From Candidatus Dojkabacteria bacterium (lineage in GTDB: Bacteria > Patescibacteriota > Dojkabacteria > B142 > OLB20): a stretch of 64,000 bases of DNA. Below, in pieces: positions 1 to 64,000 of this stretch (positions are counted from its first letter, which is position 1; each line of letters starts with the position of its first letter). The translations under genes and the position numbers were made by a program. The stretch is from contig JBHHUN010000005.1 in NCBI GenBank assembly GCA_046753765.1, positions 4,430-68,429 on the forward strand, given 5' to 3'. The notes beneath the pieces were generated by a model. That model had not been told where the DNA came from. It saw only the letters and a list, made by a program, of their open reading frames with translations, and made no database searches.

Positions 1-46
1 CGCACTCTACTTCCTTGTTGTAAATACTGTAACCGATAAGAAAGAG

Positions 47-1954
47 TTGGCCAGAGTGTCGAAGCTTTGGATTGGTTCTGTGAGCCTGTTTGCGTTGTTT
101 GTAGTGTTGCAGTACTTCGGTCTCCTCAGCTGGCTATGGGAAGCTCTTAATTCGGGGGTAACAACAACAAATTACTCCGACGCATTTAATCCACTCGGTT
201 CAAACACTTTGACTCCGTTTGTGTTGTTGGCAACGCTTCCTCTGGTGCTGGGACAGCTCCTCGGAACTGACTCAACCAAGAAAAGAACTCTGCTGAGATT
301 TCTCGGAGGCACGAAGCTGTTCATTGTTGTTCTTGCTGTACTTCTGGCTGTTCAAAGAGCCGACAATTTGACTAAAGTATCGGCAATTGTTCTACTTGTT
401 CTGGTGTTAGGGGCGGCACTTTACGCATACCGTGAAAGAGTAAGAGTGTCTGTTGAAACCTCTGGGGGACTATTGTTGGCGGCCGCAGCATTTTTACTTG
501 TTTTCTTTATGCCAAGCTATGCGGGCAGTCTTAATGTGCCAGGGATCAATCACGATCCCATATTAGACAGCTCAATCGCCTGGGAGGTAACCTCAAGGGC
601 TCTTACTGCTGATGGTGTTAAAAGTTTTGCCTTTGGTTCTGGTCCTGAGACCTATGTCTATGATTTCACGAGACTTAAGCCGGTGGACTATAACAACAAC
701 GAGTTTTGGTCTGCAAGGTATTCCAACAACCCGATAGAGCTTCTTGATGTGTTTCAAGGCGTAGGCATAATTGGGGTTCTAGTGCTTCTGCTTTTGGCTT
801 ACAAGATCTTAAGGTTTGTTTTAAAACACTTTGGCTTTCCAGCGGTCAAACTGAGCAAGGGTAATGAAGAAATGTATCCATTTGCTCTATCGCTTAAGGT
901 TTCTCTGGTTGCGCTGTTAGTGACAAGTTTCTCTGTTGTTAACTGGGTGTTTCTGTTTCTGGCTTTGGCACTCATGATGAAGATGTTCTACCTTAACAAC
1001 TCTGCCGAGGCGAACGAAAACACTGTGGTACTCTCCTCAGCCAGGAAATCTAATGGTATTGACAGTGACGTTGTGTTTTTAGCGTTCAAGGTAGTTGTAG
1101 TTTTTGTGACCGGGGCAGGGGTGATACTTTTCCACAACTATTCCGCCGAAGTCTCTCTTAGAAATTCAATAAATTCACTTAGAGTAGGGGATTTTGATAC
1201 TGCGCTTTCTGAAGCCCGAAAGGCTGTAGACTTAGCGCCGAGTAAACCCCACCTTAGAAGAAATTTGGCACTTGTATCGCTACGGTCAACAGAGCCTGTT
1301 TTTGCACAGATCCAGCAGATGCAAGAGCAACCGACCCAGGAGGGACAGGAAGAGCAAGCCGCCCAGGACGTTCAGGCACAATTGCAATTTCTCTCCGCTC
1401 TGGTAAATCAATCTGTGAATGAAGTACAAAATGCAGTAAACCTGAACAGGTTCGATATAGAATCACAGGAGTCTTCTGCGCAGGTCTATGCTACAGCGCA
1501 TAACCTCTCTGGCGGAGCCCGATATGCAGAAGAAACACTAGTAGCCCTAAGAAACACTATTACAGTCGACCCCTTTAACCCCAACCACTATGTAAATCTG
1601 GGGCTGTTCCTGCAGAGTATTGGTAGAGACCAGGAGGCCGAAGCAGCGTTTATAAACGCCATACAATTAAGGCCAGATAATCCCCTTGCGGTTCTGGCTC
1701 TCGGATCTTTCCTCGAGTCGGCGGACCGACTGGATGAGGCGAGGCAGGTTTATGAAGTTACGCTTGGACTCGAAACAGTACAAGAGGGTTCTGCCTTTGC
1801 CAATGAGTTAAATGCCAGGCTGAAGACCCTCGGCCAAAATGGACTGAATCCTGACCAGGATGCGCTGCAAATTGGGGATGAGGGTGCCGGACAGGAGGAA
1901 GGCACGGAAGTCACTGCAACGCCTGACGGAGGCCAGGGGCCTATTAGCAACTAG
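47..1954 (+). CDS. O-antigen ligase-like (Wzy_C-type) polytopic membrane protein with C-terminal TPR repeats; reading frame is open to position 2, so probably 5'-truncated by the window edge
   Basis: Multiple TM helices, a GSGPETY-like glycine motif, and C-terminal TPR-like helices (HYVNLGLFLQSIGRDQEAEAAFINAIQLRPDNPLAVLALGSFL). No in-frame stop between positions 2 and 47. Confidence 0.5.
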   Translation: MARVSKLWIGSVSLFALFVVLQYFGLLSWLWEALNSGVTTTNYSDAFNPLGSNTLTPFVLLATLPLVLGQLLGTDSTKKRTLLRFLGGTKLFIVVLAVLLAVQRADNLTKVSAIVLLVLVLGAALYAYRERVRVSVETSGGLLLAAAAFLLVFFMPSYAGSLNVPGINHDPILDSSIAWEVTSRALTADGVKSFAFGSGPETYVYDFTRLKPVDYNNNEFWSARYSNNPIELLDVFQGVGIIGVLVLLLLAYKILRFVLKHFGFPAVKLSKGNEEMYPFALSLKVSLVALLVTSFSVVNWVFLFLALALMMKMFYLNNSAEANENTVVLSSARKSNGIDSDVVFLAFKVVVVFVTGAGVILFHNYSAEVSLRNSINSLRVGDFDTALSEARKAVDLAPSKPHLRRNLALVSLRSTEPVFAQIQQMQEQPTQEGQEEQAAQDVQAQLQFLSALVNQSVNEVQNAVNLNRFDIESQESSAQVYATAHNLSGGARYAEETLVALRNTITVDPFNPNHYVNLGLFLQSIGRDQEAEAAFINAIQLRPDNPLAVLALGSFLESADRLDEARQVYEVTLGLETVQEGSAFANELNARLKTLGQNGLNPDQDALQIGDEGAGQEEGTEVTATPDGGQGPISN

Positions 1955-2559
1955 AAGGCGTTTTTTCCATAAAGTTTGTTAACTTCTTTCCAGTTGAGGT
2001 TGCCTATATACGCATCTACATATGAACCCCTGTCGGGACCATAATCTTTGTAGTAGGCGTGTTCAAATACATCAAGTGCAATCAAGGGAACGGCTCCCCA
2101 GACAGCCCCATCGTGATGGAGGTCGCACAAGTAGTTCTCGAGCCGGCCTGTTATCGGGTTACCCGCAAGGATTGCCCAGCCGAGTGAAGCCATAGCGGTT
2201 GCCTTGAAATCCTGCACCCAGTTTTTCATCGATCCAAAATCCTCTGTGATCTTGTTAACTACAGGCAATGTCATATCTGCTTTACCGTCACCACCCATAT
2301 TTGCCCAGTAGATATTGTGCAGGATTATGCCGGAGAGGTTGAATGATTGCCGGCGTTTCAGTTCGCCGTACTGTGAGTAGTTTGCATTCGAGGCTTCTGT
2401 GTCTGCATCTGGAAGGGCATCTTCAATCTCATTAGCCTTCTTTACGTAACCTGCATGGTGCTTATCGTGATGCCACTCTACAACTTGCTTCGAGAGAACA
2501 TCTTTTACCTCATCAGGGTCATACGGTAACGTAGGAAGGGAGTAGGTCAGGTCAGCCAT
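1951..2559 (-). CDS. Fe/Mn superoxide dismutase
   Basis: N-terminal metal-ligand region HHDKHHAGYVKKAN and C-terminal signature DVFEHAYY; length 202 aa is typical. Confidence 0.9.
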   Translation of the reverse strand: MADLTYSLPTLPYDPDEVKDVLSKQVVEWHHDKHHAGYVKKANEIEDALPDADTEASNANYSQYGELKRRQSFNLSGIILHNIYWANMGGDGKADMTLPVVNKITEDFGSMKNWVQDFKATAMASLGWAILAGNPITGRLENYLCDLHHDGAVWGAVPLIALDVFEHAYYKDYGPDRGSYVDAYIGNLNWKEVNKLYGKNAF

Positions 2560-2605
2560 TGTTTTTAATTTAAAAAATTAGTACTACACAATACTAGCAC
2601 CCACC

Positions 2606-3241
2606 CTAGGGATTTTTCAAAAAGAAATTAGCAAGAAGCTGATTAAGTTGATTGATGTCGTCTTTTAGCACTTCTTCTGCCTCAGGGTTAACTCGCATAA
2701 ATATGTTTCCGTTCAATGCTGAGTAGGTCAGTTCGATGAGCTCACCGTGGCGAGCAGTCTCTCGTCGTAAATAGTAGCGCAGTGTGCCTGCAGAGCTTTT
2801 TAATTCCGTTGGACCAAGTAAACTGAATCCATGGAGACACATGTATTCAACTGCATTTTTAAACTCTTCAAGCTCAATAGCTCGGTTGATTCTAAGTGTC
2901 GGTTTAATCTTTCTCTCTCTGTCGATTCCCGACTTGAGTTTTTCGATTATGCCGCCCAAATTTTCCAGGAACTGTTTTTGTGGCAGAAGGTAGGTGAAAG
3001 ACCCTTTTCGTTCAGCCCTAACAAGGCCAGCCTGCTTTAGCTTTGAAACATGATGAGAAACCGTCGCCTGTGAGAGCTCGACTGACTTAGAGATAGAACT
3101 CACCGTGTTTTCAGCAAGAATGGGCTCTTCGTCGGTATCGTAGTATGAGGACTGAGAAAGAATTTTCATGAAGATCTTGAATCGGGTGGGATTAGAGAGC
3201 GCCTTCAGGTGACGCACAGAGCGGGCGATATCTATCTGCAT
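2606..3241 (-). CDS. ArsR-family winged-helix transcriptional regulator with ~110-aa C-terminal extension of unknown function
   Basis: HTH region LKALSNPTRFKIFMKIL ... LSQATVSHHVSKLKQAGLVRAERKG matches the ArsR/SmtB architecture. Confidence 0.6.
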   Translation of the reverse strand: MQIDIARSVRHLKALSNPTRFKIFMKILSQSSYYDTDEEPILAENTVSSISKSVELSQATVSHHVSKLKQAGLVRAERKGSFTYLLPQKQFLENLGGIIEKLKSGIDRERKIKPTLRINRAIELEEFKNAVEYMCLHGFSLLGPTELKSSAGTLRYYLRRETARHGELIELTYSALNGNIFMRVNPEAEEVLKDDINQLNQLLANFFLKNP

Positions 3242-3855
3242 TACTTGCCGAATCTTCTGATTAAAGTTACCAGGGCGCCAACAACACTGGCGTCTTTCAG
3301 GACACCAGTCGAGCTGCTTTCGCTCAGATCAAGAAAGGAGGGTTTTCCCTTTTCAAACTGGAACCTTTTAATGGCGGTGGTGGTTTTAGAAAGTTGGACT
3401 GTGACTATGTCTCCGTGCTCGGCCATCTTATTATCAACGAAGAGCAGCAGATCGTCCTCAAATATCTGATGTTCCCCCAGATCATCTGCTTCATTGATCA
3501 GGCCGAAGTAGCGACCCTCTTCACCAAGGAGCTCTCGATGAAGATGTGTGCTCTGAAATTTGTTGGATTTTAGAATTGAGTGGTTGCTGGTTACAGTCCC
3601 AAGGATGGGGATCTCAACTATCTCATTACTCTCAAGTGTCGGGTCTACAATGCGCATACTGCGGGCTTGGTTGATTTCTTTGTAAAGATATCCCTTCTCT
3701 TTGAGGTTTTGGATGTGCTCGTGGACTGTTGAGATCGCAGAAAGATTGAAATGTCTCTTGATATCCATTAGCGATGGTGCGTAACCCTGAATTTCACTGA
3801 ATACCTTAATGTAGTCGAGTACTTCTTTTTGTCGCTTTGTCAGAGTAGGGTACAT
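3241..3855 (-). CDS. LexA-like repressor (N-terminal LexA DNA-binding domain + S24-like C-terminal domain), apparently lacking autocleavage residues
   Basis: N-terminus LTKRQKEVLDYIKVFSEIQGYAPSLMDIKRHFNLSAISTVHEHIQNLKEKGYL follows the LexA wHTH pattern. C-terminus aligns by eye to the S24 fold (retains the KR of VTVKRL as AIKRF), but GLIN replaces the Ser-containing GMSM/GDSM and no Ala-Gly site is present. Confidence 0.55.
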   Translation of the reverse strand: MYPTLTKRQKEVLDYIKVFSEIQGYAPSLMDIKRHFNLSAISTVHEHIQNLKEKGYLYKEINQARSMRIVDPTLESNEIVEIPILGTVTSNHSILKSNKFQSTHLHRELLGEEGRYFGLINEADDLGEHQIFEDDLLLFVDNKMAEHGDIVTVQLSKTTTAIKRFQFEKGKPSFLDLSESSSTGVLKDASVVGALVTLIRRFGK

Positions 3856-3900
3856 GAGATTATTATAACCGAAGGTTGACCGAAATAGCGAATAAAGTGG

Positions 3901-4896
3901 CTAGTTTTTTACAATTTTCCCGTTAATGATCTCCCACCGCGTAGTTGTGGACCTTAACTGCACAACCTTACCATTTATTGTAACTTTAGTTGTATCCGGG
4001 CGCGGTGTAAATACAATCAGTATTGCTGCGCTGTCAAATTCGAAGGATTCCCCCGGTTGGAATGTCTGTGCCTCTACAAGCTCACCATTTATTGTGATCT
4101 CGATGTACGCCTCTCGGTCAGAGATATCTACGCTTCCCTTCATTACGCGTACAACGTCAGGTGTGGAGGTGGGATCGGTGTCGGACCCGTTTTCTCCGGC
4201 AACATCTGCAGAAGCTTCCGGCTCCCTGAATATATTTAGTGTTAGTTCAGACTCCCTTCCAAATTGACTCTCTGCAATAAGTAGAAACTTGTTAAGCCCG
4301 TTTTGTAGCTCAAACTTTTCAGCGAAACGCTCGAAATTATTTGTTTGCAGCTCCTGCCCGTTGATAGTCAGCACAGCTCCGACTTCGACTTCGCCTTCAA
4401 TAAGTATCGAATCGTCTTCGGTTTTGATTGTCTCTTCCCCACCAGCTTCCAGGGCGATGGGCGTCGAGACGGTCAGAGTCGGTTCTTTAAAGATCCTGCC
4501 GATATAAGAGCCGATGTAGACAACTGTGAGAAGTAATGCTCCAATAAGCACCAGGGCGATTATTCTTCCGGGGGTGATAGTGAGATTTAGGTTTCTATCT
4601 ATAATCTTTTGGGACATCGAGATTACCGGTTCTTTGTTTTTGTAGTCACGCTCTCGTCTGTACATTGCAAGGGCACGCTCAATATTAACACTCAGAAACT
4701 TCGCGTAGTTTTTAAGAAATCCTTTTAGATAAACCTCTGAAGGAAAAACATCAAAATTGCCTTCCTCGAGTGCCTTCAGATATTCTGACCTGATCTTTGT
4801 GATCTCAGAGATCTGACTAAGCGAGAGTTTGCGCTCTCTTCGGCGCTCTTTAAGCAAATGCCCAATTGTTCTAAGTTGAAATGATGCGTTAACCAT
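3901..4896 (-). CDS. rodZ: RodZ-like cytoskeleton/cell-shape protein (HTH XRE domain, single TM, C-terminal domain)
   Basis: N-terminus LGHLLKERRRERKLSLSQISEITKIRSEYLKALEEGNFDVFPSEVYLKGFLKNYAKFL is the characteristic RodZ HTH; a TM segment IIALVLIGALLLTVVYIGSYIG follows. Confidence 0.65.
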   Translation of the reverse strand: MVNASFQLRTIGHLLKERRRERKLSLSQISEITKIRSEYLKALEEGNFDVFPSEVYLKGFLKNYAKFLSVNIERALAMYRRERDYKNKEPVISMSQKIIDRNLNLTITPGRIIALVLIGALLLTVVYIGSYIGRIFKEPTLTVSTPIALEAGGEETIKTEDDSILIEGEVEVGAVLTINGQELQTNNFERFAEKFELQNGLNKFLLIAESQFGRESELTLNIFREPEASADVAGENGSDTDPTSTPDVVRVMKGSVDISDREAYIEITINGELVEAQTFQPGESFEFDSAAILIVFTPRPDTTKVTINGKVVQLRSTTTRWEIINGKIVKN

Positions 4897-5034
4897 AGTG
4901 AAAAACAGAAGGCGGCGTGCAGTTCATAGGAAATTATAGCACCTCCGTATCAATACTGTGAAAGCCAGCTGTTGCCGTTGAAGAAATCGCGAACTTGATG
5001 AACTGTTCTGTAAACCGAAGGAGAAGCCTCCTGT

Positions 5035-5194
5035 GGACAGAGGACGCCCCGAGGTATGGCAGTTAAAGGTCTGAGCGCTAAGGTTAAGATTTCCTACTGC
5101 GATCTGCCCCGACTTTCGCTTTGCGCTGGTAGAAATCCAGATGCTTTCTGATAATGAAATTAGACGGAGTCCGATAGCTCGGTTTGTCCTTTTT
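5035..5194 (+). ncRNA. Candidate structured small RNA or long structured leader (strand uncertain) in a 414-bp gene-free gap
   Basis: The 5' end ggacagaggacgccccgag can pair with the 3' end ctcggtttgtcc (two 5-bp helices). A TTTTT tract follows immediately at 5190-5194. No ORF longer than 60 aa is present, and the flanking genes are both on the minus strand. Confidence 0.25.
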
Positions 5195-5310
5195 CGTTAT
5201 CTTTCGATAGCGATTCTGCATATTTTATTAAAGTACTACCTCTTTAAAACGGAAAACTTCGACACCGTTACATTAAAAGTTCAGAGAAGGTCTAACTAAA
5301 GGGGGAAGGG

Positions 5311-6270
5311 CTAGCTCCCTCTATGATCGGTGCACCCCGAGAAAGTGAAGGCGTATGCTTGAAAGTTACCACTCAAAGCTCTAATCCCGAGAGTTCCCCT
5401 AACTAGTTCGCTAGCCCTGATTAGGTTGTACATTGCGGGCTTTGAAACCATCAGTTGGCTGTGTTCATCAACGGTCTCTCCGCGGAATTTTTTAGGCAGT
5501 GGCTCGTCGTCAAGCGTCAGTTCTATCCTGCTGCTTCCATTGGTTGGATGAAGAACAAGATTTACTTCTGTGGCTTTGAAGTTTAAGAGTAGTTGGTTGT
5601 CTTCTCCAACAGACTGGACGTACTGTTTATTTGCAATAAATTTACCCGAAAGGGCGATTGTGTCATTGTCAATTTCCTCAGGGGCTTCGTAGGAATGCTC
5701 TGTGTCTTGCGCGTAATCCTGCCCGGAAGTGAGTCGTCCTCGACCATATCCAATATAGGTTTCTGGTGTTGCCGGAAAACAAAATGAGCCATGCTGGTGC
5801 TCTTCGATTTCCAGGTCTTCCTTTGTGGATTCTCCCTCCACCTCCCCTAAAAGCTCAATAATCTTTTTCTCGGTTTCTTTGTAGGAGCCTTCACCAAAGT
5901 GTTGGTAGACAATGTGTCCGTCTCTGTCTGCAAGGTACTTAGCTGGCCAGTATCGGTTGGCAAAATTATTCCAATTTGTGAAATCATTATCGAGCACCAC
6001 GGGCCATGTCACACCGAGATCGCGGACCGCCTGTTTGACATTATCCAGCTTTTTCTCAAATTCAAATTCAGGCGAATGGATGCCGATGATGACGAGTCCT
6101 GTATCTTTGTACTTCTCCCACCACCTGCGAATAAATGGGATCGTCCGTGCGCAGTTAACGCATGTATACGTCCAGAAATCAACAAGAACAACCTTTCCAA
6201 GAAGGTCGTGATGGCTTAGCGGCTTTGAGTTAAGCCATGTGTCTCCTGAGATTGCCGGTAGGTTGACCAT
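5311..6270 (-). CDS. Thioredoxin-fold thiol-disulfide oxidoreductase (DipZ C-terminal-domain-like) with extra C-terminal beta-rich domain
   Basis: CxxC in the context LVDFWTYTCVNCARTIPFI, matching the redoxin/TlpA fold. A ~150-aa C-terminal extension follows, as in the DipZ C-terminal region. Confidence 0.65.
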   Translation of the reverse strand: MVNLPAISGDTWLNSKPLSHHDLLGKVVLVDFWTYTCVNCARTIPFIRRWWEKYKDTGLVIIGIHSPEFEFEKKLDNVKQAVRDLGVTWPVVLDNDFTNWNNFANRYWPAKYLADRDGHIVYQHFGEGSYKETEKKIIELLGEVEGESTKEDLEIEEHQHGSFCFPATPETYIGYGRGRLTSGQDYAQDTEHSYEAPEEIDNDTIALSGKFIANKQYVQSVGEDNQLLLNFKATEVNLVLHPTNGSSRIELTLDDEPLPKKFRGETVDEHSQLMVSKPAMYNLIRASELVRGTLGIRALSGNFQAYAFTFSGCTDHRGS

Positions 6271-6328
6271 AGTTTATTCGCGACGTGATCTATCTAGGTT
6301 ATTGTAGCAGAAATCTGCTATCTGGGGA

Positions 6329-7057
6329 TTACCTTTTTGTAGATTGCATGGTTGCAACGAATTCAGGTACAAGAGCTTCAAGATCGCGAGATGTGACCGA
6401 GCTTCTTTCGATGGATCTGTAAGCGTTGAGTGCAGCTTCTAAGAATTGACGAGTGAACATTTTTTTCTCGCCATTTAGCAGCGCAATTGAATAAAGATTA
6501 ACAGCATTGATCAGTATGGTCCCTGGGTGATGCCAGGTGAACTCCGACACCGTTCCGTCTTCATTTGGGGACTGGAAAGCTACGTGGATAGGGCCACCGA
6601 TGTACAGTGTTCTCCAGATCGGTTGAACGACCTGACCTATTTCGGTGGTTGTCATAATTGGTATGCTCCCAGGCCTATGGTTCCGCGTAAGATCAATCTC
6701 CGATGTCAAAAGAACTCCGCCTTGCATTGGAATATTTCGCAAAGCCGCATTAATTGGGTCTACGTTATTGGCGTAGAATGCCCTTGTTGATTCGTCTGTA
6801 AATCCTTCAGGCAGACGGCTATGACTAAGTGCTGTGGTTGTTATCTCGCCAACTAAGTCAAGCGCTGCCTGATTATATATTTCAATCAGCTTGTATAGGC
6901 CTTTTTTAGTAACCTGATGGAGAACCCGCTGCATTATTCTCTGGTGAGGGAGCAGCTGCCTTGTCTCTCTGGTCACTCCATACACAGGTTCAGGACAAAT
7001 GCCCATCGATCCTAGTACATAAGGGATAGCGAGATCTGCTTCGTGGGTCGTATTCAT
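6329..7057 (-). CDS. Hypothetical protein (no motif recognised); likely co-transcribed between the PEBP and redoxin genes
   Basis: 242-aa ORF on the minus strand with gaps of only 14 and 58 bp to its neighbours. No TM helices and no recognisable motif. Confidence 0.4.
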   Translation of the reverse strand: MNTTHEADLAIPYVLGSMGICPEPVYGVTRETRQLLPHQRIMQRVLHQVTKKGLYKLIEIYNQAALDLVGEITTTALSHSRLPEGFTDESTRAFYANNVDPINAALRNIPMQGGVLLTSEIDLTRNHRPGSIPIMTTTEIGQVVQPIWRTLYIGGPIHVAFQSPNEDGTVSEFTWHHPGTILINAVNLYSIALLNGEKKMFTRQFLEAALNAYRSIERSSVTSRDLEALVPEFVATMQSTKR

Positions 7058-7071
7058 ATTACGCAGATAGC

Positions 7072-7665
7072 TTACCGGGAATACAACCCAATCAACTCAC
7101 TTTGAGCTAGAGTGTGTCCAACCATTGCCTCCAGCAGGTCAGTCTTTTTGACTGACGAGGGGAGATTTAGGTTTGTATCAAGGGCATACAGTTTAAATAC
7201 GTATCTATGTGTACCGCTTGGTGGGCAGGGACCACCGTAGCCGGCCGATCCGAAGCTGGTTGTCCCCTGGGTAGCCTCTGATGGAAAACTGTTCTCATCG
7301 ATTTGGACTGTCGCAGGGTCAATGTCCCAAAGTAACCAGTGCACCCAGTCTCCACCAGGAGCATCAGGGTCGTCTACAATTAATACAAGCGAAACGGCTT
7401 CTCCTAGCACGTCCGAAAAGGCGAGCGGGGGATTGATGTTCTCCCCGTCACAGCTGTACTTCACAGGGATCGGTTGATTATCTTCAAAGACTGTACTGGT
7501 GATCTTCATCTCACTGGGTACTGAAGTAATAATAGGGGTTGGGCTACCATTGCCGTTAAATTGCAGATCTCTTTCGTCCCGCCCAGCTTTTTGCAGCAAT
7601 CCAAGAAAAATGGCAATTCCCGCAATTATCAGGATGGCAACGATGATAAGGATTACCTTTCTCAT
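7072..7665 (-). CDS. PEBP-family protein (YbhB/YbcL, Raf-kinase-inhibitor-like), membrane-anchored/secreted
   Basis: Signatures DDPDAPGGDWVHW and GGPCPPSGTHRYVFKLYALD; N-terminal TM helix. Confidence 0.85.
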   Translation of the reverse strand: MRKVILIIVAILIIAGIAIFLGLLQKAGRDERDLQFNGNGSPTPIITSVPSEMKITSTVFEDNQPIPVKYSCDGENINPPLAFSDVLGEAVSLVLIVDDPDAPGGDWVHWLLWDIDPATVQIDENSFPSEATQGTTSFGSAGYGGPCPPSGTHRYVFKLYALDTNLNLPSSVKKTDLLEAMVGHTLAQSELIGLYSR

Positions 7666-7759
7666 GGTTGTATTGTAGCGAAAAAAAGGTTTGTAGGTAA
7701 AGGGGAAATAGTGAGAGTGTGCTACAATGGGCTTATATAATACTTATATATAGATCTAC

Positions 7760-8113
7760 ATGGGAGACGAACAACCAAGCAAACTCCAACCAGGTACTAA
7801 TCTAAATAACTTGATGACCGCCCTTATGACCCAGGGGGACCCAGGCGATAACATCACTCTTGCTTACGAACAAGGCCGTTACAATCCTTGGCCCACTAAG
7901 GTAGAGTATATCCCTGGTGTTGACACGAGTATGTATTATCCTCTAAAGATACCAGTAAGCCTTTTGGATACAAATAAGTCCACAAGAGGTGGCGGGGCAG
8001 TGAGGTTTGACCCCAAGAATTTACAGCCAAATGATCGACTAAGGGTGAGACAGATCCCGCTACGAATAAAGTTTTCAGGTGGAGAACTACCCTATGTGGT
8101 TCAGGTTATATGA
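7760..8113 (+). CDS. Hypothetical protein; may be one gene with the overlapping 8079-8342 ORF, split by a frameshift
   Basis: 117-aa ORF with no motif. The next ORF overlaps by 35 nt in another frame on the same strand. Confidence 0.3.
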   Translation: MGDEQPSKLQPGTNLNNLMTALMTQGDPGDNITLAYEQGRYNPWPTKVEYIPGVDTSMYYPLKIPVSLLDTNKSTRGGGAVRFDPKNLQPNDRLRVRQIPLRIKFSGGELPYVVQVI

Positions 8114-8342
8114 AATCCACGAAGACCAACATCCTGCAGGGAGGTTTACGAGCAATTTTGATGGTGCACAACAAATGAAAATCAAACAATTCGAACTGAA
8201 TCATGGTCATTTAAACGGGGCTGTGGCTCCCTCAGGCGGACCAATTAATATTCAATATATGGCTGCACAATTAAGGCAAAAAGGAAGGGCCAACATAACC
8301 GATAGGTCTTTTGGCGTACTTATCCCTGAGATGGAACTGTAA
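8079..8342 (+). CDS. Hypothetical protein (possible downstream half of a frameshifted gene)
   Basis: 87-aa ORF overlapping the previous ORF on the same strand. Confidence 0.25.
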   Translation: MENYPMWFRLYEIHEDQHPAGRFTSNFDGAQQMKIKQFELNHGHLNGAVAPSGGPINIQYMAAQLRQKGRANITDRSFGVLIPEMEL

Positions 8343-8383
8343 AGACATGAGGGCCTGATAGTGGTAGGGTAAAATACTAAACC

Positions 8384-8845
8384 ATGGCAACGACACCTGA
8401 AGACTCCCCACAACAAGACCCGCTCAAAGTCCAGGCAACCACTATTGTCTACGCAATATTGGCTGCAGCAAAAGGACGAAGGCTATATGAGGTTACTGAC
8501 ACACGCATGAACACACTTAATTACTTCCAAAGTAGAATTAAAGGTGATTGTACACTTGCTCAAAACAGGGGATGGATCAAAGAAGAAGACTGGGATGGTG
8601 TTTTTGTGAGCCAGGTAGATCAAAGATTTCTCTCAGGACCACAAACAAGGGCTGCCTTGGCAATTATGAAACGAAGATGGTTTGAAAATTCAGTCATTAG
8701 GAGAAGACAAATAAACGAAGGGCTGGTAAGGGCAGATCTTTATGATACCGCACTCGAAATGATCAGTTCCCTGAACGGTGGGCACGATTTTAGCTTGGAA
8801 GAGGATCTTCTCACTGATCAATTTTACGCGACACTTGAACCATGA
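8384..8845 (+). CDS. Hypothetical soluble protein
   Basis: 153-aa ORF, no TM helices, no recognisable motif. Confidence 0.35.
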   Translation: MATTPEDSPQQDPLKVQATTIVYAILAAAKGRRLYEVTDTRMNTLNYFQSRIKGDCTLAQNRGWIKEEDWDGVFVSQVDQRFLSGPQTRAALAIMKRRWFENSVIRRRQINEGLVRADLYDTALEMISSLNGGHDFSLEEDLLTDQFYATLEP

Positions 8846-8875
8846 TAGGCCCAGTCAGCTCCTGAAAAGGTGTGA

Positions 8876-9790
8876 TTACGCTCGAAATTTTCTCCTCCCT
8901 TTTCCCGTACCTTCCCCAATTTTCACGTACTTATGGTACTCACATAAACAGTTTTGAATATTCGCAAGTGATATCTCACGCTCTGTACCGTCGGTATCCC
9001 TGAGGAAGGGGAAATCTATCCCAAGTCTTGTAAACTCCTGCCGCTGACCCCGCCGAAGATCAAGCATAACGTCAAGAGGTTTCAATTTTGTATTTTTTTT
9101 AAGTAGTATCCCTATGCCACGCTTCGCTCCCGGCCCAGCTTTTGCCCATACATCGTGAGTGAAAGGTAAAATTGATCGGTTGCCGTTAACCCTAAGTGGA
9201 TAAAGGAGATCAACCAGTACCTGATAGGATAGAAATTCTCCGAAACCATAGTTATTCTTTATAGCTTTATAAGCCTCTTGAGGATCTCTTGCAGAGAGAA
9301 TTTTTTGGTAGGTGTTTGCAAAATTTTTCTGTACCAGCTCGAATAAACTTGCGATATTCTCGATCTTGTCACTTGATCCCATCTGAGAAAAACTCGCTAC
9401 CATATAGGCTCCTGTAAATGGGGGCTGCTCCAGCTTGTCCCTGATCTCCTTGAGAACGTATTCCATTTGACCCGAGTCAAAAGTTGCGAGCTTCTGGAAA
9501 CCAAGTCGTGAGTGTGTCTCTTTCCGGCCAATTAGCCGATATATCATGATGTTGAAAATCTTATCAGGGACAGGCTCACGGAGTTCAAGGATAGAGTGAA
9601 TAGCGTACTGGGTTCCCGGGTCAAGCTCGCGGTAAACGTTCGTAAACCGCTCACTCTGCAAAACATAGTCATCGGTCCATGGAGGAGGGAATGCATCAAC
9701 AAAGCGTTTGTACCAGATGGTCTGTCTTTCGCTCACAAACCACCAGAACTGATCGAGCTTTCGCTGTTTAAAGTGTTTTCTGAGGTTCAT
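8876..9790 (-). CDS. Hypothetical protein with conserved-looking Trp/Tyr-rich N-terminus; function unknown
   Basis: 304-aa ORF containing FWWFVSERQTIWYKRFVDAFPPPWTDDYVLQSERFTNVYRELDPG. I could not assign a family from memory. Confidence 0.45.
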   Translation of the reverse strand: MNLRKHFKQRKLDQFWWFVSERQTIWYKRFVDAFPPPWTDDYVLQSERFTNVYRELDPGTQYAIHSILELREPVPDKIFNIMIYRLIGRKETHSRLGFQKLATFDSGQMEYVLKEIRDKLEQPPFTGAYMVASFSQMGSSDKIENIASLFELVQKNFANTYQKILSARDPQEAYKAIKNNYGFGEFLSYQVLVDLLYPLRVNGNRSILPFTHDVWAKAGPGAKRGIGILLKKNTKLKPLDVMLDLRRGQRQEFTRLGIDFPFLRDTDGTEREISLANIQNCLCEYHKYVKIGEGTGKGRRKFRA

Positions 9791-9843
9791 CGAGTCTTAG
9801 TGTGCCTAATTTTAGCACACCGAATATGTTAACCTATCAGTAA

Positions 9844-10551
9844 TTGTTAACTTATCGAAATATGGAAATTAAGGGCAAAAAGATGCTAATTACAGGTGCC
9901 AGTGCGGGGCTGGGACTAGAAACAGCGAAACTGCTTCTGGAGAAGGGAGCGCACATATATGTTTGTAGCAGGGCTTCAAAGAAGTTAGAGGCTGTCAGGG
10001 AAGAGATAACTTCGCTGACTTGTACAGTTTTGGAGTGTGACGTTACAGATGCCAAGGCAGTTGAAAAGTTGGCCGAAGAGGTTGGAGTAGTTGATGTGGT
10101 TATTAACAATGCCGGTGTTTGGCTTGATGGCGAGTTGGAGACGTATAGCTACGAACAGATCTCGAGGGTTATTGATGTCAATCTGAAAGGTGTTGTAAAT
10201 ATCACAAGGGCTTTTTTACCAGCGATGAAAGAGCAAGACTCTGGTTACATTGTGAACGTATCTTCAACATCAGGACTTAAGGGACGTAAAGGAGAGACAG
10301 TATACGATGCGACAAAGTGGGGTGTGAGGGGTTTTACAGAGGCACTAAAGGATGAATTAAAGGAAACAAAGATAAGGGTGGTGGGTTTTTATCCTGGAGG
10401 AATGAACACATCACTATTTAAGAAATCCGGAAGCGAGAGAAACACCTCAGAATTCATGCGCGTACAGGATGTTGCTGAGGTTATTGCGTTTATACTGGAG
10501 CGACCATATTCAATGGTAATTGATGACATAAAAGTCAGTCGGACCAGGTAA
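9844..10551 (+). CDS. Short-chain dehydrogenase/reductase (SDR)
   Basis: Rossmann motif TGASAGLG, an NNAG motif, and a catalytic YxxxK (YDATK). Confidence 0.85.
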   Translation: MLTYRNMEIKGKKMLITGASAGLGLETAKLLLEKGAHIYVCSRASKKLEAVREEITSLTCTVLECDVTDAKAVEKLAEEVGVVDVVINNAGVWLDGELETYSYEQISRVIDVNLKGVVNITRAFLPAMKEQDSGYIVNVSSTSGLKGRKGETVYDATKWGVRGFTEALKDELKETKIRVVGFYPGGMNTSLFKKSGSERNTSEFMRVQDVAEVIAFILERPYSMVIDDIKVSRTR

Positions 10552-10939
10552 TCAGTTTTTCGCTCCAGATCAAGATAATAGTGCACTTTGATTCGTTGAA
10601 CTTCCCGATAACAAAATTGATCAAGCCAGTCTCAGAGGGTATTGAAATTTTCCTCCGCTATAAATATAATCATATATGGAGGCTGCAATCTATTCCCCAC
10701 AACATGAAGCCCATTCGCAAGGAGAAGATTTCAGACGGCCACATCCATTTAGAGGGGCACTGTTAAAACTTTGTGCCGAGCCTGACTTTGGAACAACAAG
10801 GCGAGTTCAGGGGCCATTCGATGGACTTCCTTCCCGATCAGATAGTCGAGTCAAGCATAGAGATATGAGGAAGAGGCAAGAACGAAGAAGACACAGAAGA
10901 GGCTCAAGAACAAATGGGGTTTGGTAACTAGACCTGCTC

Positions 10940-11200
10940 TCAATCAAGAGACATCACCGTGAGGCCGTATTTTTCAATATCTTCTGCAGACCAAAACTCA
11001 AGGCTGTTTGTTTTCAAAACGTAGGTAACTTTTTTTTCAATCTCTCTACCGGTGTATTCCTGGGTTTTTGGGTTCCACTCACGAAGAATCAAAGTGTCGC
11101 CCACACTGATATCAAAATCAGTTAACCGCAGGTCAAACTTCTTCTCCCCACTGAGGATCTTTTCAAACATCTCCGGCCAGGTTTTCTTTGCGATCTTCAT
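10940..11200 (-). CDS. DUF3850 / ASCH-like small protein
   Basis: 86-aa protein with KTWPEMFEKILSGEKKFDLRLTDFDISVGDTLILREW, the pattern of DUF3850 (ASCH-like beta-barrel). Confidence 0.6.
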   Translation of the reverse strand: MKIAKKTWPEMFEKILSGEKKFDLRLTDFDISVGDTLILREWNPKTQEYTGREIEKKVTYVLKTNSLEFWSAEDIEKYGLTVMSLD

Positions 11201-11205
11201 TGCTG

Positions 11206-12198
11206 TTACTGGTCACCTTGCAAGAATGAATTGTCAGGTGTTCCCCGCCAGCATCTCGGAATAAAGGGATATTCGCTAGTAATGAAGTATGCGTATGTTC
11301 CGTCGGGGTAGTCAGGTGTGACTCCATTTCTTCCGTTGCACCTGTCCAGATCCCCAGTGCCAGGTTTGAACTCCCAGTCTTCATTGAACGTTCCATCGTG
11401 AACTCCACCTGGTCCACTTTCGCGTTCGCCAGATTTCAGCTGATAGCCTGACTGCAACTCCTTGATACCAGAGCTATCGTCGTCCTTGTCCGTATATCCG
11501 TAAAGCGCATATATTGGGAATCCATCCGCTGCCCAGCCTATCAGAGTGGAGTGCTCGCCACCGGTTTGCTCGGCTATTAACGCAGTAGGGAGTCCATGGT
11601 AGTGATATGCACCGCTGGGTTGTACATGTGCATTGTTTTCGTCTAGCCCAAGATCTATAGCTCCACTGAGTGCGTCGTACTGCCAACCAGAGTTTTGGTC
11701 ATCGTTGTACCATTCATCGGTACCCGGATCAAAGGGGACACCGTTTACTGCGACACCAAAAATACCAAGGGAGACCTCTGTGACAACATCAGCTTTCTCA
11801 GGGTTCAATGTAACCCTAAAATTGTAGTCTTGAACACTAATTGTGTTGGGGTTGCCTACATTGGGGAACTGGCCGGTCTCGTGATCGGGCAGCCCGTTGC
11901 CGGTAATGTATCGAAACTCGTCATCAGTTGTAATTTCAACGGAGGACTGCTCACCAGGTGATACCATTGTCGTTGGTGTAACTGTCGCCTGAGGGGCATT
12001 CTGGTTCTGAGTCTGCCTTCCCTGATATAAGAAGTAGAGCAGGACGGCAATGACGATCCCCAGTATCACTAGTATCACAACAAGAAGTCTAATTAGTCCC
12101 GAGCCCTTCTCTTTTTCGGGTTGATCAGAGAACGGCTGAGTTTTAGACAAGGGTGGTAGTGGCGTGGTTTGTTGCAATGGAGCAGGTTGTTGAGCCAT
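11206..12198 (-). CDS. YHYH-domain protein, TM-anchored, extracytoplasmic
   Basis: Literal YHYHGLP motif, an N-terminal TM anchor and a Q/P-rich leader. The start was moved to MAQQPAPLQ to avoid overlap with the MFS gene. Confidence 0.7.
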   Translation of the reverse strand: MAQQPAPLQQTTPLPPLSKTQPFSDQPEKEKGSGLIRLLVVILVILGIVIAVLLYFLYQGRQTQNQNAPQATVTPTTMVSPGEQSSVEITTDDEFRYITGNGLPDHETGQFPNVGNPNTISVQDYNFRVTLNPEKADVVTEVSLGIFGVAVNGVPFDPGTDEWYNDDQNSGWQYDALSGAIDLGLDENNAHVQPSGAYHYHGLPTALIAEQTGGEHSTLIGWAADGFPIYALYGYTDKDDDSSGIKELQSGYQLKSGERESGPGGVHDGTFNEDWEFKPGTGDLDRCNGRNGVTPDYPDGTYAYFITSEYPFIPRCWRGTPDNSFLQGDQ

Positions 12199-12256
12199 AT
12201 GTAATGATTGACTCCCCACACTATATCGGATCATCAGGAAAACATAAAGGGAGAAA

Positions 12257-13429
12257 TCAGGTGGCGGTTTTGGCGTTGCCACTGAAGAGCAGGCTTGCGA
12301 CCATAAACACAACAAGAAAACCTAGCCCAAGAACCTGCATCACATTTGATGCTCCATTCGTATCAACTAAACTCCCAATGAAGTACGCCATTAACACGTA
12401 GGGGAGTTTTCTGAGTATTGCGAAAGTTGAGAGGGCTGTAGCCCTGTATTTAGAAACCACTGATTGATTGATCGAGTCGGATGCAATAATGTTAAAAATC
12501 GGTTGAATGAAGCTACGCATCCCAATAAAGAAGGTTCCTATCAAGATTCCTATATACGGAGATAAAAGTACTCCGGCAAAGTATGAAAGACCCAGAACAG
12601 CGAAAAGTCTAACCTGTGGAAACCTCTCTTTATATTTTGAGAACAGGTAAGCACCGCTTGCACCAATTAATGGAAGTGCGGCAAAGAGTATTCCCAGGCT
12701 CCTTTCATCGAATCCAAGTTGAATGGCAAAAGCTATATCAAGAAGGTTGTCAAGAACTTCTACCAGCCCAATTACCGCAACGAGCATAATCAATACGTAT
12801 GGGTTAACTTTATGAAGGAGTTGTTTAACACCCTGTTTGTTTTGGCTCAGGTAATTCCTAAAGGAGAATTTTTCGGTATCAATTGGAGGCTCTTTGATGA
12901 AGAACACGATTCCAATAAATCCGAGAAATCCTGCAAGTGCAGTGAGAATAAAGGGTAAGTGAATATCTATTGCGTAAACAAATCCACCGACAGCACTGGC
13001 AATAGCCATAACAAGTAAACCGTAGGTTTCAATCCGAGCAAGAATCATTCCATACCTGTTTTCTTCTCCTTCTGTTTTGAGCGAGTCAAACAGCAGAGCT
13101 TCTGCAGTCCCTGAGTAGAGCGCACTCCCAATCACCATCAGGAACACAGAAATGAACAGTTGAGAGTACGTATCAGACAGCCCCATAACCAGATTTCCAA
13201 GTCCATAGAACAGGAAGGCCATAGCAAGTGTTGGCTTCTTCCCAATCATGTCGGACAGGGCCCCTGTAGGAATCTCGATAACAAAACCAATAAAGAACAT
13301 TGTTGCTTCAAGGAGTCCTATCCCTGCGTAATCCGTAACTCTAAGATAGAACAGCAACCAGATTCCCACCCAGAACCAGGCCGTGTTTAGCGGGAGAACG
13401 AGTTTAAGGGTCTTGATGTTAATTTTCAT
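12257..13429 (-). CDS. MFS-type transporter
   Basis: 390 aa with about 12 predicted TM helices, typical MFS topology. Confidence 0.6.
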   Translation of the reverse strand: MKINIKTLKLVLPLNTAWFWVGIWLLFYLRVTDYAGIGLLEATMFFIGFVIEIPTGALSDMIGKKPTLAMAFLFYGLGNLVMGLSDTYSQLFISVFLMVIGSALYSGTAEALLFDSLKTEGEENRYGMILARIETYGLLVMAIASAVGGFVYAIDIHLPFILTALAGFLGFIGIVFFIKEPPIDTEKFSFRNYLSQNKQGVKQLLHKVNPYVLIMLVAVIGLVEVLDNLLDIAFAIQLGFDERSLGILFAALPLIGASGAYLFSKYKERFPQVRLFAVLGLSYFAGVLLSPYIGILIGTFFIGMRSFIQPIFNIIASDSINQSVVSKYRATALSTFAILRKLPYVLMAYFIGSLVDTNGASNVMQVLGLGFLVVFMVASLLFSGNAKTAT

Positions 13430-13456
13430 TCAGTCGCGATGGCTCGTGTATTAACT

Positions 13457-13543
13457 CGGAGGGGACAGGATTTGAACCTGCGTGGCGCTTTCGCACCTCA
13501 ATGTTTTCGAGACATGACCGTTTGACCACTCCGGCACCCCTCC
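13457..13543 (-). tRNA. tRNA-Ser (anticodon CGA), type II with long variable arm
   Basis: The reverse complement folds as acceptor GGAGGGG/CCCCTCC, anticodon loop CTCGAAA (anticodon CGA), a long variable arm, T-loop GGTTCAAATCC and discriminator G. CCA is not encoded. Confidence 0.8.
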
Positions 13544-13620
13544 ATAGCCGTCATTTTATATCATATGGAGCAATCTAGCTAAATCTGTGATATTATCCGC
13601 ATAGAATGACTGAGGAAAAC

Positions 13621-14049
13621 CTACTTCTGCAACCGGTATGAAACCCTAAGAGAGACCAAGGCAATCCCCAGATAGATCAAAACATACACTGCACCTATCA
13701 GAAGGCTCCCCGCCAACCCATTGACCATGCCAAACTCAGTTTCCAGAATTGGTCCAAGCGAACTGTTAAAGTTTTGATAGTTAGGGGTAAGGTAGAAGAT
13801 CAATACATTGATGCCAATCGCCAGCCCAAGATAAAAGCTGATTGCACCCCAAACAGAAGCAAGGGTGGTTTTTCGATAAATTTCGTTCTTCCTCTGCCCC
13901 TGAAGCATAAGGGGGACGACGGAGCCCTTTAAGAGGGCAAGAATCGGGAATACTAAAATGCTGAAGAAGTGCCCAATTGATCCAAATATCAGTCCTACAA
14001 TGAAATCCAGGACTAGAAGGAGGACAGTGACTAGTTTAGCGATTGTCAT
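13621..14049 (-). CDS. Small polytopic membrane protein, unknown function
   Basis: 142 aa with about 4 TM helices. Confidence 0.45.
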   Translation of the reverse strand: MTIAKLVTVLLLVLDFIVGLIFGSIGHFFSILVFPILALLKGSVVPLMLQGQRKNEIYRKTTLASVWGAISFYLGLAIGINVLIFYLTPNYQNFNSSLGPILETEFGMVNGLAGSLLIGAVYVLIYLGIALVSLRVSYRLQK

Positions 14050-14206
14050 ACCTTATTTTCGCGTAAATCCCGATAGTTGTATAGCCTGGATGGCGAGTTG
14101 TAGCCTTAACGCCTTATGTAAGTGGTTTTTGGGCAATCACAAAGGCTGCGGGTTGAAGGATTGTTTCGCCTGCCTCCGAATCCTCCATGAAAAAGTTTTC
14201 ATCAGA

Positions 14207-14283
14207 TGGTGCGCCTAGCAGGACTCGAACCTGCAACCTCATCTTCCGCAAAGATACGCTCTATCCAGTTGAGCTATAGGCGC
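14207..14283 (-). tRNA. tRNA-Arg (anticodon GCG), CCA encoded
   Basis: The reverse complement GCGCCTATAGCTCAACTGGATAGAGCGTATCTTTGCGGAAGATGAGGTTGCAGGTTCGAGTCCTGCTAGGCGCACCA folds as a cloverleaf with anticodon loop TTGCGGA and the A20 Arg identity element. Confidence 0.75.
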
Positions 14284-14331
14284 AAATATATCATTTAATA
14301 GGTGATCTGAGATTATACCTCACGTAGGCAT

Positions 14332-15018
14332 CTATTTTGAAGCCTGTTCGGTGGTGTTCCTACCTTTGTGTTTTGGAGAATCCTTTGGATCTTTTGTTTT
14401 AACAGAGGAATCCAAGAGAAATTGTATCAGTGGTTGGTATTCGCCCTGAGTGACCCTAAAGAAGATATTGTTGCCCACCTCAGTAGACGAGAGGTAGTCG
14501 ATGTGTTGAACAAGATAGGTAACTACTTTTTTTAGATCGGCCTCTCCCTTCAAGACAACGACTCTCTCAGTAGTAAGTGAGGTTGGCTTTGGCCTGACCT
14601 CAAAATTCATGAGCAGGTGTCTGCCCCTTCGGACTACGAAAAAAGAATCAATGGTGCGCCATGTGAATAGCTGTCCGTGAGATTTTAGGCCCTTATTGGT
14701 CACTTCGTGTTGGACGGTTTTTGCAGGGATGGTATTAAGGGCATAGATAAAAAAGATGACTGCAATTACTGCGATGATGAGCCCGAAATTATTGGTTAGT
14801 GCTGCGTAAACAATGATCACAAGAGCTACTCCGGCAACCATTACGTACCAGTTTCTATCTTTGGGTTCGTGAATACGTTCAGGTGCGCTCCATTTATAGA
14901 TACTTTTGAGTGATTCTGCCTCTTCGAGAAGGATCTCGCGTTGCTCCTTGGCGAGCCTGATCTCCCGATCGAGCTTGGCCATCTCTTTCTCGTTTTGTTT
15001 TTTTGTGTCCTTTGCCAT
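14332..15018 (-). CDS. Membrane protein with coiled-coil N-terminus and bacterial PH-like C-terminal domain (tentative)
   Basis: Likely start is MAKDTKKQ. A TM hairpin precedes a C-terminal region resembling bPH_2/DUF304. Confidence 0.35.
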   Translation of the reverse strand: MAKDTKKQNEKEMAKLDREIRLAKEQREILLEEAESLKSIYKWSAPERIHEPKDRNWYVMVAGVALVIIVYAALTNNFGLIIAVIAVIFFIYALNTIPAKTVQHEVTNKGLKSHGQLFTWRTIDSFFVVRRGRHLLMNFEVRPKPTSLTTERVVVLKGEADLKKVVTYLVQHIDYLSSTEVGNNIFFRVTQGEYQPLIQFLLDSSVKTKDPKDSPKHKGRNTTEQASK

Positions 15019-15067
15019 GCGTTGTGGTACTACTGATATTCTAGTCTGGCGTAGGGGGGATTGCAAG

Positions 15068-15808
15068 CTAAATTGCGATGAGGAACAACAGTACGATTGA
15101 GGCAACATTTAGCCCGTAGAGGTAGAGAATATTCTTGCGCCGCTCAAGCCACTTTTTGTTGCGCTTCAACGATGATTTAAACTTTCCCGGTATCTTACCC
15201 TTTACAATCTTTTTATAGGACTCGCTGATTATCCTTTCTCCACCGGGGACGGCAATTAAGAAGTACTTACTCGGAAGATCCTTAAAGAAGGTAAACAAAA
15301 AAATGCCAAAGGCGACTCCGACCACGGGGGACCTCCAAAATTTAAGCTTATCAAAACCCTCGTATGGAGCGTCCTTTACAGCTCCCCCGATTGCAACTAT
15401 TACCCCACCAACAAGGGCCAGCCACAGGTTGTCAGCACTGAAATCAATAACAAAGAAAGTAGCCAAGAGGAAAGCAATCAGCAGGACTCCCAAGACAAAT
15501 TTGATACCGTAGTTAAGTTTAAAGTTTAGGTCAGAGGGGATTTGGTACTTACTTTGATCTTCTCTCCGAAGGAGCGCTTTGTATATTTCGGTAAGGCTTC
15601 TTTCAAAGGCGATCACAAGTAGTGTAACTATAAAAATTGGGAGGTTAGGGTTGAGTAGATAGAGGTAAATTGCAACAAATCCACCGATCACAAGGCTTCT
15701 TGCCACCTTGATGCCCTCAAATTTTTCCACCAACAGGTCGCCGTATACCCCCCAAAGGATTGCATTTGAAGAGCCAATAATGCCTGCGACAAGATAGGCG
15801 AGAAACAT
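15068..15808 (-). CDS. Polytopic membrane protein, unknown function
   Basis: 246 aa with at least 6 TM helices. Confidence 0.45.
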   Translation of the reverse strand: MFLAYLVAGIIGSSNAILWGVYGDLLVEKFEGIKVARSLVIGGFVAIYLYLLNPNLPIFIVTLLVIAFERSLTEIYKALLRREDQSKYQIPSDLNFKLNYGIKFVLGVLLIAFLLATFFVIDFSADNLWLALVGGVIVAIGGAVKDAPYEGFDKLKFWRSPVVGVAFGIFLFTFFKDLPSKYFLIAVPGGERIISESYKKIVKGKIPGKFKSSLKRNKKWLERRKNILYLYGLNVASIVLLFLIAI

Positions 15809-15878
15809 CGATCTAAGGCTAAATATTAGTGGTTTGCTTTGTTATAATAGCATATCTAGTTTTCAAATATAACAGACA

Positions 15879-16844
15879 ATGCCGGCCGATAAAAGAAGCA
15901 GAAAGGGGAGTTTGATTTCGTTGGTTGCGCCAGTTTACAACGAGCAAGGTGGGATTGAAAAGTTCCGGGAGAGAATGGTTGGTGCGATGGAAAAGGCGAA
16001 GATAGATTTCGAACTCATATTCATTAATGATGGAAGCAAAGATGACTCGCTGCTGCTGTTGCTTCAGATGGCTCAGAAAGATAAACGTATAAAGGTAATT
16101 AACTTCTCGCGTAACTTCGGACACCAGATAGCTGTGAGTGCCGGGATGGATTATGCCAGTGGCGATGCCGCTGTCATAATAGATGCAGACCTACAAGATC
16201 CACCCGAGGTTGTTCCGGACCTTGTTGCTCGATGGGAAGATGGGTACGAAGTTGTAAATGCGCTTAGAAAAACAAGGCAGGATAGCATTTTTAAGAAGTT
16301 CACAGCAGATATGTTTTATCACGGTTTGAATATGCTGCTCAGTTATAAGATCCCTGAGAATGTTGGAGATTTTAGGCTTCTGGATCGTAGACCGTTAGAC
16401 ACAATTAAGAGGATGAGAGAAAGAGACCGCTATATCAGAGGAATGACCAATTGGATCGGTTTTGATCAGACACTTGTTGGGTATGACCGTGACAAGCGTT
16501 TTGCAGGTAAAAGCGGATATCCGCTAAAAAAGATGCTCGCACTGGCTTCGAATGCACTGTTTTCATTTTCAAATTTCCCCCTTAAGATGGCGCATCTGGC
16601 ATTTGCAACGTTCTTCTGTCTCGCCATTCTGGTCTCGATCTACGCAGTACTCATGAAACTGGGAGGATTTAACGTCCCCGGTTGGACATTCCAGGTGCTG
16701 ATTACGGTACTGTTTGGAACGATCCAGATGTTCGTGCTTGCCATCATAAGTGAATACGTAGGAAGAAGTTACAGGCAGGGTCAGGATAGGCCGCTTTATA
16801 TCGTTTCTGACACTACAAATCTCGAAGAAAAGAAAAGCACTTGA
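15879..16844 (+). CDS. GT2-family polyprenyl-phosphate glycosyltransferase (GtrB/ArnC/DPM1-like) with C-terminal TM helices
   Basis: ISLVAPVYNEQGGI, FINDGSKDDS and IIDADLQDPPE (the DxD region); two C-terminal TM helices. Confidence 0.85.
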   Translation: MPADKRSRKGSLISLVAPVYNEQGGIEKFRERMVGAMEKAKIDFELIFINDGSKDDSLLLLLQMAQKDKRIKVINFSRNFGHQIAVSAGMDYASGDAAVIIDADLQDPPEVVPDLVARWEDGYEVVNALRKTRQDSIFKKFTADMFYHGLNMLLSYKIPENVGDFRLLDRRPLDTIKRMRERDRYIRGMTNWIGFDQTLVGYDRDKRFAGKSGYPLKKMLALASNALFSFSNFPLKMAHLAFATFFCLAILVSIYAVLMKLGGFNVPGWTFQVLITVLFGTIQMFVLAIISEYVGRSYRQGQDRPLYIVSDTTNLEEKKST

Positions 16845-16867
16845 GTATATTTCAGAACTTTCTTTAG

Positions 16868-19393
16868 TTAAGTGTCGGGATTGTTTAACCCAAGCAGATC
16901 TCTAATTATCTCTAGTATCTGGTTCAGAATTTGTATGATAATGCTTTCCTCCTCATCGATTGGTTGTGGTTCGGGGACATCAAATGTTGGTGTAACCACG
17001 ACGTCCGTTGGCACTGGTTCAACGGTTGGTTCGGGTTGCTCCTCTGAAGGCTCCTCGTCGCATACATTTGTCCCCACATCTTTCCCCTGCCAGATCACAT
17101 AGTCTTGAACGTCATGAGCTTTGTTATAGATTGTGATCTGGTAAACCTTGCACGCGTCAGTCAATACATTATCGAAAGTGACAAAGGTACCGGTGAAGAT
17201 CTGGTTTGAGAGGCAGGCGATCTTTCCATTTGAATCTAAGGTAGTCTCGTTCTGCGAGCATTCGTGGACAGCTACACTTGGGCCGGTACAGTAGGCATCT
17301 TTATAGCATCCGATACATTGCTGCTGATGTTTATTCCAGTCGACGCGTCCACCCTGATCAATTACGACACCGCACACATTTGCAAAGTTGCCATTTTCTC
17401 TGTGTGGTGGAGTTGGTCTAGGCAGTGGTGTCACCGTTACAGCAGGAGGTTTGGTAGTTGTCGGCGTCGGGCTTGGTGGTGGTTTTGGTATGCAACGAGC
17501 TGTCCCAACAGAATCACCCCTCCAGACAACAAAATCTTTCAACACTCCCTCTGCATTGTACACATTGGCTCTGTAGATTGAGCAGCGATCTCTGAAAACG
17601 TCATTGAATCTGATGAATGATCCCATTGCCATTAATATTCCTTCACAGGTCACACCACCGTTCTCTCTGGCCTCCTCGGTGCAATGGAACACTTTAACAA
17701 TAGATCCTTGACAGGTTCCACTCTCTCGGCATCCGTTACAGAGTGGATTCTGTTCGTGTTCATCCCAGTTAGGAATATCATTAATTGCAGTACTGTCGCC
17801 ACAAACGTTAACTATCCTGCCAGGTCTTAATATAGGCGTAGGGGTTAATGTAGGCGTTGGTGTCACTGTAAGTGTAGGTGATACAGACGGCGTAACTGTC
17901 AGAGTTACGGTCGGTGTGGGAGTTGCCGATGGACCAATAGGTAAACATTTGTAAGCGGGGCAGGAGGCATCTAGCGGATCTCCATGGATCAGCACTTCGT
18001 TTGGTTTGCAGCCTGGTGGTGGTGGGCACGGTGTTGGTGTCGGTATTGGGACACAAGCATAGCCAGGGCAAGCACCTACAATTGGTGTACTTATAAGAGT
18101 TTCTCCCTCTTCGCACACAGGTGGTGTTGGACATACTGTCGGCGTAATTGCGATACAGGCGCACGTTGGACATCCTCCCACTACAGGTGTACACACTATT
18201 TGATACCCCACCGCGCATATCTGTAGCGCAGGACAATTTGTTGGGGTTGGGCTCGTTGAAACCGTGGGGGTTGGTGTGTTAGTCACGGTCGGAGCCAGGG
18301 TCAGGGTTGGAGTAGGTGTTGCAGTTTCACCAGGTGTCGTTGACGGAATAGGAGTGCTTGTAGGCGTTGGTGTATTAGTTGGAGTGGGTTGGTTTGGGTC
18401 ACACTCCGCTCCAATAATCCCAGGGTTTAGTTCAGCATCACTTAGGTGGTTATATACGAAGTTTGGGTCCGGGTTTGTTCCAAACGAGTTAAATAATAGA
18501 TATGCTTTCACCTTTCCGTCCAGCTTCATTAATCTGATCTCTTCTGCAAGCCTGGTCTTTGCCAGGTCGTGCGGGACTTTCGTGCCTGTCCAGCCAGGAT
18601 TTCTCTCTGATTCGAACATCCCTATCTCGGTCAAGTAGATATCGTCATTTTGGAAACCAGCACCACGAAGTCTGACCACGAAATCAGTTATCTCTTCTCC
18701 CAGCGAATAACCTTTAAGATTATAGGCATTCCCGGCGATCCCATCAAGATCTCCAAAGCGAGCTCCTGAACTTCTCATTTTGTCTACAAGTTGCTCGAAG
18801 CTTGGGTGTGTGAGGTTAAAAACAGGGGAGAGGAGTTTCACGTTGGATCTGTCGACACCATCAATCACAGCGTTCATGTAATCTGCTACCTTTGGTCCGA
18901 TAACGTTAAAGTCCCCTTGAGCTCCCCCAAGCCAATTCTCAGACATTGGTTCATTAGGTCCGGCAATAGCAAAGAATGTGTTGTTAGGGCCCACAATATC
19001 ACCAAGCTGGTTTAAGAAATCAACGTAAGTCTGAGGATTATTGAAATTACAATGGGATCCATAACATATTCGTATTATGGGAACAATCCCTCTGGTAAAA
19101 GCCCTGGGCATTGATTCCTGACCAAGACCCCACGACTGACTGGGAGATGTGGCCATCTCCAGGTAGTACCCCATGGAATTTGATTGGGCCCGGGTGAATT
19201 CACTTTCGGCATTTGGGCCCACCCATGCAAGGTTTATTCCCAGCTTTTTACATGTGGAGGGGACAACAACAGCAGCAGAACTCTCCTCGGGATCAATTCT
19301 GTTGGACTGGATGAGCGATAAACCAACGACCACAGAGGCTGCAGCAACTCCTACTACAATTACCAAACTAAGCGCCCGCCAGAATTTCCTCAT
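16868..19393 (-). CDS. Large exported multi-domain protein: GH5-like (clan GH-A) glycoside hydrolase domain, PT-rich linkers, a small CP-x-AC mini-repeat region, two tandem ~105-aa Cys-rich modules and an acidic C-terminal tail
   Basis: Signal anchor, then GH5-type catalytic motifs GPNEPM (acid/base) and YLTEIGM (nucleophile), then PT linkers. Three copies of a TPVVGGCPTCAC-type mini-repeat. Two homologous 8-Cys modules (NVCGDSTAINDIPNWDEH...C and NVCGVVIDQGGRVDWNKH...C). Confidence 0.6.
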   Translation of the reverse strand: MRKFWRALSLVIVVGVAAASVVVGLSLIQSNRIDPEESSAAVVVPSTCKKLGINLAWVGPNAESEFTRAQSNSMGYYLEMATSPSQSWGLGQESMPRAFTRGIVPIIRICYGSHCNFNNPQTYVDFLNQLGDIVGPNNTFFAIAGPNEPMSENWLGGAQGDFNVIGPKVADYMNAVIDGVDRSNVKLLSPVFNLTHPSFEQLVDKMRSSGARFGDLDGIAGNAYNLKGYSLGEEITDFVVRLRGAGFQNDDIYLTEIGMFESERNPGWTGTKVPHDLAKTRLAEEIRLMKLDGKVKAYLLFNSFGTNPDPNFVYNHLSDAELNPGIIGAECDPNQPTPTNTPTPTSTPIPSTTPGETATPTPTLTLAPTVTNTPTPTVSTSPTPTNCPALQICAVGYQIVCTPVVGGCPTCACIAITPTVCPTPPVCEEGETLISTPIVGACPGYACVPIPTPTPCPPPPGCKPNEVLIHGDPLDASCPAYKCLPIGPSATPTPTVTLTVTPSVSPTLTVTPTPTLTPTPILRPGRIVNVCGDSTAINDIPNWDEHEQNPLCNGCRESGTCQGSIVKVFHCTEEARENGGVTCEGILMAMGSFIRFNDVFRDRCSIYRANVYNAEGVLKDFVVWRGDSVGTARCIPKPPPSPTPTTTKPPAVTVTPLPRPTPPHRENGNFANVCGVVIDQGGRVDWNKHQQQCIGCYKDAYCTGPSVAVHECSQNETTLDSNGKIACLSNQIFTGTFVTFDNVLTDACKVYQITIYNKAHDVQDYVIWQGKDVGTNVCDEEPSEEQPEPTVEPVPTDVVVTPTFDVPEPQPIDEEESIIIQILNQILEIIRDLLGLNNPDT

Positions 19394-19798
19394 GATGATA
19401 CGGTTTCCAGGTACAGAATAGCAATACAGGTGGCGGTGTCAAGGTTGTGGGTTTGTACACTAGATTCGGAAGAAATCTTCAGGTTTTTGTCCAAGGCTAT
19501 GCGCGAGTTCCATCATCTCAACCTGTGTGGTCTCGATGTACTCAATTCCTCCATCCGAGAAGAGGGTACGAATTCCCGATCTTGAGTAAGACCACCCAGA
19601 TCGCAGATGTATAGAAGAGCTTTTCCGCGTTCTTGAAATTCGGTATAGACCTTCCATTGGTTAGTGGAGGGATCCTTTTCAGGAGATAGGGGTTGTAATG
19701 TCTCAATAGTCATGATATCTCAATTATATCATGTTATGCGGTCGTATACCCCGTATACCATTTCTGTTATAATCACGAAATGGAAAGTAAACTGTAGT

Positions 19799-21004
19799 AT
19801 GGCCACACCGCTCGCTGAAAAACTGAGACCCCAAAGATTAAAAGATTATGTTGGACAGGAGCACCTGGTAGGGAAGTCTAAACCTATTAACAAGATGCTT
19901 GAGCAGGGTAAAGTGGTTTCTATGATATTATGGGGGCCACCTGGCAGCGGAAAAACCACCCTTGGAAAGATAATTGCCAAAAAGGTAAAAGCGGAATTTA
20001 TTACCATTTCGGCTGTAACTAGTGGTGTTGCAGATCTGCGAAAGATCATCGAAGGGGCAAAACAAAGAGGGCAGTATTACAGCAATGACACAGTTCTCTT
20101 CATAGATGAAATTCACAGGTTTAACCGTGCTCAGCAGGACGCGCTTCTTCCCCACGTAGAGGACGGCACTATCACCCTGATTGGTGCAACAACCGAAAAC
20201 CCCGGATTTGAAGTTAACGCACCGTTAATCTCTCGAAGCCAGGTATATGTTTTAAACTCCCTCACTGAGAAAGATATCAAAAAGATCGTGAAAAAGGCCG
20301 CAGGGTATTACCCCATCCATAAATGGGATGCAAAGGCCATCAAGCACATAGTTAAACACTCAAATGGTGATGCCCGCACAGCAATAAATGCAGTGGAGCT
20401 TGCAGCCTCTATGTCTAAAAAAGTATCCCTGAAGATTGCTGAGGAAGCCCTTCAGAAAAAGGCGATCTTCTACGATAAGAAAGGCGACTCGCACTTCGAC
20501 ACCATCTCTGCGTTTATCAAAAGTATGCGCGGTGGCAGTCCTGATGCAACCCTCCACTATCTCTCAAGGATGATAAAGGCAGGTGAAGACCCAATGTTCA
20601 TTGCTAGAAGAATGGTGATCTTCGCCTCTGAAGATATAGGTAACGCCAAGCCAAATGCACTGGTGCTGGCAACAAGCTGTATGCAGGCGGTCCATATGAT
20701 TGGTATGCCTGAAGCTGGACTGTTACTTGCACAAACGGCAACGTATCTTGCAACCGCTCCCAAATCAATAGCATCTACTGTAGCACTTGGTAAAGCAATG
20801 TCGGATATAGAAGAGGAGAAACTTGACCCGATCCCTCTGCATCTAAGGAATGCTGCAAACAAAGTAATGAAAGAGCTGGACTACGGAAAAGGGCACGTTC
20901 GTTACCCCTGGCTTGAGAAAAAACAGACCGGAAAGGAGACTAAACAAGAGTATCTCCCCGAAAATCTAAAGGGACAGATCTACTATGAGCCTGACTGGAA
21001 CTAA
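19799..21004 (+). CDS. rarA: Replication-associated recombination protein A (RarA/MgsA AAA+ ATPase)
   Basis: [25 protein letters not shown] and Walker [10 protein letters not shown]. The start was moved to the internal ATG at 19799; the track ORF begins 135 nt earlier. Confidence 0.85.
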
Positions 21005-21467
21005 TCCTTCTCCCCCCATGGATCAAGATCCAAAAACAGGTGGTTCTAACAAGACAATGATGATGCTCATTGTAGGAGTTGTTATTGGAATAGTTCTTGG
21101 ATTTTTACTTGGTTATCTACTTCTTTTTAGAGAAGAGCTCGAAACCCCAGTTACTTACCTGGACGCTGTGAAGGTAGGCACGTTACCTGACAAGACTGAT
21201 ATTTACAGATATTCTCAAAGTCAGGTTGGAGAATCTAAGTTCGAAACTGAAGGAACGTGGGAATATGCGAATCACTATAGTACTGAGGCATGCGAGGTAC
21301 CAACTGCAGAATCAGAAACAGTCGATAGCCCTTGCGGCTATGGGGCCATGTACGTAGGGAACGATTACATTTCTGTAAGTTGTAAATCAGATACCAGTAC
21401 AGGACTGGAACGATGCGATGAAATCATGTTAGAAATGGACTTAAATACAAAAATCAAAGAGAGCTAA
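20985..21467 (+). CDS. Small TM-anchored extracytoplasmic Cys-containing protein, unknown function
   Basis: 160 aa with one TM helix near the N-terminus. Overlaps the rarA 3' end by 20 nt. Confidence 0.4.
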   Translation: MSLTGTNPSPPMDQDPKTGGSNKTMMMLIVGVVIGIVLGFLLGYLLLFREELETPVTYLDAVKVGTLPDKTDIYRYSQSQVGESKFETEGTWEYANHYSTEACEVPTAESETVDSPCGYGAMYVGNDYISVSCKSDTSTGLERCDEIMLEMDLNTKIKES

Positions 21468-21489
21468 GGTTTCTACGTAGAGGAATACA

Positions 21490-21516
21490 ATGCCCCCAAT
21501 AAATGGGGGCATTTTT
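21490..21516 (+). terminator. Rho-independent terminator
   Basis: 9-bp stem atgccccca/tgggggcat, loop ataaa, then TTTT; lies immediately after the 20985-21467 ORF. Confidence 0.6.
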
Positions 21517-21697
21517 CATGCCGACTCTAGAATTTAACAAGGAGGAAGTGCTAAAGGCTTGACTGGCAATACATATGGAGGTTTTGTAATAAATCTGCAA
21601 CACTACGTTTGTATAAGGTACTAAGCACCTCAATAAACGTCTTGCCAACATTGGACAAAATAGGCTACACTAATTCTGCTACTTTCTTAAGTAGTTC

Positions 21698-21727
21698 TTG
21701 ACATACGCCTTCTTTTTATGTTATAGA
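21698..21727 (+). promoter_or_regulatory. Candidate sigma-70 promoter upstream of rpoB (TTGACA-18-TATAGA)
   Basis: Consensus -35 TTGACA at 21698-21703 and an imperfect -10 TATAGA at 21722-27, in the AT-rich 438-bp gap before rpoB. Confidence 0.3.
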
Positions 21728-21905
21728 ACTAACTGCTTGGCAAGTCAGAGAAACCTTTTGAAGATAACCTCTCTCAGTAAAAAGTAAATAAATAATTATG
21801 TAGAGAAACGCACTCCAAATGTGCGTGTTTTTGTTTCTTTGTAGGGTTTTTCAGGCAAGATTGTTTAAAGGCTTTTTTATTTTAACCCAACTCGGTGCAA
21901 TAATA

Positions 21906-24900
21906 ATGGCTAAACAAATCACTCAAAGAATCTCTCTGGCAACGAAGGAACTAGCAACACTTTCTCCAAATCTGATAGAAACTCCTCTTCTCCTTTTTCA
22001 GGATCTAATCGAGAACGGAATCCAGGAGATATTTGAAGAGGTTAATCCTATAAGTGACTACACCGGGGAGTCATGGGAGCTCAGGTTCGAAGGTTTGGAA
22101 TGGGGTGACGATAATATGCCAATGATGAAGGCCCAAGGTTTAGGCCTCTCTTATGACAGGGCACTCTACGTAAACACAAAACTCATTAATAAAAAGACAG
22201 GCGAAATCAAAAAGCAAAAGCTTTTTGTTGCTGACCTCCCCGTGATGAGCCCATTTGGAACATTTGTCATTAATGGTCACGAACGCGTGGTTGTTATGCA
22301 GATCGTCAGGGCAGAAGGTGTGCTTTTTTTTAAGCAAAAATCCACAAGCGCCAAGATCCCACTGTATGCTGTGAAGCTCATGCCACTACGGGGAAGATGG
22401 TTTGACTTTGAGATTAACAGGCACGGAATAATGTCGGTCAAGCTTGTCGATAAAAGGCCAAGAATCCTACTGACGATACTGCTTAGAGCGCTTGGATACT
22501 CAAGCGACCATGACATCAAAAAGGCAGTAGGCGATGCAGACACCGGAGAAATTCGATTTCTTGAAAACACGCTTAAAAAGGACATCACGACCAATACAGA
22601 TGAGGCACTCCTCGAAATCTACCGCAAGCTCAGACCCGAAGACTCGGTAAATATTGAAAATGCAAGAGAATTCCTTGAAGGAATCTTTTTTAATAAAAGA
22701 AGGTTCTATCTTGGAAAGATCGGTAGGTATCAGCTTAATAAAAAACTTGGTGTTAAAAAAGATATCACTCCCGAAAACTTTGTTTTACATAAGGAGGACA
22801 TTGTACACATTATTAGGTCTCTTATTCAGCTAAACAATGGAACACTAGAAATTGATGATATCGATACGCTTGCCAACAGAAGAATAAGAGGAGTAGGCGA
22901 GCTTATCGGCGAGCGAATTAGAATGGGAGTATTACGGATGGAGAAGAATATCCGTGACAGAATGAGCACATACGGCTCTGAAGACTTGGTAACTCCTTCA
23001 CTTCTGGTAAATACCAAGCCGGTCATTGCAGCCATAAATCAGTTTTTTGGATCAAGTCCTGTGTCCAGGTACATGGACCAGGAGAATATATTGTCTGAGC
23101 TAGAAACCAAAAGAAGGATAACCGCAGGTGGTCCAAGAGGACTTACTAAAGAAAGAGCGACCTTCAGTGTGCGAGATGTTCACAGTTCACACTACTCAAA
23201 GCTATGTCCCGTAACGACTCCTGAGGGTCCGTCAATCGGAATTGTCTCGCATATGGCAGTATACGCAAAGATAAATGAGTTCGGCTTTATGGAGGCACCT
23301 TACAGAAGGGTTTTAAGTAACGTTGACCTGAATGATGAAACTCTCGATCATAAGCTGCTCGTAGGGCATACTCTCAGAGAAAATGTAGCCGATGAGTCGG
23401 GCAAAACCGTAGTTAAAAAAGGTACAAAACTCACGAAAGCAAGTATAGATAGCGTTAAAAAAGCGAATATCGCCAGTTTTAAGGTTGAGCCTTTCGTTAC
23501 AGAAGACATTGTCTACATGGACTCAAGCGAAGAGAGAAGATTCCGCATTGGCCCTGCAGACGTAGTGTACGACAAGGATGGAAAGCTTGCCGCAGATAAT
23601 ACATTTGTAAGAGTTCAGGGTGGATATAGAAAAGTCCCGGCTACAGAGCTAGACTTCATTGATATTAGTCCCGGCCAGATTGCCGGTCTTGGGTTGTCGC
23701 TTGTGCCATTTGCGTATAACGATGACCCTACCAGAACATTGATGGCCGCAAACATGCAACGTCAAGCGGTTCCTCTCCTCAAGCCAAAGGCCCCAATTGT
23801 GGGCACAGGTTACGAAAAGACTGTCGCCGAGGCCTCTGGGCGAACAATCTTTGCTCAACAGGATGGGGTGGTCACTGAAAGTGATGCTGACAGTATAACG
23901 GTAAAATACAAAGATAAAAGCAAAGTAAGGCACGATGTTATTAGGTTCCATAAGACTAACCAGAACACATCTTTCTCGCAGTCGCCAATGCTCAAGATGG
24001 GCGACAAGTTCAAAAGAGGTGATGTAATAATCGATGGACCATCAACCGAGAATGGTGAATTAGCACTTGGTGTTAACTTGAACGCTGCATACATGGTTTA
24101 CGAAGGGTACAATTACGAAGACGCAATCATTATCTCTGAAAGACTCGTCAAAGAAGACGTTCTTACATCGGTTCACGTTAAAGAGTACGTTCAGGATATC
24201 CGCGAAACAAAGCTCGGTAACGAACAGATCACTCGAGATATCCCCAATGTTGGCGAATACGCCCTTCGAAACCTCGACGAGGAAGGTATCGTCAGAGTAG
24301 GGGCCAGTGTTGGTTCGCAGGATATTTTGGTTGGAATAATTGCACCCAAGGGGGAGACTGAACTTACTGCAGAAGAAAAACTACTTAGGGCTATCTTTGG
24401 TGAATACGCACGTGATGTTCGCGATAACTCCCTCAGGCTACCACACGGTGACAAAGGTATAGTAATCGGTGTTCAGTTGCTCGATAAGGTTAAGGGGGAT
24501 AAATTAAACCCCGGAGTACTCAGGCAGGCAAAGGTCTGGGTGGCAAGAACGCAGAAAATATCTGTTGGGGACAAACTTACTGGAGTTCATGGTGACAAAG
24601 GAGTTATCTCGAAGATTCTTCCTGAAGAGGAGATGCCGTACATGAAAGACGGATCACCGATTGACATCATTCTCTCACCTATGTTTGTTAAAAGAATGAA
24701 TCTAGGACAGATCCGTGAGATGGAGACGGCAGCTCTGGCACAAAAGCTTGGAATCAAAGTTAGTGTGCCACCGTTTGCAAAGCTTGATCTTGATCAGCTG
24801 CACGAAATGGCAAAGAAGCAGAAAATCGAGTACACACCAAAACAAAAGCTATACGACGGTCGCACGGGACTACCATTTGATCAGGACGTACTTGTTGGCC

Positions 24901-25409
24901 CAAGATACTTCCTGAAGCTCAACCATCTGTCGTCAGATAAGCTGCATGCAAGATCAACTGGATCCTACACAATGGTTACACAGCAGCCGCTGGGTGGTAA
25001 GGCGCAGTTTGGTGGACAGAGGTTCGGAGAGATGGAAGTTTGGGCACTTGAAGCACATGCGGCAGTGCATAACCTGCAGGAGATGCTGACGATTAAATCA
25101 GATGATGTTGTTGGCCGTGCCAGCGCATACAAATCAATAATTCAGGGTGTACCTTTTGATGCACCCAACATCCCTGAGTCGTTCAAGGTGTTTATATCTG
25201 AGCTTCGGGCGTTAGGCCTCAATCTCGACCTAATTGATAAAGAGCAAGATGATATCGATGAGGCAGAGCTTGTTGAGGGCGTCGTAGATGAGGAAGAGAT
25301 AGCTGCTGAACACAAGGGGGACACGGAAGGTGATAAGAAGAAAGAAGAAGAGGACAGTGTTGAAATTAAAGAAACTCCCGACGAGGATACCTCGGCGGAA
25401 TCGAAATAG
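21906..25409 (+). CDS. rpoB: DNA-directed RNA polymerase subunit beta
   Basis: Start reassigned to MAKQITQRISLA. Conserved regions include GGPRGLTKERATFSVRDVHSSHYSKLCPVTTPEGPSIG and NMQRQAVPL. Confidence 0.95.
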   Translation: MAKQITQRISLATKELATLSPNLIETPLLLFQDLIENGIQEIFEEVNPISDYTGESWELRFEGLEWGDDNMPMMKAQGLGLSYDRALYVNTKLINKKTGEIKKQKLFVADLPVMSPFGTFVINGHERVVVMQIVRAEGVLFFKQKSTSAKIPLYAVKLMPLRGRWFDFEINRHGIMSVKLVDKRPRILLTILLRALGYSSDHDIKKAVGDADTGEIRFLENTLKKDITTNTDEALLEIYRKLRPEDSVNIENAREFLEGIFFNKRRFYLGKIGRYQLNKKLGVKKDITPENFVLHKEDIVHIIRSLIQLNNGTLEIDDIDTLANRRIRGVGELIGERIRMGVLRMEKNIRDRMSTYGSEDLVTPSLLVNTKPVIAAINQFFGSSPVSRYMDQENILSELETKRRITAGGPRGLTKERATFSVRDVHSSHYSKLCPVTTPEGPSIGIVSHMAVYAKINEFGFMEAPYRRVLSNVDLNDETLDHKLLVGHTLRENVADESGKTVVKKGTKLTKASIDSVKKANIASFKVEPFVTEDIVYMDSSEERRFRIGPADVVYDKDGKLAADNTFVRVQGGYRKVPATELDFIDISPGQIAGLGLSLVPFAYNDDPTRTLMAANMQRQAVPLLKPKAPIVGTGYEKTVAEASGRTIFAQQDGVVTESDADSITVKYKDKSKVRHDVIRFHKTNQNTSFSQSPMLKMGDKFKRGDVIIDGPSTENGELALGVNLNAAYMVYEGYNYEDAIIISERLVKEDVLTSVHVKEYVQDIRETKLGNEQITRDIPNVGEYALRNLDEEGIVRVGASVGSQDILVGIIAPKGETELTAEEKLLRAIFGEYARDVRDNSLRLPHGDKGIVIGVQLLDKVKGDKLNPGVLRQAKVWVARTQKISVGDKLTGVHGDKGVISKILPEEEMPYMKDGSPIDIILSPMFVKRMNLGQIREMETAALAQKLGIKVSVPPFAKLDLDQLHEMAKKQKIEYTPKQKLYDGRTGLPFDQDVLVGPRYFLKLNHLSSDKLHARSTGSYTMVTQQPLGGKAQFGGQRFGEMEVWALEAHAAVHNLQEMLTIKSDDVVGRASAYKSIIQGVPFDAPNIPESFKVFISELRALGLNLDLIDKEQDDIDEAELVEGVVDEEEIAAEHKGDTEGDKKKEEEDSVEIKETPDEDTSAESK

Positions 25410-25439
25410 CTCTTAATTTAAACAGTTAGCCAATTTAAA

Positions 25440-28400
25440 ATGATCAGAGACTTCAAAGCACTCAAGATTGCGATCGCTTCACCACAGCAGGTTTTGAGCT
25501 GGTCACACGGTGAGGTGAAAAAGGCTGAGACTATCAACTACAGAACACACAGAGCAGAGGTAGATGGATTAATGGACGAAAAGATCTTTGGTCCAACCAA
25601 AAACTTTGAATGCTATTGTGGTAAGTACAAAAAGATACGATACAAAGGAATTGTTTGTGATAAGTGTGGCGTCGAGGTAACCCATAAGCGCGTTCGACGT
25701 GAGCGTCTTGGGCATATTAAACTCGCTTCGCCGGTAACGCATGTTTGGTTTGCCTATGGTGTCCCTAACAAGCTGTCTCTTATCCTTGGAGTCCCGCAAA
25801 AGAAGCTTGAGACAGTGATCTACTTTGCCAGATACCTTGTCACGGACATTGATGACGACAAGAAAAAAGAGGTGAGCACAGGTATTAAAGAGAAACGTGA
25901 AGGTGAAATTAAGGAGATAAAAGCTGAGCTTAAGGCGAAGTTAAAAGATCTTAAGAAAGATTTCAAAGAGCGTACAGCGAAGCTAAAAAAGGAGACTAAA
26001 GACAAAAAGAAGCTCGACTTTAAACTGAATAAACTAACAGGTGACGAGAAAAAGGAGATAGCAAAGTTAAAGTCTATCTACTCTAAAAAAGAAGAGGGCT
26101 CAAAGTCAAAGTACAATGAAATTCTCGGCCTCGTTGATAATATGGAGATGGGAACGACCCTCTCTGAAGATGACTTTGGAACATTGATGGAGTACGAAGC
26201 AGACTTCTTTATTGCAGGTATGGGTGCTGAAGCAATAAAAAAGGTGCTTGCTACTATTGATCCTGAAGCAGAGATTAAAAAGCTCAAAGAGGCGAAAGAA
26301 AAGACAAAGTCGGTGTTGAAACATAGAAAGATAACCCAGAAACTCAGAGTTTTTGAGGGTATGATAAAGTCTGGGCTTGATCCTACATGGGTTGTAATGG
26401 AGATTCTGCCGGTAATCCCTCCAGATCTGAGGCCCATTATTCAGCTACCTGGCGGAAGATTTGCTACTTCAGACCTGAACGACTTATACAGAAGGGTAAT
26501 TAATAGGAATAACCGGCTCAAAAGGCTTATCGATCTCGGTGCGCCAGAGATTATCCTCCGAAATGAGAAGCGAATGCTTCAGGAGGCAGTTGATGCACTC
26601 ATCGATAATGACCACAGGCCCGGTAACGCAGTGCAGAATACACGTGGACAACCATACAAGTCGTTGTCAGACATGCTTCGTGGTAAACAGGGACGTTTCA
26701 GGCAAAACCTGCTTGGTAAACGCGTAGATTACTCAGGAAGATCAGTAATTGTTGCTGGTCCCGAACTCAAGATTAATCAGTGCGGTCTTCCTAAAACGAT
26801 GGCGCTTGAGCTGTTTAAGCCATTCGTCATGCGAGAGATCATCATGAAGGGGCTGGCACCTAACGTTAAGAGTGCAAAGCACTTCTTTGAATCAAAGTCG
26901 GCTGAGGTCTGGGATATCCTTGAGTACGTTATTCAGGATCGACCGGTACTGCTTAATCGAGCACCAACACTTCACAAACAAGGTATTCAGGCATTTTTCC
27001 CGGTACTGACTGAGGGTGACGCAATTAAACTTCATCCTATGGTGTGCACTGGTTTTAACGCCGATTTCGACGGCGACCAGATGGCTGTTCACGTTCCACT
27101 CTCAGATAAAGCTGTGGAGGAAGCAAAAGAGAAGATGTTCCCACAATCTAATCTTCTTCTAATGGCAGACGGTAGCCCGGTTGTAAACGTCGCTAAAGAT
27201 ATGGCGCTCGGTATTTACTACATGACAGGAATCGAAGAGCCAGAAGATGGAAAAGTCAAATACTTCGCATCGGTAGACGATGTTTTGGGCAGATATGAAC
27301 TAAATGATGTAAAGTTGCGACAAAGAGTGCGGGTGCTTGTAAAAGACGAGCTTAGAGAAACTACTGTCGGACGAATTATCTTTAACAGTCTTGCTCCTGA
27401 CAGCTTCCGTTACATCAACGAAGAGGTGAACAAGAAAGACATGTCCAGGATTGCTGCAGAGATTCTTGAGACCTACGGACACGAAGCAACTACAAGATTC
27501 CTTGACGAAGTTGAAGAGGTTGGTTTCAGGTATGCCACACAATCAGGAACTACAGTAGGTATGGAAGACTTTGTGATTAGCGACGAGAAGGATACGCTTC
27601 TTGAAGAAGTTGAGACAAAGGATGATCAGCTCACTGTTGATTACTACAGTGGACTCCTTACAGCTGATGAGAAGAAAAGGCTCTCAGAGCAGATGTGGAT
27701 GGAGTTGATAGAAAAGGTCGCCGAAGTCACTTGGGAGAACTATACAAAGGATAAGAACAACAACCTTGTAACACTTCAGGAGTCAGGTGCAGTTTCAGTC
27801 CAAAATCCGCTCAGACAGATCTCTGGAATCAGAGGGTTAATTCTTGACCCTCTTGGTAACGTTGTAGAGCTACCTTTGCGATCTAACTACAAAGAGGGGC
27901 TTTCAACTCTTGAGTATTTTGTTGCGGCCCGAGGAACAAGAAAGGGTCTTGCTGACACTGCTCTTAAGACAGCAGAATCAGGTTACCTGACAAGGCGATT
28001 GGTTGATGTTGCGCAGGATGTCATTACCAAAGAGATGGATTGTGGCACCGACGAGGGGGTCACATTGGTGAAAGCGAAGGACAGAAGGATCGATTGGGTA
28101 AACAGAATTACAGGACGATTTACTGCAGCTGATGCTGTTGATGAAAAAACTGGCGAGGTTATTGCAAAAGCAAACACAGAGATAACGCCCGAACTGGCAA
28201 GAAAGATTGATGAGGCGGATATTCCTCAGCTTCAGGTGAGGTCTGTGCTGGTCTGTCAGACTAGAAATGGAGTTTGTCAGATGTGCTACGGCTATAACCT
28301 TGGTACAAAAGTGCTGGTTGAGCCGGGCATCGCTGTTGGAGTGATTGCAGCCCAGTCAATGGGAGAGGCTGCAACACAGCTGACACTGAATACAAAGCAT

Positions 28401-29294
28401 TTGGCGGGTCGTGCTGGTACTGATATCACTCAAGGTCTTCCCAGGGTAGAAGAACTGTTCGAGGCCAGAACACCGAAGGCAAAGGCGGTCATATCTGAGA
28501 TCGATGGTAAGGTCAAGTTTGGTAAAGACGAAAATGATAATGTAGTGACGATAAAGGTGTCTGATCACAAGAAGCTTCACAAGACTTTTAATCTACTAAA
28601 GGGCGATATAACGAATATCAAGCGTTCTAAAAAGGTTAAAAAGGGAGATCTGATCTACACCACTAAAAGTGGCGAGACTATCAAGGCAGAGATGGACGGA
28701 ATGGTCAAAAAGAAAGCGGATGAACTTACGTATACGGTGGACAAAGAGATAGAGGTTGAGTATGACCTTGATACACACGATATTCCGGCTATTGAGGATG
28801 GTGACAATGTTATCAAAGGAACTCAGTTAACCCTGGGATCGACTGATCCAAAGGATATTATGGAGTTTGTTGGTATCCAGGAGACCCAGCAGTACCTGAT
28901 TGATCAGATCCAGGAAACCTACGGAATACAGGGTATCGGGATCGATGATAAACACGTTGAAGTTGTAGTAAGACAGGTCTTCAGGTTCAGTAAGGTGATT
29001 GACGCAGGAGATACCGATCACCTCCCCGGAGATTATCTGGATCACATAAAACTAACCGACGAGAACGAACAACTAAAGGCAGCTGGGAAAACTCCAGCTC
29101 AGGCACAACGCCAGCTGCTTGGTATTACAACCAGCTCAATCAAAACAGAGAGTTTCCTCTCGGCAGCATCGTTCCAGGAACAGGTACGAGTACTTAGCGA
29201 CGCAGCACTGGTTGGAAAGGTAGATGAATTGAGAGGATTGAAGGAAAATGTTATAATCGGAAGAACTGTTCCCCTTAGTGCAGAAGTTAGATAA
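25440..29294 (+). CDS. rpoC: DNA-directed RNA polymerase subunit beta'
   Basis: N-terminal [23 protein letters not shown], zinc-finger cysteines, and the catalytic [16 protein letters not shown]. Confidence 0.95.
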
Positions 29295-29317
29295 GCCAGA
29301 AGCTCACAAAATAAATA

Positions 29318-29764
29318 ATGGCAAGAATATCACAGCTTGTCCGTAAGGGCAGGAAAGCAAAAAGAGGTACTGTAAAATTTAAAGGATTGGAGTTTAGTAA
29401 GACTGCCAAATACAAGGCGCTCCAGTTTAATTACAACAGTATCAAGAATAAGTTCACAAAAAGGCACAACCCGTTTAAGCGCGGTGTATGTTTGGCTGTG
29501 TTTACAAGAACGCCCCGTAAGCCTAACTCGGCTCTACGTAAGGTTGCTAAAGTGAGACTATCAAATAAACAGGAGGTAACAGCGTACATTCCGGGCGAAG
29601 GGCATAACCTGCAAGAGCACTCAGTTGTGTTGCTTAAGGCGGGAAGAAAACCCGATTTACCAGGTGTAAGGTACCAGATTATTCGCGGTGTCTATGACAC
29701 TGCCGGTGTAGACGGACGCAGACAGGGAAGATCAAGATACGGAACAAAAAAACCAAAGAAATAG
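29318..29764 (+). CDS. rpsL: 30S ribosomal protein S12 with ~24-aa insertion after the N-terminal LVRKGR motif
   Basis: QLVRKGRK ... [66 protein letters not shown]; 148 aa against the typical ~124. Confidence 0.9.
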
Positions 29765-29847
29765 TTAGACACTCAGCATAAGGTGCTGAGAGTATTCCTT
29801 CAAGGCAAGCTGTTTTGGAGTTGGAGAAGAGTCTATCAATGTGAATA

Positions 29848-29873
29848 CCACCTTGATAGAGGTGGTTTTTTTT
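29848..29873 (+). terminator. Intrinsic terminator/attenuator-like hairpin between rpsL and rpsG
   Basis: ccacc-ttgataga-ggtgg followed by eight T residues (29866-29873), within a 150-bp rpsL-rpsG spacer. Confidence 0.4.
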
Positions 29874-29915
29874 ATTAAAAATTGCATTATCTAACTTAAA
29901 GACTTTTAAGAGATC

Positions 29916-30386
29916 ATGAGAGGAAAACAGGCCAAAAAAAGAAAGCTAGAGACCGATGCAGTTTACAACAGCATCCTGGTCACTAAGTTTATCAACTACA
30001 TTATGCAAGACGGCAAAAAGTCCGTTGCCCGCAAGCATGTATATGGTGCGCTCGATAAACTGGCAGTGGCAACTAAGATGGATGCCCTTGAGGCTCTAAA
30101 AAAGGCTATAAACAACATTAAGCCAAAGATGGAGGTCCGCTCAAGGCGACTTGGTGGAGCCAATTATCAGGTTCCTATTCCAGTGGAGGAGGACAGGCAG
30201 CTTGCGCTCGCATTTAGATGGATTATTGCTGTCTGCCGTGACAATAGAGGGAGTTTGACCTTTACAGATCGATTAACAACGGAGCTGATCGCTGCATTCA
30301 AGAAAGAGGGTGACGCATACAAGAAGCGTGAAGATACACACAAGATGGCAGATGCTAACAAGGCATTTAGTCATTTGAACTGGTAG
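29916..30386 (+). CDS. rpsG: 30S ribosomal protein S7
   Basis: 156 aa; NYQVPIPVEEDRQLALAFRWIIAVCRDNRG and overall S7 pattern. Confidence 0.9.
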   Translation: MRGKQAKKRKLETDAVYNSILVTKFINYIMQDGKKSVARKHVYGALDKLAVATKMDALEALKKAINNIKPKMEVRSRRLGGANYQVPIPVEEDRQLALAFRWIIAVCRDNRGSLTFTDRLTTELIAAFKKEGDAYKKREDTHKMADANKAFSHLNW

Positions 30387-30503
30387 ATTAAATGGGAGAC
30401 AAAGAAGTGAAAATGGGTGTTTACGAGCACTACAAGGGCAAGAAGGTTCTCCGGTTTAAGTTTATTGGTGGTAATTAGACGCAAGGGGGTGTATATTTAT
30501 AAT

Positions 30504-30528
30504 AGAGGCGAGAGCCTCTTTTTGTTTG
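30504..30528 (+). terminator. Rho-independent terminator downstream of rpsG
   Basis: agaggc-gaga-gcctct hairpin followed by tttttgtttg. No fusA/tuf follows. Confidence 0.5.
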
Positions 30529-30687
30529 AATCCTATTTGCTTTAGATGGTTATCCACAAATGATACATATCGCATCTAAGCGTGAAACGGTGACTAGTTG
30601 CGGGTTCTGCCAACAATGTTACGTTTCTTTCTGGCGTTGGCTTCATAAACAAGGTACAGAGTGTATTTTATTAGCAGATAAGTGGTA

Positions 30688-31050
30688 TTAACCTTTAGCA
30701 AACAAATCAGCCCCCTCAGCAACCTTCCTAAACTCCCCCGCAACATCAGCTGTCTCAGCCTTTAGAAGCGCAGGAAACGTAATAACCACTGCCTCAAAAT
30801 CCCGCTTTAGCTCGGGAAGCATCTCCCGAACAATGCCTCTCATAACTCGCTTAGCGCGGTTTCTTTCAACAGCTTTCCCCACCTTTTTACTGGCAACAAA
30901 TCCAAATCTTGGAAGAGGTTTTGCTCTATCTACAAGACCTGCGCCCCGGAGGATGTATAAAAGAAAGTAGGGGGTATAGTGTTTTCTACCCTTGCGGTAG
31001 ATCTGGTCGTATTGCTTGGTATTGCGGATGCGGTTTGCTTTTGGAAGCAT
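30688..31050 (-). CDS. rnpA: RNase P protein component
   Basis: 120-aa basic protein with the RnpA pattern (KANRIRNTKQYDQIYRKG ... RNRAKRVMRGIVRE), immediately downstream of rpmH. Confidence 0.8.
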   Translation of the reverse strand: MLPKANRIRNTKQYDQIYRKGRKHYTPYFLLYILRGAGLVDRAKPLPRFGFVASKKVGKAVERNRAKRVMRGIVREMLPELKRDFEAVVITFPALLKAETADVAGEFRKVAEGADLFAKG

Positions 31051-31236
31051 TTATCTACGGCGCTTCAGGCGCTTGTTTTTATCTGTTCGAACTTCATCAG
31101 AAACAGTTAAATTGGCGCGTTTTTTATTACGACGTGACTTGATAACTCTGCGTCCACCAACAGTTTTCATGCGAGCCCTGAAGCCAAGGCTTTTTATTCT
31201 CTTTCGCTTTTTTGGTTGATATGTTCTTTTTGGCAT
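31051..31236 (-). CDS. rpmH: 50S ribosomal protein L34 with ~17-aa basic C-terminal extension
   Basis: [45 protein letters not shown] matches L34. The ORF continues as [16 protein letters not shown] before the stop, which abuts the rnpA start. Confidence 0.8.
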
Positions 31237-31337
31237 AAGCGGGTTAATTTTACCATAAATACCTCCGTTATTGAGCTTTGAGGGCACTAAAAACCAATTG
31301 TATATAAATAGCCGGAAATATCTGTTAAAATCAGCCT

Positions 31338-32384
31338 ATGAGAATAGATGAGGTGATCTTAAAAGAAGGATATTTTCTGGCACTTGTGTTAGCACTTATG
31401 GTTGCGGTTGTTCTCGTCTTCGCACCATTTTTAAGCGTTATAATTGCAGCGTTTATTCTTGTTGAAGCCTTTTACCCCGTTTACAGCAGGCTCGCCGGAA
31501 GGATTAATCCGTGGTTCGCTTCTATCATCACAACTATACTCGCGCTTATTACTGTGGTCTTCCCTCTTATAATTATTTTGATCCTGGCCTCAGCGGAGGC
31601 GATAGCATTTGTTGGCAAAGTGGAAATCATTCTAACAGAAAGCGGCCTTGTAAATAACGGCATTATTGACCTGAGTCGATTTTCTGATGTTCTGAAAGCG
31701 ATTAATGTAGATGCAGCAGAAATAAATATCGCTGATCTGATACTTCAGGCAACGCAACTAATAGGACAATTTGTAACTGACATTGTTGGCAAGTTTTTTA
31801 GTGAGGTCATGAATGTCCTCTTTAAAGGATTCCTGATGATCTTCACTATGATTTACCTGTTTGTAGATCATGGCAAGATTGGTGAAAATATCCGTAAAAT
31901 CAGCCCCCTCCAGGATAATCTAGAGAAAACCTTCGCAGAGAAATTCAGGGCAACGACGAAGGCCGTTTTGGTTGGAACGTTTGTAATTGCACTTCTGCAG
32001 TCAACTGCGGTATTGATACCGATGTTCTTCATGAGGCTTGAGCCGTTGGTGCTGTGGTGGATTTTAATGTTTGTTCTATCAATTATCCCCGTTGGTTCTG
32101 GGCTTGTGTGGTTTCCCCTCGGAATCCTGCTTATCCTTTCGGGCAGAACGGTTGAAGGAATATTCTTGATCATCTATTCAGCTGTCATAATTAATGTCAT
32201 TGATACCTCTTTCAGGCCAAGATTGATCAAGAAGGGCACAAATCTGCATCCGATAGTCGCGCTGTTTAGTGTTCTTGGTGGACTCAACATGTTTGGTGTG
32301 ATAGGAATACTGTACGGTCCATTAATAGCAGTGTTCTTCATTACAGTTATGGAGATCTATCGTAAAAGATACAGGACTAACTAA
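31338..32384 (+). CDS. AI-2E family (UPF0118/PerM) transporter
   Basis: 348 aa with about 8 TM helices and the C-terminal GLNMFGVIGILYGPLIAVFFITV pattern typical of AI-2E. Confidence 0.7.
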   Translation: MRIDEVILKEGYFLALVLALMVAVVLVFAPFLSVIIAAFILVEAFYPVYSRLAGRINPWFASIITTILALITVVFPLIIILILASAEAIAFVGKVEIILTESGLVNNGIIDLSRFSDVLKAINVDAAEINIADLILQATQLIGQFVTDIVGKFFSEVMNVLFKGFLMIFTMIYLFVDHGKIGENIRKISPLQDNLEKTFAEKFRATTKAVLVGTFVIALLQSTAVLIPMFFMRLEPLVLWWILMFVLSIIPVGSGLVWFPLGILLILSGRTVEGIFLIIYSAVIINVIDTSFRPRLIKKGTNLHPIVALFSVLGGLNMFGVIGILYGPLIAVFFITVMEIYRKRYRTN

Positions 32385-32389
32385 CTTCT

Positions 32390-32668
32390 ATGCGTGTTCC
32401 GAAACTTCCAAGACCGACGAAAGACCATCTGGCCATGCTGATCGTAAGTACCATTGTTGTTGTAATCAGTATTGCGTACCTTGTGTTAATTGGTATACCA
32501 ATGACTCAGGCCAGAAATGAATACAATCGCGGGTACCGCCTTTATGAAAATGGCAGGTTGGAGCAGTCACGGGAGGTATTGAAGTACTCACTAGAAATCT
32601 GGTACTCAGATGAGGCTGAGGAGCTCCTCGAAACTGTATCTGATCGGCTGGGGATAGACTCTAACTAG
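32390..32668 (+). CDS. Small single-TM protein, unknown function
   Basis: 92-aa ORF with one TM helix. Confidence 0.35.
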   Translation: MRVPKLPRPTKDHLAMLIVSTIVVVISIAYLVLIGIPMTQARNEYNRGYRLYENGRLEQSREVLKYSLEIWYSDEAEELLETVSDRLGIDSN

Positions 32669-33969
32669 TACTCGTCAGAGTAAAAAGAGGGATCACGCAG
32701 AACATTCTCGAGTCCCTTTGGATGCAGTGTATTCAACCTTTTTTGCCAAAACCGTGTGATAATCTTCCAGAATAAGTAGATCGACCCAAGAATAAGACCG
32801 ACAATGGCGGCAATTGCCACAAGTGACCTTGGGTAGGCGTTGGATTCGTCAGTGAGCGCTGTTGAGGCTGCATCGGTAGTATCTCCCGGAACGAAGATTG
32901 CAAGCTCATCAGTGTACTGGGATTGCTCATTTTCTCTGAAAGCCCGCACAGTGTAGAAGTATGTATGCTCACCCTCAACAGTGAAATCTGTATGATCCGT
33001 ATCGGAGCGTCCGGTGCGCTGGATCTCCTGGTAGTTTCCTCCAGAATCTTTGCTACGGAGAATGATGTATCCATCAATGTCGTCTGTTTTACTCTTGCTC
33101 CACTTCACAGTCACCTGCCGCGAGCTCTCCTGGGCGCTCACCTCAAGGTTCAAGATCCTTGGTGGTGAAATAACGTCTGGCGGGACTGTGGCAAGCTCTG
33201 CACCCAAAACCTGATCTTTGCTTATCGATGTAATGAAAGTTGTATCTTGAGAGATAGTAAGATTTCCTGACTGGTCTTCAAGTTGAAGTTGGAGATGATA
33301 CGTTATACCCGGGGACAGGCCACTTATCGCAATGTCATCCTTCCTCTTAAATCTCCCACTTTTTTGTGTAAAAGTGGAGTATTCCGAGGTCTTCCCAAAT
33401 CTGACCATACCCTTAACTTTTTCGTTACTTTCCCAGGATACAAGCGCAGAGTCAGTGCTAATGAAGCCAACCTCAAGCTCTTCTATCTCAGGGGCGTCCG
33501 TATCGGGGATCTCATAGGTCACAGTAATCTCAACATCAGAAAACGTAACAATATCATTATCGCCGATGTTTGTTCCCTGGAAGATAATCCCTTCATTTTC
33601 TTCTCCCTCCTCCAAATTTGACCATTCCCTTACAAGTGTCTCAAGTCCACTCAGCTTTTTGTTTCCCTCAAGCAGTAGCGATTTGGAGTCAAGTATATTT
33701 GAATCCGCCTTGTTGATGATTGTAACAACGCCGTTACTTGAACCCGACTGTTTGAAGTTGAGCACAGCAGTAGATAGAATTGCCTCCTCCGGCAGAGAGG
33801 ATGTGTTGAATACAATTTCGAACAGATCAATATCGCCATGAAATGCACCTTCTAAGCTGGCAGTTTCGGGTTGGGAGGGTAGCTTTATTTGTCGGTCTAA
33901 CGCCAAAACCGGACCGTGGAGAGCCAATACAAGAACGGCTAGGGTTATTATGATTTTAAGTCGCTTCAC
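32665..33969 (-). CDS. Exported protein with two fibronectin-III-like domains and C-terminal TM anchor
   Basis: Signal peptide and a C-terminal TM helix. Two FN3-like stretches (e.g. DAPEIEELEVGFISTDSALVSWES ... ITYHLQLQ; PPRILNLEVSAQESSRQVTVKWS ... YFYTVRAF). Confidence 0.5.
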   Translation of the reverse strand: MKRLKIIITLAVLVLALHGPVLALDRQIKLPSQPETASLEGAFHGDIDLFEIVFNTSSLPEEAILSTAVLNFKQSGSSNGVVTIINKADSNILDSKSLLLEGNKKLSGLETLVREWSNLEEGEENEGIIFQGTNIGDNDIVTFSDVEITVTYEIPDTDAPEIEELEVGFISTDSALVSWESNEKVKGMVRFGKTSEYSTFTQKSGRFKRKDDIAISGLSPGITYHLQLQLEDQSGNLTISQDTTFITSISKDQVLGAELATVPPDVISPPRILNLEVSAQESSRQVTVKWSKSKTDDIDGYIILRSKDSGGNYQEIQRTGRSDTDHTDFTVEGEHTYFYTVRAFRENEQSQYTDELAIFVPGDTTDAASTALTDESNAYPRSLVAIAAIVGLILGSIYLFWKIITRFWQKRLNTLHPKGLENVLRDPSFYSDEY

Positions 33970-34526
33970 TTAGATTTAGCTTCAGTGTTGATAATCTCTT
34001 TGTCTGTAATAATAAAATCAACACTTTCATCGTGCTCATCTGCGGGGATCTCATCGAGTAGCTGGTCAGAGAAGGCAAATCCAATACGAATCACATCTCT
34101 GGGAAGCTTCTTTAAGAAGTTGTCGTACCACCCAACGCCCTGTCCAAGTCGGTTTCCGGACCGATCGAAGCCAACTCCGGGCAATATTACTACATCTACT
34201 TCTCCGTACTGTGCTGCAGTACACGGCTTCTTGGGCTCACCGATACCAAGGTGGCCGGTCTCGATATCTTCCATTGACGTTACGCATCCCATCTCCCCTT
34301 TGTCGATATACGGAAGAAATACTTTTTTGCCATCAGCCAGTGACTTTTTCAGAAGCTCAGTAGTACTCACTTCAATATCTGTACTCCAGTATAGAAGCAC
34401 GCCATCAGCCTCTTTGTAAAACATCGATTCAAGAAAGTTCCTTGTGATAGTTGCAGATTTTTTATCTTTGTCTGTAATCTGCCTGCGAATTTTTCTAAGC
34501 TCTGAACGGACCTTGTTCTTATCCAT
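33966..34526 (-). CDS. 5-formyltetrahydrofolate cyclo-ligase family protein
   Basis: 186 aa; VVILPGVGFDRSGNRLGQGVGWYDNFL matches the 5-FCL pattern. Confidence 0.75.
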   Translation of the reverse strand: MDKNKVRSELRKIRRQITDKDKKSATITRNFLESMFYKEADGVLLYWSTDIEVSTTELLKKSLADGKKVFLPYIDKGEMGCVTSMEDIETGHLGIGEPKKPCTAAQYGEVDVVILPGVGFDRSGNRLGQGVGWYDNFLKKLPRDVIRIGFAFSDQLLDEIPADEHDESVDFIITDKEIINTEAKSK

Positions 34527-34545
34527 ATTACGGGGCTAAACTGCT

Positions 34546-35646
34546 CTATTTTAAATAATCTCGCAGTGCTTGTGCAATCTCATCGCTCTTTAATCTTTTA
34601 AGGGCTTTAGCCTCAATTTGTCGGATACGCTCACGTGTTACTTTAAACTCGTGGCCAACCTCTTCGAGTGTTCTTGAAACTCCATCCTTCAAGCCAAATC
34701 GCAGTTCTAACACCTTCCGTTCCCTATCTGTCAGGCCGCTGAGGATCTCGTTAATTTGCTTTTTAAGTGAAGCCCACGTAGCTATCTCTGATGGTGAAGC
34801 TGAGAATTCATCGGGGATGATATCTCCGAGCTTACTGTCTTTTTCCTCGCCGATTGGTGCCTCAAGCGAGGCGGGCCTTTGCGCGATACGAATTATCTCA
34901 TTTACCTTTTCTATATCCATTTCCATCTCTTCGGCGATCTCTTTGATCTTTGGACGCCGTCCGAGTTTTGCCGCCAGCTGACTGGAGATTTTTGAGAGTT
35001 TATTAATGGTTTCTATCATGTGTACCGGAACCCTGATGGTTCTGGCCTGGTCTGCTATGGCCCTTGTAATTGCTTGTCTGATCCACCAAGTGGCATATGT
35101 AGAGAATTTAAAGCCTTTACGGTACTCAAATTTCTCAACCGCGCGCATGAGACCGATATTTCCCTCCTGTATCAGATCAAGCAGATCAAGCCCTCGCTTG
35201 GCGTACTTTTTTGCAATTGAAACAACAAGCCTCAAGTTTGCGGTAGTCAGCAGCTCGCGTGCCTCCTGGCTACCAGCCTCAATTTTTTTTGCAAGAATAA
35301 CCTCTTCCTGTGCATTCAGAAGTGGGATTCGACCAATTTCGTGAAGATATGCCCGGATCGGATCAGTGGATATGTGTGCCCTTATCTTTTTAAGTATCTT
35401 GATCTTTTGGTCAAATGTCATCCCTTTTTCTGAGGGAGTAACCACTTCCTCATATTCGTCAGTCTCAGGTTCGATGATCTCAATATCCTCCTCTTGCAAT
35501 GTATTGATTATGAATTCAAGCAGATTCATATCCTCTTCGATCTGAGGGAATTTTTCGATTACCTGATCCTGAGTGAGATATCCCTGATCTTTGCCGATAT
35601 CCACTAAAGCTACTACAAGCTTTTTCTTTTTTTGACTGATCGCCAT
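34546..35646 (-). CDS. rpoD: RNA polymerase sigma-70 factor (primary sigma-like)
   Basis: Region 2 [51 protein letters not shown], plus regions 3 and 4. Confidence 0.9.
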
Positions 35647-35772
35647 GGAATAGAGTTGTTATGTCTACTTATCTTAACGTAGAGATGCTCATTTTATCAT
35701 AGTTGAAGGTGCTTTTGCCTTGTTTAACTGAAAAAAAGGATGTTAGTATAGTTGTAGTAGTTGCTGCATTGA

Positions 35773-36651
35773 ATGCCGATTTACACATATAAAAAAGCAC
35801 CAGTAAAGTACCGAAAGCCCCGACCAGTAGGGGAAGAGCCCGGAGAGGAGGTAGTAATTGAGCTTAAAGAAGACAGGCCTCCACTCACAGTTTGGGATAT
35901 TCTGGCCGGATTGTTCCACGATATTAACCGACTCATAATCAAATCCAGGGTTGCGGGGCTACTTGTTCCTTTAATACTGATAGTCATTGGTGGCAACATC
36001 ATTTACCGTGAAGTGTGGCCAGAGATTGAGCAACAGGTTAAACTTGCGCTTGGCTACTACGATGTAACTACGGTTGCTCTTGTTGCTGGTGACTACGTTG
36101 AACGTGCCAGGTTTTTATCGAATCCAGGCTCACAATATTTTGCCGAGCTTAACGAAGACGCTGATGCTGCTTCGATCCTGCAAAAAGACCCGGTGAGTAA
36201 CAAGTACAATAAGCGCTTTTCGCTCTCGATCCCGTCTTTGAATCTAGATACTCTACCTGTACAGGCCAACGTTGACAGCGGCGTCAAGGATGCTTACGAC
36301 AGTGTTCTTACGTCAGGGCTTGCGCATTTTAAGGGGACGGGACTTCCGATTTCAGATGTAAATAACAATATCGTTATTTATGGCCACAGCTCTTCAGGAG
36401 ATTACTTCGAGCGGACAGGTGATGTCGCTGGTGCTTTTTCCAGACTTAATAAGATCAAGATAGGGGAGGAGATAGAGATCGAGATCGAGGGGAAGAAATT
36501 CAAATACAGAGTGTTCAAAAGTAAGATTGTTGCCCCCGAAGATATCTCGATTGTGACCGGTACTTACAACAAACGCACGCTAACGTTGTTTACATGTTTT
36601 CCAAATGGGAATAACGCCAACAGATTTGTGACCATCGCGAGACCTGTTTAG
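35773..36651 (+). CDS. Sortase-family transpeptidase, membrane-anchored
   Basis: Catalytic triad contexts IVIYGHSS (His), LTLFTCFP (the TLxTC Cys) and RFVTIARP (Arg); N-terminal TM helix. Confidence 0.8.
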   Translation: MPIYTYKKAPVKYRKPRPVGEEPGEEVVIELKEDRPPLTVWDILAGLFHDINRLIIKSRVAGLLVPLILIVIGGNIIYREVWPEIEQQVKLALGYYDVTTVALVAGDYVERARFLSNPGSQYFAELNEDADAASILQKDPVSNKYNKRFSLSIPSLNLDTLPVQANVDSGVKDAYDSVLTSGLAHFKGTGLPISDVNNNIVIYGHSSSGDYFERTGDVAGAFSRLNKIKIGEEIEIEIEGKKFKYRVFKSKIVAPEDISIVTGTYNKRTLTLFTCFPNGNNANRFVTIARPV

Positions 36652-37793
36652 TACTCCTTCTTTCGTCTCAGAAAAGAAGGAGTTTCTAGGTCATCCTCAT
36701 CTCCACTATCATCGTCCTCAAGAACTGCTTTTGAAGTGGGTTTAGCTGGTTTCGGTTTTGCAGTAGGAGCGACAGGGTGGTCATCTTCATCGTCGTCTGA
36801 GATCCTGGGTCTACTGGGAACATAAGGGATCCCCTTGCTGCTTGTTTCAAAGCCTGTGCCTAGTACGGTAATTTGGATTTCGTCCTGCAGTTCAGAGTCG
36901 ATTGTTGCACCAAATATTATGTTTGCGTCAGGGTGAACTGCATCTGAAATCAACTTGGCTGCTTCGTCGACCTCGTACATCGCAAGATCTTTTCCGCCAA
37001 TTACGTTAAACAGCACACCAGTGGCACCATCGATATTCATTTCGAGCAGAGGTGAGTCCATGGCCATCTTTGTCGCCACCTCGGCCCGGTCGTCACCACT
37101 GGCTGTCCCCATGCCCATGAGGGCGGTGCCCGCATTTAGCATGATTGAACGTACGTCAGCGAAATCTACATTAATCAAGCCTGCCTGAGTGATCAGTTGA
37201 GAGATACTTTTTACGGCCTGTGCCAATACATCATCAACCTTCTTCATCGCCTCAAGGAAAGAGATATTTCTTTCGATTACATCGAGCAGCCTTTGGTTAG
37301 GGACAACAATAAGTGTATCTACCTTATCTTTAATCTCACCTATGCCTTCAACGGCGACTGCCATCCGCTTTTTCCCCTCAAAGTTGAACGGTTTTTCAAT
37401 TATTCCGACGGTTAGTGCTCCGAGGTTTTTTGCAATACCTGCAATAACAGGAGCAGCACCAGTACCTGTTCCGCCGCCCATGCCACCTGTAATGAAAATC
37501 ATGTCTGCACCCGCAAGGTGTTCGTGCAGAAGGTCAACGCTTTCTTCGGCTGCTTTGCGCCCAATCTGTGGGTTACCACCACTGCCGAGCCCCCTGGTGA
37601 TCTCTTCGCCTATTTGAAGTTTTGTCTCGGCACTGTTGGTATTTAAAGCTTGAGAATCAGTATTAACGGCAACAAATTCAACACCATCTATCTCATAGTT
37701 ATGAATCATGTTGTTAATAGCATTTCCTCCGGCACCACCCACACCGATGACTTTGATATTGGCCATATTCGAGGACTGTGGTTTTACAAGCAT
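36648..37793 (-). CDS. ftsZ: Cell division GTPase FtsZ
   Basis: IKVIGVGGAGGNAINNMI and the tubulin signature GGGTGTGAAPVIA. Confidence 0.95.
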   Translation of the reverse strand: MLVKPQSSNMANIKVIGVGGAGGNAINNMIHNYEIDGVEFVAVNTDSQALNTNSAETKLQIGEEITRGLGSGGNPQIGRKAAEESVDLLHEHLAGADMIFITGGMGGGTGTGAAPVIAGIAKNLGALTVGIIEKPFNFEGKKRMAVAVEGIGEIKDKVDTLIVVPNQRLLDVIERNISFLEAMKKVDDVLAQAVKSISQLITQAGLINVDFADVRSIMLNAGTALMGMGTASGDDRAEVATKMAMDSPLLEMNIDGATGVLFNVIGGKDLAMYEVDEAAKLISDAVHPDANIIFGATIDSELQDEIQITVLGTGFETSSKGIPYVPSRPRISDDDEDDHPVAPTAKPKPAKPTSKAVLEDDDSGDEDDLETPSFLRRKKEY

Positions 37794-37898
37794 TGCAAAT
37801 TATAAATAATAACTCGTGATTTAGACTAGACGGAAAAACAGTTAAACAGTGGGTTTAGGCATAATCCAGTCTAAAAGATAAACCCTATTTGTGCAAGT

Positions 37899-39215
37899 TT
37901 AGGGCAGAAGATTCTTAATAAAACTCCCGATCCGTGAGCCGATTCCTTCGCCTCCACCGGACGCTGCGGCAGCCTGTTTGCGTGGTCCACTGTAGCCCTC
38001 ATCCATTGAGCCGTATAGTGTCAGACCCTGGACAACAGAATACGCAGGGCTCGATATCTCGTCGACGAGACCTTCAAGTCCCTTTGGGTAGCCAATTCTG
38101 GCAGGTACTCCAAAAACGCGTTTTGCAATAGTGGTAACACCCGGAAGCAGAGCGGAACCACCGGTCAGTACAATTCCAGCGGGCAATCTTGTCTCATGTC
38201 CTGCATCATCAACCTGTTTGATAAGTAGATCGAAGATCTCTGACAGTCTGGCTTCGATGATCTCTTCGAATAATTTTTTAGAGATTGTGTTAACACCGTT
38301 TATCTCCAGTTTAGTAATATCGATGACGTCTTTTGTTTTCTTCTTAGCTGCCTTTGCCTTACTTTTCGCACGTCCCAGAACTTTTTCACGCTTCTCTGTA
38401 GCTGCACTGACAGCCTCTTCTTTTGTGTTTTTGATGAGCTCTTCTGCATTAAGTTTGATTCGCTCTGCGTCTTCAAGGGAGACCCTGAGTCCAATTGCAA
38501 GGTCACTGGTTACGTTTGCACCACCAAACGGAAGGCTGCCACTGTAGGTAATGGCATCTTCAACAAATGTAGTAATAGAGCTTGTCCCCCCACCTATATC
38601 AAGTTGCATCACGCCAAGCTCTTTCTCGGTGGCAGTAAGGACTGCATTAGATGCTGACCACCCTGTGAAAACGATATCATCAACCCTGAGTCCCAGTTGC
38701 TGCACCACTTTAACAAGATTATGCAGTGCGGAGGATGTTGCTGAGATAATGTGGGCATCAACCTCGAGCCTTGTTCCCGACATTCCGATAGGGTCTTTTA
38801 TCCCTCCCTGAGCATCCACAATAAACTCACGTGGGATCACATGTAAGATCTCTCTGGATGGTGGAATAGAAACTGTTCTTGCACTCTCAATTGCCCGAAA
38901 TACGTCGTCTGCGATAATTTCGTCCTGGGCAACTGCCACAACTCCTTTGTTATTAGTACTCGTGATGTGCTTACCATTTATTGAGATGTACACCGATGAA
39001 ACTGTAAGGCCGGCCATTCTTTCTGCTGCCTCAAGAGATGCAGCGATAGAGTTGATGGCATCATCAATATTAACAACCACACCTTTTTTTAAACCCTGAC
39101 TAGGGTAGCTTGCAACGCCGATAACTGATGGCGGTTGACCTTCTTCGAGGGATGAGATAACAGTTGAGACCTTGGTAGATCCGATATCAAGGGCAGTAAT
39201 TATCCTGTTAGCCAT
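37899..39215 (-). CDS. ftsA: Cell division protein FtsA (actin-like ATPase)
   Basis: ITALDIGSTKVSTVIS ... DIGGGTSSITTF are actin-fold phosphate motifs; position upstream of ftsZ. Confidence 0.9.
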   Translation of the reverse strand: MANRIITALDIGSTKVSTVISSLEEGQPPSVIGVASYPSQGLKKGVVVNIDDAINSIAASLEAAERMAGLTVSSVYISINGKHITSTNNKGVVAVAQDEIIADDVFRAIESARTVSIPPSREILHVIPREFIVDAQGGIKDPIGMSGTRLEVDAHIISATSSALHNLVKVVQQLGLRVDDIVFTGWSASNAVLTATEKELGVMQLDIGGGTSSITTFVEDAITYSGSLPFGGANVTSDLAIGLRVSLEDAERIKLNAEELIKNTKEEAVSAATEKREKVLGRAKSKAKAAKKKTKDVIDITKLEINGVNTISKKLFEEIIEARLSEIFDLLIKQVDDAGHETRLPAGIVLTGGSALLPGVTTIAKRVFGVPARIGYPKGLEGLVDEISSPAYSVVQGLTLYGSMDEGYSGPRKQAAAASGGGEGIGSRIGSFIKNLLP

Positions 39216-39298
39216 ATGTTTAAACCACGTTTACTAAAATCATTTTACACCATTCCGCTTTTCGTGATAAATCATATCATTAAAAAGTCTCGAGTTCA

Positions 39299-40447
39299 TT
39301 ATTTAACAGAGACTTTCTTTGAGCTTAGATCTATCTGTTTGAACGATCGCCCTTCGAGTTTCAGCTGCGTCGAGACCAGTTCGAAGTCTTCAAGCTGCTC
39401 AGAGGTAGGCCTGTTGGTTCCAAATGTGAGAGTCTTTCCGTCGGTCAGTTCAAAGGTTATCAGATATTGTCCTTCCCAGACAATTTTCCGGACAATAAGG
39501 CGTTTGTGTTGATTAAAATAACTCGAGGCTTCGAGCGTAACGCCAAGCCTGAGAGGACTAATCTCATCATTTTTCTCGTAGAGGATGTTTTCAAGGACAA
39601 ACACACGTGGAAGGGCAGCGAAATCCTGTTTTGAAACCGAAGCAGAATATGCCTCTAAAGTTTCGTCAACCTTAACCATAAGCTCTGCCCTGATTTGCCG
39701 CAAGATCTTCACCTTTTTTGAAAGTTTTATCTCGGAAAAATCAAATTTGTCTTCTGGTTTGGGAGTAGGGGTCGGGTTAACTACCTCCTCAAGCGGTTCC
39801 TGCGGATCAAACTCCTCATCGATTTCGACAATGCCCATGTCAAGCCTGATCCTGTCCTCTACGTACTTAGCATTTGGGTCACCAAACCCTTTAATAATCT
39901 CAAGATCTTCGGGGGAGAAGTTGAGCTGATCGGTCTCGACCTGATCGAGTATGATCCCTTCGTTGTCCACCAGATAGACCCCCGACAGGTTGATGAGGCT
40001 TAAGTCAGGTTCGCGTTGATTAAGATCAATCTTGAGCTTGTTTGGGAGAATCTTTCGGACTTGCACCTCTTCGAAAAACAGGGCTGACTGCTCAAGATGC
40101 TCTTCAATAGCTGAACTTCTTGTTAGAAAAATATTCCGCCCTACGAATGGTTGTAACTGCGAAATGATCTCTTTAGAATCCACTTTGCCACTACCCAGAA
40201 AGCTGAACTCACTGATTGCAAATGTCGGCGATGTAATCGTATTAAAAAAAACAACGCCCAGGATTACAAGAAGTATCAGCCCGACTACACCAAGCATCAT
40301 CTTCCCGTTATTTCCGCCAAAAACCTTTGAAAATATCTCCTCCTGTTTTCTTTTAGGATTTTTTCGTGGTGAGTTCACACTCCTCGGGAGGAAAGGGTTT
40401 GAGGACTTCTTTGCCTGTTTTTGTCTGCGTAACAGCTTGTTTAACAT
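39299..40447 (-). CDS. ftsQ: FtsQ/DivIB-like cell division protein (TM + POTRA)
   Basis: Basic N-terminus, one TM helix, then a POTRA-like region (ISEFSFLGSGKVDSKEIISQLQPFVGRNIF); upstream of ftsA. Start moved to MLNKLLRRQ. Confidence 0.65.
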   Translation of the reverse strand: MLNKLLRRQKQAKKSSNPFLPRSVNSPRKNPKRKQEEIFSKVFGGNNGKMMLGVVGLILLVILGVVFFNTITSPTFAISEFSFLGSGKVDSKEIISQLQPFVGRNIFLTRSSAIEEHLEQSALFFEEVQVRKILPNKLKIDLNQREPDLSLINLSGVYLVDNEGIILDQVETDQLNFSPEDLEIIKGFGDPNAKYVEDRIRLDMGIVEIDEEFDPQEPLEEVVNPTPTPKPEDKFDFSEIKLSKKVKILRQIRAELMVKVDETLEAYSASVSKQDFAALPRVFVLENILYEKNDEISPLRLGVTLEASSYFNQHKRLIVRKIVWEGQYLITFELTDGKTLTFGTNRPTSEQLEDFELVSTQLKLEGRSFKQIDLSSKKVSVK

Positions 40448-40509
40448 ATCTACATTGTATACTAAACATAAGTGGTTGGAGATAACAAACGGAGGTAGTA
40501 AAATGTGGC

Positions 40510-41172
40510 ATGGCACTCTCCAAAAAAGAGAAAAGACTGTTTAAACAGCTAGGGTATTTTCACCTTTATCTGGTTGTAGCTATTACGTTTCTAACTTTCC
40601 CTCTGGTATTTCCCCCTTGGAGCTCCGGATTCCAGATCTGGACCTGGATTCCTTTAGTCTTATACTACGGAGTGCTTGGCGCGGGGATGGTCATGTGGGG
40701 TATGGGGCAGAAGTATAAAGGAAGATTGTTTGGAACACTTCTTGTTCTTGTGATACTGGCAAGTGCTCACTTTTATTCATTGATATCGGCAACTCCGGAC
40801 TCTCTTTCTCGTGGTCAGGCGTTTGAATTTACCGAGTCAAGAAAAGAAGAGGTGATGACGGGCATCGACCTTGGCAAAAAAGAGCAGGGTAAGGATTTTG
40901 ACCAACCCAGAGGAGAGACCAAAGGTGAGAAAGCGCAGTTTATATCCGGAAAAACAGAGGGTGAAGTTGTTGAGGATGCAGCCAGAATCATTCCAGTAGA
41001 GCAGAACAGGTGGAACTGCAACAGTTTTGGCTGCAGCTACGGCACAGAGGAGACCGTTTGGACGATAAGTGCAGCAAATGTTTTTGGCTCAGTAATTCTA
41101 AACCTTCTTTCGATGGGTGGAATGACCTGGGTAGTATTTGGAGATGAGCTTAAGAAAGAGTTTAAATCTTAA
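40510..41172 (+). CDS. Membrane protein, unknown function
   Basis: 220 aa with about 4 TM helices and a C-terminal soluble segment. Confidence 0.4.
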
Positions 41173-41438
41173 TCCAGTTTCAGATCTTTTCTGAGCTTCT
41201 TGATCACATCTGCCCCTTCTTTATCCTCAAGGTATTTTAGGAGCTTTCTTCGTTTTCCAACCATACCAAGCAAACCCCTACGTGAGTGGTTGTCCTTTTT
41301 ATGAGTCTTCAGGTGATCAGCAAGATCAGCGATCTTGGCTGTTAGAAGGGCTATCTGGACTTGTGGAGATCCGGTGTCCTCGGGACCAGTGGCGTATTTT
41401 TTAATAATCTCCTCTTTTTGTTTAAGTGTGAGTGCCAT
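41169..41438 (-). CDS. rpsO: 30S ribosomal protein S15
   Basis: [50 protein letters not shown] matches S15. Confidence 0.9.
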
Positions 41439-41573
41439 TTGCATCTATTTAAAATATAAACTACAAACATCAGCTAAAGTCGGCAATTCTAGTAGCCAAT
41501 GTAAAAGTCTGTGCTATTATAACCCGATTCCGCCTTGTGGGGCAAATATTTCCGACTCCAGCTAAAATAGAAA

Positions 41574-41593
41574 AGCCCTCTGAATTGAGGGCT
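41574..41593 (-). terminator. Rho-independent terminator downstream of trxA (minus strand)
   Basis: agccctc-tgaatt-gagggct hairpin. On the minus strand it is followed by a T-rich tract (plus strand gctaaaatagaaa). Confidence 0.55.
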
Positions 41594-41619
41594 AATTTAC
41601 AGCTTAAATTGGTGATTTT

Positions 41620-41955
41620 CTACTCCAATCCGTCTAAGAGTGACTTCAGTTTTTCATCTACATCTTCCTCAGATCGCAGACCTACCATAGTCTCAACAGG
41701 CTCACCGCCCTTGTAAAAGATGAGTGAAGGGATGCTCATAACGTGGTATTCATTTTGTGTCTGGGGGTTTGCGTCGACGTCAAGCTTGAAGATCTGTACC
41801 TTTTTGTTGTCTGCGTACTTCTCGGCCAGCTTATCAACGATCGGGCCCTGAATTCTGCACGGTCCACACCATTCCGCCCAGAAATCAACTAATGTGATGC
41901 CATCGAAGTCGAGGACAGTTTCTTTAAATTTATCGTCTGTGATTGGTTTTCCCAT
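41620..41955 (-). CDS. trxA: Thioredoxin
   Basis: WCGPC active site (FWAEWCGPCR); 111 aa. Confidence 0.9.
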   Translation of the reverse strand: MGKPITDDKFKETVLDFDGITLVDFWAEWCGPCRIQGPIVDKLAEKYADNKKVQIFKLDVDANPQTQNEYHVMSIPSLIFYKGGEPVETMVGLRSEEDVDEKLKSLLDGLE

Positions 41956-41979
41956 TGGAAAAAACTGTTTAGAAGTAAA

Positions 41980-42345
41980 TTAAGGTTTATCTGCCAACGG
42001 TTTGGTTTGTTTGGCAGTAGGTTTGGGTTTACTTTTTGCAGGGGGAGTTCCAAGCAGGTCATCTTTGGCGCTCTCGATCCTTTCTGCCAGATCGCCTCTC
42101 ACATCTGATGCTCTCTCTGAGACTTTGTCAAGAAAAGGCTCTATCTGGTCTTCCTGAAACTGATCAAACGCATCAATACCCTGTTTAAGAAGCTTATCGC
42201 TCGCCTTCTTGAGCTTTTTTCGAGACCTTTCGCCCGGTTCTGGCGCTACCAGAATTCCGATGAATGCCCCAATCATTCCGCCAACTAACAGCCCGGACAT
42301 AAAGCTCATTCCATTGTTATTACACGAATGGTTTTTGTGGTGCAT
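41980..42345 (-). CDS. YtxH-like (DUF948) small membrane-associated protein
   Basis: N-terminal TM helix GMIGAFIGILVAP followed by a charged helical region, as in the YtxH family. Confidence 0.45.
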   Translation of the reverse strand: MHHKNHSCNNNGMSFMSGLLVGGMIGAFIGILVAPEPGERSRKKLKKASDKLLKQGIDAFDQFQEDQIEPFLDKVSERASDVRGDLAERIESAKDDLLGTPPAKSKPKPTAKQTKPLADKP

Positions 42346-42368
42346 AACCTGAATATAATAACTAATGC

Positions 42369-42725
42369 TTATTCGGGACCATCTTCCTCGGCACCTACAT
42401 CTGCAAAATCATCCTTCTCTTTATCCTTCTTTTTCTTCTTTCCTCTGAACTTTCCAACAAAGCTTAACATTTTTGAGAGTGGATCTACTATATTTGTAGT
42501 AAAATTACTGATTGATTCAACGATCTTTTTTGCCTTGGAGCTTATGAAATCATAGTCAACGACAAGCTTATCGGAGAGATTGCCAAAAGCCTGCAACACT
42601 TTACGAAGATCCTTGATACTGTCAGCAAATCCTCCGATCAGTCTCATGGTCTGGTAAGAGAGACCTAAAATGCTTATACTTATCACGATTACGAGCAGGA
42701 TTTTAGAGAAGTCATCAACGCTCAT
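42369..42725 (-). CDS. Small single-TM protein (possibly DUF948-like), unknown function
   Basis: 118 aa; TM helix then a helical region and a KK-rich acidic tail. Confidence 0.35.
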   Translation of the reverse strand: MSVDDFSKILLVIVISISILGLSYQTMRLIGGFADSIKDLRKVLQAFGNLSDKLVVDYDFISSKAKKIVESISNFTTNIVDPLSKMLSFVGKFRGKKKKKDKEKDDFADVGAEEDGPE

Positions 42726-42813
42726 TAAGTTTGGTTAAAATGTAAAGTAAGTATGTCACAAGTTGTTGATTTTATCAATTCAACTTGTCAAAATCTAAGC
42801 TGACAGGGACAAT

Positions 42814-43557
42814 ATGAAAGTTAACTATTGCGTAAAAGGCGAGGGAAGAACGATCATTCTACTGCATGGTTGGGGTGGATCTATCGGCAGCCTCGAGAAG
42901 TTGCAGCAGGAGCTTGCTGATATGGGCTTTCAGGTGTTTAATCTTGATCTGCCTGGCTTTGGCGACAGCGGGATCCCCGGAAAAGCCATGACACTTGATG
43001 ACTATGTTGAGTACCTTGATAAACTGGTCACGCGGTTAAATATATACAAACCGATCTTTGTTGGGCACTCGTTTGGGGGAAAGTTGGCAATGAAATATGC
43101 AATTAACAAACCAGGCACTTTATCAAATCTGGTTGTAATTGATGCGTCCGGGATAAACCCGCGCAACAGTGCTAAAAGGTCGCTACTGTATCTTCCTGCT
43201 AAGATTTTTGGTGCCGTCTTTGATCTTCCCGGATTAAAGCTGGTAAAGCCGATAGTACGAAAGCTTTTCTACAAGTTTGTTGTTCGGGAGCATGATTACG
43301 TGAAGTCGGACCATATAAGGCAGACCTTTCAAAACATAATTTCTGAGCATTTAGATGGTAAACTGGACCAGATTAAAACCGATACTCTTGTGATCTGGGG
43401 TGAGAAGGATACTGTCACACCGCTGTGGCAGGGGCAGCAACTTGCAAGCAAAATAGCTGGCTCACGTTTTGAGGTAGTCGAAGGTGCAAAACACTCGCTT
43501 CCACTTGAGATGCCCGAGGTTGTTGCCAGGATTATTTACAGCTATCTGAACAATTGA
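42814..43557 (+). CDS. Alpha/beta-fold hydrolase
   Basis: IILLHGWGGS and the nucleophile elbow GHSFGG. Confidence 0.8.
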   Translation: MKVNYCVKGEGRTIILLHGWGGSIGSLEKLQQELADMGFQVFNLDLPGFGDSGIPGKAMTLDDYVEYLDKLVTRLNIYKPIFVGHSFGGKLAMKYAINKPGTLSNLVVIDASGINPRNSAKRSLLYLPAKIFGAVFDLPGLKLVKPIVRKLFYKFVVREHDYVKSDHIRQTFQNIISEHLDGKLDQIKTDTLVIWGEKDTVTPLWQGQQLASKIAGSRFEVVEGAKHSLPLEMPEVVARIIYSYLNN

Positions 43558-45350
43558 TATCTATGTTGGCTTTAATGGCGCTACTCATATTTTTCCTGCT
43601 GCCGGCTTATTTGGTAGTCTTTCAGAACTTGCTCTGGTACATATATCTTTGGCAGATAAAGGAGTACCGTGTTGACAGGGTGTATTCACATTTCAGGTTT
43701 GAGGATAAGTTTGATCGCTCAAGTTTGAGCTTTCTCCTTATTAAGTTGGCTCTGGTTTTTACCTCAATGCTATACCTGTTTTTTCCGCGCAGCCTGGCAC
43801 TGTTGGTTACACCACTTCTGGCATTTGTTCTCTACCTTGCAATGCTTGAGCGTATGGCAAGAAATCTAATCGGACGAAGGCTGCAAAGGCCCGCAATCAA
43901 AAGCGCACGTAATATTTTGATTTTGCTGTGGAGTGTAGCCGTTCTACTTCTTCCCGCAGCGCTTTTATTTGGATGGCTCAGGAGTTTGCCTGTTCCGGTT
44001 GAACCTGTTGGAAGCCTGGTTGAGCTTGAGCAACAAACAAGTATAAACATCCTTCCTCTGCCTTTGATACTGATTGTTCTTGCTACCATAGTCGCGGTCA
44101 CTACTGATCTGTTGACTCATTTGGTTGTGTTTTTAGGTGTACTCTTAACAAATCCGATGGCATCCATCAAAAGAAGAGGTCTTATTAGAAAGGCAAAGCA
44201 GAAACTTGGACGAAGCAAGAAACTCAAGATAGTTGCAGTTACAGGCAGTTACGGAAAAACAACTACAAAAGAGCTCATCTATGAACTAGTTAAAGATACA
44301 TATACAACCGTAAAGACACCCGAGAATAAGAACACCGATGTTGGCATAGCCCAAACAATTCTGGAGAGTATCAATGAAAACACAGAAGTACTGATTGCCG
44401 AGATGGGGGCATACCATATCGGGGAGATTGCAGATTCAACAAGACTGGCACCACCAGATATTGCGGTTGTAACAGGAGTTGACCAGCAGCATATAAGTTT
44501 ATTTGGGACCATAGAAAACACGTTTAAAGCCAAGTTTGAGATTGTGCAGGGACTAAAGCCAGAGGGGATTGCAATTTTAAATGGTAATAACGAGTACACT
44601 TTGAACATGGCTGCAAAAACCGACAAGAAGAAGCTTCTGTATTTTGCGGTTGATAATACAAATTTTACCGTCACAGAGGTTGATGAGGAGAAACAGAGGG
44701 TTAAGTCAAAGTCCAAGTTTCCGGCAGATTCAAATCTCTATGCGACCACGATAGTTCAGACAAATGAGGGGATTGCGTTTGATCTTAAGTACAAAGGGGA
44801 GAAGCATCATGTTAAGACAAAGTTTAAGGCGTCTCACAATATTTCTAACCTTCTTGCTGCGGTTTCGGTTGCGGTAGAGCTTGGTGTCCCGGTTGAAAAG
44901 GTAGTTGGACGTATCCAGGAGGGTGAGCTGAGCGACAAGTATCTTGCAGTAGACGAGGGTTTAGGTGGGGCAACAATTATCGATGACGGATACAATTCAA
45001 ATCCAACTGGGTTTTTAGAGGCGCTTAAGTTTTTAAAGGGGTTTGAGACAAAAGGGAAGAGGTGGATTATGACTCAAGGGGTCATAGAGCTCGGTCAGGA
45101 GCAGGATAGCCTTTATGGAAGGTTTGCCGAGCAGATCGCTTCGAGCTCAGATGGCTTAATAACTTCAGACAAAGTTTTGGCAGAGGCCGTCAACGAGAAA
45201 AGCCCGAAGTTTCCTGTTTATCTGGTAAAATCCGGCCCGGGCTTTGTTGACACCTACACTCGCAGAGTTAATAAAGGTGACACTGTGTTAATAGAAGGAC
45301 GGTTCGAGCCGGTAACAATGGAGGCAATTACAAAATCAGAGGATGATTGA
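43554..45350 (+). CDS. murF: Mur-ligase family protein (MurF-like) with ~200-aa polytopic membrane N-terminal domain replacing the usual soluble N-domain
   Basis: Residues 1-200 hold about 5 TM helices. Then the Mur ligase ATP-binding motif VTGSYGKTTTKE and the C-terminal DDGYNSNPTGF. Confidence 0.65.
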   Translation: MISMLALMALLIFFLLPAYLVVFQNLLWYIYLWQIKEYRVDRVYSHFRFEDKFDRSSLSFLLIKLALVFTSMLYLFFPRSLALLVTPLLAFVLYLAMLERMARNLIGRRLQRPAIKSARNILILLWSVAVLLLPAALLFGWLRSLPVPVEPVGSLVELEQQTSINILPLPLILIVLATIVAVTTDLLTHLVVFLGVLLTNPMASIKRRGLIRKAKQKLGRSKKLKIVAVTGSYGKTTTKELIYELVKDTYTTVKTPENKNTDVGIAQTILESINENTEVLIAEMGAYHIGEIADSTRLAPPDIAVVTGVDQQHISLFGTIENTFKAKFEIVQGLKPEGIAILNGNNEYTLNMAAKTDKKKLLYFAVDNTNFTVTEVDEEKQRVKSKSKFPADSNLYATTIVQTNEGIAFDLKYKGEKHHVKTKFKASHNISNLLAAVSVAVELGVPVEKVVGRIQEGELSDKYLAVDEGLGGATIIDDGYNSNPTGFLEALKFLKGFETKGKRWIMTQGVIELGQEQDSLYGRFAEQIASSSDGLITSDKVLAEAVNEKSPKFPVYLVKSGPGFVDTYTRRVNKGDTVLIEGRFEPVTMEAITKSEDD

Positions 45351-46365
45351 ACAGGAAAAGATTACAGATAAGCATATTTGGGAGGAGTTTATCACTTCAA
45401 GTGGACTCCCTACCTCTTTTTTTCAGTCCTGGAACTGGGGGGAGTTTGAGAAAGAGAGGGGCTCCAAAATCCACAGACTCGGCTTTTACGATGCAGGTGA
45501 TCTGATCGGGATTGGTCTGGCCATCGAAACAGATGCAAAACGTGGACGGTATCTCCATTTCAGGAACGGGCCTGTGATTAACTGGAAAGATGACTTCTCT
45601 GCGCACGAGATTATGGGGCACATTTATAAGTATGGCAAAAAAGAGGGCGTTGATTTCATTCGTATCAGTCCACTTGTTGAGCCTGGAGCCATTGGTCAAT
45701 TCGTGATTAAGGGTTCAAATTACACAGAAAGTCAGATGCACGACGTTGATGCTGAGATCACATGGATGCTCGATCTGACTCAGCCACTTGGGAAAATCCA
45801 GGAGAATATGCGCAAGAATACACGCTACTATATCCGCAAGGCTGAGCGCGATGGTGTTGAAATAACGAGTACAACTGATGTTAAATACCTAAACGATTTC
45901 TGGAAGATCTATCAGGATACGGTAAAAAGGCAAAAGTGGACTGCATATAGCTTCGACTATATCAGAACTGAGTTCGAGAGGTTTAGCAGGGACAACCAGG
46001 CAAAACTGTATCTTGCGAAATATAAGGGGGCGTTTATTGCAGGCGCAATCTTCATCTATCACAACAATCAGGCCTACTACCATCATTCAGGAAGCCTGAC
46101 CAAGTACCGAAAGCTGTCCGCGCCTTACCTGCTGCAGTGGGAGTCGATTAAGGATGCCAAAAAGAGAGGATTAAAGCTTTATAACTTCTTTGGCATTGCC
46201 CGCGACGACAACCCCAACCACCCGTGGCACGGCCTTACCTTTTTTAAGAAGGGGTTCGGAGGGTGTGAACAGAGGTGGATTCATGCAAAGGACCTACCAC
46301 TGAAATTCCGTTACTGGCTCACGAATTTTTATGAGAGGTTGGAGAGGAAGAAGAGGGGTTACTAG
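45343..46365 (+). CDS. FemAB-family peptidyl/aminoacyl transferase (peptidoglycan interpeptide bridge formation type)
   Basis: 340 aa with a GNAT-like duplication pattern typical of FemABX, including FxxWNWGEF. Overlaps the murF-like stop by 8 nt. Confidence 0.55.
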   Translation: MIEQEKITDKHIWEEFITSSGLPTSFFQSWNWGEFEKERGSKIHRLGFYDAGDLIGIGLAIETDAKRGRYLHFRNGPVINWKDDFSAHEIMGHIYKYGKKEGVDFIRISPLVEPGAIGQFVIKGSNYTESQMHDVDAEITWMLDLTQPLGKIQENMRKNTRYYIRKAERDGVEITSTTDVKYLNDFWKIYQDTVKRQKWTAYSFDYIRTEFERFSRDNQAKLYLAKYKGAFIAGAIFIYHNNQAYYHHSGSLTKYRKLSAPYLLQWESIKDAKKRGLKLYNFFGIARDDNPNHPWHGLTFFKKGFGGCEQRWIHAKDLPLKFRYWLTNFYERLERKKRGY

Positions 46366-46384
46366 TATAGCTTGAGCTACAGGG

Positions 46385-46987
46385 TTGCTTTTACATGTTC
46401 CCGTGCAGGCAGCATGGACGTACGGTGATGATTATCCATATCCAAACGGGTCTGGTGTTGATCCCTGGAATATGTATATTAGACAGTGCACTTCTTACTC
46501 CGCTCACAAGGCAGATCAGATAATCGGGAACTTCAATAATCAAATGGAAGGACCAAATGGTACTTCCGGTACGTTTGGGAATGCAAAGAATTGGGATGAA
46601 AATGCAACTTCTATAGGATTCCCCGTGCTAACTTCACCGAAGGTGGGTACGATTACGTCTGTATACCAGAATAAAGAAGGCGCAGGAAACTACGGACACG
46701 TTGCATACATAGAAACCGTGCATACTAATGGGAAGTTTGATCTCTCAGAGTACAATTGGTGGCCTAATTCCCGGTCTTACAATGAAAGGTATAACCGCCA
46801 GAACTCACAGTGGTATACTTTCATTGACTTTGGAGGTGGCTCATGTAGTCCTTCCCCAAATCAGGATTGGATCATTACATCAGACTGTGAAATAACAAGC
46901 AATATTAACTTCGACTTTACAAATTACAAAATAGTTATTCAGAATGGAGCAAAACTTGACATCACAAACGGAGCGAAAATCTACTAA
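46385..46987 (+). CDS. CHAP-domain protein (cysteine/histidine-dependent amidohydrolase/peptidase)
   Basis: Catalytic Cys in RQCTSYSAHKADQ and His in YGHVAYIETV. A short C-terminal beta-repeat tail follows. Confidence 0.65.
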   Translation: MLLHVPVQAAWTYGDDYPYPNGSGVDPWNMYIRQCTSYSAHKADQIIGNFNNQMEGPNGTSGTFGNAKNWDENATSIGFPVLTSPKVGTITSVYQNKEGAGNYGHVAYIETVHTNGKFDLSEYNWWPNSRSYNERYNRQNSQWYTFIDFGGGSCSPSPNQDWIITSDCEITSNINFDFTNYKIVIQNGAKLDITNGAKIY

Positions 46988-47651
46988 GAAGACAATTAAA
47001 GTCCCGGTAATAATAATTGGGGTAGCAATCATCCTTTCCATCAGCGTAGTATTCGTGCTTGCACGAAAGGGGTTTGAGGGCTTAGATCAAACTCCAACTA
47101 CGAGCTCTGTTACTTCAGCCCCTACCTTGACCGAAACCCCTTCATCCACACCGGACAGAGTAGTTATGACTCAATATGATTATTCAGATATATATGCCGA
47201 CTATCACACGGATTCGAAAATTATATTTGAATTTCCCACAAGCGCAGAAATTAATTCCGAAGCAAGGGTACTCAACGTGGCAATAGATCATGTGATTACT
47301 CTCGAAACAGGAGAAGTAGTCTTGCTAGATTTGAATGGGACAGCTTCGAACAAGATTCAAGAGGAGCTAGAATTCAAGATGGATGAGTACTACAGGATAG
47401 ACCCCCAGAATCCTGATGGGCCAATCAAAGTGAATAACAATTCGAACTACCAGGCAGTTGTCACTAATTCAGGTGTCAATAAGTACGGAAGTCGCTACAA
47501 ACAATTCTCAATCGACAAAGACAGTTTAGTAACTATTTTTGAATTTCCTAGAGATGACGATAAAGGCAGTTGGTACATATACCTTAGTATTGATTCCCTG
47601 GAACCCCCCGAAGAGTACCAACTCATATTTGACTCAATTAGAGAAGAATAA
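46944..47651 (+). CDS. TM-anchored exported protein with PT/S-rich linker, unknown function
   Basis: TM helix VIIIGVAIILSISVVFVLA, then a TSSVTSAPTLTETPSSTP linker, then a soluble domain. Confidence 0.4.
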   Translation: MEQNLTSQTERKSTKKTIKVPVIIIGVAIILSISVVFVLARKGFEGLDQTPTTSSVTSAPTLTETPSSTPDRVVMTQYDYSDIYADYHTDSKIIFEFPTSAEINSEARVLNVAIDHVITLETGEVVLLDLNGTASNKIQEELEFKMDEYYRIDPQNPDGPIKVNNNSNYQAVVTNSGVNKYGSRYKQFSIDKDSLVTIFEFPRDDDKGSWYIYLSIDSLEPPEEYQLIFDSIREE

Positions 47652-47737
47652 GGAAGAACTAGCCAGAACTCACAACCTGCTGACACACCACCTCCCCTGA
47701 TGCTACAATTCACCAGCTAATCTAACGATCACATATC

Positions 47738-49231
47738 TTGGCACACGTAAGAACACGTTTTGCACCAAGCCCCACAGGCTCACTGCATATCGGTGGCATC
47801 CGGACAGCCCTCTACGCTTATGCTATGGCAAAAAAGCACGGTGGTGAGTTTGTGCTGCGAATAGAAGACACCGATCGCAATCGCTACGTTAAAGGCGCAG
47901 AAGAGGAGATCTTTGCTGTCCTTGAAGCGTACGGTCTTATCCCCGATGAAAGCACTAACCACGAAGGCAAGTTTGGCCCATATCGTCAATCTGACAGAAA
48001 AGAGGTCTATCTGAAGTATGCTCGCAAACTCGTAGAAAACGGTCACGCATATTATAGTTTCGAAACTAAAGAGGACCTTGATCAAATAAGAAAAAGGGCG
48101 ATGGAGAACAACGAAAGAGTTGTATATCGCTCATCTTACAGAGACCTCCCATTAGAGAAGGCGCTCGCAAAGGTGGAAGCAGGAGAAGAATACGTAATAA
48201 GGCAGAAGATGCCTGAGGGCGAAGAGGTCACTTACGTTGATCCCCTTCAGGGAAAGATGGCCTTCAAAACTGATGAGGTAGACGAAGGCGTGCTTCTAAA
48301 ATCCGACGGACTGCCGACATACCATCTAGCAGTTGTAGTTGATGATCACCTGATGCAGATAACACACGCATTCCGCGGGGTAGAGTGGATATCTAGCCTG
48401 CCAAAGCATATCTTGTTGTATAAAGCCTTCGGCTGGGAGATGCCGCAGTACGTGCATCTTTCACTCATACTCGACCCTGGCGGCGGAAAGCTCTCAAAAC
48501 GAAAAGGCACAGTTGCCGCTGGTACTTTCCTGGAAGAAGGCTATCTTCCCGAGGCGATGCTCAACTTCCTGATGCTTCTAGGCTGGTCGTCACCCGAAGA
48601 GCGAAAGCATGGCGAGCAAGAAAGAGAGCTATTCTCGCTGGATGAATTTGTTGAGATGTTTTCGATTGACGGCCTTAATAAGAGTAGCCCAACCTTCGAT
48701 AGAGAGAAGCTGCTTTGGTTTAACTCAAACTATCTGCAAAAAGCGGACACGAAAAAACTCGCAGAAGCCTTTATTAGTTGGCTGGAACGATACGCGAATG
48801 ATCCGGAGCTCTTGAAACTGATCGAAGAGAAAGACACGGACTTTCTTGAGAGGATATTGGTACTCGAACAACAGAGGGTCAAACTTCTCTCAGAGCTTCC
48901 CGGAGCGATAATGCTGTTTTATGGCCGCCCCGAGAAAGTGAGCCTGGACAAAGTTAAGCGTCTTAAAAAACTACCCCCTGAGATGGGGGACAAGATATTC
49001 ACTGAGTTTCTTGGAAAGCTTGCAGCACACGAGAGTTTCACAGATTGGGACCAGGAAAACTGGGAGCAGGATGTGAGAAGTATTGCAGATGGCCTAAAGC
49101 TTAAAGCGGGAGAGGTTTTTATGACGCTCCGCATCGGCGTAACCAGTTCAGATGTATCACCACCACTTTATGAAACAATGGAGATCCTTGGAAAAGAAGA
49201 GGTAACTGAGCGCTTAAAGCGATATCTTTAG
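47738..49231 (+). CDS. gltX: Glutamyl-tRNA synthetase (GlxRS)
   Basis: HIGH-type motif PSPTGSLHIGGIRTALYAY and KMSKS-type KLSKR. Confidence 0.9.
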   Translation: MAHVRTRFAPSPTGSLHIGGIRTALYAYAMAKKHGGEFVLRIEDTDRNRYVKGAEEEIFAVLEAYGLIPDESTNHEGKFGPYRQSDRKEVYLKYARKLVENGHAYYSFETKEDLDQIRKRAMENNERVVYRSSYRDLPLEKALAKVEAGEEYVIRQKMPEGEEVTYVDPLQGKMAFKTDEVDEGVLLKSDGLPTYHLAVVVDDHLMQITHAFRGVEWISSLPKHILLYKAFGWEMPQYVHLSLILDPGGGKLSKRKGTVAAGTFLEEGYLPEAMLNFLMLLGWSSPEERKHGEQERELFSLDEFVEMFSIDGLNKSSPTFDREKLLWFNSNYLQKADTKKLAEAFISWLERYANDPELLKLIEEKDTDFLERILVLEQQRVKLLSELPGAIMLFYGRPEKVSLDKVKRLKKLPPEMGDKIFTEFLGKLAAHESFTDWDQENWEQDVRSIADGLKLKAGEVFMTLRIGVTSSDVSPPLYETMEILGKEEVTERLKRYL

Positions 49232-50983
49232 ATGAAGTATCCTATTGGACTTATCACCGCCCTGATTTTTTTCACCGTCTCGGCTGTTGCAGCTCCGGTT
49301 GCAGCACAGAAGGCCACGGTCGAAAGCATCTCCACCGAAGTGACTTTTCACACCGACCTCACAGCATACGTTTCAACCACTCTCAAGCTTAAAAACAGGT
49401 CCGATCAGTATCTCCTTTCAGAGATTGCGTTTACTCTCCCAAGATCACCGCAAAATTTCAAGGCCAGGATAGACGACAGGTCAGTCTCCGCCGATATTAA
49501 AGGAAAAAAGGTTAATCTTAACCTTGGGTCTGGATCTATCGAGCTCAATCAAAAGGGGACGCTCGAGCTTGAGTATCAGTTGAAGGGTCTGGTTGAAGAC
49601 TTCGGAGTGATTAAAAGAATGAGTTGGCCCACAACAAGTTTCGCCCCTAAAAGAGGGGAACTTGGAAAGCTTGTGCAGAAAATCTCTTACCCATCAGAAT
49701 GGGGAGAGCTCACCTACAAATCAGGACAGCTCGAGAGTGAGCCTGGCATAGACGGTTTCACCTCTTTTTCTTCTACCACTGATGAAACGCTCAGTCTCGT
49801 TGCAGGTGGGTATACAAACGCAGAGCTCAGTATGGGTTGGCGGATCACTAATCAATTAGATGAGAGTATACGATTCAGGGTACCAGTTCCCGGAGAAAGT
49901 GTAGGGATGTTTAAGTTGGATAGCTATGAAGGTGCCAAGAGCGGTTTCATGGATGAAGAACAAAACAAGTTCCTGACTCTACATCTTGACTCAAATGTTG
50001 TGGCAGAGGGGAACTTCTCGGGAGTGTTTGGCAAAACAGGGTTTATGTTTAATGGAGAGGGAGATGGGCTTGTGCCCGACGGATTTCAGACAGACTGGCA
50101 ACAACTTGGAATCACAAAAGAAGATGCCGAAGGGATCTACAAAAAAATCTTAGAGAAACTTCACCCCAGTTTGATAAATAAGTTTAAAACGAGAAGCAAT
50201 GTGGCGGGCAGCCTATCAAAAGACGAGCACGACTCCCTCGATTACTCTAACCTGCTTGTTGCAGCGCTGCGTGGAAATGGAATCCAGTCAGAGATAGTTT
50301 TTGGTCTGGTGAACTTTCCTACAGACCAGACATACCATTGGCACTACTGGGTGGTTTATCGCGAAGGTAATCAGTGGAACCAGATAGATCCATTTCTCGA
50401 GGACCTCTCAGGCTTCGACTACTTCACACAGATTGATCAGCTGCGAATTCCCTGGGGTACAGTACCAAAAGACAATTCGACTGACAGCCTCGGCTTTAAT
50501 CATCTTGGGCTCACTAAAGATATCAAGTTTGATCCACCTGTAGTTGAGGGGGCTCAGCCCGACAGTGCAAAAGTCTTTGCATTGCTCGAGCTAACGGGAA
50601 ACGCGTACTCAGGGCAACCTCTCCCCCTGTTGCTTAGGGTAGTAAATGGCAGCAATGTGCCAGTTTCCTTAAGTGATATCTCAATCGAAAATGTGAAAGT
50701 TGCAACAGATGAAATTAACAGCTTCTGGATCATACCTCACACATCACAGCTCATTCAGGTTGATGAAATCAGTGTTAGTGATCCATTTTTCACTGGGGAG
50801 AAAACTGTCTCCGGTAGTATGAAAGTGCAACTGGATGATGAGACAAGGGTTCTGGATATCAGCCTCCCCCTTGATATTCAAGTGAATTATCAGATGCTTA
50901 GTGTGAATCTACTCATCCTTTTCCTTCTCTTAATTCTCGCTTCCGTCTTTGCCCGAAAAAGATTTCTCAATAAGGGGTTCTAA
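49232..50983 (+). CDS. Exported protein with transglutaminase-like core lacking the catalytic Cys (probable pseudo-enzyme), C-terminal TM anchor
   Basis: Signal peptide. DYSNLLVAALRGNGIQSEIVFGL resembles the TGase-core CxxFA...GIPAR motif with Cys replaced by Ser/Asn, followed by HYWVVY...WNQIDP. C-terminal TM LLILFLLLILASVFA. Confidence 0.4.
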   Translation: MKYPIGLITALIFFTVSAVAAPVAAQKATVESISTEVTFHTDLTAYVSTTLKLKNRSDQYLLSEIAFTLPRSPQNFKARIDDRSVSADIKGKKVNLNLGSGSIELNQKGTLELEYQLKGLVEDFGVIKRMSWPTTSFAPKRGELGKLVQKISYPSEWGELTYKSGQLESEPGIDGFTSFSSTTDETLSLVAGGYTNAELSMGWRITNQLDESIRFRVPVPGESVGMFKLDSYEGAKSGFMDEEQNKFLTLHLDSNVVAEGNFSGVFGKTGFMFNGEGDGLVPDGFQTDWQQLGITKEDAEGIYKKILEKLHPSLINKFKTRSNVAGSLSKDEHDSLDYSNLLVAALRGNGIQSEIVFGLVNFPTDQTYHWHYWVVYREGNQWNQIDPFLEDLSGFDYFTQIDQLRIPWGTVPKDNSTDSLGFNHLGLTKDIKFDPPVVEGAQPDSAKVFALLELTGNAYSGQPLPLLLRVVNGSNVPVSLSDISIENVKVATDEINSFWIIPHTSQLIQVDEISVSDPFFTGEKTVSGSMKVQLDDETRVLDISLPLDIQVNYQMLSVNLLILFLLLILASVFARKRFLNKGF

Positions 50984-51039
50984 AAAGTTGAACGTAATTC
51001 TTAAAGTGGCCAAAAACTTTACTTACCGCTGTATTTGTA

Positions 51040-51068
51040 TTGACAGAATTTGTTGTTTGAAACATAAT
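51040..51068 (+). promoter_or_regulatory. Candidate sigma-70 promoter (TTGACA-17-CATAAT) for the 51095 gene
   Basis: Perfect -35 at 51040-45, a 17-nt spacer, and -10 CATAAT at 51063-68, about 27 nt upstream of the ATG. Confidence 0.45.
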
Positions 51069-51094
51069 AGAATTAGTGTTTTTACTGTCCTAAT

Positions 51095-53692
51095 ATGGTA
51101 GGGAAGCCCAAGCAGTACGTAGTAAGTCTGTCACAGATCGATAAAGATGGCTCGAAGTTAGTAGGCGAAAGGGCCTTGTTACTGCGAGAGGTATCCGGCC
51201 ATGGCATTCCCGTTCCCTCCAGTTTTGTAATTACAACAGAAGCTTTCGACGACTTCATTATCGCTAACGACCTTGTTAGTTTTATCTCTGCGCATATCAA
51301 CGAAGTGGACTATACGAGCGAAAAGTCAGTTAGAAAAACTGCCAGCGCAATACAGTCAGCCATCGTTGAGGCAAAGGTGCCGGATCTTATTAAAAGTCCA
51401 CTTGAAAAGGTGTATTCCGGTATAGGAGGTCTGTTTGACGCCTTTGTCACCGTGCGGACATCTCCGGTTTTTCGCGAGCTGGATGAGGTTAACTACCACG
51501 AGCCCTACATAATCAACAATGTTAAGGGCAAGGGACACCTGCTCGACACTGCAAAAGAGCTCTGGGCAAGAATGTTTTCTCCTGAAGCACTGCTGTTCAG
51601 GGCAGCGCTTGGCTATGAGGGATCCATCACACAGGCACTGCTTGTCCAAAAGATGGTACAGGCAGAAGTATCAGGCAAAGTTTTTAGTGTTAACCCCGCG
51701 AATAACGACAAAGATGTCATTGAGGTTCAGGCAATTTTGGGCGTTAATGACCCCCAGGTATCTGCGGATCTGGTCCCCGACAGTTACTTTTACAACAAGC
51801 AGACAGAAGAGATTATTGAGAAAAAGATAGTTGGTCAGGATAACATGGTAGTCCGCAGAGGTCGAAGTCAAAATGGGAGTCCCAACACAAAAGTGGCGAT
51901 ATCTGAAATCTGGCAGAAAAAGCAAAAGATAGATGACCGCAACATAATTAATCTTGGTAGAATTACAAGTTTACTTGAACAGCTGTATAAGTCGGAGATA
52001 GAGATCGATTTTGCATTTGAGGCGGGAAGGCTCCAAGTGATCGAGATTACACCGATTGAAAAGGCAAGGACTGCCCGGAAGCTCAACATAGTAGAAGACC
52101 AGCTTCGACCGATCGTTGAGAAGTACCCGTCTATGGGGCAGAAGGTAAAACCTAGAAAACGAAATGTCAAAACAGCAGAAACTCCTGCAAAGGAGTCTGA
52201 TACGCCCAAGCAAAAAGAGAAAACGATGGATGATTATGTGAAAGAGGTTGAGAAAGCTCAGCAGGATGCACCGCTGCATCAGGAAAAACCAGATGGTGAT
52301 GTTAAATACGTCGGCGAAAAGATTGTGGTTGTTGTGAAGCCAAAGGATGAGCTTGACCAGATACTTGAAGGAACTGGCTGGGGAAAAGGGTTAAGCTTCG
52401 GTCTTGCACATTTTATATTGCAGGATGTTGACTGGCTTGGCCTTACAGGAGACGAGATTTTAGTAATTGAACGGTTGGACAAAAAACACTTGCAAGCAGT
52501 TAATAAATCAAAGGGCGTTGTCTTGAAGAGCGTGTTGAAAGAAGAAGAGTTACAGCTTATTAAAGTCCCAGTTCTCCACTCGGTGGACAAAGCGATGAAC
52601 GTGCTGCGCGAGAATGAGGTTATAACACTGGATCCTGAGGCTGGAGCTATCTACCTTGGTGCCGGGAAAGAACTTTCGGAGCAGCCTGAATCAGGTATAG
52701 ATCAGTCGGTTGCGACCGAAGGTGAAGGGGCGAAGGCAGAGAAAACGGCGCTGTTCCCCCGCCCGGTGATCCAGGAGGTAGTAGCGGAGCAGAAAAACGT
52801 CATAGAGACAACAGGTAAATTCTGGCAGATTTACAGTCCAGATGACCCCAAAGTTGAGCTACTCCATAGCAACGGAATGTTTATTGATCTCTCAAGATTT
52901 TACAAATCAGCGGGCTTGAGCCCCGAATACCTCCTGAGTGAACCGGATCAGCGCAGGGGATTTATGAAGAGTGTGATAACAGTTCTGGTACCCATGCTTC
53001 AGCAGCTCGAAAACAGGCAGGCAATACTGCAGGCAAGTGATATTCCACTCGAGGAGTTAAAACATCTAAAAGGCAGTGACCGCATGAACTACGATCATCG
53101 CTTTCTGTCAGGTGCTGGCAAGTTTGCAGCTGATCCAAATCTACTAAACATGGAGCTTGAGATACTGAGTATCCTCCGTAACCGCGAGTCTCTTAGGAAT
53201 TTATGGTTTTCAATACCAAGAGTTAATACAGCAAGTGAGCTCTCCGAAACAAAGAAAATAGTTTCATCATATGGATTTAGAAGATCTTCAACCTTTAAAT
53301 TGCTGGCGACAGTTTCAACTTCTCTTTCGGCGGTGTCAATTAAATCTATCGTTGAGAATGATGTCGATGGAGTTATTTTCGACTATGACAGTATAATGGA
53401 GGATCTGCTTGGACGTGGTGAGTACGAAATCGATGATAACCTAACGAAATTTTTCACCTGGCTGATCGAGACAGTAAATACAAACAGGGCAAAACCGTAT
53501 CTGTTGAATCACAAATACAGAATAGAAAAAGCTGCCCTAAGAGGTATGCTTGAAAAAGGGCTGAACAATTTTATCTTGACAAGGGATCAACTTTATCCTC
53601 ATAAACTGCTAATATCGAGTCTGGAAGTAAAAAGGATAGGAGTTAAAAAGAAACGTGGCAGAAAGAAGAAAAGGATCGATTACGGGTTTTAA
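51095..53692 (+). CDS. PEP synthase/PPDK N-terminal (ATP-grasp nucleotide-binding) domain protein with degenerate PEP-utilizer phospho-His domain and long unique C-terminus
   Basis: N-terminus VVSLSQIDKDGSKLVGERALLLREVSGHGIPVPSSFVITTEAF ... ALLVQKMVQAEVSGKVFSVNP ... IEIDFAFEAGRLQVIEITPI follows the PPDK_N pattern. A later segment (GVVLKSV ... IKVPVLHSVDKAMNVLRENEVITLDPEAGAIYLG) resembles the PEP-utilizers mobile domain but lacks the TSHAA His motif. Confidence 0.55.
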   Translation: MVGKPKQYVVSLSQIDKDGSKLVGERALLLREVSGHGIPVPSSFVITTEAFDDFIIANDLVSFISAHINEVDYTSEKSVRKTASAIQSAIVEAKVPDLIKSPLEKVYSGIGGLFDAFVTVRTSPVFRELDEVNYHEPYIINNVKGKGHLLDTAKELWARMFSPEALLFRAALGYEGSITQALLVQKMVQAEVSGKVFSVNPANNDKDVIEVQAILGVNDPQVSADLVPDSYFYNKQTEEIIEKKIVGQDNMVVRRGRSQNGSPNTKVAISEIWQKKQKIDDRNIINLGRITSLLEQLYKSEIEIDFAFEAGRLQVIEITPIEKARTARKLNIVEDQLRPIVEKYPSMGQKVKPRKRNVKTAETPAKESDTPKQKEKTMDDYVKEVEKAQQDAPLHQEKPDGDVKYVGEKIVVVVKPKDELDQILEGTGWGKGLSFGLAHFILQDVDWLGLTGDEILVIERLDKKHLQAVNKSKGVVLKSVLKEEELQLIKVPVLHSVDKAMNVLRENEVITLDPEAGAIYLGAGKELSEQPESGIDQSVATEGEGAKAEKTALFPRPVIQEVVAEQKNVIETTGKFWQIYSPDDPKVELLHSNGMFIDLSRFYKSAGLSPEYLLSEPDQRRGFMKSVITVLVPMLQQLENRQAILQASDIPLEELKHLKGSDRMNYDHRFLSGAGKFAADPNLLNMELEILSILRNRESLRNLWFSIPRVNTASELSETKKIVSSYGFRRSSTFKLLATVSTSLSAVSIKSIVENDVDGVIFDYDSIMEDLLGRGEYEIDDNLTKFFTWLIETVNTNRAKPYLLNHKYRIEKAALRGMLEKGLNNFILTRDQLYPHKLLISSLEVKRIGVKKKRGRKKKRIDYGF

Positions 53693-53743
53693 TTTAAGTT
53701 AGAAAGAAGAATTCTGTATAATCCTTACATAACTGATAAAAGA

Positions 53744-56700
53744 ATGATGCGACTTAAAACTCTGGCCGTATACTTGCTGAGTGCCTTGATTGTGTTGGGC
53801 ACTAACGTTATCCTTCTTCCGGTAAATAATGTCTCTGCACAATCTGAACCGGATGGTGCCGAAGAAGTTTTAGATCGTGCCGATGAGTACGATCTCGACC
53901 ATCTGTTTGTCAAATACAAAAATAGCGATGAACCTCAGTTGGTAGAAGTTGATCCTGCAAGCAATGGTCAGATAACGGTATTTTCGGAGAGTAATAAGTA
54001 TGATGGCGACATCGTCGAAAAGCAAGAGCGGCTCGCCGATAAATTCAATCAGCTTCTCGATAACCCGAGAGTTGAATACGTTCAACCTCAATACATTTAT
54101 TCAATTGGAGCCTGGAGCCGAAGCGGGACACAGGATACACCAGACGATTTTGATACGACATCACCGTATAACCATTGGTACTACGACGCATCTAATGTTC
54201 GCGAGATGTGGCAGGATCAGGACTGTCAGGGGGGCGGTGCAGGTTGTGGTGGAGATTCAAATGCTACTGTTGCTGTAATTGATACTGGCTTGGCATACGA
54301 ATCCAGAACTTCGGCCTGGGGAGACAGCTTTGCCCCAAATGATGACATGTTCGGAGGCAGTAATATCAATCTTTATACCAATACTGCTGAAATCAATGGC
54401 GATGCGGGCACCAACTGTTTTGATGAGATAGACGATGATGGTAATGGTTTTGTCGATGATTGCTATGGTTTTAATTCAGCAGAATACATCTACTGTTCCT
54501 TCACTACATCCTGCACAACAACCCAGGAGGCAGAGATGGGTCATCCAAATGATGATGGTGGACACGGAACATACGTAACTGGTCTAATAGCTTCGTTGGT
54601 GGATAACAACCTGGGGAGTGTCTCTCCTGCACATAATGTGACGATAATGCCGATCAAAGCTTCGTTTTTCCACTCCGGCTCGTTTGGTTCTATGGAGCTG
54701 TGGTGGGCGATTGACTATGCAGTTAATCAAGGGGCAGATGTTATTAATCTGAGCCTTGCTGGCCCTACCTTTGATCAGGGGTTGTCCGATAAGCTCCAGT
54801 GGGCAAAAGATAATGGGGTGACAGTTGTGGCAGCAACTGGAAATACTAACTCCAGCGTTTACTATCCAGCAGCTTTTGACTCTGTTATTGCTGTAGGAGC
54901 GGTAAGGCCAAATGGAACCCGAGCTTTTTATTCCAACTATGGGACTGATATTGATATCACTGCCTATGTCGGGAATGGAGGGGGGATAGGGGATACTGTC
55001 TATCAACGGAGTTATACCTGTTTCTTCCTTAATCCGAACTGCTATTCAACAAACGCGTATACCACATTTTCAAATGGTTATGGAATCGGTACCTCTTATG
55101 CGTCACCACAAGTTGCAGCGATGGTCGCGTTAATAATTTCTGCCAAGCCATCGATCACCAGGCAGGGAATAGATAACCACTTATTTGGCGATGCGACAGA
55201 TCTTGGTACAGTTGGCTGGGATAATCAGACAGGGTGGGGAGTAATCGATTTTGAAAAGACGTACAAAAATGTTTCCAGCAATGGAGCACCCACTTTGGCA
55301 ATCCTTGAGCCAAATGGAGTAGGTGATACTGGAGATACGTCTTTTAATATTACGTGGACAGACAGTGACCCTGACGATGATGCGGTGATCAATTTCTACA
55401 GGGATAATGATGGCGCCGGATTTGATGGCGTATTGATAAGCGGATGTGATAACATTGCCCAGTCAGCTGCTTCGGATACATGCAAATTCGACACAAGACC
55501 GCTGCCAGCAGATGATTACTACATCTACGGTTGCATAACTGACTATGTTAATCCACTCGACTGTAGCTACGGCGGAGGACCTATCACAATATCTCACACC
55601 CCCATCAGGGAGTTTGGTTTAGCTGTTGTCAGTACCGATTGGGTGCCAATATCGTTTCAGAAGACATACAGTGATCCGCCAATAGTATTCGCAGAGGTAT
55701 CAAGCGAGAATGGAACCAACAAGATATTTGCAGACATTAGAAACGTTACTTCCGCGGGCTTCGAAGTCAGGATAGAGGAGAACACAATGTCGGGATGGAA
55801 TGGGATACACGGAAACGAGGATATAAGCTGGTACGCAGTTCAAAGCAATACAGGAGCAGAAAAAGTTGGTGAATCCGTGATAAATACTGACTGGGTGAGT
55901 ATTGACTTTCTGACATCCTTTGCCAGCATTCCAGAGCTATTCGTCATGGTGCAGTCAGAGAATGGTGGCAATATTGTTTATGCTGATGTTAGAAATGTGA
56001 GTACAACAGGATTCGATGTCAGACTCGAAGAGCCAGTCGGTTGGAACGGGCTCCATTCAGATGAATCGGTTGGGTGGATTGCGTTTGAAACAAATCCCGT
56101 AACAGGCGGGCAGGAGGGCAAAGCCACAACGGATCAGGATTGGAGTACAGTATCTTTTACTCCAGCTTTTTCCGAGCCACCAGTGTTAATAGTCTCTGTT
56201 GATACGGAAAATGAGGGGAATTACGTAAATGCGGATATTCGTAACCTGGATGCAAACGGATTTGAGTTTATGATGGAGGAAGATATCCTAATCCAGAATG
56301 GTATCCATGGAGATGAGACCGTGAGCTGGGCTGCGTTTCCACTGAGTACAATCAATTCACAATCCGGAACCGTATCTATAAATAGTAACTGGACAGAGAT
56401 ATATTTTCCACAATCATTTGAGTCAAAACCGAAAGTTTTTGTTGAGATAAATACAGAAAACGGACAAGACACAGCTGAGGTAGACATAAAAGATGTAATG
56501 CCGTATTCATTTACGGCCAGGATAGAAGAAGATAAGCTTGCGGGTTGGGGAGCTGGCGGACACACTACAGAAACCATCACATGGTACGCAATTTTAAATC
56601 CCGGTTCGGGTGAACAGGTTGGAAATAGCAGCGTAGACCACAATTGGAAGACCGTAACCTTTTCCTCACCGTTTACTTCTACTCCAAAAGTCTTTGCGGA

Positions 56701-57100
56701 TGTGCAAACAGAAAACGGTGGTCAGACTGCAGCAGTCGATATGAAAAATATAACGACGACCGCATTCGAGGTCAAAGTAGAAGAGGATCCAAGAGCCGGA
56801 TATGATGGAAACCATGCGGTCGAAACTGTCTCATGGCTCGCGTTTGAGACACCCTCAATGGGAGAGACAGGTACAGTAGCTGTAGATCAGGACTGGACAG
56901 CGGTGGATCTGAGCAGCTTTGGTTTCAGCGGTGTGCCTAAATTACTGGCTGACATTCAGACCGAGAACGGAACCCACACTGTTCAGGTTGATATTCGAAA
57001 TCTCTCCAGTACCGGGTTTGATGTAAGAATGGAAGAGGAACCCAGGATATGGGATGGACTTCATGCTCTGGAAACGGTTTCTTGGCTGGCTTGGGAATAG
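53744..57100 (+). CDS. Secreted subtilisin-like serine protease (S8) with N-terminal propeptide-like region, Ig/FN3-like spacer and six C-terminal ~82-aa tandem repeats (possibly H-type-lectin-like)
   Basis: Signal peptide. S8 triad contexts TVAVIDTGLAYE (Asp), HGTYVTGLIAS (His), GTSYASPQVAAMVALI (Ser), and a calcium-loop-like EIDDDGNGFVDD. Six repeats of the pattern DxxW-x-V-x-F-(P/S)-x-F-x-P-x-V(F/L)...(Q/N)TENGG...VD(I/M)(R/K)N(V/I/L)(T/S)xxGF(E/D)V(R/K)(I/V/L/M)EE...G-x-H-x-(D/E)-x-(V/I)-(S/T/G)-W-(Y/L/I/A)-A-(V/F/I/W). Confidence 0.75.
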   Translation: MMRLKTLAVYLLSALIVLGTNVILLPVNNVSAQSEPDGAEEVLDRADEYDLDHLFVKYKNSDEPQLVEVDPASNGQITVFSESNKYDGDIVEKQERLADKFNQLLDNPRVEYVQPQYIYSIGAWSRSGTQDTPDDFDTTSPYNHWYYDASNVREMWQDQDCQGGGAGCGGDSNATVAVIDTGLAYESRTSAWGDSFAPNDDMFGGSNINLYTNTAEINGDAGTNCFDEIDDDGNGFVDDCYGFNSAEYIYCSFTTSCTTTQEAEMGHPNDDGGHGTYVTGLIASLVDNNLGSVSPAHNVTIMPIKASFFHSGSFGSMELWWAIDYAVNQGADVINLSLAGPTFDQGLSDKLQWAKDNGVTVVAATGNTNSSVYYPAAFDSVIAVGAVRPNGTRAFYSNYGTDIDITAYVGNGGGIGDTVYQRSYTCFFLNPNCYSTNAYTTFSNGYGIGTSYASPQVAAMVALIISAKPSITRQGIDNHLFGDATDLGTVGWDNQTGWGVIDFEKTYKNVSSNGAPTLAILEPNGVGDTGDTSFNITWTDSDPDDDAVINFYRDNDGAGFDGVLISGCDNIAQSAASDTCKFDTRPLPADDYYIYGCITDYVNPLDCSYGGGPITISHTPIREFGLAVVSTDWVPISFQKTYSDPPIVFAEVSSENGTNKIFADIRNVTSAGFEVRIEENTMSGWNGIHGNEDISWYAVQSNTGAEKVGESVINTDWVSIDFLTSFASIPELFVMVQSENGGNIVYADVRNVSTTGFDVRLEEPVGWNGLHSDESVGWIAFETNPVTGGQEGKATTDQDWSTVSFTPAFSEPPVLIVSVDTENEGNYVNADIRNLDANGFEFMMEEDILIQNGIHGDETVSWAAFPLSTINSQSGTVSINSNWTEIYFPQSFESKPKVFVEINTENGQDTAEVDIKDVMPYSFTARIEEDKLAGWGAGGHTTETITWYAILNPGSGEQVGNSSVDHNWKTVTFSSPFTSTPKVFADVQTENGGQTAAVDMKNITTTAFEVKVEEDPRAGYDGNHAVETVSWLAFETPSMGETGTVAVDQDWTAVDLSSFGFSGVPKLLADIQTENGTHTVQVDIRNLSSTGFDVRMEEEPRIWDGLHALETVSWLAWE
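55625..57097 (+). repeat. Six in-frame tandem ~82-aa domain repeats within the first S8 protein
   Basis: Repeats begin at VSTDWVPISF, INTDWVSIDF, TDQDWSTVSF, INSNWTEIYF, VDHNWKTVTF, VDQDWTAVDL and each ends with VSW/ITW + A. Confidence 0.7.
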
Positions 57101-57116
57101 TTAATACTATAAACAC

Positions 57117-60100
57117 ATGTTGTTTGTACGAAGACATTTACCTCTAATTGTATTTTCATTATTCTGGATTTTTGCAGCCGGAGCGCTGTTTATGTTGTCG
57201 GATTGGAACGTAACAGGGCAGGTTCTGGTAGGAAATCAGGCTAAAGCCAGAGAGATTGTCAATCGCAGCAGGGATTTTGACCTGAACAATGTGGTTGTTG
57301 TCTATAAAGACGAGCCGGATGAGGTAAGGCTAATCTCTGTTTCCGATACCGTCGAGACACGATCTTCAGGAGAGAGAACCGAGATAGCTGACCTCTACAT
57401 CACTGGTGAGATTGATCCCGACCTTTTTGAAATACAACAGAAGAAATCCAGGCTCGAACAAAAGATATACGATCTGCTCGAGGACGAGAGCGTGCTCCAC
57501 GTTCAGCCTCAATACATCTACCACACGAATTCATGGGGACGCTCTGGCAGTCAGGATACCCCTGATGACTTTGATACGATTTCGCCAACTACTGGTGAGC
57601 ACTGGTACTACGAGATGGCCCACCTTCGTGAAATGTGGCAGGACCAGGATTGTTTTGGTAGCGGGCCAAATTGCGGAGGAAATACCGGAGGCGTAGTTGC
57701 TGTAATAGACACAGGGCTGGCATATGAGACAAGAAAATCAGCATGGCAGGATAATTTTGCAAAGAACGATGATATGTTCAACGGAACCAGTATCACTCTC
57801 TATACCAACGCGGGAGAGATACCTAATAACCTTATTGACGATGATGGTAACGGTTACCGAGATGATTACAACGGCTTCAACGCCGACGATTACGTTTTTT
57901 GTCTCCCCCCCGAACCTCAGGATCCACCGTGTACGACCGCAGAGTGGGCCGAGGAGGGGCATGCTTACGACGATGACGGGCACGGAACATACACAACCAG
58001 CATGATAGCTTCATTGGTAGATAACACTTTTGGTAGTGTATCCCCGGGGTTCAATCTCACGATAATGCCAATTAAGGCCTCTGATTTTCACTCACCCAGT
58101 TTTGGTACGGCTGAGCTTGTTGCCGCTATTGACTACGCCATGAACAACGGTGCCGATGTAATAAATATGAGTCTTGGCGGGCCGACTGATGATCCTGTAT
58201 TGAGCGCCAAAATCGACGAGGCAGTTGCAGCAGGCGTATTTGTTGTCGCTGCAAGTGGTAATGGGGGAGGTGCTGTAGGGTATCCAGCAGCAAACACAGG
58301 CACATTTGCAGTTGGCGCCGTTGCTGCCGATGATGCCAGGGCTTGTTACTCCAGTTTTGGAGCAGAACTTGATATGGTGGCCTATGTTGGTGACGGTGAT
58401 GGTTCGTGCCCTATCTCTGTTATAGGAGAGGGGACGGCGGCTTATCAAAGAACTTACTCCTGTTTTTTCACTTCGCCCGACTGTAATGATCTAGGTGGCA
58501 GTGAAGACTACGAGACGTTTTCGACAAGCTATAGTCTTGGTACATCATTTGCCGCTCCGCAGGTATCTGCGATGGCAGGAATCCTAAGAGCGATTGGCCC
58601 AAGCACGCCAGTTTCAGAGCTTGAATCTATCCTTATAGGTAATGCAACCGACCTAGGGCCCGCAGGGTTTGATACTGCTACCGGCTATGGTGTTTTGGAT
58701 TGGGAGGCGACATTTGCAGCTGCTATTGCCAGTGAAGCACCGACCTTATCGGTCATAGAGCCAAATGGGGTCGGCGATGGTGCAGATGCATCATTTAACA
58801 TCACCTGGACTGATACAGACTCTGATAACGACGCAGCAATCAACTTCTATTACGATCTTGACTCCTCAGGGGAGGATGGAACCTTAATAGCAGACTGCTC
58901 TAACATTAGTGAGGACGATGAAACAGACAGTTGTACGTGGGATATGCGGTTTATGCCCGAAGACGACTATTACATCTATGGATGCATTGCAGACTTCTTT
59001 AACCCTGTAGATTGCAATAACTACGGCGCTGGTCCAATAACTTTAACTCACGCTGTTAAACGCGACTGGAACACACATACTGTAACTACAAGCTGGAGAA
59101 CTATCAGTTTTACAACCAGTTTTGACACTGTTCCAATAGTAAGTGCACAGATTACATCAGAATGGGGAAGGGATAGAATCTATCTGGATGTAAAAGATGT
59201 AACTATAAGTGGGTTTAGTACACGAATACGAGAAAACACTGTTACAGGATGGAATGGTGGTCATGGAAGTGAGGAGTTGAGCTGGTACGCTGTTCAAAGC
59301 ACCAGTACGGGAGAAATTGTAGGTCAGATAGATCTCACTGGCCCGGGATGGACTAGTGTAACTTTTCCACAGGCATTCGGGTCAACGCCTCATGTGTTTG
59401 CTAACCTTCAAACCCAGAACGATACAGCGATCGCCTATGTTGATCTGAGAAACATCACAACCACGGGTTTTGAAGCCAGGATAGAAGAGCCGACGGGGCT
59501 TGCAAATGACCACGCAACAGAAACGGTTGGCTGGGTGGCATTCAGTGATCACCCCGATGCTGAAGAGGGCAGTGTTATAGCGAATCATGTGCGCAAGACT
59601 GTGACATATGCTACTTCGTTTACTGCACCACCTGTGCTGCTAGCGCAGATTCAGACCAACAACGACGGAAGAAGATCAACGGTCGATGTAGGCGGAACAA
59701 AGGACTACCGCAGCAGGCTTTGGGTAGGAGAGGATACGAAAGTGCATGATGGAATTCATGATAACGAAACAATAAGCTGGGCGGCGTTCCCTTATACACC
59801 GCCTAACGATGTAGGAGTTGCTCAGTCCCTCACTGACGACTGGACAGAATACCCATTCGACCAGCCCTTTGAGGACACGCCAAAGATGTTCGCTGATATT
59901 AACTCTGAAAATGGGACGGACACAGTAGATGTTGACCTGAGAAAAATTACAAGGCGTAGCTTTCAAGCCAGGATTGAGGAGGATCCGAAGGCGGGATGGA
60001 ACAACAAACACATGGACGAGGATATAACCTGGTATGCTTTTTATATAAGACCCACAGGTAGCAAAAACGGTAACCTAACCACAAATCAAAACTGGACTAA

Positions 60101-60548
60101 CTCTGGAATAGGTGGTGGCGGATTTGGTTCGACACCGATGGTGTTTGCCGAGATTCAAACAGATAATGGAGGTGATACGGCAGCAGTAGATGTTAAGGCT
60201 ATCACCCCGACAGGCATGAAGCTCAGAGTAGAAGAGGATAAAGTAGCTGGCCATAACGGCAATCACACAAATGAAACAATCTCATGGTGGGGTTTCACAT
60301 CTGCACCCTTCGGTCAAGCGGGTCTGGATTCAGTTGATCACAACTGGAAAACGGTAACATTTCCGATTGCGTTTAGTACCGTCCCCAAATTGCTTTTTGA
60401 AGTAAACAGTGAAAATGGCGGGCAAACAGCTATGGTAGATGTACGCAACATCACTACTGCTGATTTTGAAGTGAGAGTGGAGGAAGAGCCAAAAAGATAC
60501 GATGGGAGCCATGCTTTCGAAGATGTGGTCTGGCTCGCCTGGGAGTAA
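57117..60548 (+). CDS. Paralogous secreted S8 subtilisin-like protease with the same architecture (six C-terminal ~82-aa repeats)
   Basis: Only 16 bp after the first copy. VVAVIDTGLAYE, HGTYTTSMIAS, GTSFAAPQVSAMAGIL and DDDGNGYRDD. Six repeats ending at VVWLAWE, the same C-terminal end as copy 1 (VSWLAWE). Confidence 0.75.
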   Translation: MLFVRRHLPLIVFSLFWIFAAGALFMLSDWNVTGQVLVGNQAKAREIVNRSRDFDLNNVVVVYKDEPDEVRLISVSDTVETRSSGERTEIADLYITGEIDPDLFEIQQKKSRLEQKIYDLLEDESVLHVQPQYIYHTNSWGRSGSQDTPDDFDTISPTTGEHWYYEMAHLREMWQDQDCFGSGPNCGGNTGGVVAVIDTGLAYETRKSAWQDNFAKNDDMFNGTSITLYTNAGEIPNNLIDDDGNGYRDDYNGFNADDYVFCLPPEPQDPPCTTAEWAEEGHAYDDDGHGTYTTSMIASLVDNTFGSVSPGFNLTIMPIKASDFHSPSFGTAELVAAIDYAMNNGADVINMSLGGPTDDPVLSAKIDEAVAAGVFVVAASGNGGGAVGYPAANTGTFAVGAVAADDARACYSSFGAELDMVAYVGDGDGSCPISVIGEGTAAYQRTYSCFFTSPDCNDLGGSEDYETFSTSYSLGTSFAAPQVSAMAGILRAIGPSTPVSELESILIGNATDLGPAGFDTATGYGVLDWEATFAAAIASEAPTLSVIEPNGVGDGADASFNITWTDTDSDNDAAINFYYDLDSSGEDGTLIADCSNISEDDETDSCTWDMRFMPEDDYYIYGCIADFFNPVDCNNYGAGPITLTHAVKRDWNTHTVTTSWRTISFTTSFDTVPIVSAQITSEWGRDRIYLDVKDVTISGFSTRIRENTVTGWNGGHGSEELSWYAVQSTSTGEIVGQIDLTGPGWTSVTFPQAFGSTPHVFANLQTQNDTAIAYVDLRNITTTGFEARIEEPTGLANDHATETVGWVAFSDHPDAEEGSVIANHVRKTVTYATSFTAPPVLLAQIQTNNDGRRSTVDVGGTKDYRSRLWVGEDTKVHDGIHDNETISWAAFPYTPPNDVGVAQSLTDDWTEYPFDQPFEDTPKMFADINSENGTDTVDVDLRKITRRSFQARIEEDPKAGWNNKHMDEDITWYAFYIRPTGSKNGNLTTNQNWTNSGIGGGGFGSTPMVFAEIQTDNGGDTAAVDVKAITPTGMKLRVEEDKVAGHNGNHTNETISWWGFTSAPFGQAGLDSVDHNWKTVTFPIAFSTVPKLLFEVNSENGGQTAMVDVRNITTADFEVRVEEEPKRYDGSHAFEDVVWLAWE
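59070..60545 (+). repeat. Six in-frame tandem ~82-aa domain repeats within the second S8 protein
   Basis: Repeats begin at NTHTVTTSWRTISF, LTGPGWTSVTF, ANHVRKTVTY, LTDDWTEYPF, TNQNWTNSGIGGGGFGSTPMVF, VDHNWKTVTF. Confidence 0.65.
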
Positions 60549-60623
60549 TGCAATATTGCTGTAGAAACAACGATGTAAGATATAATTAACTCAGACACTG
60601 ATAAAACGTATTAGTGAATAACA

Positions 60624-62183
60624 ATGACCATACTGCGGAAAAACAAAACATTTCTAATCTTGATCCTGTTGATCTGGGGAGCACTGCTGTTAGTGGGTGT
60701 TCAGGCGGGGGCTCCTGACCCTGAGCCGGCTGGCACAGTGGAAGACGTAAACTCAGGTGAAGTTACTCCACCAGAGACATTGGGAGTAATTGCAACCTCA
60801 AGTCCAACCCCGACACTACCTCTAGATAATGAAGTATCTGAAGAAATCGAAGATACCAGTGCTCCGAGCCCGAAACAAAGCACAAAACCAAAATCTCCCG
60901 GAGCTACGAAATCACATCAGGAGAACGATTCGGGAGAAATCGACACACTAAATTTGGGAGATCTAGCGTCTGGCAGCTTCTTGTTCTCCGTAGACGAAGA
61001 TTTCTCGGCCTACGGCTTTCAGTGGGAAAGCGGATCGTTCACCTTCTCCTGGGATGGGATTAACTACCAGCCACCGACTTTGTTAGGCGAGCACGTAAGA
61101 GACAACTATGCTGGTCAGAAGGCAACTAATCTGTATTTTGGTGCCCCCGATTCTAAGAAGCTATATATAAAAACTGGTCGCGTAAGCGACCTCAAGCTCA
61201 GTTTAATAACACCAACAGAAAGCGATGATGGATTTGGTATTGCGGCAGGTGTAGCTGACTATATGGGGGCAACCTATACAGAGCTCCCAATAATCTCGCG
61301 AGCGCAGTGGGGGGCTGATGAGTCAAAAGCGTTGTGGGATCCATCTTATGGTCCGATTCAGAGAATCATTGTCCATCATACAGCCGGATCAAACAGCGCG
61401 AGCAACTGGGATGCTGTTGTGAGATCAATTTTTAACTACCACGCTGTAACCCTTGACTGGGGGGACATTGGCTATAACTACCTTATTGCCCCTAACGGAA
61501 ACATCTATGAAGGACGTAAAGGAGGGGAGGGAGCGACAGCCGCCCATACTTACCTGCATAACTATGGAAGTATAGGAATTGCCATGATAGGAACCTACTC
61601 CAGTGTACCGCCGAGCAGTGCCGCAATGGATTCGCTAAAAAGACTGATCGCAGAAAAATCTGCGGTTCATAATATCGACACAGTGACCTGGCAGTCAAAC
61701 TACTATGGTCACCGTGACTGGAACTCAACCACATGTCCTGGTACCACTTTATATGGAATTCTTCCGAATAAGGCCAACTGGATTAATTCCCACCAGGACA
61801 GTCAGTATCCTGAGGTCTTTGCAGCCCGTGCAGCCGCGGAACTGGCGTATGATGCTGCTAACCCTTTCCCAACACCACAAAAAACTGATCTCGTGATAAC
61901 GTTTGATCGACCATTCACAGTAAGTGAAGCTGAGATACAAGCAATGATCCCGCCATATAGCGGCATAAAAGTAAGTGGCGTATTCGGGAATAAGGTCCAT
62001 CTAACACTGATTAAATACTACGATGGGGGCTCACAGTTTATGGACTTCAGGTCCAAACTTCTACGCACTCTTTTCAGCCTTGATGGTGAGGTGAAGGATA
62101 TTGAGTATGTCGGCGACTTCTTCATCTTTGACGAAAATCTGGGTACACCGACTCCCACGCCATCCCCATCACCGACACCATAG
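60624..62183 (+). CDS. N-acetylmuramoyl-L-alanine amidase (Amidase_2/PGRP domain), TM-anchored with PT-rich linker and C-terminal domain of unknown function
   Basis: PGRP-like domain SRAQWGADESKALWDPSYGPIQRIIVHHTAGSN ... GDIGYNYLIAPNGNIYEGR ... HRDWNSTTCPG. N-terminal TM helix, a PT/S linker, and a C-terminal PTPTPSPSPTP tail. Confidence 0.75.
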   Translation: MTILRKNKTFLILILLIWGALLLVGVQAGAPDPEPAGTVEDVNSGEVTPPETLGVIATSSPTPTLPLDNEVSEEIEDTSAPSPKQSTKPKSPGATKSHQENDSGEIDTLNLGDLASGSFLFSVDEDFSAYGFQWESGSFTFSWDGINYQPPTLLGEHVRDNYAGQKATNLYFGAPDSKKLYIKTGRVSDLKLSLITPTESDDGFGIAAGVADYMGATYTELPIISRAQWGADESKALWDPSYGPIQRIIVHHTAGSNSASNWDAVVRSIFNYHAVTLDWGDIGYNYLIAPNGNIYEGRKGGEGATAAHTYLHNYGSIGIAMIGTYSSVPPSSAAMDSLKRLIAEKSAVHNIDTVTWQSNYYGHRDWNSTTCPGTTLYGILPNKANWINSHQDSQYPEVFAARAAAELAYDAANPFPTPQKTDLVITFDRPFTVSEAEIQAMIPPYSGIKVSGVFGNKVHLTLIKYYDGGSQFMDFRSKLLRTLFSLDGEVKDIEYVGDFFIFDENLGTPTPTPSPSPTP

Positions 62184-62212
62184 CAGCGCAAGCGTTTTAG
62201 GAGGGTCATGAA

Positions 62213-63079
62213 TTACTCAGGGATAGGGGATTCTATCTTGTTTGGAACCCCGTAATCCCAGAACCGGCCGTTTTCGTTGAACCCCTTCTCTTCGAAGTTA
62301 CGGAAATAGACTATCTGATAATCTTCGTTAACCTTTACCTGCACTATTGTCTCAACAAGTTGGTTGAAGTCATTAACTTTTTCGCCTTCGGCAGTCAGGA
62401 CACGAACCCTCTGTGTGCCGCGCTGCTCAAATGACGACTCAATAGTTTGTTGTGACTGGATCAGATCGACGACATCAACAATGGCAGTCTGTGCTGATGG
62501 TGTTATCGTTGCTTTTTCCCATGGACTCTCTGAGTTAGATGCGTTGTAGAAGAAGGCAGTGTTTCCAATTCTGTACTCTGCAGGCGGAGGATCAAACTTC
62601 ATCCCATCTGAACATACCTGTGCAAGAAAGTAAGACGTAAAACTTTTATTTGGAGAGGTGTGCTCCGAGTAGGATCCATAGCATTCATCTTTAGTAAGAT
62701 CAGAGAAGTCTCCAGTGGCTTTGAAGTGCTTAGTTTTTCCGAGCTCGATCTCCAGTGAGGTTAAAAAATCACGCGATTCGCAATCCTGGAAACACTTCTG
62801 CAATCTCGTAAGCTCTTCTTCGGGTGTTTCGGTAATCTCCGGCGTGGGCGTTGGTGAATCCGTTGGGATTGGCGTGACCACTGGTCCTGGTGTGGATCCT
62901 TGTTGCCCCATAAGGGCAATCACTCCGCACAGTAAGAGAAGGTTTAATACAGCTGAAAATATCAATATTGATTTAAGGTAGCTAGCATCGTTGAAGATTG
63001 ATTTAAGGGTTAATCCTGATTTTGGGCCAATCAGTTCTTCTTGAACGACTTCACTGGGATTCTGGGAGTCAGACGACAT
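62213..63079 (-). CDS. TM-anchored exported protein with PT-rich linker, unknown function
   Basis: 288 aa; TM ILIFSAVLNLLLLCGVIALM, linker PVVTPIPTDSPTPTPEITETPEEE, then a Cys-containing soluble domain. Confidence 0.4.
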   Translation of the reverse strand: MSSDSQNPSEVVQEELIGPKSGLTLKSIFNDASYLKSILIFSAVLNLLLLCGVIALMGQQGSTPGPVVTPIPTDSPTPTPEITETPEEELTRLQKCFQDCESRDFLTSLEIELGKTKHFKATGDFSDLTKDECYGSYSEHTSPNKSFTSYFLAQVCSDGMKFDPPPAEYRIGNTAFFYNASNSESPWEKATITPSAQTAIVDVVDLIQSQQTIESSFEQRGTQRVRVLTAEGEKVNDFNQLVETIVQVKVNEDYQIVYFRNFEEKGFNENGRFWDYGVPNKIESPIPE

Positions 63080-63199
63080 AGTTATTGTTAAACGCTTGAC
63101 TACCAGTCTAGCATATTTCTTGTGTTTGGGGATCTCCCAGCCTAAAATAAACTACGTTGGCAAAATCCAAACAAAAAACAAAAAGGGATCATTCATTAG

Positions 63200-64000
63200 A
63201 TATGCTCAGAGGATTGGCGGTTGTTCTGATGCTTTTTGCGCACTCGGTCAGCTTCTTCAATTCAATGCAACATCCGGTACTTAGATTTGTTGGCAAGTAT
63301 GGTAACACCATTGTGTTTACGACCTTTCTATTTGTGTCGGGTGCAGTGGCTTATATTTCCTACATGTCCGTGTCTTCAGAAAAGAAGTGGAAAGAGAAGA
63401 AAAACAAGATTCTAATTCGTTCCGCTAAGTTATTGTTGACGTATTATCTGGTAGCCTTTTTCGCAAGCATAAAAGTGTTTTATTCTGAGGGCGTGAGCCA
63501 GTGGCCACGGCTGGTTTACGAGATACTGCTGCTGGTCAGAGTTCCATCGTTTAGTGAGTTCTTGATCCCCTTTGTTATATATGGATTATTGATAATCCCT
63601 TTTAGAAAGATTCTTAAGTTTATTGCTGACAATTACTTAGTGATGATTCTCACTGGTGTCCTGGTTTATCTGATTGGCGTCATTATGTACTCTGTTAGAA
63701 TTCCTGCCCCGTTCGTTTACTATACCTCGTTCTTATCAGGGTACTCGGATTGGTTTAGGTTCCCAGTGCTGCAGTACTTTCCTGTATTCATCTTGGGGGC
63801 GTTTTGGGGCGGAGTGACCTTGAGGAGCACCCAGGCAAATAAGATATTAACCGCCTTGGTTGTACTGGGGGCGTTGGTACTTGGATTCCTCACAATAAAC
63901 TTCAGTGCTTATTCGGCACCAACGCTGGAGGTTTATGAGGTCGGAGTATTTTTTAATAGGTGGCCGCCTTCGGTAAACTTTATCCTCTTCGGACTAATGA
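63200..64000 (+). CDS. Polytopic membrane protein, acyltransferase-3/DUF1624-like (tentative); 3'-truncated by window end
   Basis: Open frame from ATG 63200 to the window end with no stop. N-terminus MLRGLAVVLMLFAHSV is typical of acyltransferase-3-type membrane proteins; multiple TM helices. This ORF is absent from the supplied track because it has no stop. Confidence 0.4.

Follow-up and report, generated by a model that had tools for sequence, protein, structure and literature searches.

MurF is treated in textbooks as a soluble cell-wall enzyme. MurT, whose closest structural relatives are the MurF enzymes, lacks the N-domain and acts on lipid II, a membrane-bound substrate, and in MurE and MurF the pyrophosphate of the substrate is located at the boundary between the N-domain and the middle domain (PMC6113224). 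In the natural Mur chimeras MurD-FtsW and MraY-MurG, enzymes of cytoplasmic peptidoglycan steps are physically linked with polytopic membrane proteins from their own pathway; the survey that describes them, a screen of named species for proteins longer than 600 aa, contains no mention of a membrane-MurF architecture (PMC10214165). No description of a membrane MurF paired with a hydrolase was found in the literature searched. The window (the whole 64-kb stretch of DNA analysed here) encodes such a pair (Table 1), in which five predicted helices integrate the textbook soluble enzyme into the membrane.

Table 1. Features of the hydrolase-ligase locus (window coordinates)
Feature	Coordinates	Strand	Evidence or remarks
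Alpha/beta-hydrolase, 247 aa	42814..43557	+	PF00561, E 4.8e-29
Membrane-integrated MurF-type ligase	43554..45350	+	598 aa from TTG start
Membrane domain, aa 1-199, five TM helices	43554..44150	+	AF2, hydropathy, charge count
Cytoplasmic-face motif Q34-I-K-E-Y38-R-V-D-R42	43653..43679	+	End of TM1, start of amphipathic helix
Second cytoplasmic-loop motif, aa 111-119	43884..43910	+	Family consensus KKP-x3-T-x-R
Mur ligase central (ATP-binding) domain	44238..44873	+	PF08245, E 7.5e-37; P-loop G231-S-Y-G-K-T236
Mur ligase C-terminal domain	44964..45302	+	PF02875, E 2.7e-08; D477-D-G-Y-N-S-N-P, E512-L-G
FemX-like aminoacyl-tRNA-dependent transferase, 340 aa	45343..46365	+	PF02388, E 4.5e-44
CHAP-domain peptidase, 200 aa	46385..46987	+	PF05257, E 5.4e-13

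The ligase ORF is a single unbroken frame with zero stops. The overlap of its start with the hydrolase stop, reported in the initial annotation, holds for the longest ORF (4 nt, TTG at 43554) and disappears if translation begins at either of the alternative ATG codons 4 (43563) and 8 (43575), the latter being the start in the NCBI model of the identical protein (P0001, 591 aa); the spacing between the two genes is at most 17 nt whichever ligase start applies. A rare TTG start overlapping an upstream stop could indicate an annotation or assembly artefact, namely a small membrane-protein gene and a truncated murF joined because of a frameshift or a wrongly assigned start. However, all 598 codons are free of stops, identical architecture occurs at 87 loci of independently assembled genomes from different phyla, and full-length homologues of 565-625 aa with 30-42% identity have N-termini of their own that align collinearly with aa 5-214, which rules out a separate gene for the N-terminal 200 aa. 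Moreover, the AF2 model of the full ligase (62-sequence alignment, pLDDT 91.8, pTM 0.87) joins both parts rigidly into a single unit. An artefact is thus hardly credible and, judged from these comparisons, already refuted by conservation.

Examination of the N-terminal part revealed 5-6 hydrophobic segments in aa 1-205 by hydropathy. The AF2 model contains long helices at 4-35, 55-76, 81-106, 118-144, and 169-220 and short ones at 40-50 and 153-161, the last long helix being continuous into the ligase strand 225-230; modelled alone, the membrane domain reaches pLDDT 93.9. Hydropathy, the AF2 helices, and a positive-inside charge count (5, 4, and 10 K/R in the cytoplasmic loops 36-54, 107-117, and 200-224, none in the outer loop 145-168) together predict an N-out/C-in topology. 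Pfam returned only noise for aa 1-214 at E<=10 and no family for the membrane domain alone, and Foldseek against PDB found no solved structural homologue of this domain (best E 2.8, TM-score <=0.25). A phmmer search with the membrane domain alone against 1.84 billion representatives yielded 73 matches, nearly all of them N-terminal in proteins of 565-625 aa. Among 87 unique N-termini of the family, from many phyla, Q34 (99%), Y38 (99%), and R42 (86%) of the first cytoplasmic motif are conserved, Q34 and Y38 being invariant or nearly so in our alignments A1 and A2 as well. Similarly, K111 (79%), P113 (79%), T117 (95%), and R119 (71%) are conserved in the second loop. The window protein itself carries Ser at the T117 position.

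The remainder of the protein is a Mur ligase, with Mur_ligase_M at aa 229-440 and Mur_ligase_C at aa 471-583 in Pfam. Its best NCBIfam match is murF (TIGR01143), with 220.5 bits against a curated cut-off of 288.6; MurD, MurE, and MurC profiles gave 65-69 bits, MurT 23.6 bits (cut-off 800), and no CapB family match was found in the profile search. The alignment to TIGR01143 does not begin until position 67 of the 418 in the profile (query aa 217), and domain 1 of MurF is therefore absent. In agreement with this, the top seven PDB matches found by phmmer are MurF structures, which align only from query aa ~210, and the ten best fold matches by Foldseek are all MurF (E 7e-24 to 4e-19). Residues G231, S232, G234, K235, K239, N260, E283, H313, and E329, all invariant in alignment A1, are present, and the C-terminal motif (family consensus IIDDxYNSNP...ELG) is matched by DDSYNANP in P. 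aeruginosa MurF 4cvk, so that by sequence the central and C-terminal domains are of MurF type, with all catalytic residues and the DDxYNxNP motif. The initial annotation was therefore right that five helices over aa 1-200 replace the soluble N-domain of a murF-like gene, as hydropathy, AF2, and the profile start agree, and an ordinary cytosolic MurF with a normal N-domain is ruled out. The UDP-binding domain of ~80 aa has been exchanged for a membrane domain of ~200 aa, and by analogy with canonical MurF the exchange would fall at the boundary where the substrate pyrophosphate sits. Identity with MurT was rejected: the protein has zero cysteines and hence no Cys4 ribbon, and neither a DUF1727 domain nor a GatD partner is present.

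Far from being peculiar to this locus, the fusion recurs across phyla. We analyzed 87 non-redundant loci with fetched flanks, spanning Patescibacteria, Poribacteria, Chloroflexota, Bacteroidales, Clostridia, and Bacilli, and in all of them hydrophobic segments precede the P-loop. The hydrolase lies within 7 kb of the ligase in 82 of the 87 and directly precedes it on the same strand in 80 of 89 loci, mostly with gaps of -3 to +20 nt and frequently with an overlap of 4 nt. The hydrolase in the window is soluble with intact catalytic motifs (HGWG, GHSFGG with Ser86, WG..D..TP with Asp198, and H226), and the triad motifs are at least 80% conserved in 78 hydrolase partners. As read from these sequences, close translational coupling of the ligase gene to a hydrolase with intact catalytic motifs is found in nearly all loci. 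For the hydrolase, searches of PDB and NCBIfam gave only generic esterase matches.

The third gene of the block is Ddl in 54 of the 87 loci and FemAB in 26 (22 of them with DegT), never both; FemAB directly follows the ligase in Dojkabacteria-type loci and follows DegT in other Patescibacteria. The ATP-grasp genes beside the ligase score 330 and 333 bits, above the cut-off of 262 for the D-Ala-D-Ala ligase subfamily. A dcw cluster surrounds the ligase in 12 of the 87 loci, and in nine of these it takes the place of murF directly ahead of mraY, with canonical MurC/MurD/MurE as neighbours; other Patescibacteria and Poribacteria show this arrangement. Locus L006 reads murE(403 bits)-murC(393)-murB-murD(366)-abh-TMmurF-degT-femAB-mraY-ftsW-murG, with a similar order in L007, and the Poribacteria loci L032 and L048 read murE-abh-TMmurF-ddl-mraY-murD-ftsW-murG-murC. 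No second MurF-like ORF above 60 bits was detected in the fetched flanks of the twelve dcw-context loci.

Because these relatives fill the murF slot with no other MurF-like ORF nearby, the ligase most likely performs the core MurF step, in which the MurNAc-tripeptide precursor receives D-Ala-D-Ala; it would then be a MurF remodelled into an integral membrane protein and is probably not an extra tailoring enzyme. Counterpoints to the core step are the score below the murF cut-off, the position of the window block outside a dcw cluster, a second MurF-like ligase, soluble and also without domain 1, in the Dojkabacteria-type locus L091, and the hydrolase, to which the MurF reaction assigns no role. 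In a reading close to that of the initial annotation, an accessory ligase could, like MurT, tailor or repair lipid II by adding or re-adding a dipeptide or another residue: a canonical soluble MurF would be encoded elsewhere in the genome, the hydrolase would strip the old terminus, and a hydrolase-ligase-Ddl cassette would rewrite stem-peptide ends at the membrane. The missing UDP-binding domain, as in MurT, the conserved polytopic membrane domain, and the catalytically intact hydrolase partner are consistent with such a role, and so are the long adjacent Ddl paralogues (392-399 aa), which score second-best to VanG-type D-Ala-D-Ser ligases. The window gene also lies outside any mur cluster: its block is divergent from ftsQ-ftsA-ftsZ, not beside mraY, and no other mur genes occur within the 64 kb. 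The cassette is further found in Bacteroidales, Clostridia, and Bacilli, which usually have canonical murF, and it could be accessory there. Nevertheless, the dcw loci described above, the lack of a canonical MurF in the fetched flanks of all 87 loci, and the missing MurT hallmarks argue against an accessory ligase, which we regard as unlikely for the window.

Much more remote is a non-peptidoglycan product at the membrane, for example a poly-amino-acid of the CapB/PgsB or cyanophycin kind or a lipid head group that carries a peptide, with the hydrolase as a turnover enzyme. CapB/PgsB is a membrane-associated Mur-family ligase without a UDP-binding domain, lipid head-group homeostasis commonly involves synthase/hydrolase pairs, and cyanophycin synthetase matches the ligase weakly (59.7 bits, Foldseek E 4e-16). 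However, in sequence and fold alike MurF matches far better than any other family, the C-terminal motif is of MurF type, the profile search gave no CapB match, and the genes encoded nearby are those for Ddl, FemAB, MraY, and MurD/E rather than PgsC/PgsA or cyanophycinase.

Under the core MurF step, the ligase would activate the C-terminal carboxylate of the tripeptide with ATP and couple it to D-Ala-D-Ala at the membrane surface, with the conserved loop residues possibly holding the pyrophosphate region of the acceptor; the FemX-like enzyme would then attach a branch residue from aminoacyl-tRNA. Assuming this step, UDP-MurNAc-tripeptide, handed off to MraY, and undecaprenyl-PP-linked tripeptide, formed after MraY, are about equally probable acceptors. 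We lean slightly toward the lipid-linked precursor; action on such a precursor, as suggested in the initial annotation, would be geometrically attractive. The MurF reaction itself implies no role for the hydrolase; that it is an obligate partner trimming or editing the stem-peptide terminus is our speculation.

Downstream, a FemAB-type and then a CHAP-type gene follow the ligase, as first annotated. The FemX-like gene overlaps the ligase stop by 8 nt. The CHAP protein retains the catalytic Cys (QCTSYS) and His (GHVAYI), has no signal peptide, and is preceded by an in-frame stop just upstream. CHAP occurs in one of the 87 loci, that of the window; it was not found in any related locus examined, including the four Dojkabacteria-type loci L001, L089, L090, and L091. 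It is a lineage-specific insertion outside the conserved block. The proposal of a ligase-FemAB-CHAP trio as a tailoring module is not supported by this distribution and the position of relatives in the murF slot: the conserved partner is the upstream hydrolase, which the trio left out.

Compared with known systems, the FemX-like protein is closest among solved structures to Weissella viridescens FemX (1ne9, E 1.4e-10; 335 aa vs 340 here, neither with the coiled-coil insert), although it scores 61.6 bits against a FemX equivalog cut-off of 500. The ligase and canonical MurF (E. coli 1GG4, P. aeruginosa 4CVK, T. maritima 3ZL8) have both ligase domains, central and C-terminal, in common, together with the P-loop, catalytic residues, DDxYNxNP/ELG motifs, and gene association with ddl and mraY, relatives of the window ligase standing in the dcw murF slot, whereas canonical MurF has domain 1 in place of the five helices and its gene lacks the obligate hydrolase neighbour. 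Like MurT of the MurT/GatD lipid II amidotransferase (S. aureus, S. pneumoniae), it has no UDP-binding domain and a hydrolytic partner encoded adjacently; MurT, however, is soluble, with a short disordered N-terminus, a Cys4 zinc ribbon, a DUF1727 C-domain, and a glutaminase partner, in contrast to the cysteine-free window protein, whose C-domain is a standard Mur_ligase_C, whose N-terminal part has five TM helices, and whose partner is an alpha/beta-hydrolase. It differs from the CapB/PgsB poly-gamma-glutamate synthetase in that its family neighbours are peptidoglycan genes, not pgsC/pgsA. Finally, each of the Mur chimeras joins two known enzymes, both complete, end to end, whereas the membrane part of the window ligase is no known enzyme and replaces a domain of the ligase itself.

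In this window, which derives from a Candidatus Dojkabacteria (WS6, Patescibacteria) genome, the ligase gene comprises 598 codons in a single open frame without a stop, and its product, the membrane MurF, is 100% identical to a protein from an NCBI MAG labelled 'Mur ligase family protein'. Pfam recognizes the central and C-terminal Mur ligase domains and finds no match in residues 1-214, while hydropathy reveals 5-6 hydrophobic stretches in residues 1-205. In the AlphaFold2 model, built from a 62-sequence family alignment (pLDDT 91.8, pTM 0.87), there are five long helices (residues 4-35, 55-76, 81-106, 118-144, and 169-220), the last of which exits the membrane as a stalk and runs directly into the P-loop strand (225-230). 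The loops 36-54, 107-117, and 200-224 contain 5, 4, and 10 Lys/Arg residues, respectively, and the loop 145-168 contains none and three Glu; this distribution points to an N-out, C-in topology with five TM helices (a count based on hydropathy and AlphaFold2) and a cytoplasmic ligase part. The polytopic TM segment that the initial annotation had proposed for this Mur ligase is thus confirmed, and its origin by frameshift or mis-start fusion is ruled out by the uninterrupted frame and by full-length homologues of like architecture. The proposed overlap of the ligase start with the hydrolase stop holds (4 nt) for the TTG start of the longest ORF, but is lost if ATG codon 4 or 8 is used; the NCBI model begins at codon 8.

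Coordinates of the features discussed, in the window unless a protein or another locus is named
Feature	Position	Strand	Description
Alpha/beta-hydrolase gene	42814-43557		PF00561, 102.2 bits (gathering 25.8)
Membrane MurF gene	43554-45350	+	598 codons
Mur_ligase_M domain	membrane MurF aa 229-440		PF08245, E 7.5e-37
Mur_ligase_C domain	membrane MurF aa 471-583		Pfam
FemAB-family (FemX-like) gene	45343-46365	+	PF02388, E 4.5e-44, 151.3 bits (gathering 24)
CHAP-domain gene	46385-46987	+	PF05257, E 5.4e-13, 49.7 bits (gathering 26)
ORF overlapping CHAP 3' end	46944-47651	+	235 aa, no family match
FemX-like gene through gltX	45343-49231		gltX, glutamyl-tRNA synthetase
5-hmdU DNA kinase helical domain protein	8876-9790	-	304 aa, PF18723, E 2e-56
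Two ORFs	14332-15808	-	~250 aa each, no Pfam match at E<=1e-5
ORF	16868-19393	-	841 aa, no Pfam match at E<=1e-5
Two adjacent paralogues	53744-60548	+	1118 and 1143 aa, subtilase S8 + H-type lectin domains
Amidase_2 protein	60624-62183		N-acetylmuramoyl-L-alanine amidase
Soluble MurF-like ligase	L091:11399-13431		461 aa, 189 bits to murF
Cassette Ddl gene	L003:11621-12820		passes Ddl subfamily cut-off
Cassette Ddl gene	L008:11472-12650		passes Ddl subfamily cut-off
GH3 (NagZ-like) gene	L008:7791-8846		adjoins hydrolase-ligase pair
GH3 (NagZ-like) gene	L090:4581-6131		adjoins hydrolase-ligase pair

Comparison with the MurF, MurT, and CapB profiles, which the initial annotation had suggested for assigning the ligase to a subfamily, favors MurF. 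Among NCBIfam models, murF (TIGR01143) scores best with 220.5 bits, ahead of MurD, MurE, and MurC (65-69 bits), cyanophycin synthetase (60 bits), and MurT (23.6 and 23.2 bits vs a cut-off of 800), and CapB/PgsB is absent from the 25 matches with E<=0.01. The murF score lies below the curated cut-off of 288.6 bits, as do those of two relatives (211 and 244 bits). The profile alignment starts only at position 67 of 418, corresponding to residue 217 of the query; similarly, solved MurF chains from PDB align from their residues ~69-117, that is, from query residue ~210 onward, and Pfam detects no PF01225 domain. The protein is therefore not a MurF with a normal N-terminal domain: the place of the UDP-binding domain 1 is taken by the five TM helices. 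The ten best Foldseek matches in PDB are all MurF (E 7e-24 to 4e-19, ~380-395 aligned columns), followed by MurE. The family alignment shows no variation in the P-loop GSYGKT or at K239, E283, H313, and E329. The DDxYNANP / (M)xELG motif is specific to MurF, and its counterparts IIDDGYNSNP and IELG are present in the C-terminal part (family consensus IIDDxYNSNP...ELG), the former aligning with DDSYNANP of P. aeruginosa MurF (4cvk). Taken together, the profile ranking, the Foldseek matches, and the motifs indicate a catalytic body of the MurF type that lacks the UDP-binding domain 1. Database entries for the relatives are named MurF or 'Mur ligase family protein', with the architecture unremarked.

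The TM helices show low sequence conservation, unlike two motifs in the cytoplasmic loops, Q-x3-Y-x3-R and KKP-x3-T-x-R. In the 87 unique N-termini, Q34 and Y38 are each conserved in 99% and R42 in 86% of sequences, K111 and P113 in 79% each, T117 in 95%, and R119 in 71%; P201 (94%) and A214 (99%) are conserved as well. Short members of the family with one or two hydrophobic segments retain the Q-x3-Y and T-x-[KR] cores. The domain has no Pfam family match, and when it is modelled alone (pLDDT 93.9), even its best Foldseek hit in PDB falls short of significance (E 2.8, TM-score <=0.25). An exhaustive phmmer search of 1.84 billion representatives, with only the domain as query, retrieved 73 proteins, nearly all of 565-625 aa and matching at the N-terminus, with no other fusion partner within the limited reach of this single-sequence search. 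The membrane domain is more than a generic anchor.

The membrane MurF belongs to a large family and is not a fusion peculiar to this locus. Of the best 120 homologues, nearly all have two to six hydrophobic segments ahead of the P-loop, and a family-alignment scan of one genome per GTDB species produced at least 600 pattern matches, 586 of which encode relatives according to tblastn. The best 80 of these at least 586 relatives were classified and, together with other loci, gave 87 non-redundant loci, all with hydrophobic segments before the P-loop. Their taxon labels include Patescibacteria (Saccharibacteria, Paceibacterota, Staskawicz-, Woese-, Gottesman-, Wildermuth-, and Yanofskybacteria, Peribacteria), Bacteroidales (Muribaculaceae, Alistipes, Barnesiella, and others), Clostridia (Christensenellaceae and others), Poribacteria, Anaerolineae and other Chloroflexota, Bryobacteraceae, Erysipelotrichaceae, and Senegalimassilia, although some labels of MAGs look unreliable, e.g. 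'uncultured Gammaproteobacteria' on Patescibacteria-type loci. Cultured isolates are represented by Gracilibacillus massiliensis (locus L077) and Sporosalibacterium faouarense (L069), and a further cultured carrier is Duncaniella (protein P0099). Exact peptide patterns found no close relatives in metagenome contigs.

The conserved partner of the membrane MurF is an alpha/beta-hydrolase of ~245 aa. Of 89 loci, 80 have the hydrolase gene directly upstream of the ligase gene in the same orientation, mostly with gaps of -3 to +20 nt, and in 82 of the 87 non-redundant loci it lies within 7 kb of the ligase; lineages as far apart as Dojkabacteria and Duncaniella share this pairing. Across 78 partner sequences, conservation reaches at least 80% for the oxyanion motif HGWG and for the elements of the Ser-Asp-His triad, namely the nucleophile motif GHSFGG, the acid motif WG..D..TP, and the histidine (gH), and the hydrolase is therefore likely an active enzyme. 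Its relatives in NCBIfam and PDB are only generic esterases and lipases. At two unrelated loci (L008 and L090) a GH3 gene of the NagZ-like type adjoins the hydrolase-ligase pair, a possible link to muropeptide recycling.

The genomic context of the ligase bears on its role. On a 0.92-Mb Patescibacteria contig (L006), the genes mraW, ftsI, murA, murE, murC, murB, murD, hydrolase, and membrane MurF are followed by degT, femAB, mraY, ftsW, murG, ftsA, and ftsZ; MurE, MurC, and MurD (403, 393, and 366 bits) each exceed their curated cut-offs, and the only MurF-like protein of the cluster is the membrane form, with 211 bits to murF. A Microgenomates contig (L007) has a similar arrangement, and two Poribacteria loci (L032 and L048) have the order murE, hydrolase, membrane MurF, ddl, mraY, murD, ftsW, murG, murC. 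Such a dcw context was observed in 12 loci, nine of them with mraY just downstream, and no second MurF-like ORF above 60 bits was found in the flanks of these 12. The membrane form is apparently the sole MurF in the examined Patescibacteria and Poribacteria. In the window, the block and ftsQ-ftsA-ftsZ are transcribed divergently; between them lie rpsO, a thioredoxin gene, a YtxH-like gene, and two ORFs lacking annotation. There, phmmer and Pfam detected no second Mur ligase or other mur gene in the 64 kb.

The gene downstream of the ligase encodes either the D-Ala-D-Ala ligase Ddl (54 of the 87 loci, with scores of 330 and 333 bits for two of the proteins vs the subfamily cut-off of 262) or a FemAB-family transferase (26 loci), never both. 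The FemAB loci are Patescibacteria-type cassettes, though a few taxon labels differ, and a DegT-family aminotransferase intervenes in 22 of the 26. In Dojkabacteria-type loci the order is hydrolase, ligase, FemAB, and then gltX, directly or past one unrelated gene, with the exception of L091, where DegT is inserted and gltX is missing. The window protein does not pass the FemX equivalog (UDP-MurNAc-pentapeptide-lysine N6-alanyltransferase; 61.6 bits, cut-off 500), and among solved structures Weissella FemX (1ne9, E 1.4e-10) comes nearest to it.

The FemAB and CHAP genes follow the ligase in the window as originally described, but the peptidoglycan-tailoring trio that they were taken to form is not supported. 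Since the CHAP gene occurs in one of the 87 loci, the window alone, the three genes do not make up a conserved module. The CHAP product retains the catalytic Cys in QCTSYS and His in GHVAYI; no export signal was detected, the N-terminus MLLHVPVQAAW being devoid of a hydrophobic core, and an in-frame stop directly 5' of the ORF bars upstream extension. A 235-aa ORF with seemingly one membrane-spanning segment overlaps the CHAP 3' end by 44 nt, and the two genes occupy a position that varies among loci: between FemAB and gltX, relatives have no gene or unrelated ones.

Several other features of the cassettes were observed. The gltX gene follows the FemX-like gene, directly or past one gene, in the window and at L001, L089, and L090; since FemAB enzymes use aminoacyl-tRNA, this neighbor might hint at the donor, but the region is syntenic overall and the link may mean nothing. 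The aminotransferase between the membrane MurF and FemAB (e.g. L005, L006, L007, and L091; 22 of the 87 loci) belongs to the DegT/DnrJ/EryC1 family and lies inside the dcw cluster in many Patescibacteria, and its best matches are PseC/LegC-like and far under the cut-offs. The cassette Ddl proteins of L003 and L008 are long (392-399 aa) and reach high scores (226-264 bits) with the VanG-type D-Ala-D-Ser ligase models without attaining the cut-off; their dipeptide product may not be D-Ala-D-Ala. At L091, a Dojkabacteria-type locus, a second, soluble MurF-like ligase is encoded downstream of the hydrolase-ligase-DegT-FemAB genes, with a Peptidase_S51 (PepE/cyanophycinase-like) gene behind it. The second ligase is ruled out as a canonical MurF by its P-loop at residue ~36 and the lack of any N-domain; with the peptidase it could constitute a separate small system.

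Elsewhere in the window, a protein of the PF18723 family, which is tied to phage DNA hypermodification, is encoded within a Patescibacteria chromosome region. Two S8/H-type lectin paralogues followed by an Amidase_2 protein look like a cluster of secreted proteases and a wall hydrolase, perhaps relevant to an epibiotic lifestyle. Three further ORFs lack Pfam matches (see the table).

Contrary to the tailoring role initially assigned to it, the membrane MurF is probably the enzyme of the core MurF step, given that it occupies the murF slot in relatives and is linked to Ddl or FemAB. At the membrane surface, it would use ATP to couple D-Ala-D-Ala to MurNAc-tripeptide, after which the FemX-like enzyme would attach a branch residue. 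In MurE and MurF, the substrate pyrophosphate lies at the boundary of the N-terminal and middle domains, and for an enzyme acting on lipid II the membrane was placed at that boundary by the authors of the MurT structure, so that an N-domain would clash (PMC6113224). The membrane domain meets the ligase at the same boundary, MurF homology beginning ~10-17 residues past the last TM exit, and the conserved Q, Y, R, and T residues are located there. This geometry fits an undecaprenyl-PP-linked tripeptide, and fits equally a new uridine/pyrophosphate site handing the product to MraY. The two kinds of acceptor are thus about equally compatible with the data, and a lipid-linked one is proposed only tentatively. 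MraY accepts the tripeptide nucleotide in vitro, which makes the lipid route chemically possible. By this route, MraY would transfer MurNAc-tripeptide and the membrane MurF would add D-Ala-D-Ala to undecaprenyl-PP-tripeptide; the hydrolase would shorten or edit the end of the stem, a guess by analogy with the logic of LdcA or VanY. The cassette of hydrolase, membrane MurF, and Ddl paralogue found in gut Bacteroidales, Clostridia, and Bacilli would repair or rewrite stem-peptide ends at the lipid level, which, if true, could bear on glycopeptide tolerance. The complete scheme, in which Patescibacteria, Poribacteria, and their relatives perform the last 'cytoplasmic' precursor step on the lipid carrier, the hydrolase edits the stem, and the gut cassette serves lipid-level repair, is possible but rather doubtful.

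Whichever acceptor is used, a broad set of bacteria, including the examined Patescibacteria (CPR group) and Poribacteria, has swapped the UDP-binding domain for a polytopic membrane domain, and a conserved pair of the membrane MurF and an uncharacterized serine hydrolase is defined. A UDP-linked acceptor would imply built-in channelling to MraY and a new mode of nucleotide-substrate recognition, and a lipid-linked one would mean that the accepted pathway order differs in the carrier lineages; since cultured carriers exist, either outcome is directly testable. Pathway reconstruction in reduced genomes is also affected, because the membrane MurF scores under the curated MurF thresholds.

Neither a membrane-fused MurF nor the hydrolase-ligase pair was found described in the full-text literature searched, where muscle MuRF crowds the name matches. 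A 2023 survey of Mur chimeras, covering proteins >600 aa from named species, lists MurE-MurF, MurC-Ddl, MurC-MurB, MurG-MurC, MurD-FtsW, and MraY-MurG and does not contain the word 'transmembrane' (PMC10214165); similarly, a membrane-fused MurF is not covered in the lipocone superfamily paper. Identity with CapB/PgsB is ruled out by the lack of a family match, and the genes beside the membrane MurF are hydrolase, FemAB, and CHAP, not pgsC/pgsA. Identity with MurT is ruled out by the profile score and by several further differences: the Cys4 zinc ribbon of MurT is impossible in a protein whose 598 residues include no cysteine, Mur_ligase_C is present instead of the DUF1727 C-domain, and the adjacent partner is an alpha/beta-hydrolase rather than the glutamine amidotransferase GatD. 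Nevertheless, the membrane MurF, like MurT, dispenses with the UDP-binding N-domain, which is a likeness of design only.

Follow-up and report, generated by a model that had tools for sequence, protein, structure and literature searches.

Modular wall hydrolases, such as autolysins and phage endolysins, combine a catalytic domain with repeated wall-binding domains. H-type lectins (Helix pomatia agglutinin, discoidins I and II, and coral SLL-2) and the related fiber knobs of phages and R-type pyocins are built as homotrimers, each chain having a single domain. PpsA, pyruvate phosphate dikinase, and offshoots such as rifampin phosphotransferase and PigC/RedH share the order ATP-grasp, swivel, and TIM barrel, while the subtilases fervidolysin, Vpr, and Tk-SP have a signal peptide, an I9/fervidolysin-like prodomain, a D-H-S triad, and C-terminal beta-rich domains. 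Among the Patescibacteria, envelope proteins that carry glycan-binding domains are essential in a cultured Saccharibacterium and were proposed to target host glycans (PMC10633639), and the CPR predator Vampirococcus has secreted peptidoglycan hydrolases, proposed to degrade the host wall (PMC8080830).

The locus compared here lies in a 64,000-nucleotide stretch of Candidatus Dojkabacteria DNA (the window). A preliminary description had read four consecutive plus-strand genes as one coherent surface-protein unit in a reduced genome. Its sequence-level observations (ORFs, promoter, domains, and repeats) were all borne out, including the coordinates of the four ORFs and the 16-bp gap (57101-57116) between the two subtilase genes, S8a and S8b; Pfam profile scores upheld its domain calls for all four proteins, and the source is indeed a Patescibacteria lineage, whose complete relatives have genomes of 0.89 to 1.17 Mb. 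The gap between the gene for the PEP-synthase-like protein (PPSL) and S8a is 51 bp, and that between S8b and the amidase gene is 75 bp. We nevertheless consider it probable that the locus comprises two separate things, namely, PPSL with its upstream neighbors and a three-gene envelope-hydrolase cassette (53744-62183). The features are as follows.

49232..50983, plus strand: membrane-anchored transglutaminase-like (TGase-like) gene, conserved upstream partner of PPSL
51040..51068, plus strand: PPSL promoter TTGACA-17-CATAAT, sigma-70 type, 11/12 positions
51095-53692, plus strand: PPSL ORF, 865 aa
53645..53689, plus strand: conserved C-terminal tail of PPSL, KKKRGRKKKRIDYGF, nearly invariant in 13 homologues
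53715..53722, plus strand: extended -10 element TGTATAAT, 21 nt upstream of the S8a start
53744-57100, plus strand: S8a ORF, 1118 aa
55607..57097, plus strand: S8a lectin array, six repeats organized as (ABC)x2
57117-60548, plus strand: S8b ORF, 1143 aa
59064-60545, plus strand: S8b lectin repeats
60581..60586, plus strand: TATAAT in the S8b-amidase spacer, candidate internal promoter
60624-62183, plus strand: amidase ORF, 519 aa
62213..63079, minus strand: downstream flank gene, 288-aa membrane-anchored protein

Residues 22 to 333 of PPSL match PPDK_N in Pfam (E = 8e-43), in agreement with the PPDK/PEP-synthase N-terminal domain reported earlier, and the protein aligns with PEP synthase 9dae from end to end. 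PPSL thus resembles the PpsA group in its domain order, in homology over the full length, and in a strongly conserved PPDK_N. The ATP-grasp domain (residues 22 to 333) is followed by a variable charged linker, a swivel remnant without His (about residues 418 to 525), a TIM-barrel remnant (about residues 575 to 846), and a polybasic tail (residues 851 to 865). The long charged linker and the conserved tail are additions not seen in the PpsA group; the tail, KKKRGRKKKRIDYGF, was confined to the C-termini of PPSL orthologues among ~1000 locus proteins and in the six-frame translation of the window. Unlike the PpsA group, PPSL lacks the phosphocarrier His, the catalytic Cys, and NDLTQ: in the alignment, the phospho-His motif GGxT(S/C)HA, already noted as missing, is replaced by a 4-residue deletion and KSVLKEE, and neither NDLTQ nor CGQ is found. 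Conservation is also missing at the GGK and Mg-ligand positions of the ATP-grasp domain. The NCBIfam PEP synthase score of PPSL is 181.7, against a cutoff of 598, and the protein falls far below every NCBIfam equivalog cutoff. Based on the motif losses, these low scores, and the full-length homology to 9dae, PPSL is predicted to be a catalytically dead, full-length relative of PEP synthase. With neither a hydrophobic segment nor any Cys, the protein is predicted to be cytoplasmic. PPSL would be a relic of PEP synthase in which the phosphocarrier His and the catalytic residues of the PEP/pyruvate site are gone and the ATP-grasp phosphate and Mg ligands are no longer conserved. Since the ATP-grasp domain is its best-conserved part, PPSL may still bind nucleotides.

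The promoter that the preliminary description had placed before PPSL is the best sigma-70 match within 48.5 to 64 kb. Promoter-like matches in this region do not exceed expectation (19 found versus 23.9 expected from shuffling), but a -35/-10 pair recurs about 47 to 56 nt upstream of the orthologous PPSL start codon in 7 loci, suggesting that this promoter is more than a chance match. The extended -10 element TGTATAAT probably gives the cassette a promoter of its own: the PPSL-S8 spacers of the window, L001/L083, and L082 have diverged elsewhere but all retain TCTGTATAAT, and L081 has TTGTTATAAT instead. With this conserved element before S8a, the promoter at 51040 is not needed to explain cassette expression. 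The TATAAT at 60581..60586 could conceivably act as an internal promoter; a -10 hexamer is also present in the corresponding spacers of L081 (TGCTATAAT) and L082, and the L001 spacer is just 12 bp long. No terminator-like site was found on the plus strand between the four genes, and their order is perfectly conserved in six genomes, so PPSL and the cassette may be cotranscribed by read-through.

In a synteny comparison of more than 80 related loci, the order gltX-TGase-PPSL was kept in at least 10 genomes (L001 to L009 and L013). The TGase-like protein matches Transglut_core (Pfam; E = 5e-6) and has an N-terminal signal, a C-terminal transmembrane segment, and zero Cys. In contrast, the S8-S8-amidase genes follow PPSL in only about six close relatives within one Candidatus Dojkabacteria lineage (the window, L001/L083, L008, L081, and L082), where the four-gene order is perfectly conserved even though the GltX proteins are only about 60% identical. 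In L002 to L007, L009, and L013, PPSL accompanies gltX and the TGase-like gene without the cassette. In one of these loci (L003), it directly adjoins a homologue of the downstream flank gene, whose 288-aa product had no match in Pfam, NCBIfam, PHROG, or PADLOC, and in another (L005), a 1898-aa SpaA-repeat protein occupies the cassette position. About 40 further loci have PPSL in quite different contexts (AI-2E transporter and MutS), and in L084 to L086, S8-lectin genes reside without PPSL and without the amidase in glycan synthesis and export clusters containing Wzm/Wzt, glycosyltransferase, sulfotransferase, and PAPS-synthesis genes.

On the basis of this synteny, L003, L005, and L084 to L086 in particular, and of the separate conserved promoter elements, we separate PPSL from the cassette. 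The coherent four-gene unit proposed earlier thus holds in its gene order, conserved in about six genomes, but that conservation is confined to a single narrow clade, and the membership of PPSL had to be abandoned, as its association with gltX and the TGase-like gene spans at least 10 genomes and that with the cassette about 6. PPSL, with its own conserved promoter, would belong with the upstream gltX and TGase-like genes rather than with the downstream genes, and 53744-62183 would be a clade-specific cassette of two anciently duplicated pro-subtilases followed by a PGRP-type amidase. One cotranscribed surface or host-interaction system of four genes, in which PPSL would serve, e.g., as a cytoplasmic regulator or energizer, would account for the shared strand, the short gaps (51, 16, and 75 bp) without a plus-strand terminator-like site, and the identical order in genomes with diverged GltX. 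We consider it decidedly improbable, given that PPSL occurs without the cassette and in about 40 loci of other contexts, that cassette genes and fused proteins occur without PPSL, that the cassette has a conserved -10 of its own, and that a cytoplasmic PPSL is set beside three exported proteins.

S8a and S8b match Peptidase_S8 (E = 1e-37 and 2e-32) and H_lectin (E = 4e-28 and 9e-23) in Pfam. They are collinear and 46.7% identical, and both have N-terminal signal-like segments, which supports the earlier reading of two paralogous secreted subtilases. S8a consists of a signal segment (residues 4 to 30), an I9-like prodomain (about residues 38 to 120), an S8 catalytic domain (residues 172 to 499; D180, H274, N367, and S451), a Cys-rich beta-sandwich spacer (residues 516 to 616), and six H-type-lectin repeats (residues 622 to 1118). 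S8b has the same architecture (D198, H289, N382, and S477; lectin repeats at residues 650 to 1143). The two proteins resemble fervidolysin, Vpr, and Tk-SP in signal peptide, prodomain, triad, and C-terminal beta-rich domains, but they end in a lectin array instead of a stabilizing or sorting domain and have a lineage-specific Cys-rich insertion in the catalytic domain and an N-terminal QPxYIY...W motif. The catalytic triad and the oxyanion Asn are invariant across 17 S8 homologues, as are ten Cys columns (S8a and S8b have 12 Cys each). The AF2 model of S8a (pLDDT, 78.7) gave subtilisins as Foldseek matches (TMt, about 0.82). In the phylogenetic tree, the first-position and second-position S8 genes of different genomes form separate clades, indicating that the duplication is older than the split of these genomes; the pair is kept in every cassette-bearing genome.

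The six tandem repeats noticed earlier at the end of each subtilase proved to be H-type-lectin repeats of about 83 aa. Those of S8a and S8b are positionally orthologous, S8b repeat 3 being the most degenerate. The repeat consensus forms an (ABC)n super-repeat, and the repeat number is a multiple of three (3, 6, 9, 12, 18, or 24) in 134 of the 150 top-scoring proteins of the representative library. Structure prediction, which had been suggested as a check, gave a confident fold (pTM, 0.84). The structural matches are homotrimeric lectins and phage or pyocin receptor binders, the best ones being receptor-binding domains of phage tailspikes and fibers and R-type pyocins. From the pTM, the repeat counts, and the trimeric structural neighbors, we infer that the six repeats fold as two single-chain pseudo-trimers. 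Whereas the known H-type lectins and knobs are homotrimers of single-domain chains, in the two subtilases three differentiated repeats of one chain appear to stand in for the trimer, twice, and sequence identity to the known proteins is only 13% to 19%. H-lectin arrays were found in 5112 representative proteins, where fn3, PKD, RTX, and metalloproteases are among their partners, and elsewhere fusions join them to the peptidoglycan-directed SpoIID domain. The closest structural relatives include receptor binders of phages and pyocins, which fits a foreign-cell target equally well.

Residues 242 to 373 of the amidase match Amidase_2 (E = 8e-20; 72 bits versus a cutoff of 26), and its closest solved relatives in the PDB are animal PGRPs (E = 6e-25), so the PGRP-type assignment stands. 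This domain (HH251-252, Y284, H363, and C371) is preceded by a signal or anchor segment, an acidic/Pro-rich linker, and an unassigned domain (about residues 100 to 220) and is followed by another unassigned domain at the C-terminal side and a PT-rich tail. The sequence TCPG contains the Zn-ligand Cys, which the noncatalytic PGRP-LCx in that alignment lacks, and the PHROG matches are endolysin and amidase families. The protein is predicted to be an exported, zinc-dependent N-acetylmuramoyl-L-alanine amidase of the PGRP/T7-lysozyme type. It had been described as membrane anchored, and it does have one N-terminal hydrophobic segment (residues 6 to 32), followed by VQA/GA, but an anchor is indistinguishable here from a cleavable signal peptide. 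Judged by their sequences, the catalytic residues of both subtilases and of the amidase are intact, and all three proteins, each with an N-terminal signal-like segment, are predicted to be exported.

A cassette of two exported proteases and an amidase is in itself fairly ordinary. A functional link between subtilase and amidase appears real, because both occur fused in one chain elsewhere: Amidase_2 and S8 are combined with FG-GAP in P0113, P0121, and P0123 and with six H_lectin repeats in P0285 and P0287, the latter two being 38% to 39% identical to S8a residues 88 to 1118 and 41% to 43% identical to the amidase domain. This S8 subfamily also occurs in fusions with many alternative binding modules (FG-GAP/VCBS and DUF5648). 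The cell-envelope setting described earlier was confirmed, as neighbors with envelope roles in the window include FtsZ/A/Q, a Mur ligase, FemAB, and a CHAP hydrolase and, in relatives, Acyl_transf_3. In a genome this small and gene dense, nearness to wall-synthesis genes does little to indicate a self target. The cassette resembles modular wall hydrolases in its exported Amidase_2 with intact Zn ligands, its repeated carbohydrate-binding module, its position among wall-synthesis and division genes, and the joining of its modules in one chain elsewhere. It differs in that its binder is an H-type-lectin triplet array and not SH3b, LysM, choline-binding, or SLH; in that this binder is attached, in the window, to the subtilase and not to the amidase; and in its pairing of serine protease and amidase, which is unusual for the class.

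The cassette is best read as encoding exported, glycan-docked envelope hydrolases, with lectin sugar specificity, protease substrates, and protein location all predicted. The lectin arrays would anchor the enzymes to a bacterial envelope glycan that carries N-acetyl-hexosamine, either peptidoglycan or a secondary wall polymer, where the amidase would strip stem peptides and the subtilases would cut wall-associated proteins or peptides. Since genes for wall and surface-glycan synthesis are recurrent neighbors of the cassette genes, we tentatively favor the cell's own envelope over that of a host as the docking surface. It seems somewhat unlikely that the lectin pseudo-trimers recognize a surface polysaccharide of the presumed episymbiont's bacterial host and deliver the proteases and amidase to breach or feed on the host envelope, in the manner of phage tail fibers or R-type pyocins. 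The receptor-binding domains among the best structural matches would fit such a role, as would the dependence of Patescibacteria on hosts, the host-directed proposals for Saccharibacterium and Vampirococcus (PMC10633639; PMC8080830), the varied binding modules of the S8 subfamily, as expected for diversifying target recognition, and the retention of the ancient S8 pair. However, every locus examined has an own-wall or own-glycan synthesis context, H-lectin arrays are a common feature of secreted enzymes in many bacteria without an episymbiotic lifestyle, and there was no sign of hypervariability or of a diversity-generating element. The cassette proteins resemble the Saccharibacteria envelope proteins (PMC10633639) in coming from Patescibacteria, in being exported with lectin-like modules, and in having been linked, speculatively, to the binding or degradation of cell-surface glycans, but they belong to another phylum-level lineage and carry lectin arrays where those proteins have VCBS, dockerin, and fn3.

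Nutrient scavenging, with the subtilases as general extracellular proteases supplying amino acids to an auxotrophic cell, the lectins merely as tethers to glycoproteins or biofilm polymers, and the amidase as an unrelated adjacent housekeeping autolysin, is improbable. It would agree with catalytic domains closest to broad-specificity subtilisins, with the widespread occurrence of S8 and binding-domain arrays among secreted degradative proteases, and with S8-lectin genes lacking an adjacent amidase in some genomes, but the amidase and this S8 subfamily have been fused independently, in combination with two different binding modules, which points to a substrate in common, and H-lectin arrays are also fused to SpoIID. 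It is hardly credible that the cassette is left over from a lysis and receptor-binding module of a prophage or tailocin: phage endolysin families match the amidase and tail fibers share the lectin fold, but no other phage genes are present, core chromosomal genes flank the cassette, its position is kept in diverged genomes, the GC content of the cassette (0.46 to 0.48) is unremarkable against a window mean of about 0.45, and the subtilases have classical prodomains and signal peptides. The window also contains a sigma-70 gene (34546-35646).

The four successive plus-strand genes named in the preliminary description were all returned by the ORF list, with identical coordinates. These genes, their neighbors, and the sequence elements within them are as follows.

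Features of the window around the four genes
46385-46987, CHAP-domain wall hydrolase (200 aa), just upstream of gltX
49232-50983, transglutaminase-like (TGase-like) protein with a signal peptide and a C-terminal membrane anchor
51095-53692, plus strand, PEP-synthase-like protein PPSL (865 aa)
53645-53689, polybasic C-terminal tail of PPSL, KKKRGRKKKRIDYGF (residues 851-865)
53715-53722, conserved extended -10 element, TGTATAAT, in the 51-bp spacer between PPSL and S8a
53744-57100, plus strand, first subtilase, S8a (1118 aa)
55607-57097, six-repeat array of S8a
57117-60548, plus strand, second subtilase, S8b (1143 aa)
59064-60545, six-repeat array of S8b
59556-59804, repeat 3 of S8b, degenerate relative to the other eleven repeats
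60624-62183, plus strand, amidase (519 aa)
62213-63079, minus strand, 288-aa membrane protein

The four genes had been read as one coherent surface-protein unit, and this did not hold when other genomes were compared. A scan for PPSL relatives that took a single genome from each species gave 80 loci, all ORFs of which were compared with the window proteins; with look-ups of homologue-bearing contigs, about 90 loci were covered. The two subtilase genes and the amidase gene (the cassette, 53744 to 62183) follow PPSL only in the window and at loci L001/L083, L008, L081, and L082 (about six genomes), while the parts occur separately elsewhere. The wider gene order common to the cassette loci is Mur ligase, FemAB, gltX, TGase-like, PPSL, S8, S8, and amidase, ending with the oppositely oriented gene for the 288-aa membrane protein; at L082 and L083, an Acyl_transf_3 gene comes next. 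PPSL was found without the cassette at eight or more close loci and at about 40 that are distant, and in the more distant Dojkabacteria (about 40 loci), the PPS-like gene, whose product lacks the phosphohistidine, is flanked by genes for an AI-2E transporter and MutS. At locus L003, the gene for the homologue of the 288-aa protein adjoins PPSL directly and the cassette is absent, and at L005 (12682 to 18378), a 1898-aa protein of SpaA-type prealbumin-fold repeats is encoded at the cassette position. Genes for large surface proteins may thus vary at the site 3' of PPSL. The adjacency of gltX, TGase-like, and PPSL is kept in 10 genomes or more, with PPSL identities of 27% to 45%. Full-length S8-lectin homologues with neither PPSL nor an amidase gene nearby were located at three loci.

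S8-lectin homologues at loci separate from PPSL and the amidase gene
L084, 10001-16812, tandem pair
L085, 10001-13387
L086, 6316-9723

The clusters at these three loci also encode a Wzm/Wzt-type ABC exporter, glycosyltransferases, sulfotransferases, APS kinase, and ATP sulfurylase, which hints that the S8-lectin proteins may recognize a (sulfated) surface glycan of the same cell.

The promoter elements are likewise separate. The proposed TTGACA-17-CATAAT promoter at 51040 to 51068 was recovered with 11 of 12 positions matching, as the top match in the 15.5 kb scanned, a region in which promoter-like sites in total showed no excess over the shuffled expectation. The position of this -35/-10 pair upstream of PPSL is kept in seven loci. 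The extended -10 element TGTATAAT is common to the window, L001/L083, and L082, the rest of these PPSL-S8a spacers having diverged, and a TATAAT sequence lies upstream of the amidase gene in three loci. No meaningful terminator was found between the genes on the plus strand of the four-gene block; transcription may read through from PPSL into the cassette. From the synteny pattern and the conserved separate promoter elements, we conclude that PPSL goes with the genes upstream of it and that S8-S8-amidase is a separate, clade-specific cassette placed between PPSL and the gene for the 288-aa protein. For annotation, the lesson is that, in a genome that is small and dense, gene order mimicked one system and that multilocus comparison split the four genes. 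The complete genomes of relatives measure 0.89 to 1.17 Mb, and therefore the assumption of a reduced patescibacterial genome stands. Base composition gave no hint of recent horizontal transfer.

Peptidase_S8 and H_lectin domains were confirmed by Pfam in both subtilase paralogues, far over the gathering scores (Peptidase_S8, 130 and 113.4 bits versus a cutoff of 21.8). The catalytic residues, in Asp-His-Ser order with an oxyanion Asn, are D180/H274/N367/S451 in S8a and D198/H289/N382/S477 in S8b, and this set is invariant together with ten cysteines in 17 subtilase homologues. Both proteins start with a hydrophobic signal segment. The prodomain is beta-alpha-beta in the AF2 model, with relatives matching the fervidolysin prodomain family, and a beta-sandwich spacer precedes the six repeats. 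In Foldseek searches, the catalytic domain resembled classical subtilisins (TMt, about 0.82); since the protease domain dominates, the full-length S8a search gave subtilisins only, and the lectin array was modeled apart from full-length S8a. The top NCBIfam match, the type VII secretion mycosin (TIGR03921), was rejected at 122.8 and 94.8 bits versus a cutoff of 278.75, with no type VII secretion genes near the subtilase genes; PatA/PatG and dentilisin identities were also rejected, at scores far under the NCBIfam cutoffs. S8a and S8b are collinear and share 46.7% identity. In a neighbor-joining tree, the first-position subtilases of four genomes form one clade and the second-position ones fall in others, and the repeats of S8a and S8b are positionally orthologous, indicating that the duplication and the six-repeat array are older than the split of these genomes. 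Both copies have been retained since the duplication.

Six tandem repeats of ~82 aa had been assigned to each subtilase, and an iterative profile search delimited the same number, at about 83 aa each. The H-type lectin domain (PF09458) was identified in the arrays by a profile match over threshold as well as by the six-stranded beta-sandwich fold. The AF2 model of S8a residues 622 to 1118 had a mean pLDDT of 90.7 and a pTM of 0.84. Structural matches to the array were discoidin I (9.7), Helix pomatia agglutinin (9.4; root mean square deviation, 1.9 Å over 74 of 99 residues), the R2 pyocin fiber (8.9), the coral lectin SLL-2 (8.6), and other phage fiber knobs, all of which are known as homotrimers; among viral predicted structures, the matches were tail fibers and proteins annotated as "H-type lectin domain." A profile built from the 12 repeats of the window was searched against 1.84 billion representative proteins and matched 5112 of them, P0281 to P0423 among these. 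Repeat number was 3, 6, 9, 12, 18, or 24 in 134 of the best 150 matches, and the consensus from 57 multiple-of-three proteins revealed an (ABC)n order of three differentiated repeat types. The window arrays conform to this order, with repeats 1 and 4 sharing "WYA" and repeats 3 and 6 sharing a one-residue loop deletion.

For an array of six domains, a pTM of 0.84 is a high value, which speaks for fixed packing in the model and against beads on a string. From this value and the multiple-of-three rule, we infer that the packing is trimer-like, with each repeat triplet probably forming a single-chain pseudo-trimer and two of these present per subtilase. The rule suggests single-chain versions of a lectin and phage receptor-binder fold that is otherwise homotrimeric, and it offers a handle for glycan-binding work. 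H-type lectins bind N-acetylgalactosamine (PMC8878817). Repeat 3 of S8b lacks several residues that the other eleven repeats conserve, among them a Trp close to the start, the ENG-motif Glu, and the Arg/Lys that follows the invariant Asp; as judged from the sequence, one lobe of the first S8b triplet may be nonbinding. In the 57 proteins, the arrays were combined with fn3 (9 proteins), S8 (7 proteins), and also metalloprotease, RTX, and PKD domains; separate scans found them joined to SpoIID and to peptidase C25 as well. This variety of partners suggests that H-lectin arrays serve secreted enzymes in general as targeting modules; on these domain predictions, the combination of S8 with H-lectin is recurrent and not unique.

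The Amidase_2 domain predicted in the last gene was confirmed by Pfam (72 bits versus a cutoff of 26). The zinc ligands His, His, and Cys and the catalytic Tyr are present (HH251-252, H363, C371, and Y284), and animal PGRPs are the nearest solved relatives. The product is thus a predicted PGRP-type N-acetylmuramoyl-L-alanine amidase, in line with the preliminary description, which had also called it membrane anchored; the single N-terminal hydrophobic segment, followed by VQA/GA, could be either a signal peptide or an anchor. No family match was obtained for the flanks of the Amidase_2 domain (about 200 residues on each side).

Gene fusions link the subtilases and the amidase. Among the relatives of S8a, the database proteins P0113, P0121, and P0123 are single chains of 1200 to 1320 aa with the order Amidase_2-S8-FG-GAP/VCBS; P0121 shares 40% identity with the window amidase domain and 31% with S8a, including the subfamily-specific N-terminal motif. 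The search with the 12-repeat profile also recovered P0285 (1316 aa) and P0287 (1497 aa), each a single chain that joins Amidase_2 and S8 to six H-lectin repeats, with 38% to 39% identity to S8a residues 88 to 1118 and 41% to 43% identity to the amidase domain. The P0285 gene is solitary at its locus and has no PPS-like neighbor. DUF5648 and FG-GAP/VCBS are alternative accessory modules common to the S8 and Amidase_2 domains in this lineage. The fusions therefore point to a functional link between subtilase and amidase, and they show that the predicted subtilase, PGRP-type amidase, and H-lectin array would act together in several uncultured bacteria. In the open-access literature, neither this combination, nor the triplet rule of bacterial H-lectin repeats, nor the His-less family of PEP-synthase relatives was found described; no paper on the proteins of the window or on Dojkabacteria surface proteases was found, only general context.

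For PPSL, the PPDK_N assignment was verified by Pfam far over the gathering score (147 bits). Alignment with solved PEP synthases spans the full length, and the ATP-grasp, swivel, and C-terminal TIM barrel are all discernible. Every NCBIfam equivalog cutoff was missed by far (PEP synthase, 181.7 versus 598), and PF00391 and PF02896 were not detected in the protein. The reported absence of the phosphohistidine motif was correct but understated, as further centers also look degenerate in alignment with canonical synthases. In the same alignment, GGRT(S/C)HA is replaced by a four-residue deletion and KSVLKEE. The phosphocarrier His is present in none of eight family members aligned with true PEP synthases, and a regular-expression scan found GGxT(S/C)HA neither at the closest loci (L001 to L009 and L013) nor in ~60 PPS-like locus proteins, canonical synthases and L010 set aside. 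PPSL and its relatives also lack the C-terminal NDLTQ and the CGQ catalytic cysteine in the alignment and motif scan, and the ATP-grasp GGK lysine and Mg-ligand positions differ between aligned family members; thus, all three catalytic centers look degenerate. Having lost all recognizable catalytic residues, yet being kept by Dojkabacteria with its own conserved promoter, PPSL is a candidate pseudoenzyme.

PPSL has no hydrophobic segments and no cysteines and is therefore predicted to be cytoplasmic. Its tail, KKKRGRKKKRIDYGF, belongs to a KKRGRKKKxIDYGF pattern in which the majority of residues are invariant in 13 homologues; it was found nowhere else in the locus proteins or the window and is confined to the PPSL family, of which more distant members end in ...EEAKIILSKK in its place. 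The tail could be a membrane-binding or nucleic acid-binding peptide. At L010 (3007 to 10456), in a distant Patescibacteria genome, the genes run in the order TGase-like, PPS-like, and then enolase and phosphoglycerate mutase. This PPS-like protein retains the phosphohistidine motif (GGVTSHA) and lacks NDLTQ and CGQ; it is a possible intermediate in enzyme decay and is consistent with descent of PPSL from a working enzyme of PEP metabolism.

The cassette proteins combine signal-like export segments, intact catalytic residues, the lectin fold, and triplet repeats, and each can be assigned to a well-known family. In the proposed mechanism, the lectin arrays would dock the enzymes onto an envelope glycan carrying N-acetyl-hexosamine, where the amidase would strip stem peptides and the subtilases would cleave proteins or peptides associated with the wall. 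The cassette would then work as modular autolysin and endolysin systems do, except that both its binding module and its protease partner are unusual. Two further readings were rejected: as a defense system, because PADLOC gave a generic subtilase match and nothing more, and as a prophage, because the PHROGs matches were generic (endolysin, amidase, protease, and lectin) and no phage genes flank the cassette.

The envelope acted upon could be that of the producer or that of a host. Context favors the producer's own envelope, since the genes are recurrently placed among those for wall and surface-glycan synthesis and export; in the window, FtsZ/A/Q, Mur ligase, FemAB, and CHAP genes provide this setting. 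Two points favor a host envelope: the lectin array resembles the receptor binders of phages and pyocins, and parallel proposals exist for other Patescibacteria. The two targets are compatible, as the enzymes could sit on the producer's surface and act at the contact zone. If the lectins recognize host surfaces, this would bear on the attachment and feeding of ultrasmall episymbionts. A more specific version, which we consider unlikely, is that the arrays are pseudo-trimers like phage fiber and pyocin knobs that aim the protease pair and the amidase at the host envelope, with the two paralogues directed to two host glycans; the cassette would in that case belong to the apparatus with which an uncultured episymbiont attaches and feeds.

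Elsewhere in the window, an 841-aa ORF (16868 to 19393, minus strand) gave no Pfam match at an E value of ≤1e-5. At L008 (candidate division WS6 bacterium OLB20; 10004 to 16464), the PPS-like gene is split into two ORFs (554 and 280 aa) and the first subtilase gene likewise (711 and 521 aa), by either sequencing frameshifts or early pseudogene formation. The TGase-like protein of the window contains no cysteine, which makes the Cys-His-Asp chemistry of its family impossible; two apparently dead enzymes, PPSL and the TGase-like protein, are thus neighbors kept together in at least 10 genomes. The stretch immediately before gltX also encodes a FemAB-family transferase and a Mur ligase (43554 to 46365). 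The substrates of FemAB enzymes are aminoacyl-tRNAs, and the adjacency of FemAB to the glutamyl-tRNA synthetase gene, gltX, may therefore be worth noting.

Follow-up and report, generated by a model that had tools for sequence, protein, structure and literature searches.

The closest described systems to the protein considered here are PEP synthase (PpsA) and the rifampin phosphotransferases (RPH), exemplified by RPH-Lm. The three-domain architecture of PpsA and PPDK consists of an ATP-grasp domain, a central mobile domain, and a PEP-utilizers_C TIM barrel. The activity of RPH-Lm depends on Lys22, Arg117, Thr136, and His825, with the Lys22Ala substitution abolishing activity, and Lys22 of PPDK, which occupies the same position, has been implicated in binding the γ-phosphate of ATP (PMC4844700). 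Our literature search turned up no work on pseudoenzymes derived from PpsA, nor any on AT-hooks of Patescibacteria, and in a paper on the metabolism of the candidate phyla radiation (CPR), PEP synthase is mentioned nowhere but in the reference list (PMC7304191).

We analyzed a 64,000-nucleotide stretch (hereafter, the window) of a Candidatus Dojkabacteria (CPR) genome, in which an open reading frame at 51095..53692 (+ strand, ATG start, stop codon included) encodes an 865-aa PEP-synthase-like protein, PPSL. PPSL matches, at 100% identity, a Candidatus Dojkabacteria protein entered at NCBI as “PEP/pyruvate-binding domain-containing protein”, while automatic annotation at JGI names proteins of this type “phosphoenolpyruvate synthase/pyruvate phosphate dikinase”. 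A promoter-like site, TTGACA-17-CATAAT (51040..51068, + strand, 11/12 matches), lies 26 nt 5′ of the PPSL ATG and is the top-scoring site in a promoter scan of 47–64 kb, this being a consensus match only, in a range where the total count of promoter-like sites is not above that of shuffles. Key residues of the three active sites of PPSL have been lost and its basic tail is invariant, so that PPSL is probably a conserved nonenzymatic scaffold. We therefore favor, with moderate confidence, a PpsA descendant without phosphotransfer catalysis, a pseudoenzyme maintained for a scaffolding role, structural or regulatory, and anchored by an AT-hook-like tail.

Fold and Domain Order of PPSL

Alignment of the PPSL family profile to canonical three-domain PEP synthases with hhalign yielded a probability of 100% (E 2e-45, 723 columns), with query residues 3–823 placed on template residues 4–804, and the AF2 model of PPSL, which has three confident domains, matches PpsA 2ols over its full length in Foldseek (E 2e-38). 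A phmmer comparison with the archaeal PEP synthase 9dae (E 4e-35) places residues 479–846 on 9dae 460–826, and the match to the NCBIfam PEP synthase model spans residues 6–522, PPDK_N being the sole Pfam-level domain detected. The last ~300 aa, which the preliminary description took to be unique, emerge from phmmer, Foldseek, and hhalign as a diverged PEP-utilizers_C TIM barrel instead, and therefore PPSL, as judged from these alignments and the predicted structure, is a full-length PEP synthase homolog with its ATP-grasp, central mobile, and TIM barrel domains in the canonical order. The same description had named canonical domain order together with an intact catalytic His as the mark of an ordinary PEP synthase or rifampin-phosphotransferase homolog; profile and structure alignments bear out the order and show no intact His.

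Family-specific models place PPSL below their cut-offs: it scores 181.7 bits with the NCBIfam PpsA equivalog NF005057 (cut-off 598), 168.9 bits with TIGR01418 (cut-off 739.75), and 104 bits with the Rph equivalog NF041857 (cut-off 999), in the last case over residues 7–321 only. We also rejected an assignment as a rifamycin-inactivating phosphotransferase (Rph) on the grounds that the PPSL swivel is central, its C-terminus is a TIM barrel, and its score is below the equivalog cut-off.

Catalytic-Residue Loss in the Three Domains

The ATP-grasp (PPDK_N) fold occupies residues 1–325 (51095..52069, + strand), in agreement with the PPDK_N pattern first read in the N-terminal ~330 aa: Pfam PPDK_N (PF01326) matches residues 22–333 (E 8e-43), and Foldseek aligns the domain with the ATP-grasp domain of rifampin phosphotransferase 5hv6_A (TM 0.88, 22% identity). 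The nucleotide-phosphate site is degenerate. Canonical GGK reads GER (25–26), DIEW reads EIDF (303–306), and VQxRP reads IEITP (316–320), while NYHEP at residues 133–137 (51491..51505, + strand) does align with canonical SFAGQ, as had been proposed. Among the residues that bind ATP phosphates and Mg, the GGK Lys, ETYLN Thr, DIEW Glu, and VQxRP Gln and Arg are not kept in PPSL, their counterparts being R26, a Pro or Ile (P137 or I139 for RPH-Lm Thr136, depending on the alignment), D305 (a variable position), E317, and T319. The check in homologs that had been suggested gave the same result: in the clade, the counterparts of these Lys, Thr, Glu, Gln, and Arg residues are either missing or unconserved. 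Among its 23 members, the K26-equivalent position is Arg in 6, Glu in 3, Lys in 2, Leu in 9, and other residues in the remainder (R/E/K/L/F/T/S overall), the Q317-equivalent is Asp in 10, Glu in 5, Asn in 4, and otherwise different again, the R319-equivalent is variable or a gap, and the DIEW Glu position holds Ser, Asn, or Asp. Of the ATP-phosphate and Mg residues, only the VRSS Arg (R121 in PPSL, corresponding to RPH Arg117) is largely retained, by 17/23 members, and in the window PPSL both R26 and R121 are still basic. We note that PPSL may bind a nucleotide without turnover, because the adenine-hinge motif VQKMVQAEVSG is as conserved in the clade as in active enzymes.

The swivel (PEP-utilizers mobile domain)-like fold spans residues 412–527 (52328..52675, + strand) according to profiles, AF2, which is confident over this domain, and hhalign, and a pyruvate kinase C-terminal model matches residues 422–525 (E 3e-9). 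As the preliminary description had it, this segment lacks the catalytic His. What remains of the TD-GG-x-TSH-AAIVSRELGIP loop, GVVLKSVLKEEELQLIKVP (residues 474–492; 52514..52570, + strand), is 4 residues shorter than the canonical loop, and the stretch corresponding to GG-x-T-S-H-A-A reads KSVLKEEELQ, with K482 opposite the canonical phospho-His in hhalign. Three independent alignments (phmmer, MAFFT, and hhalign) show no His at the phospho-acceptor position, and no position of the loop remnant is conserved across the clade.

The degenerate PEP-utilizers_C TIM barrel covers residues 551–847 (52745..53635, + strand; phmmer against 9dae, Foldseek, hhalign, and consensus comparison), and superimposes in Foldseek on the PEP-binding TIM barrels of 9dae_A (TM 0.76, rmsd 3.0, 304 columns) and 8a8e_A (TM 0.78). 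None of the PEP/pyruvate-site residues is kept in PPSL (the Arg residues of GLxRxE, VRxSD, and RGxxRY, the MxExP Glu, the GSND Asn-Asp, and the CGQ Cys); the corresponding positions read L599, Q646, G673/F677, S/V, D/Y, and L/N, none of them conserved in the clade. A newly conserved TIM-barrel pocket was considered and rejected, as the clade-conserved residues (R695, N696, N702, RRSST 729–733, and D758-G759) are located at the N-terminal ends of strands or are common to canonical enzymes, and the catalytic-face positions, identified by consensus comparison with AF2 secondary structure, are variable in the clade. Over the three sites, the canonical K, R, E, Q, R, H, R, R, E, ND, and C residues are invariant in 51–52 canonical sequences and variable in the 23 clade members. 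The initial suggestion, that PPSL falls outside the classical PEP-utilizing enzymes and may be a pseudoenzyme, can thus be put more strongly than it was, with the phospho-His, ATP-grasp, and PEP/pyruvate sites all lost or not conserved.

Linkers, Basic Tail, and Relatives

Canonical PpsA lacks the K/E/P-rich disordered linker found at residues 326–411 of PPSL (52070..52327, + strand), which has pLDDT <50 except for a predicted helix at 379–389, and a pairwise identity of 0.21 in the clade. The short conserved helix motif in this region, D-x-Y-V-x-E-V (residues 379–385), is present in 16 of the 28 proteins with an ID[YF]G[FY] ending. The C-terminal tail of PPSL is polybasic and disordered, is built around an RGR core, and ends in IDYGF (residues 848–865; 53636..53689, + strand; pLDDT <50), and the lysine-rich character ascribed to it earlier is evident in KKKRGRKKKRIDYGF (residues 851–865). 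This tail (18 residues, consensus KKKRGRKKKxID[YF]G[FY]) is the best-conserved segment of PPSL, at a pairwise identity of 0.75 in the clade, compared to 0.34–0.47 for the globular domains (swivel 0.47) and 0.18–0.21 for the linkers. K-13, G-11, R-10, K-7, and G-2 are invariant in the 28 proteins, and the R-G-R core is likewise invariant. On these alignments, the three PpsA folds in PPSL are probably under purifying selection.

When the best 160 representatives at 50% identity were sorted by regular expressions (not curated alignments), at least 131 were His-less, with intact ORFs, and the tail proved exclusive to such forms: a basic G[RP][KRP] tail is present in 58 of the 131 His-less representatives, vs 0/29 of the partly intact and 0/18 of the canonical proteins, hence in none of the 47 that have catalytic motifs. 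In some relatives the tail is built on a genuine GRP core, as in KRGRPAKKLK. That the tail might be common to other protein families was rejected after a scan of JGI metagenomes with a degenerate DNA pattern for KKRGRK[KR]KxID[YF]G[FY]-stop, in which all 8 of the 8 matches belong to the PPSL family; among the other ORFs of the window, no comparable tail was found. In the best 80 genome loci, all Dojkabacteria-labeled loci have a His-less form, and the canonical forms belong to lineages other than this one. Of ten representative clusters checked for their taxonomy, the one bearing a name was Dojkabacteria.

In HMGA1, Lsr2, and Bv3F, the signature that enters the minor groove is RGR (PMC8476142). 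The PPSL tail has Lys in place of the Pro that follows RGR, and it was rejected as a Pfam AT_hook (PF02178), with no match for the window tail at E up to 10 (the KRGRPAKK tail of a relative reaches 13.7 bits, the cut-off being 17.4). Because of this substitution and the lack of a Pfam match, the tail is, going by its residues, AT-hook-like only. The absent RGRP Pro speaks against an AT-hook-like anchor, as does the terminal hydrophobic ID[YF]G[FY], which is not an AT-hook feature. We also considered the bacterial β-clamp-binding motif, whose consensus (QL[SD]LF or QLxLxL) is a C-terminal, Gln-led penta- or hexapeptide with hydrophobic residues at positions 2 and 4–6. This is at best a distant prospect, and was rejected, given that the tail ends in K-I-D-[YF]-G-[FY] with no Gln; in related genomes, MutS has Q[FY]PLF, to which the PPSL tail bears no likeness.

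Genomic Context, Possible Roles, and Known Systems

Immediately upstream of PPSL lies a gene for a transglutaminase-like (TG-like) protein (49232..50983, + strand; Pfam Transglut_core, 27 bits), which has a signal peptide, a C-terminal transmembrane anchor, and no cysteine at all, the catalytic Cys position reading D/E/Q-Y. An AF2 model of this protein, for which a single homolog could be aligned, has a pLDDT of 42, too low to be of use, and the C-terminal “GF” it has in common with PPSL was discarded as a shared feature, not being conserved in orthologs. Its ortholog is found upstream of PPSL in 10/18 His-less class-A loci and directly adjacent in 8 of these; the two genes are co-directional, with gaps of 32–171 nt, and direct pairs extend to ~33% PPSL identity. 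The other two of these 10 loci, L012 and L013, have the ortholog ~2 kb upstream. The gene gltX (glutamate–tRNA ligase; 47738..49231, + strand; TIGR00464, 485 bits, above cut-off) precedes PPSL in 11/18 class-A loci, and Mur ligase/FemAB genes do so in many loci. Such neighbors (gltX, TG-like, and Mur ligase/FemAB) suggest a context of the cell envelope or translation rather than DNA, counter to the DNA anchoring in our preferred explanation.

Downstream, the placement of PPSL at the head of a protease locus is correct as a description of the window, but the gene order is conserved in the closest relatives only. The functional link to the S8 and lectin genes proposed on this basis is weak, as these genes follow PPSL in the window, in L001/L007, and, 3.7 kb away, in L011, but in none of the other loci covered. 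We rejected an operon or functional link to the S8/H-lectin proteases as a conserved association after a comparison of six homolog contigs and 80 genome loci, which gave no further cases. Elsewhere in the clade, PPSL is followed by SpaA/sortase, MFS, or sigma-factor genes, and the first S8 gene in the window has its own TATAAT box.

Taking these observations together, a role for PPSL can be considered from several directions. An ordinary PEP synthase or rifampin-phosphotransferase homolog with motifs hidden by divergence would account for the full-length homology and the canonical three-domain order, but we consider its likelihood negligible: no phospho-acceptor His appears in phmmer, MAFFT, or hhalign, which show a 4-residue deletion there, the PEP site is without Cys or Arg, the equivalog scores are far under their cut-offs (182 vs 598 for PpsA and 104 vs 999 for Rph), and the RPH swivel is C-terminal, not central (PMC4844700). 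The loss of all catalytic sites, in a lineage group where reductive evolution is under way (PMC7304191), would also be expected of a decaying pseudogene or an evolutionary relic without function. This is very improbable, however, considering the intact ORFs of ~850 aa in relatives down to 28–35% identity, the large number of His-less representatives of clusters at 50% identity (well over 100), the confident AF2 model, and the far greater conservation of the folded domains than of the linkers, with a nearly invariant tail. Rather, PPSL has the features by which a pseudoenzyme is operationally recognized, namely homology to an enzyme, lost catalytic residues, and a gene that stays intact from lineage to lineage. 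More worth weighing, yet still unlikely, is that PPSL is a diverged but active kinase or ligase of the ATP-grasp type, which phosphorylates or ligates a noncanonical substrate directly without a phospho-His relay. Preservation of the ATP-grasp fold is good (Pfam E 8e-43; TM 0.88 to 5hv6_A), R121 is kept in 17/23 clade members, the QKMV..E.SG hinge is conserved, and the related His-less lineages (class B; L012/L013) keep their ATP-site residues. At the same time, the equivalent of Lys22, the residue whose replacement by Ala inactivates RPH, is Leu in 9/23 and Glu in 3/23 members, the QxRP Gln and Arg are lost, the DIEW Glu is replaced by Ser, Asn, or Asp and Thr136 by Pro or Ile, and no alternative conserved pocket residues are present on the catalytic face of the TIM barrel. 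The preliminary idea of a diverged kinase with a noncanonical substrate is thus difficult to maintain for this clade, in which the RPH-essential Lys position can be R/E/K/L/F/T/S.

Two further readings, both of which we regard as tentative, retain a nonenzymatic role. PPSL could be a peripheral-membrane scaffold of cell-envelope machinery, the polybasic tail and its terminal I, Y/F, and F binding anionic lipids, with the TG-like protein and, in this genome, also the secreted S8/H-lectin proteases and an amidase as partners. The co-directional TG-like/PPSL pair, conserved in 8/18 class-A loci, and the Mur ligase and FemAB genes upstream in many loci are in line with such a role, and in having aromatic residues after a basic cluster, the tail is similar to unstructured tails that target membranes. 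The tail is, however, not an amphipathic helix and offers only three hydrophobic residues, the GRP-core tails of relatives resemble DNA hooks, gene order within one phylum may reflect inheritance rather than function, and the S8/lectin genes are downstream in three lineages only. With similar reserve, one might see in the His-less, RGR/GRP-tailed PpsA homologs of Dojkabacteria a hitherto unrecognized class of nucleic-acid-tethered architectural proteins, in which a lineage of minimal metabolism would have turned the large shell of a metabolic enzyme, probably dimeric through the TIM barrel as in the ancestral forms, into a scaffold associated with the chromosome or with RNA, loss of catalysis being coupled to gain of the hook.

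In the pseudoenzyme scaffold that we favor, the ATP-grasp, swivel, and TIM-barrel folds have been retained while the ATP-phosphate/Mg, His, and PEP/pyruvate residues have disappeared and vary freely among orthologs, and the clade has gained a long disordered linker holding a conserved short helix, another disordered linker, and the invariant C-terminal tail. This tail would most likely act as an AT-hook-like polyanion anchor, with the RGR core entering the minor groove of DNA; RNA or an anionic membrane surface would be the alternative ligand, and the terminal aromatic motif could be a docking peptide. If this reading is true, the lineage bears the cost of a ~860-aa protein whose job is noncatalytic, and the relatives form a clean natural series from enzyme to scaffold, from canonical forms, through forms with the His changed to Tyr or Asp and an intact ATP site, to a dead form with a basic hook. 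Such a series would be useful for understanding the origins of pseudoenzymes and for finding CPR cell-biological machinery. Furthermore, these proteins are automatically named PEP synthase/PPDK, and therefore metabolic reconstructions of Dojkabacteria could wrongly include a PEP-synthesizing, gluconeogenic step.

Compared with PpsA itself (pyruvate, water dikinase; the multimeric archaeal 9dae and 8a8e, and N. meningitidis 2ols), PPSL has the same three-domain order and folds, but is without the phospho-His, the GGK Lys, the Mg/phosphate Glu, Gln, and Arg, and the PEP-site Arg, Arg, Glu, Asn-Asp, and Cys, and has in addition a disordered linker of ~85 aa and the polybasic RGR tail. With RPH-Lm (5hv1, 5fbs) and the ATP-grasp relatives PigC/RedH/HpeI, the best structural match lies in the ATP-grasp domain (5hv6_A). 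Unlike PPSL, RPH has a C-terminal swivel His domain and a RIF-binding domain instead of a TIM barrel, and of the RPH-Lm residues Lys22, Arg117, Thr136, and His825, only the Arg117 equivalent is left in PPSL. The tail is similar to HMGA1 RGRP and Lsr2/Bv3F RGR in its R-G-R core, its Lys/Arg flanks, and its location in a disordered segment, but differs from AT-hooks in having Lys for Pro after RGR and an extra terminal ID[YF]G[FY]; it is a putative DNA-binding hook. Among the other His-less PpsA homologs, from Dojkabacteria and Patescibacteria, are the class B relatives (e.g., L036 and L055), in which the His is replaced by Asp and the GRK...LQSK ATP-site residues are kept, and L012/L013, in which it is replaced by Tyr, again with the ATP-site residues kept. 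Both have in common with PPSL a His-less PpsA ancestry and the derived TIM-barrel motifs RRS[ST]TFK and LRN...RN, and take a sister or neighboring position to the PPSL clade in a rough NJ tree, the class B locus being situated between an AI-2E transporter gene and mutS. Unlike in PPSL, however, the Lys, Arg, Gln, and Arg/Lys of the ATP site persist in these relatives, their swivel is still picked up by Pfam, and the RGR tail is absent.

Gene and domain architecture

The gene for the PEP-synthase-like protein (PPSL; 51095..53692, + strand) is intact, with an ATG start and 865 codons' worth of protein (865 aa), and lies downstream of a strong sigma-70-like site (TTGACA-17-CATAAT, 51040-51068), assigned by consensus-type sequence match. 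A database search returned an entry of 100 % identity from a Candidatus Dojkabacteria MAG, named by NCBI only as a "PEP/pyruvate-binding domain-containing protein". Dojkabacteria (WS6) are a deep-branching candidate phyla radiation lineage of extremely reduced metabolism (PMC7304191). We note that in WS6 bacterium OLB20 (locus L011, 8004-10732) residues 1-860 are matched by tblastn, and that the extracted frame ends after 554 aa, which may be due to a frameshift or assembly error.

The sole Pfam domain detected is PPDK_N (residues 22-333, E 8e-43), and the NCBIfam PEP synthase models give 182 bits, far short of the cut-off of 598, in a match that reaches residue 522 and includes the mobile domain. 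The C-terminal ~300 aa, previously described as unique, turn out to have TIM-barrel homology to PEP synthase (PpsA) by phmmer, a Foldseek match and profiles, with residues 479-846 aligning to 460-826 of the Staphylothermus enzyme 9dae in phmmer. An AlphaFold2 model (mean pLDDT 78.9) has folded blocks at residues 1-325, 412-527 and 551-847 and disordered segments at 326-411, 528-550 and 848-865; it gives a full-length match to N. meningitidis PEP synthase 2ols (E 2e-38), and for its C-terminal block the matches are the PEP-binding TIM barrels 9dae_A and 8a8e_A (TM 0.76-0.78). Aligning a profile of 20 PPSL family members to one of 12 canonical three-domain PEP synthases gave a probability of 100 % (E 2e-45) over 723 aligned columns, spanning query 3-823 and template 4-804.

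Within the first linker, which is K/E/P-rich, disordered and otherwise unconserved, a D-x-Y-V-x-E-[VI] motif (window 52232-52249, residues ~380-385) is predicted as an isolated helix. It is found in 16/28 proteins ending ID[YF]G[FY], and may be a linear docking motif.

Active-site residues and grades of loss

We aligned 117 relatives and sorted them by motif. The GGK Lys, the VRSS Arg, the Gln and Arg of VQxRP, the TSH His and the CGQ Cys are invariant in 51-52 canonical sequences. Among the 23 members of the window clade, the GGK Lys position holds R6 E3 K2 L9 F1 T1 S1, the VQxRP Gln position D10 E5 N4 and others, and the DIEW Glu position D, E, S or N, while the VQxRP Arg position is variable or deleted. 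In the rifampin phosphotransferase RPH-Lm, Lys22Ala abolishes activity and the alpha-phosphate is held by Arg117 and Thr136 (PMC4844700); the Thr136 equivalent is Pro or Ile in the clade.

The preliminary description correctly placed NYHEP (residues 133-137) where SFAGQ is canonical, and the alignments likewise bear out its swivel-type loop without His: canonical TD-GG-R-TSH-AAIVSRELGIP reads VLKSVLKEEELQ----LIKVP in PPSL, with a four-residue deletion and 0 positions conserved among orthologs. We take the PEP/pyruvate site of the TIM barrel to consist of Arg, Arg, Glu, Asn-Asp and Cys positions that are invariant in canonical enzymes; they align to L599, Q646, G673/F677, S/V, D/Y and L/N in PPSL, vary within the clade, and are accompanied by no residue conserved across the clade at the C-terminal strand ends (the catalytic face). 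All three active sites are thus degenerate.

Searching 1.84 billion cluster representatives with a profile yielded 2,810 matches with E no higher than 1e-30. When motif classes were assigned by regular expressions to 160 top-scoring proteins (at least 550 aa; the first 22 homologs plus the best cluster representatives from this search), all three were missing in 131. Genome loci of GTDB representatives show four grades. Canonical PpsA occurs in MAGs labelled Woesebacteria, Microgenomates, Berkelbacteria, Chloroflexota and others, with labels as in the records, where several "uncultured Saccharibacteria/Gammaproteobacteria" ones may be unreliable. The second grade (L014) has lost the Cys and kept the His. 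The third (L012, 7986-10490; L013, 5231-7726) has Tyr in place of the catalytic His (KDSYETI / RDSYAQI) and retains ATP-site residues. Pfam still recognises all three domains in these proteins, and their genes already lie in a neighbourhood of gltX and a transglutaminase-like (TG-like) gene; the two resemble intermediates on the way from enzyme to pseudoenzyme.

The fourth grade, class B (about 20 loci in Dojkabacteria-like genomes, for example L036 7920-10499 and L055 5850-8444), has Asp for His (GGITSDTA; GGITSDTAILCRE), keeps the ATP-grasp Lys, Arg, Gln and Lys, and is always flanked by an AI-2E family transporter gene and mutS. Such proteins could be active enzymes with an altered phospho-acceptor. 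Degeneration has gone furthest in the window clade, which alone among the grades carries the basic RGR/GRP-type C-terminal tail; a rough NJ tree, distance-based and open to long-branch effects, groups this clade with class B, apart from canonical proteins. Every Dojkabacteria-labelled locus among the best 80 is His-less, which suggests that the phylum is without canonical PpsA.

Neighbouring genes and candidate readings

Among 18 His-less class-A loci (the grouping that includes the window clade), gltX lies upstream and co-directional in 11, and a TG-like protein of ~530-645 aa in 10, adjoining PPSL directly in eight (gaps 32-171 nt). This protein carries a signal peptide and is anchored by a C-terminal transmembrane segment. 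At the P0018 locus, where PPSL is 28 % identical, an unaligned protein of TG-like topology takes the same position. The window copy (49232-50983, +), which shows this topology, weakly matches Transglut_core (Pfam). It contains no cysteine; six orthologs have D/E/Q-Y where the catalytic Cys would be and keep the His (WHxW) and Asp (DPF); on these grounds it too is probably non-catalytic, an apparent second pseudoenzyme next to PPSL. We also observe a gene pair upstream of gltX (43554-46365, +) that is kept in several Dojkabacteria loci (L001-L003, L007, L008, L011): one gene is Mur-ligase-like (598 aa), the other belongs to the FemAB family (340 aa), and the two overlap by 8 nt.

Downstream lie tandem secreted S8 subtilisins with 2-4 H-type lectin domains (~1,100 aa; 53744-57100 and 57117-60548, +), followed by a 519-aa Amidase_2 protein (60624-62183). 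Lectin domains of the H type are seldom seen in bacteria. A functional link with this protease locus, proposed earlier from gene position, is not conserved across the clade: the trio follows PPSL only in the window, L001/L007 and, more distantly, L011, and elsewhere in the clade the downstream position is taken by SpaA/sortase, MFS or an opposite-strand sigma factor. The first S8 gene, which encodes a signal peptide, has its own TGTATAAT sequence upstream. PPSL retains the canonical PpsA domain order, since its C-terminal block matches TIM barrels and the profile alignment is full-length, but an ordinary PpsA or Rph is very unlikely, as it would have to operate with the substituted sites described here. 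For an active non-canonical kinase, the Arg117 equivalent (R121) would be in place, kept in 17/23 clade members and the only ATP-site residue mostly kept, beside altered GGK and VQxRP positions.

A relic gene would accommodate these losses, but PPSL is under selection despite its degenerate active sites: mean pairwise identity in the clade is 0.46 in the ATP-grasp, 0.47 in the swivel and 0.34 in the TIM barrel, compared to 0.18-0.21 in the two linkers. The best-supported reading, of moderate confidence, is that PPSL descends from PpsA as a pseudoenzyme and has been kept for a scaffold role; that it is non-catalytic we infer with greater confidence. The data themselves show homology, fold, residue loss, conservation and the tie between the tail and the degenerate forms, from which the lack of activity and what the tail does are deduced. 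In the library searched, no paper turned up on PpsA pseudoenzymes or on AT-hook proteins in Patescibacteria.

The C-terminal tail

The lysine-rich tail noted in the preliminary description is real (KKKRGRKKKRIDYGF), and the 18-residue C-terminal tail is the best-conserved part of PPSL (mean pairwise identity 0.75 in the clade), with K-13, G-11, R-10, K-7 and G-2 invariant in 28 proteins ending [IV][DNT][YF]G[FY]. Searched as a DNA pattern, the window-type tail occurs at 8 metagenome loci, 8/8 of which encode PPSL family members. The tail tracks loss of the catalytic motifs: a basic tail with a G[RP][KRP] core (KRGRPAKKLK, VGRPQKSLW and RGRKIKDLF, for example) is present in 58/131 fully degenerate representatives, and in 0/29 partly intact and 0/18 canonical proteins.

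Of its possible roles, we rank nucleic-acid binding first, as the RGR/GRP cores would suggest, followed by anionic-membrane binding, to which the envelope-type neighbours and terminal hydrophobic residues would point, and then by a putative protein-docking peptide. The Pfam AT_hook model leaves the window tail unmatched and places a relative's tail below cut-off, and we therefore term the tail AT-hook-like rather than an AT-hook. RGR is the minor-groove-inserting signature common to HMGA1 AT-hooks and the bacterial silencers Lsr2 and Bv3F (PMC8476142), and the same RGR core is found in the PPSL tail.
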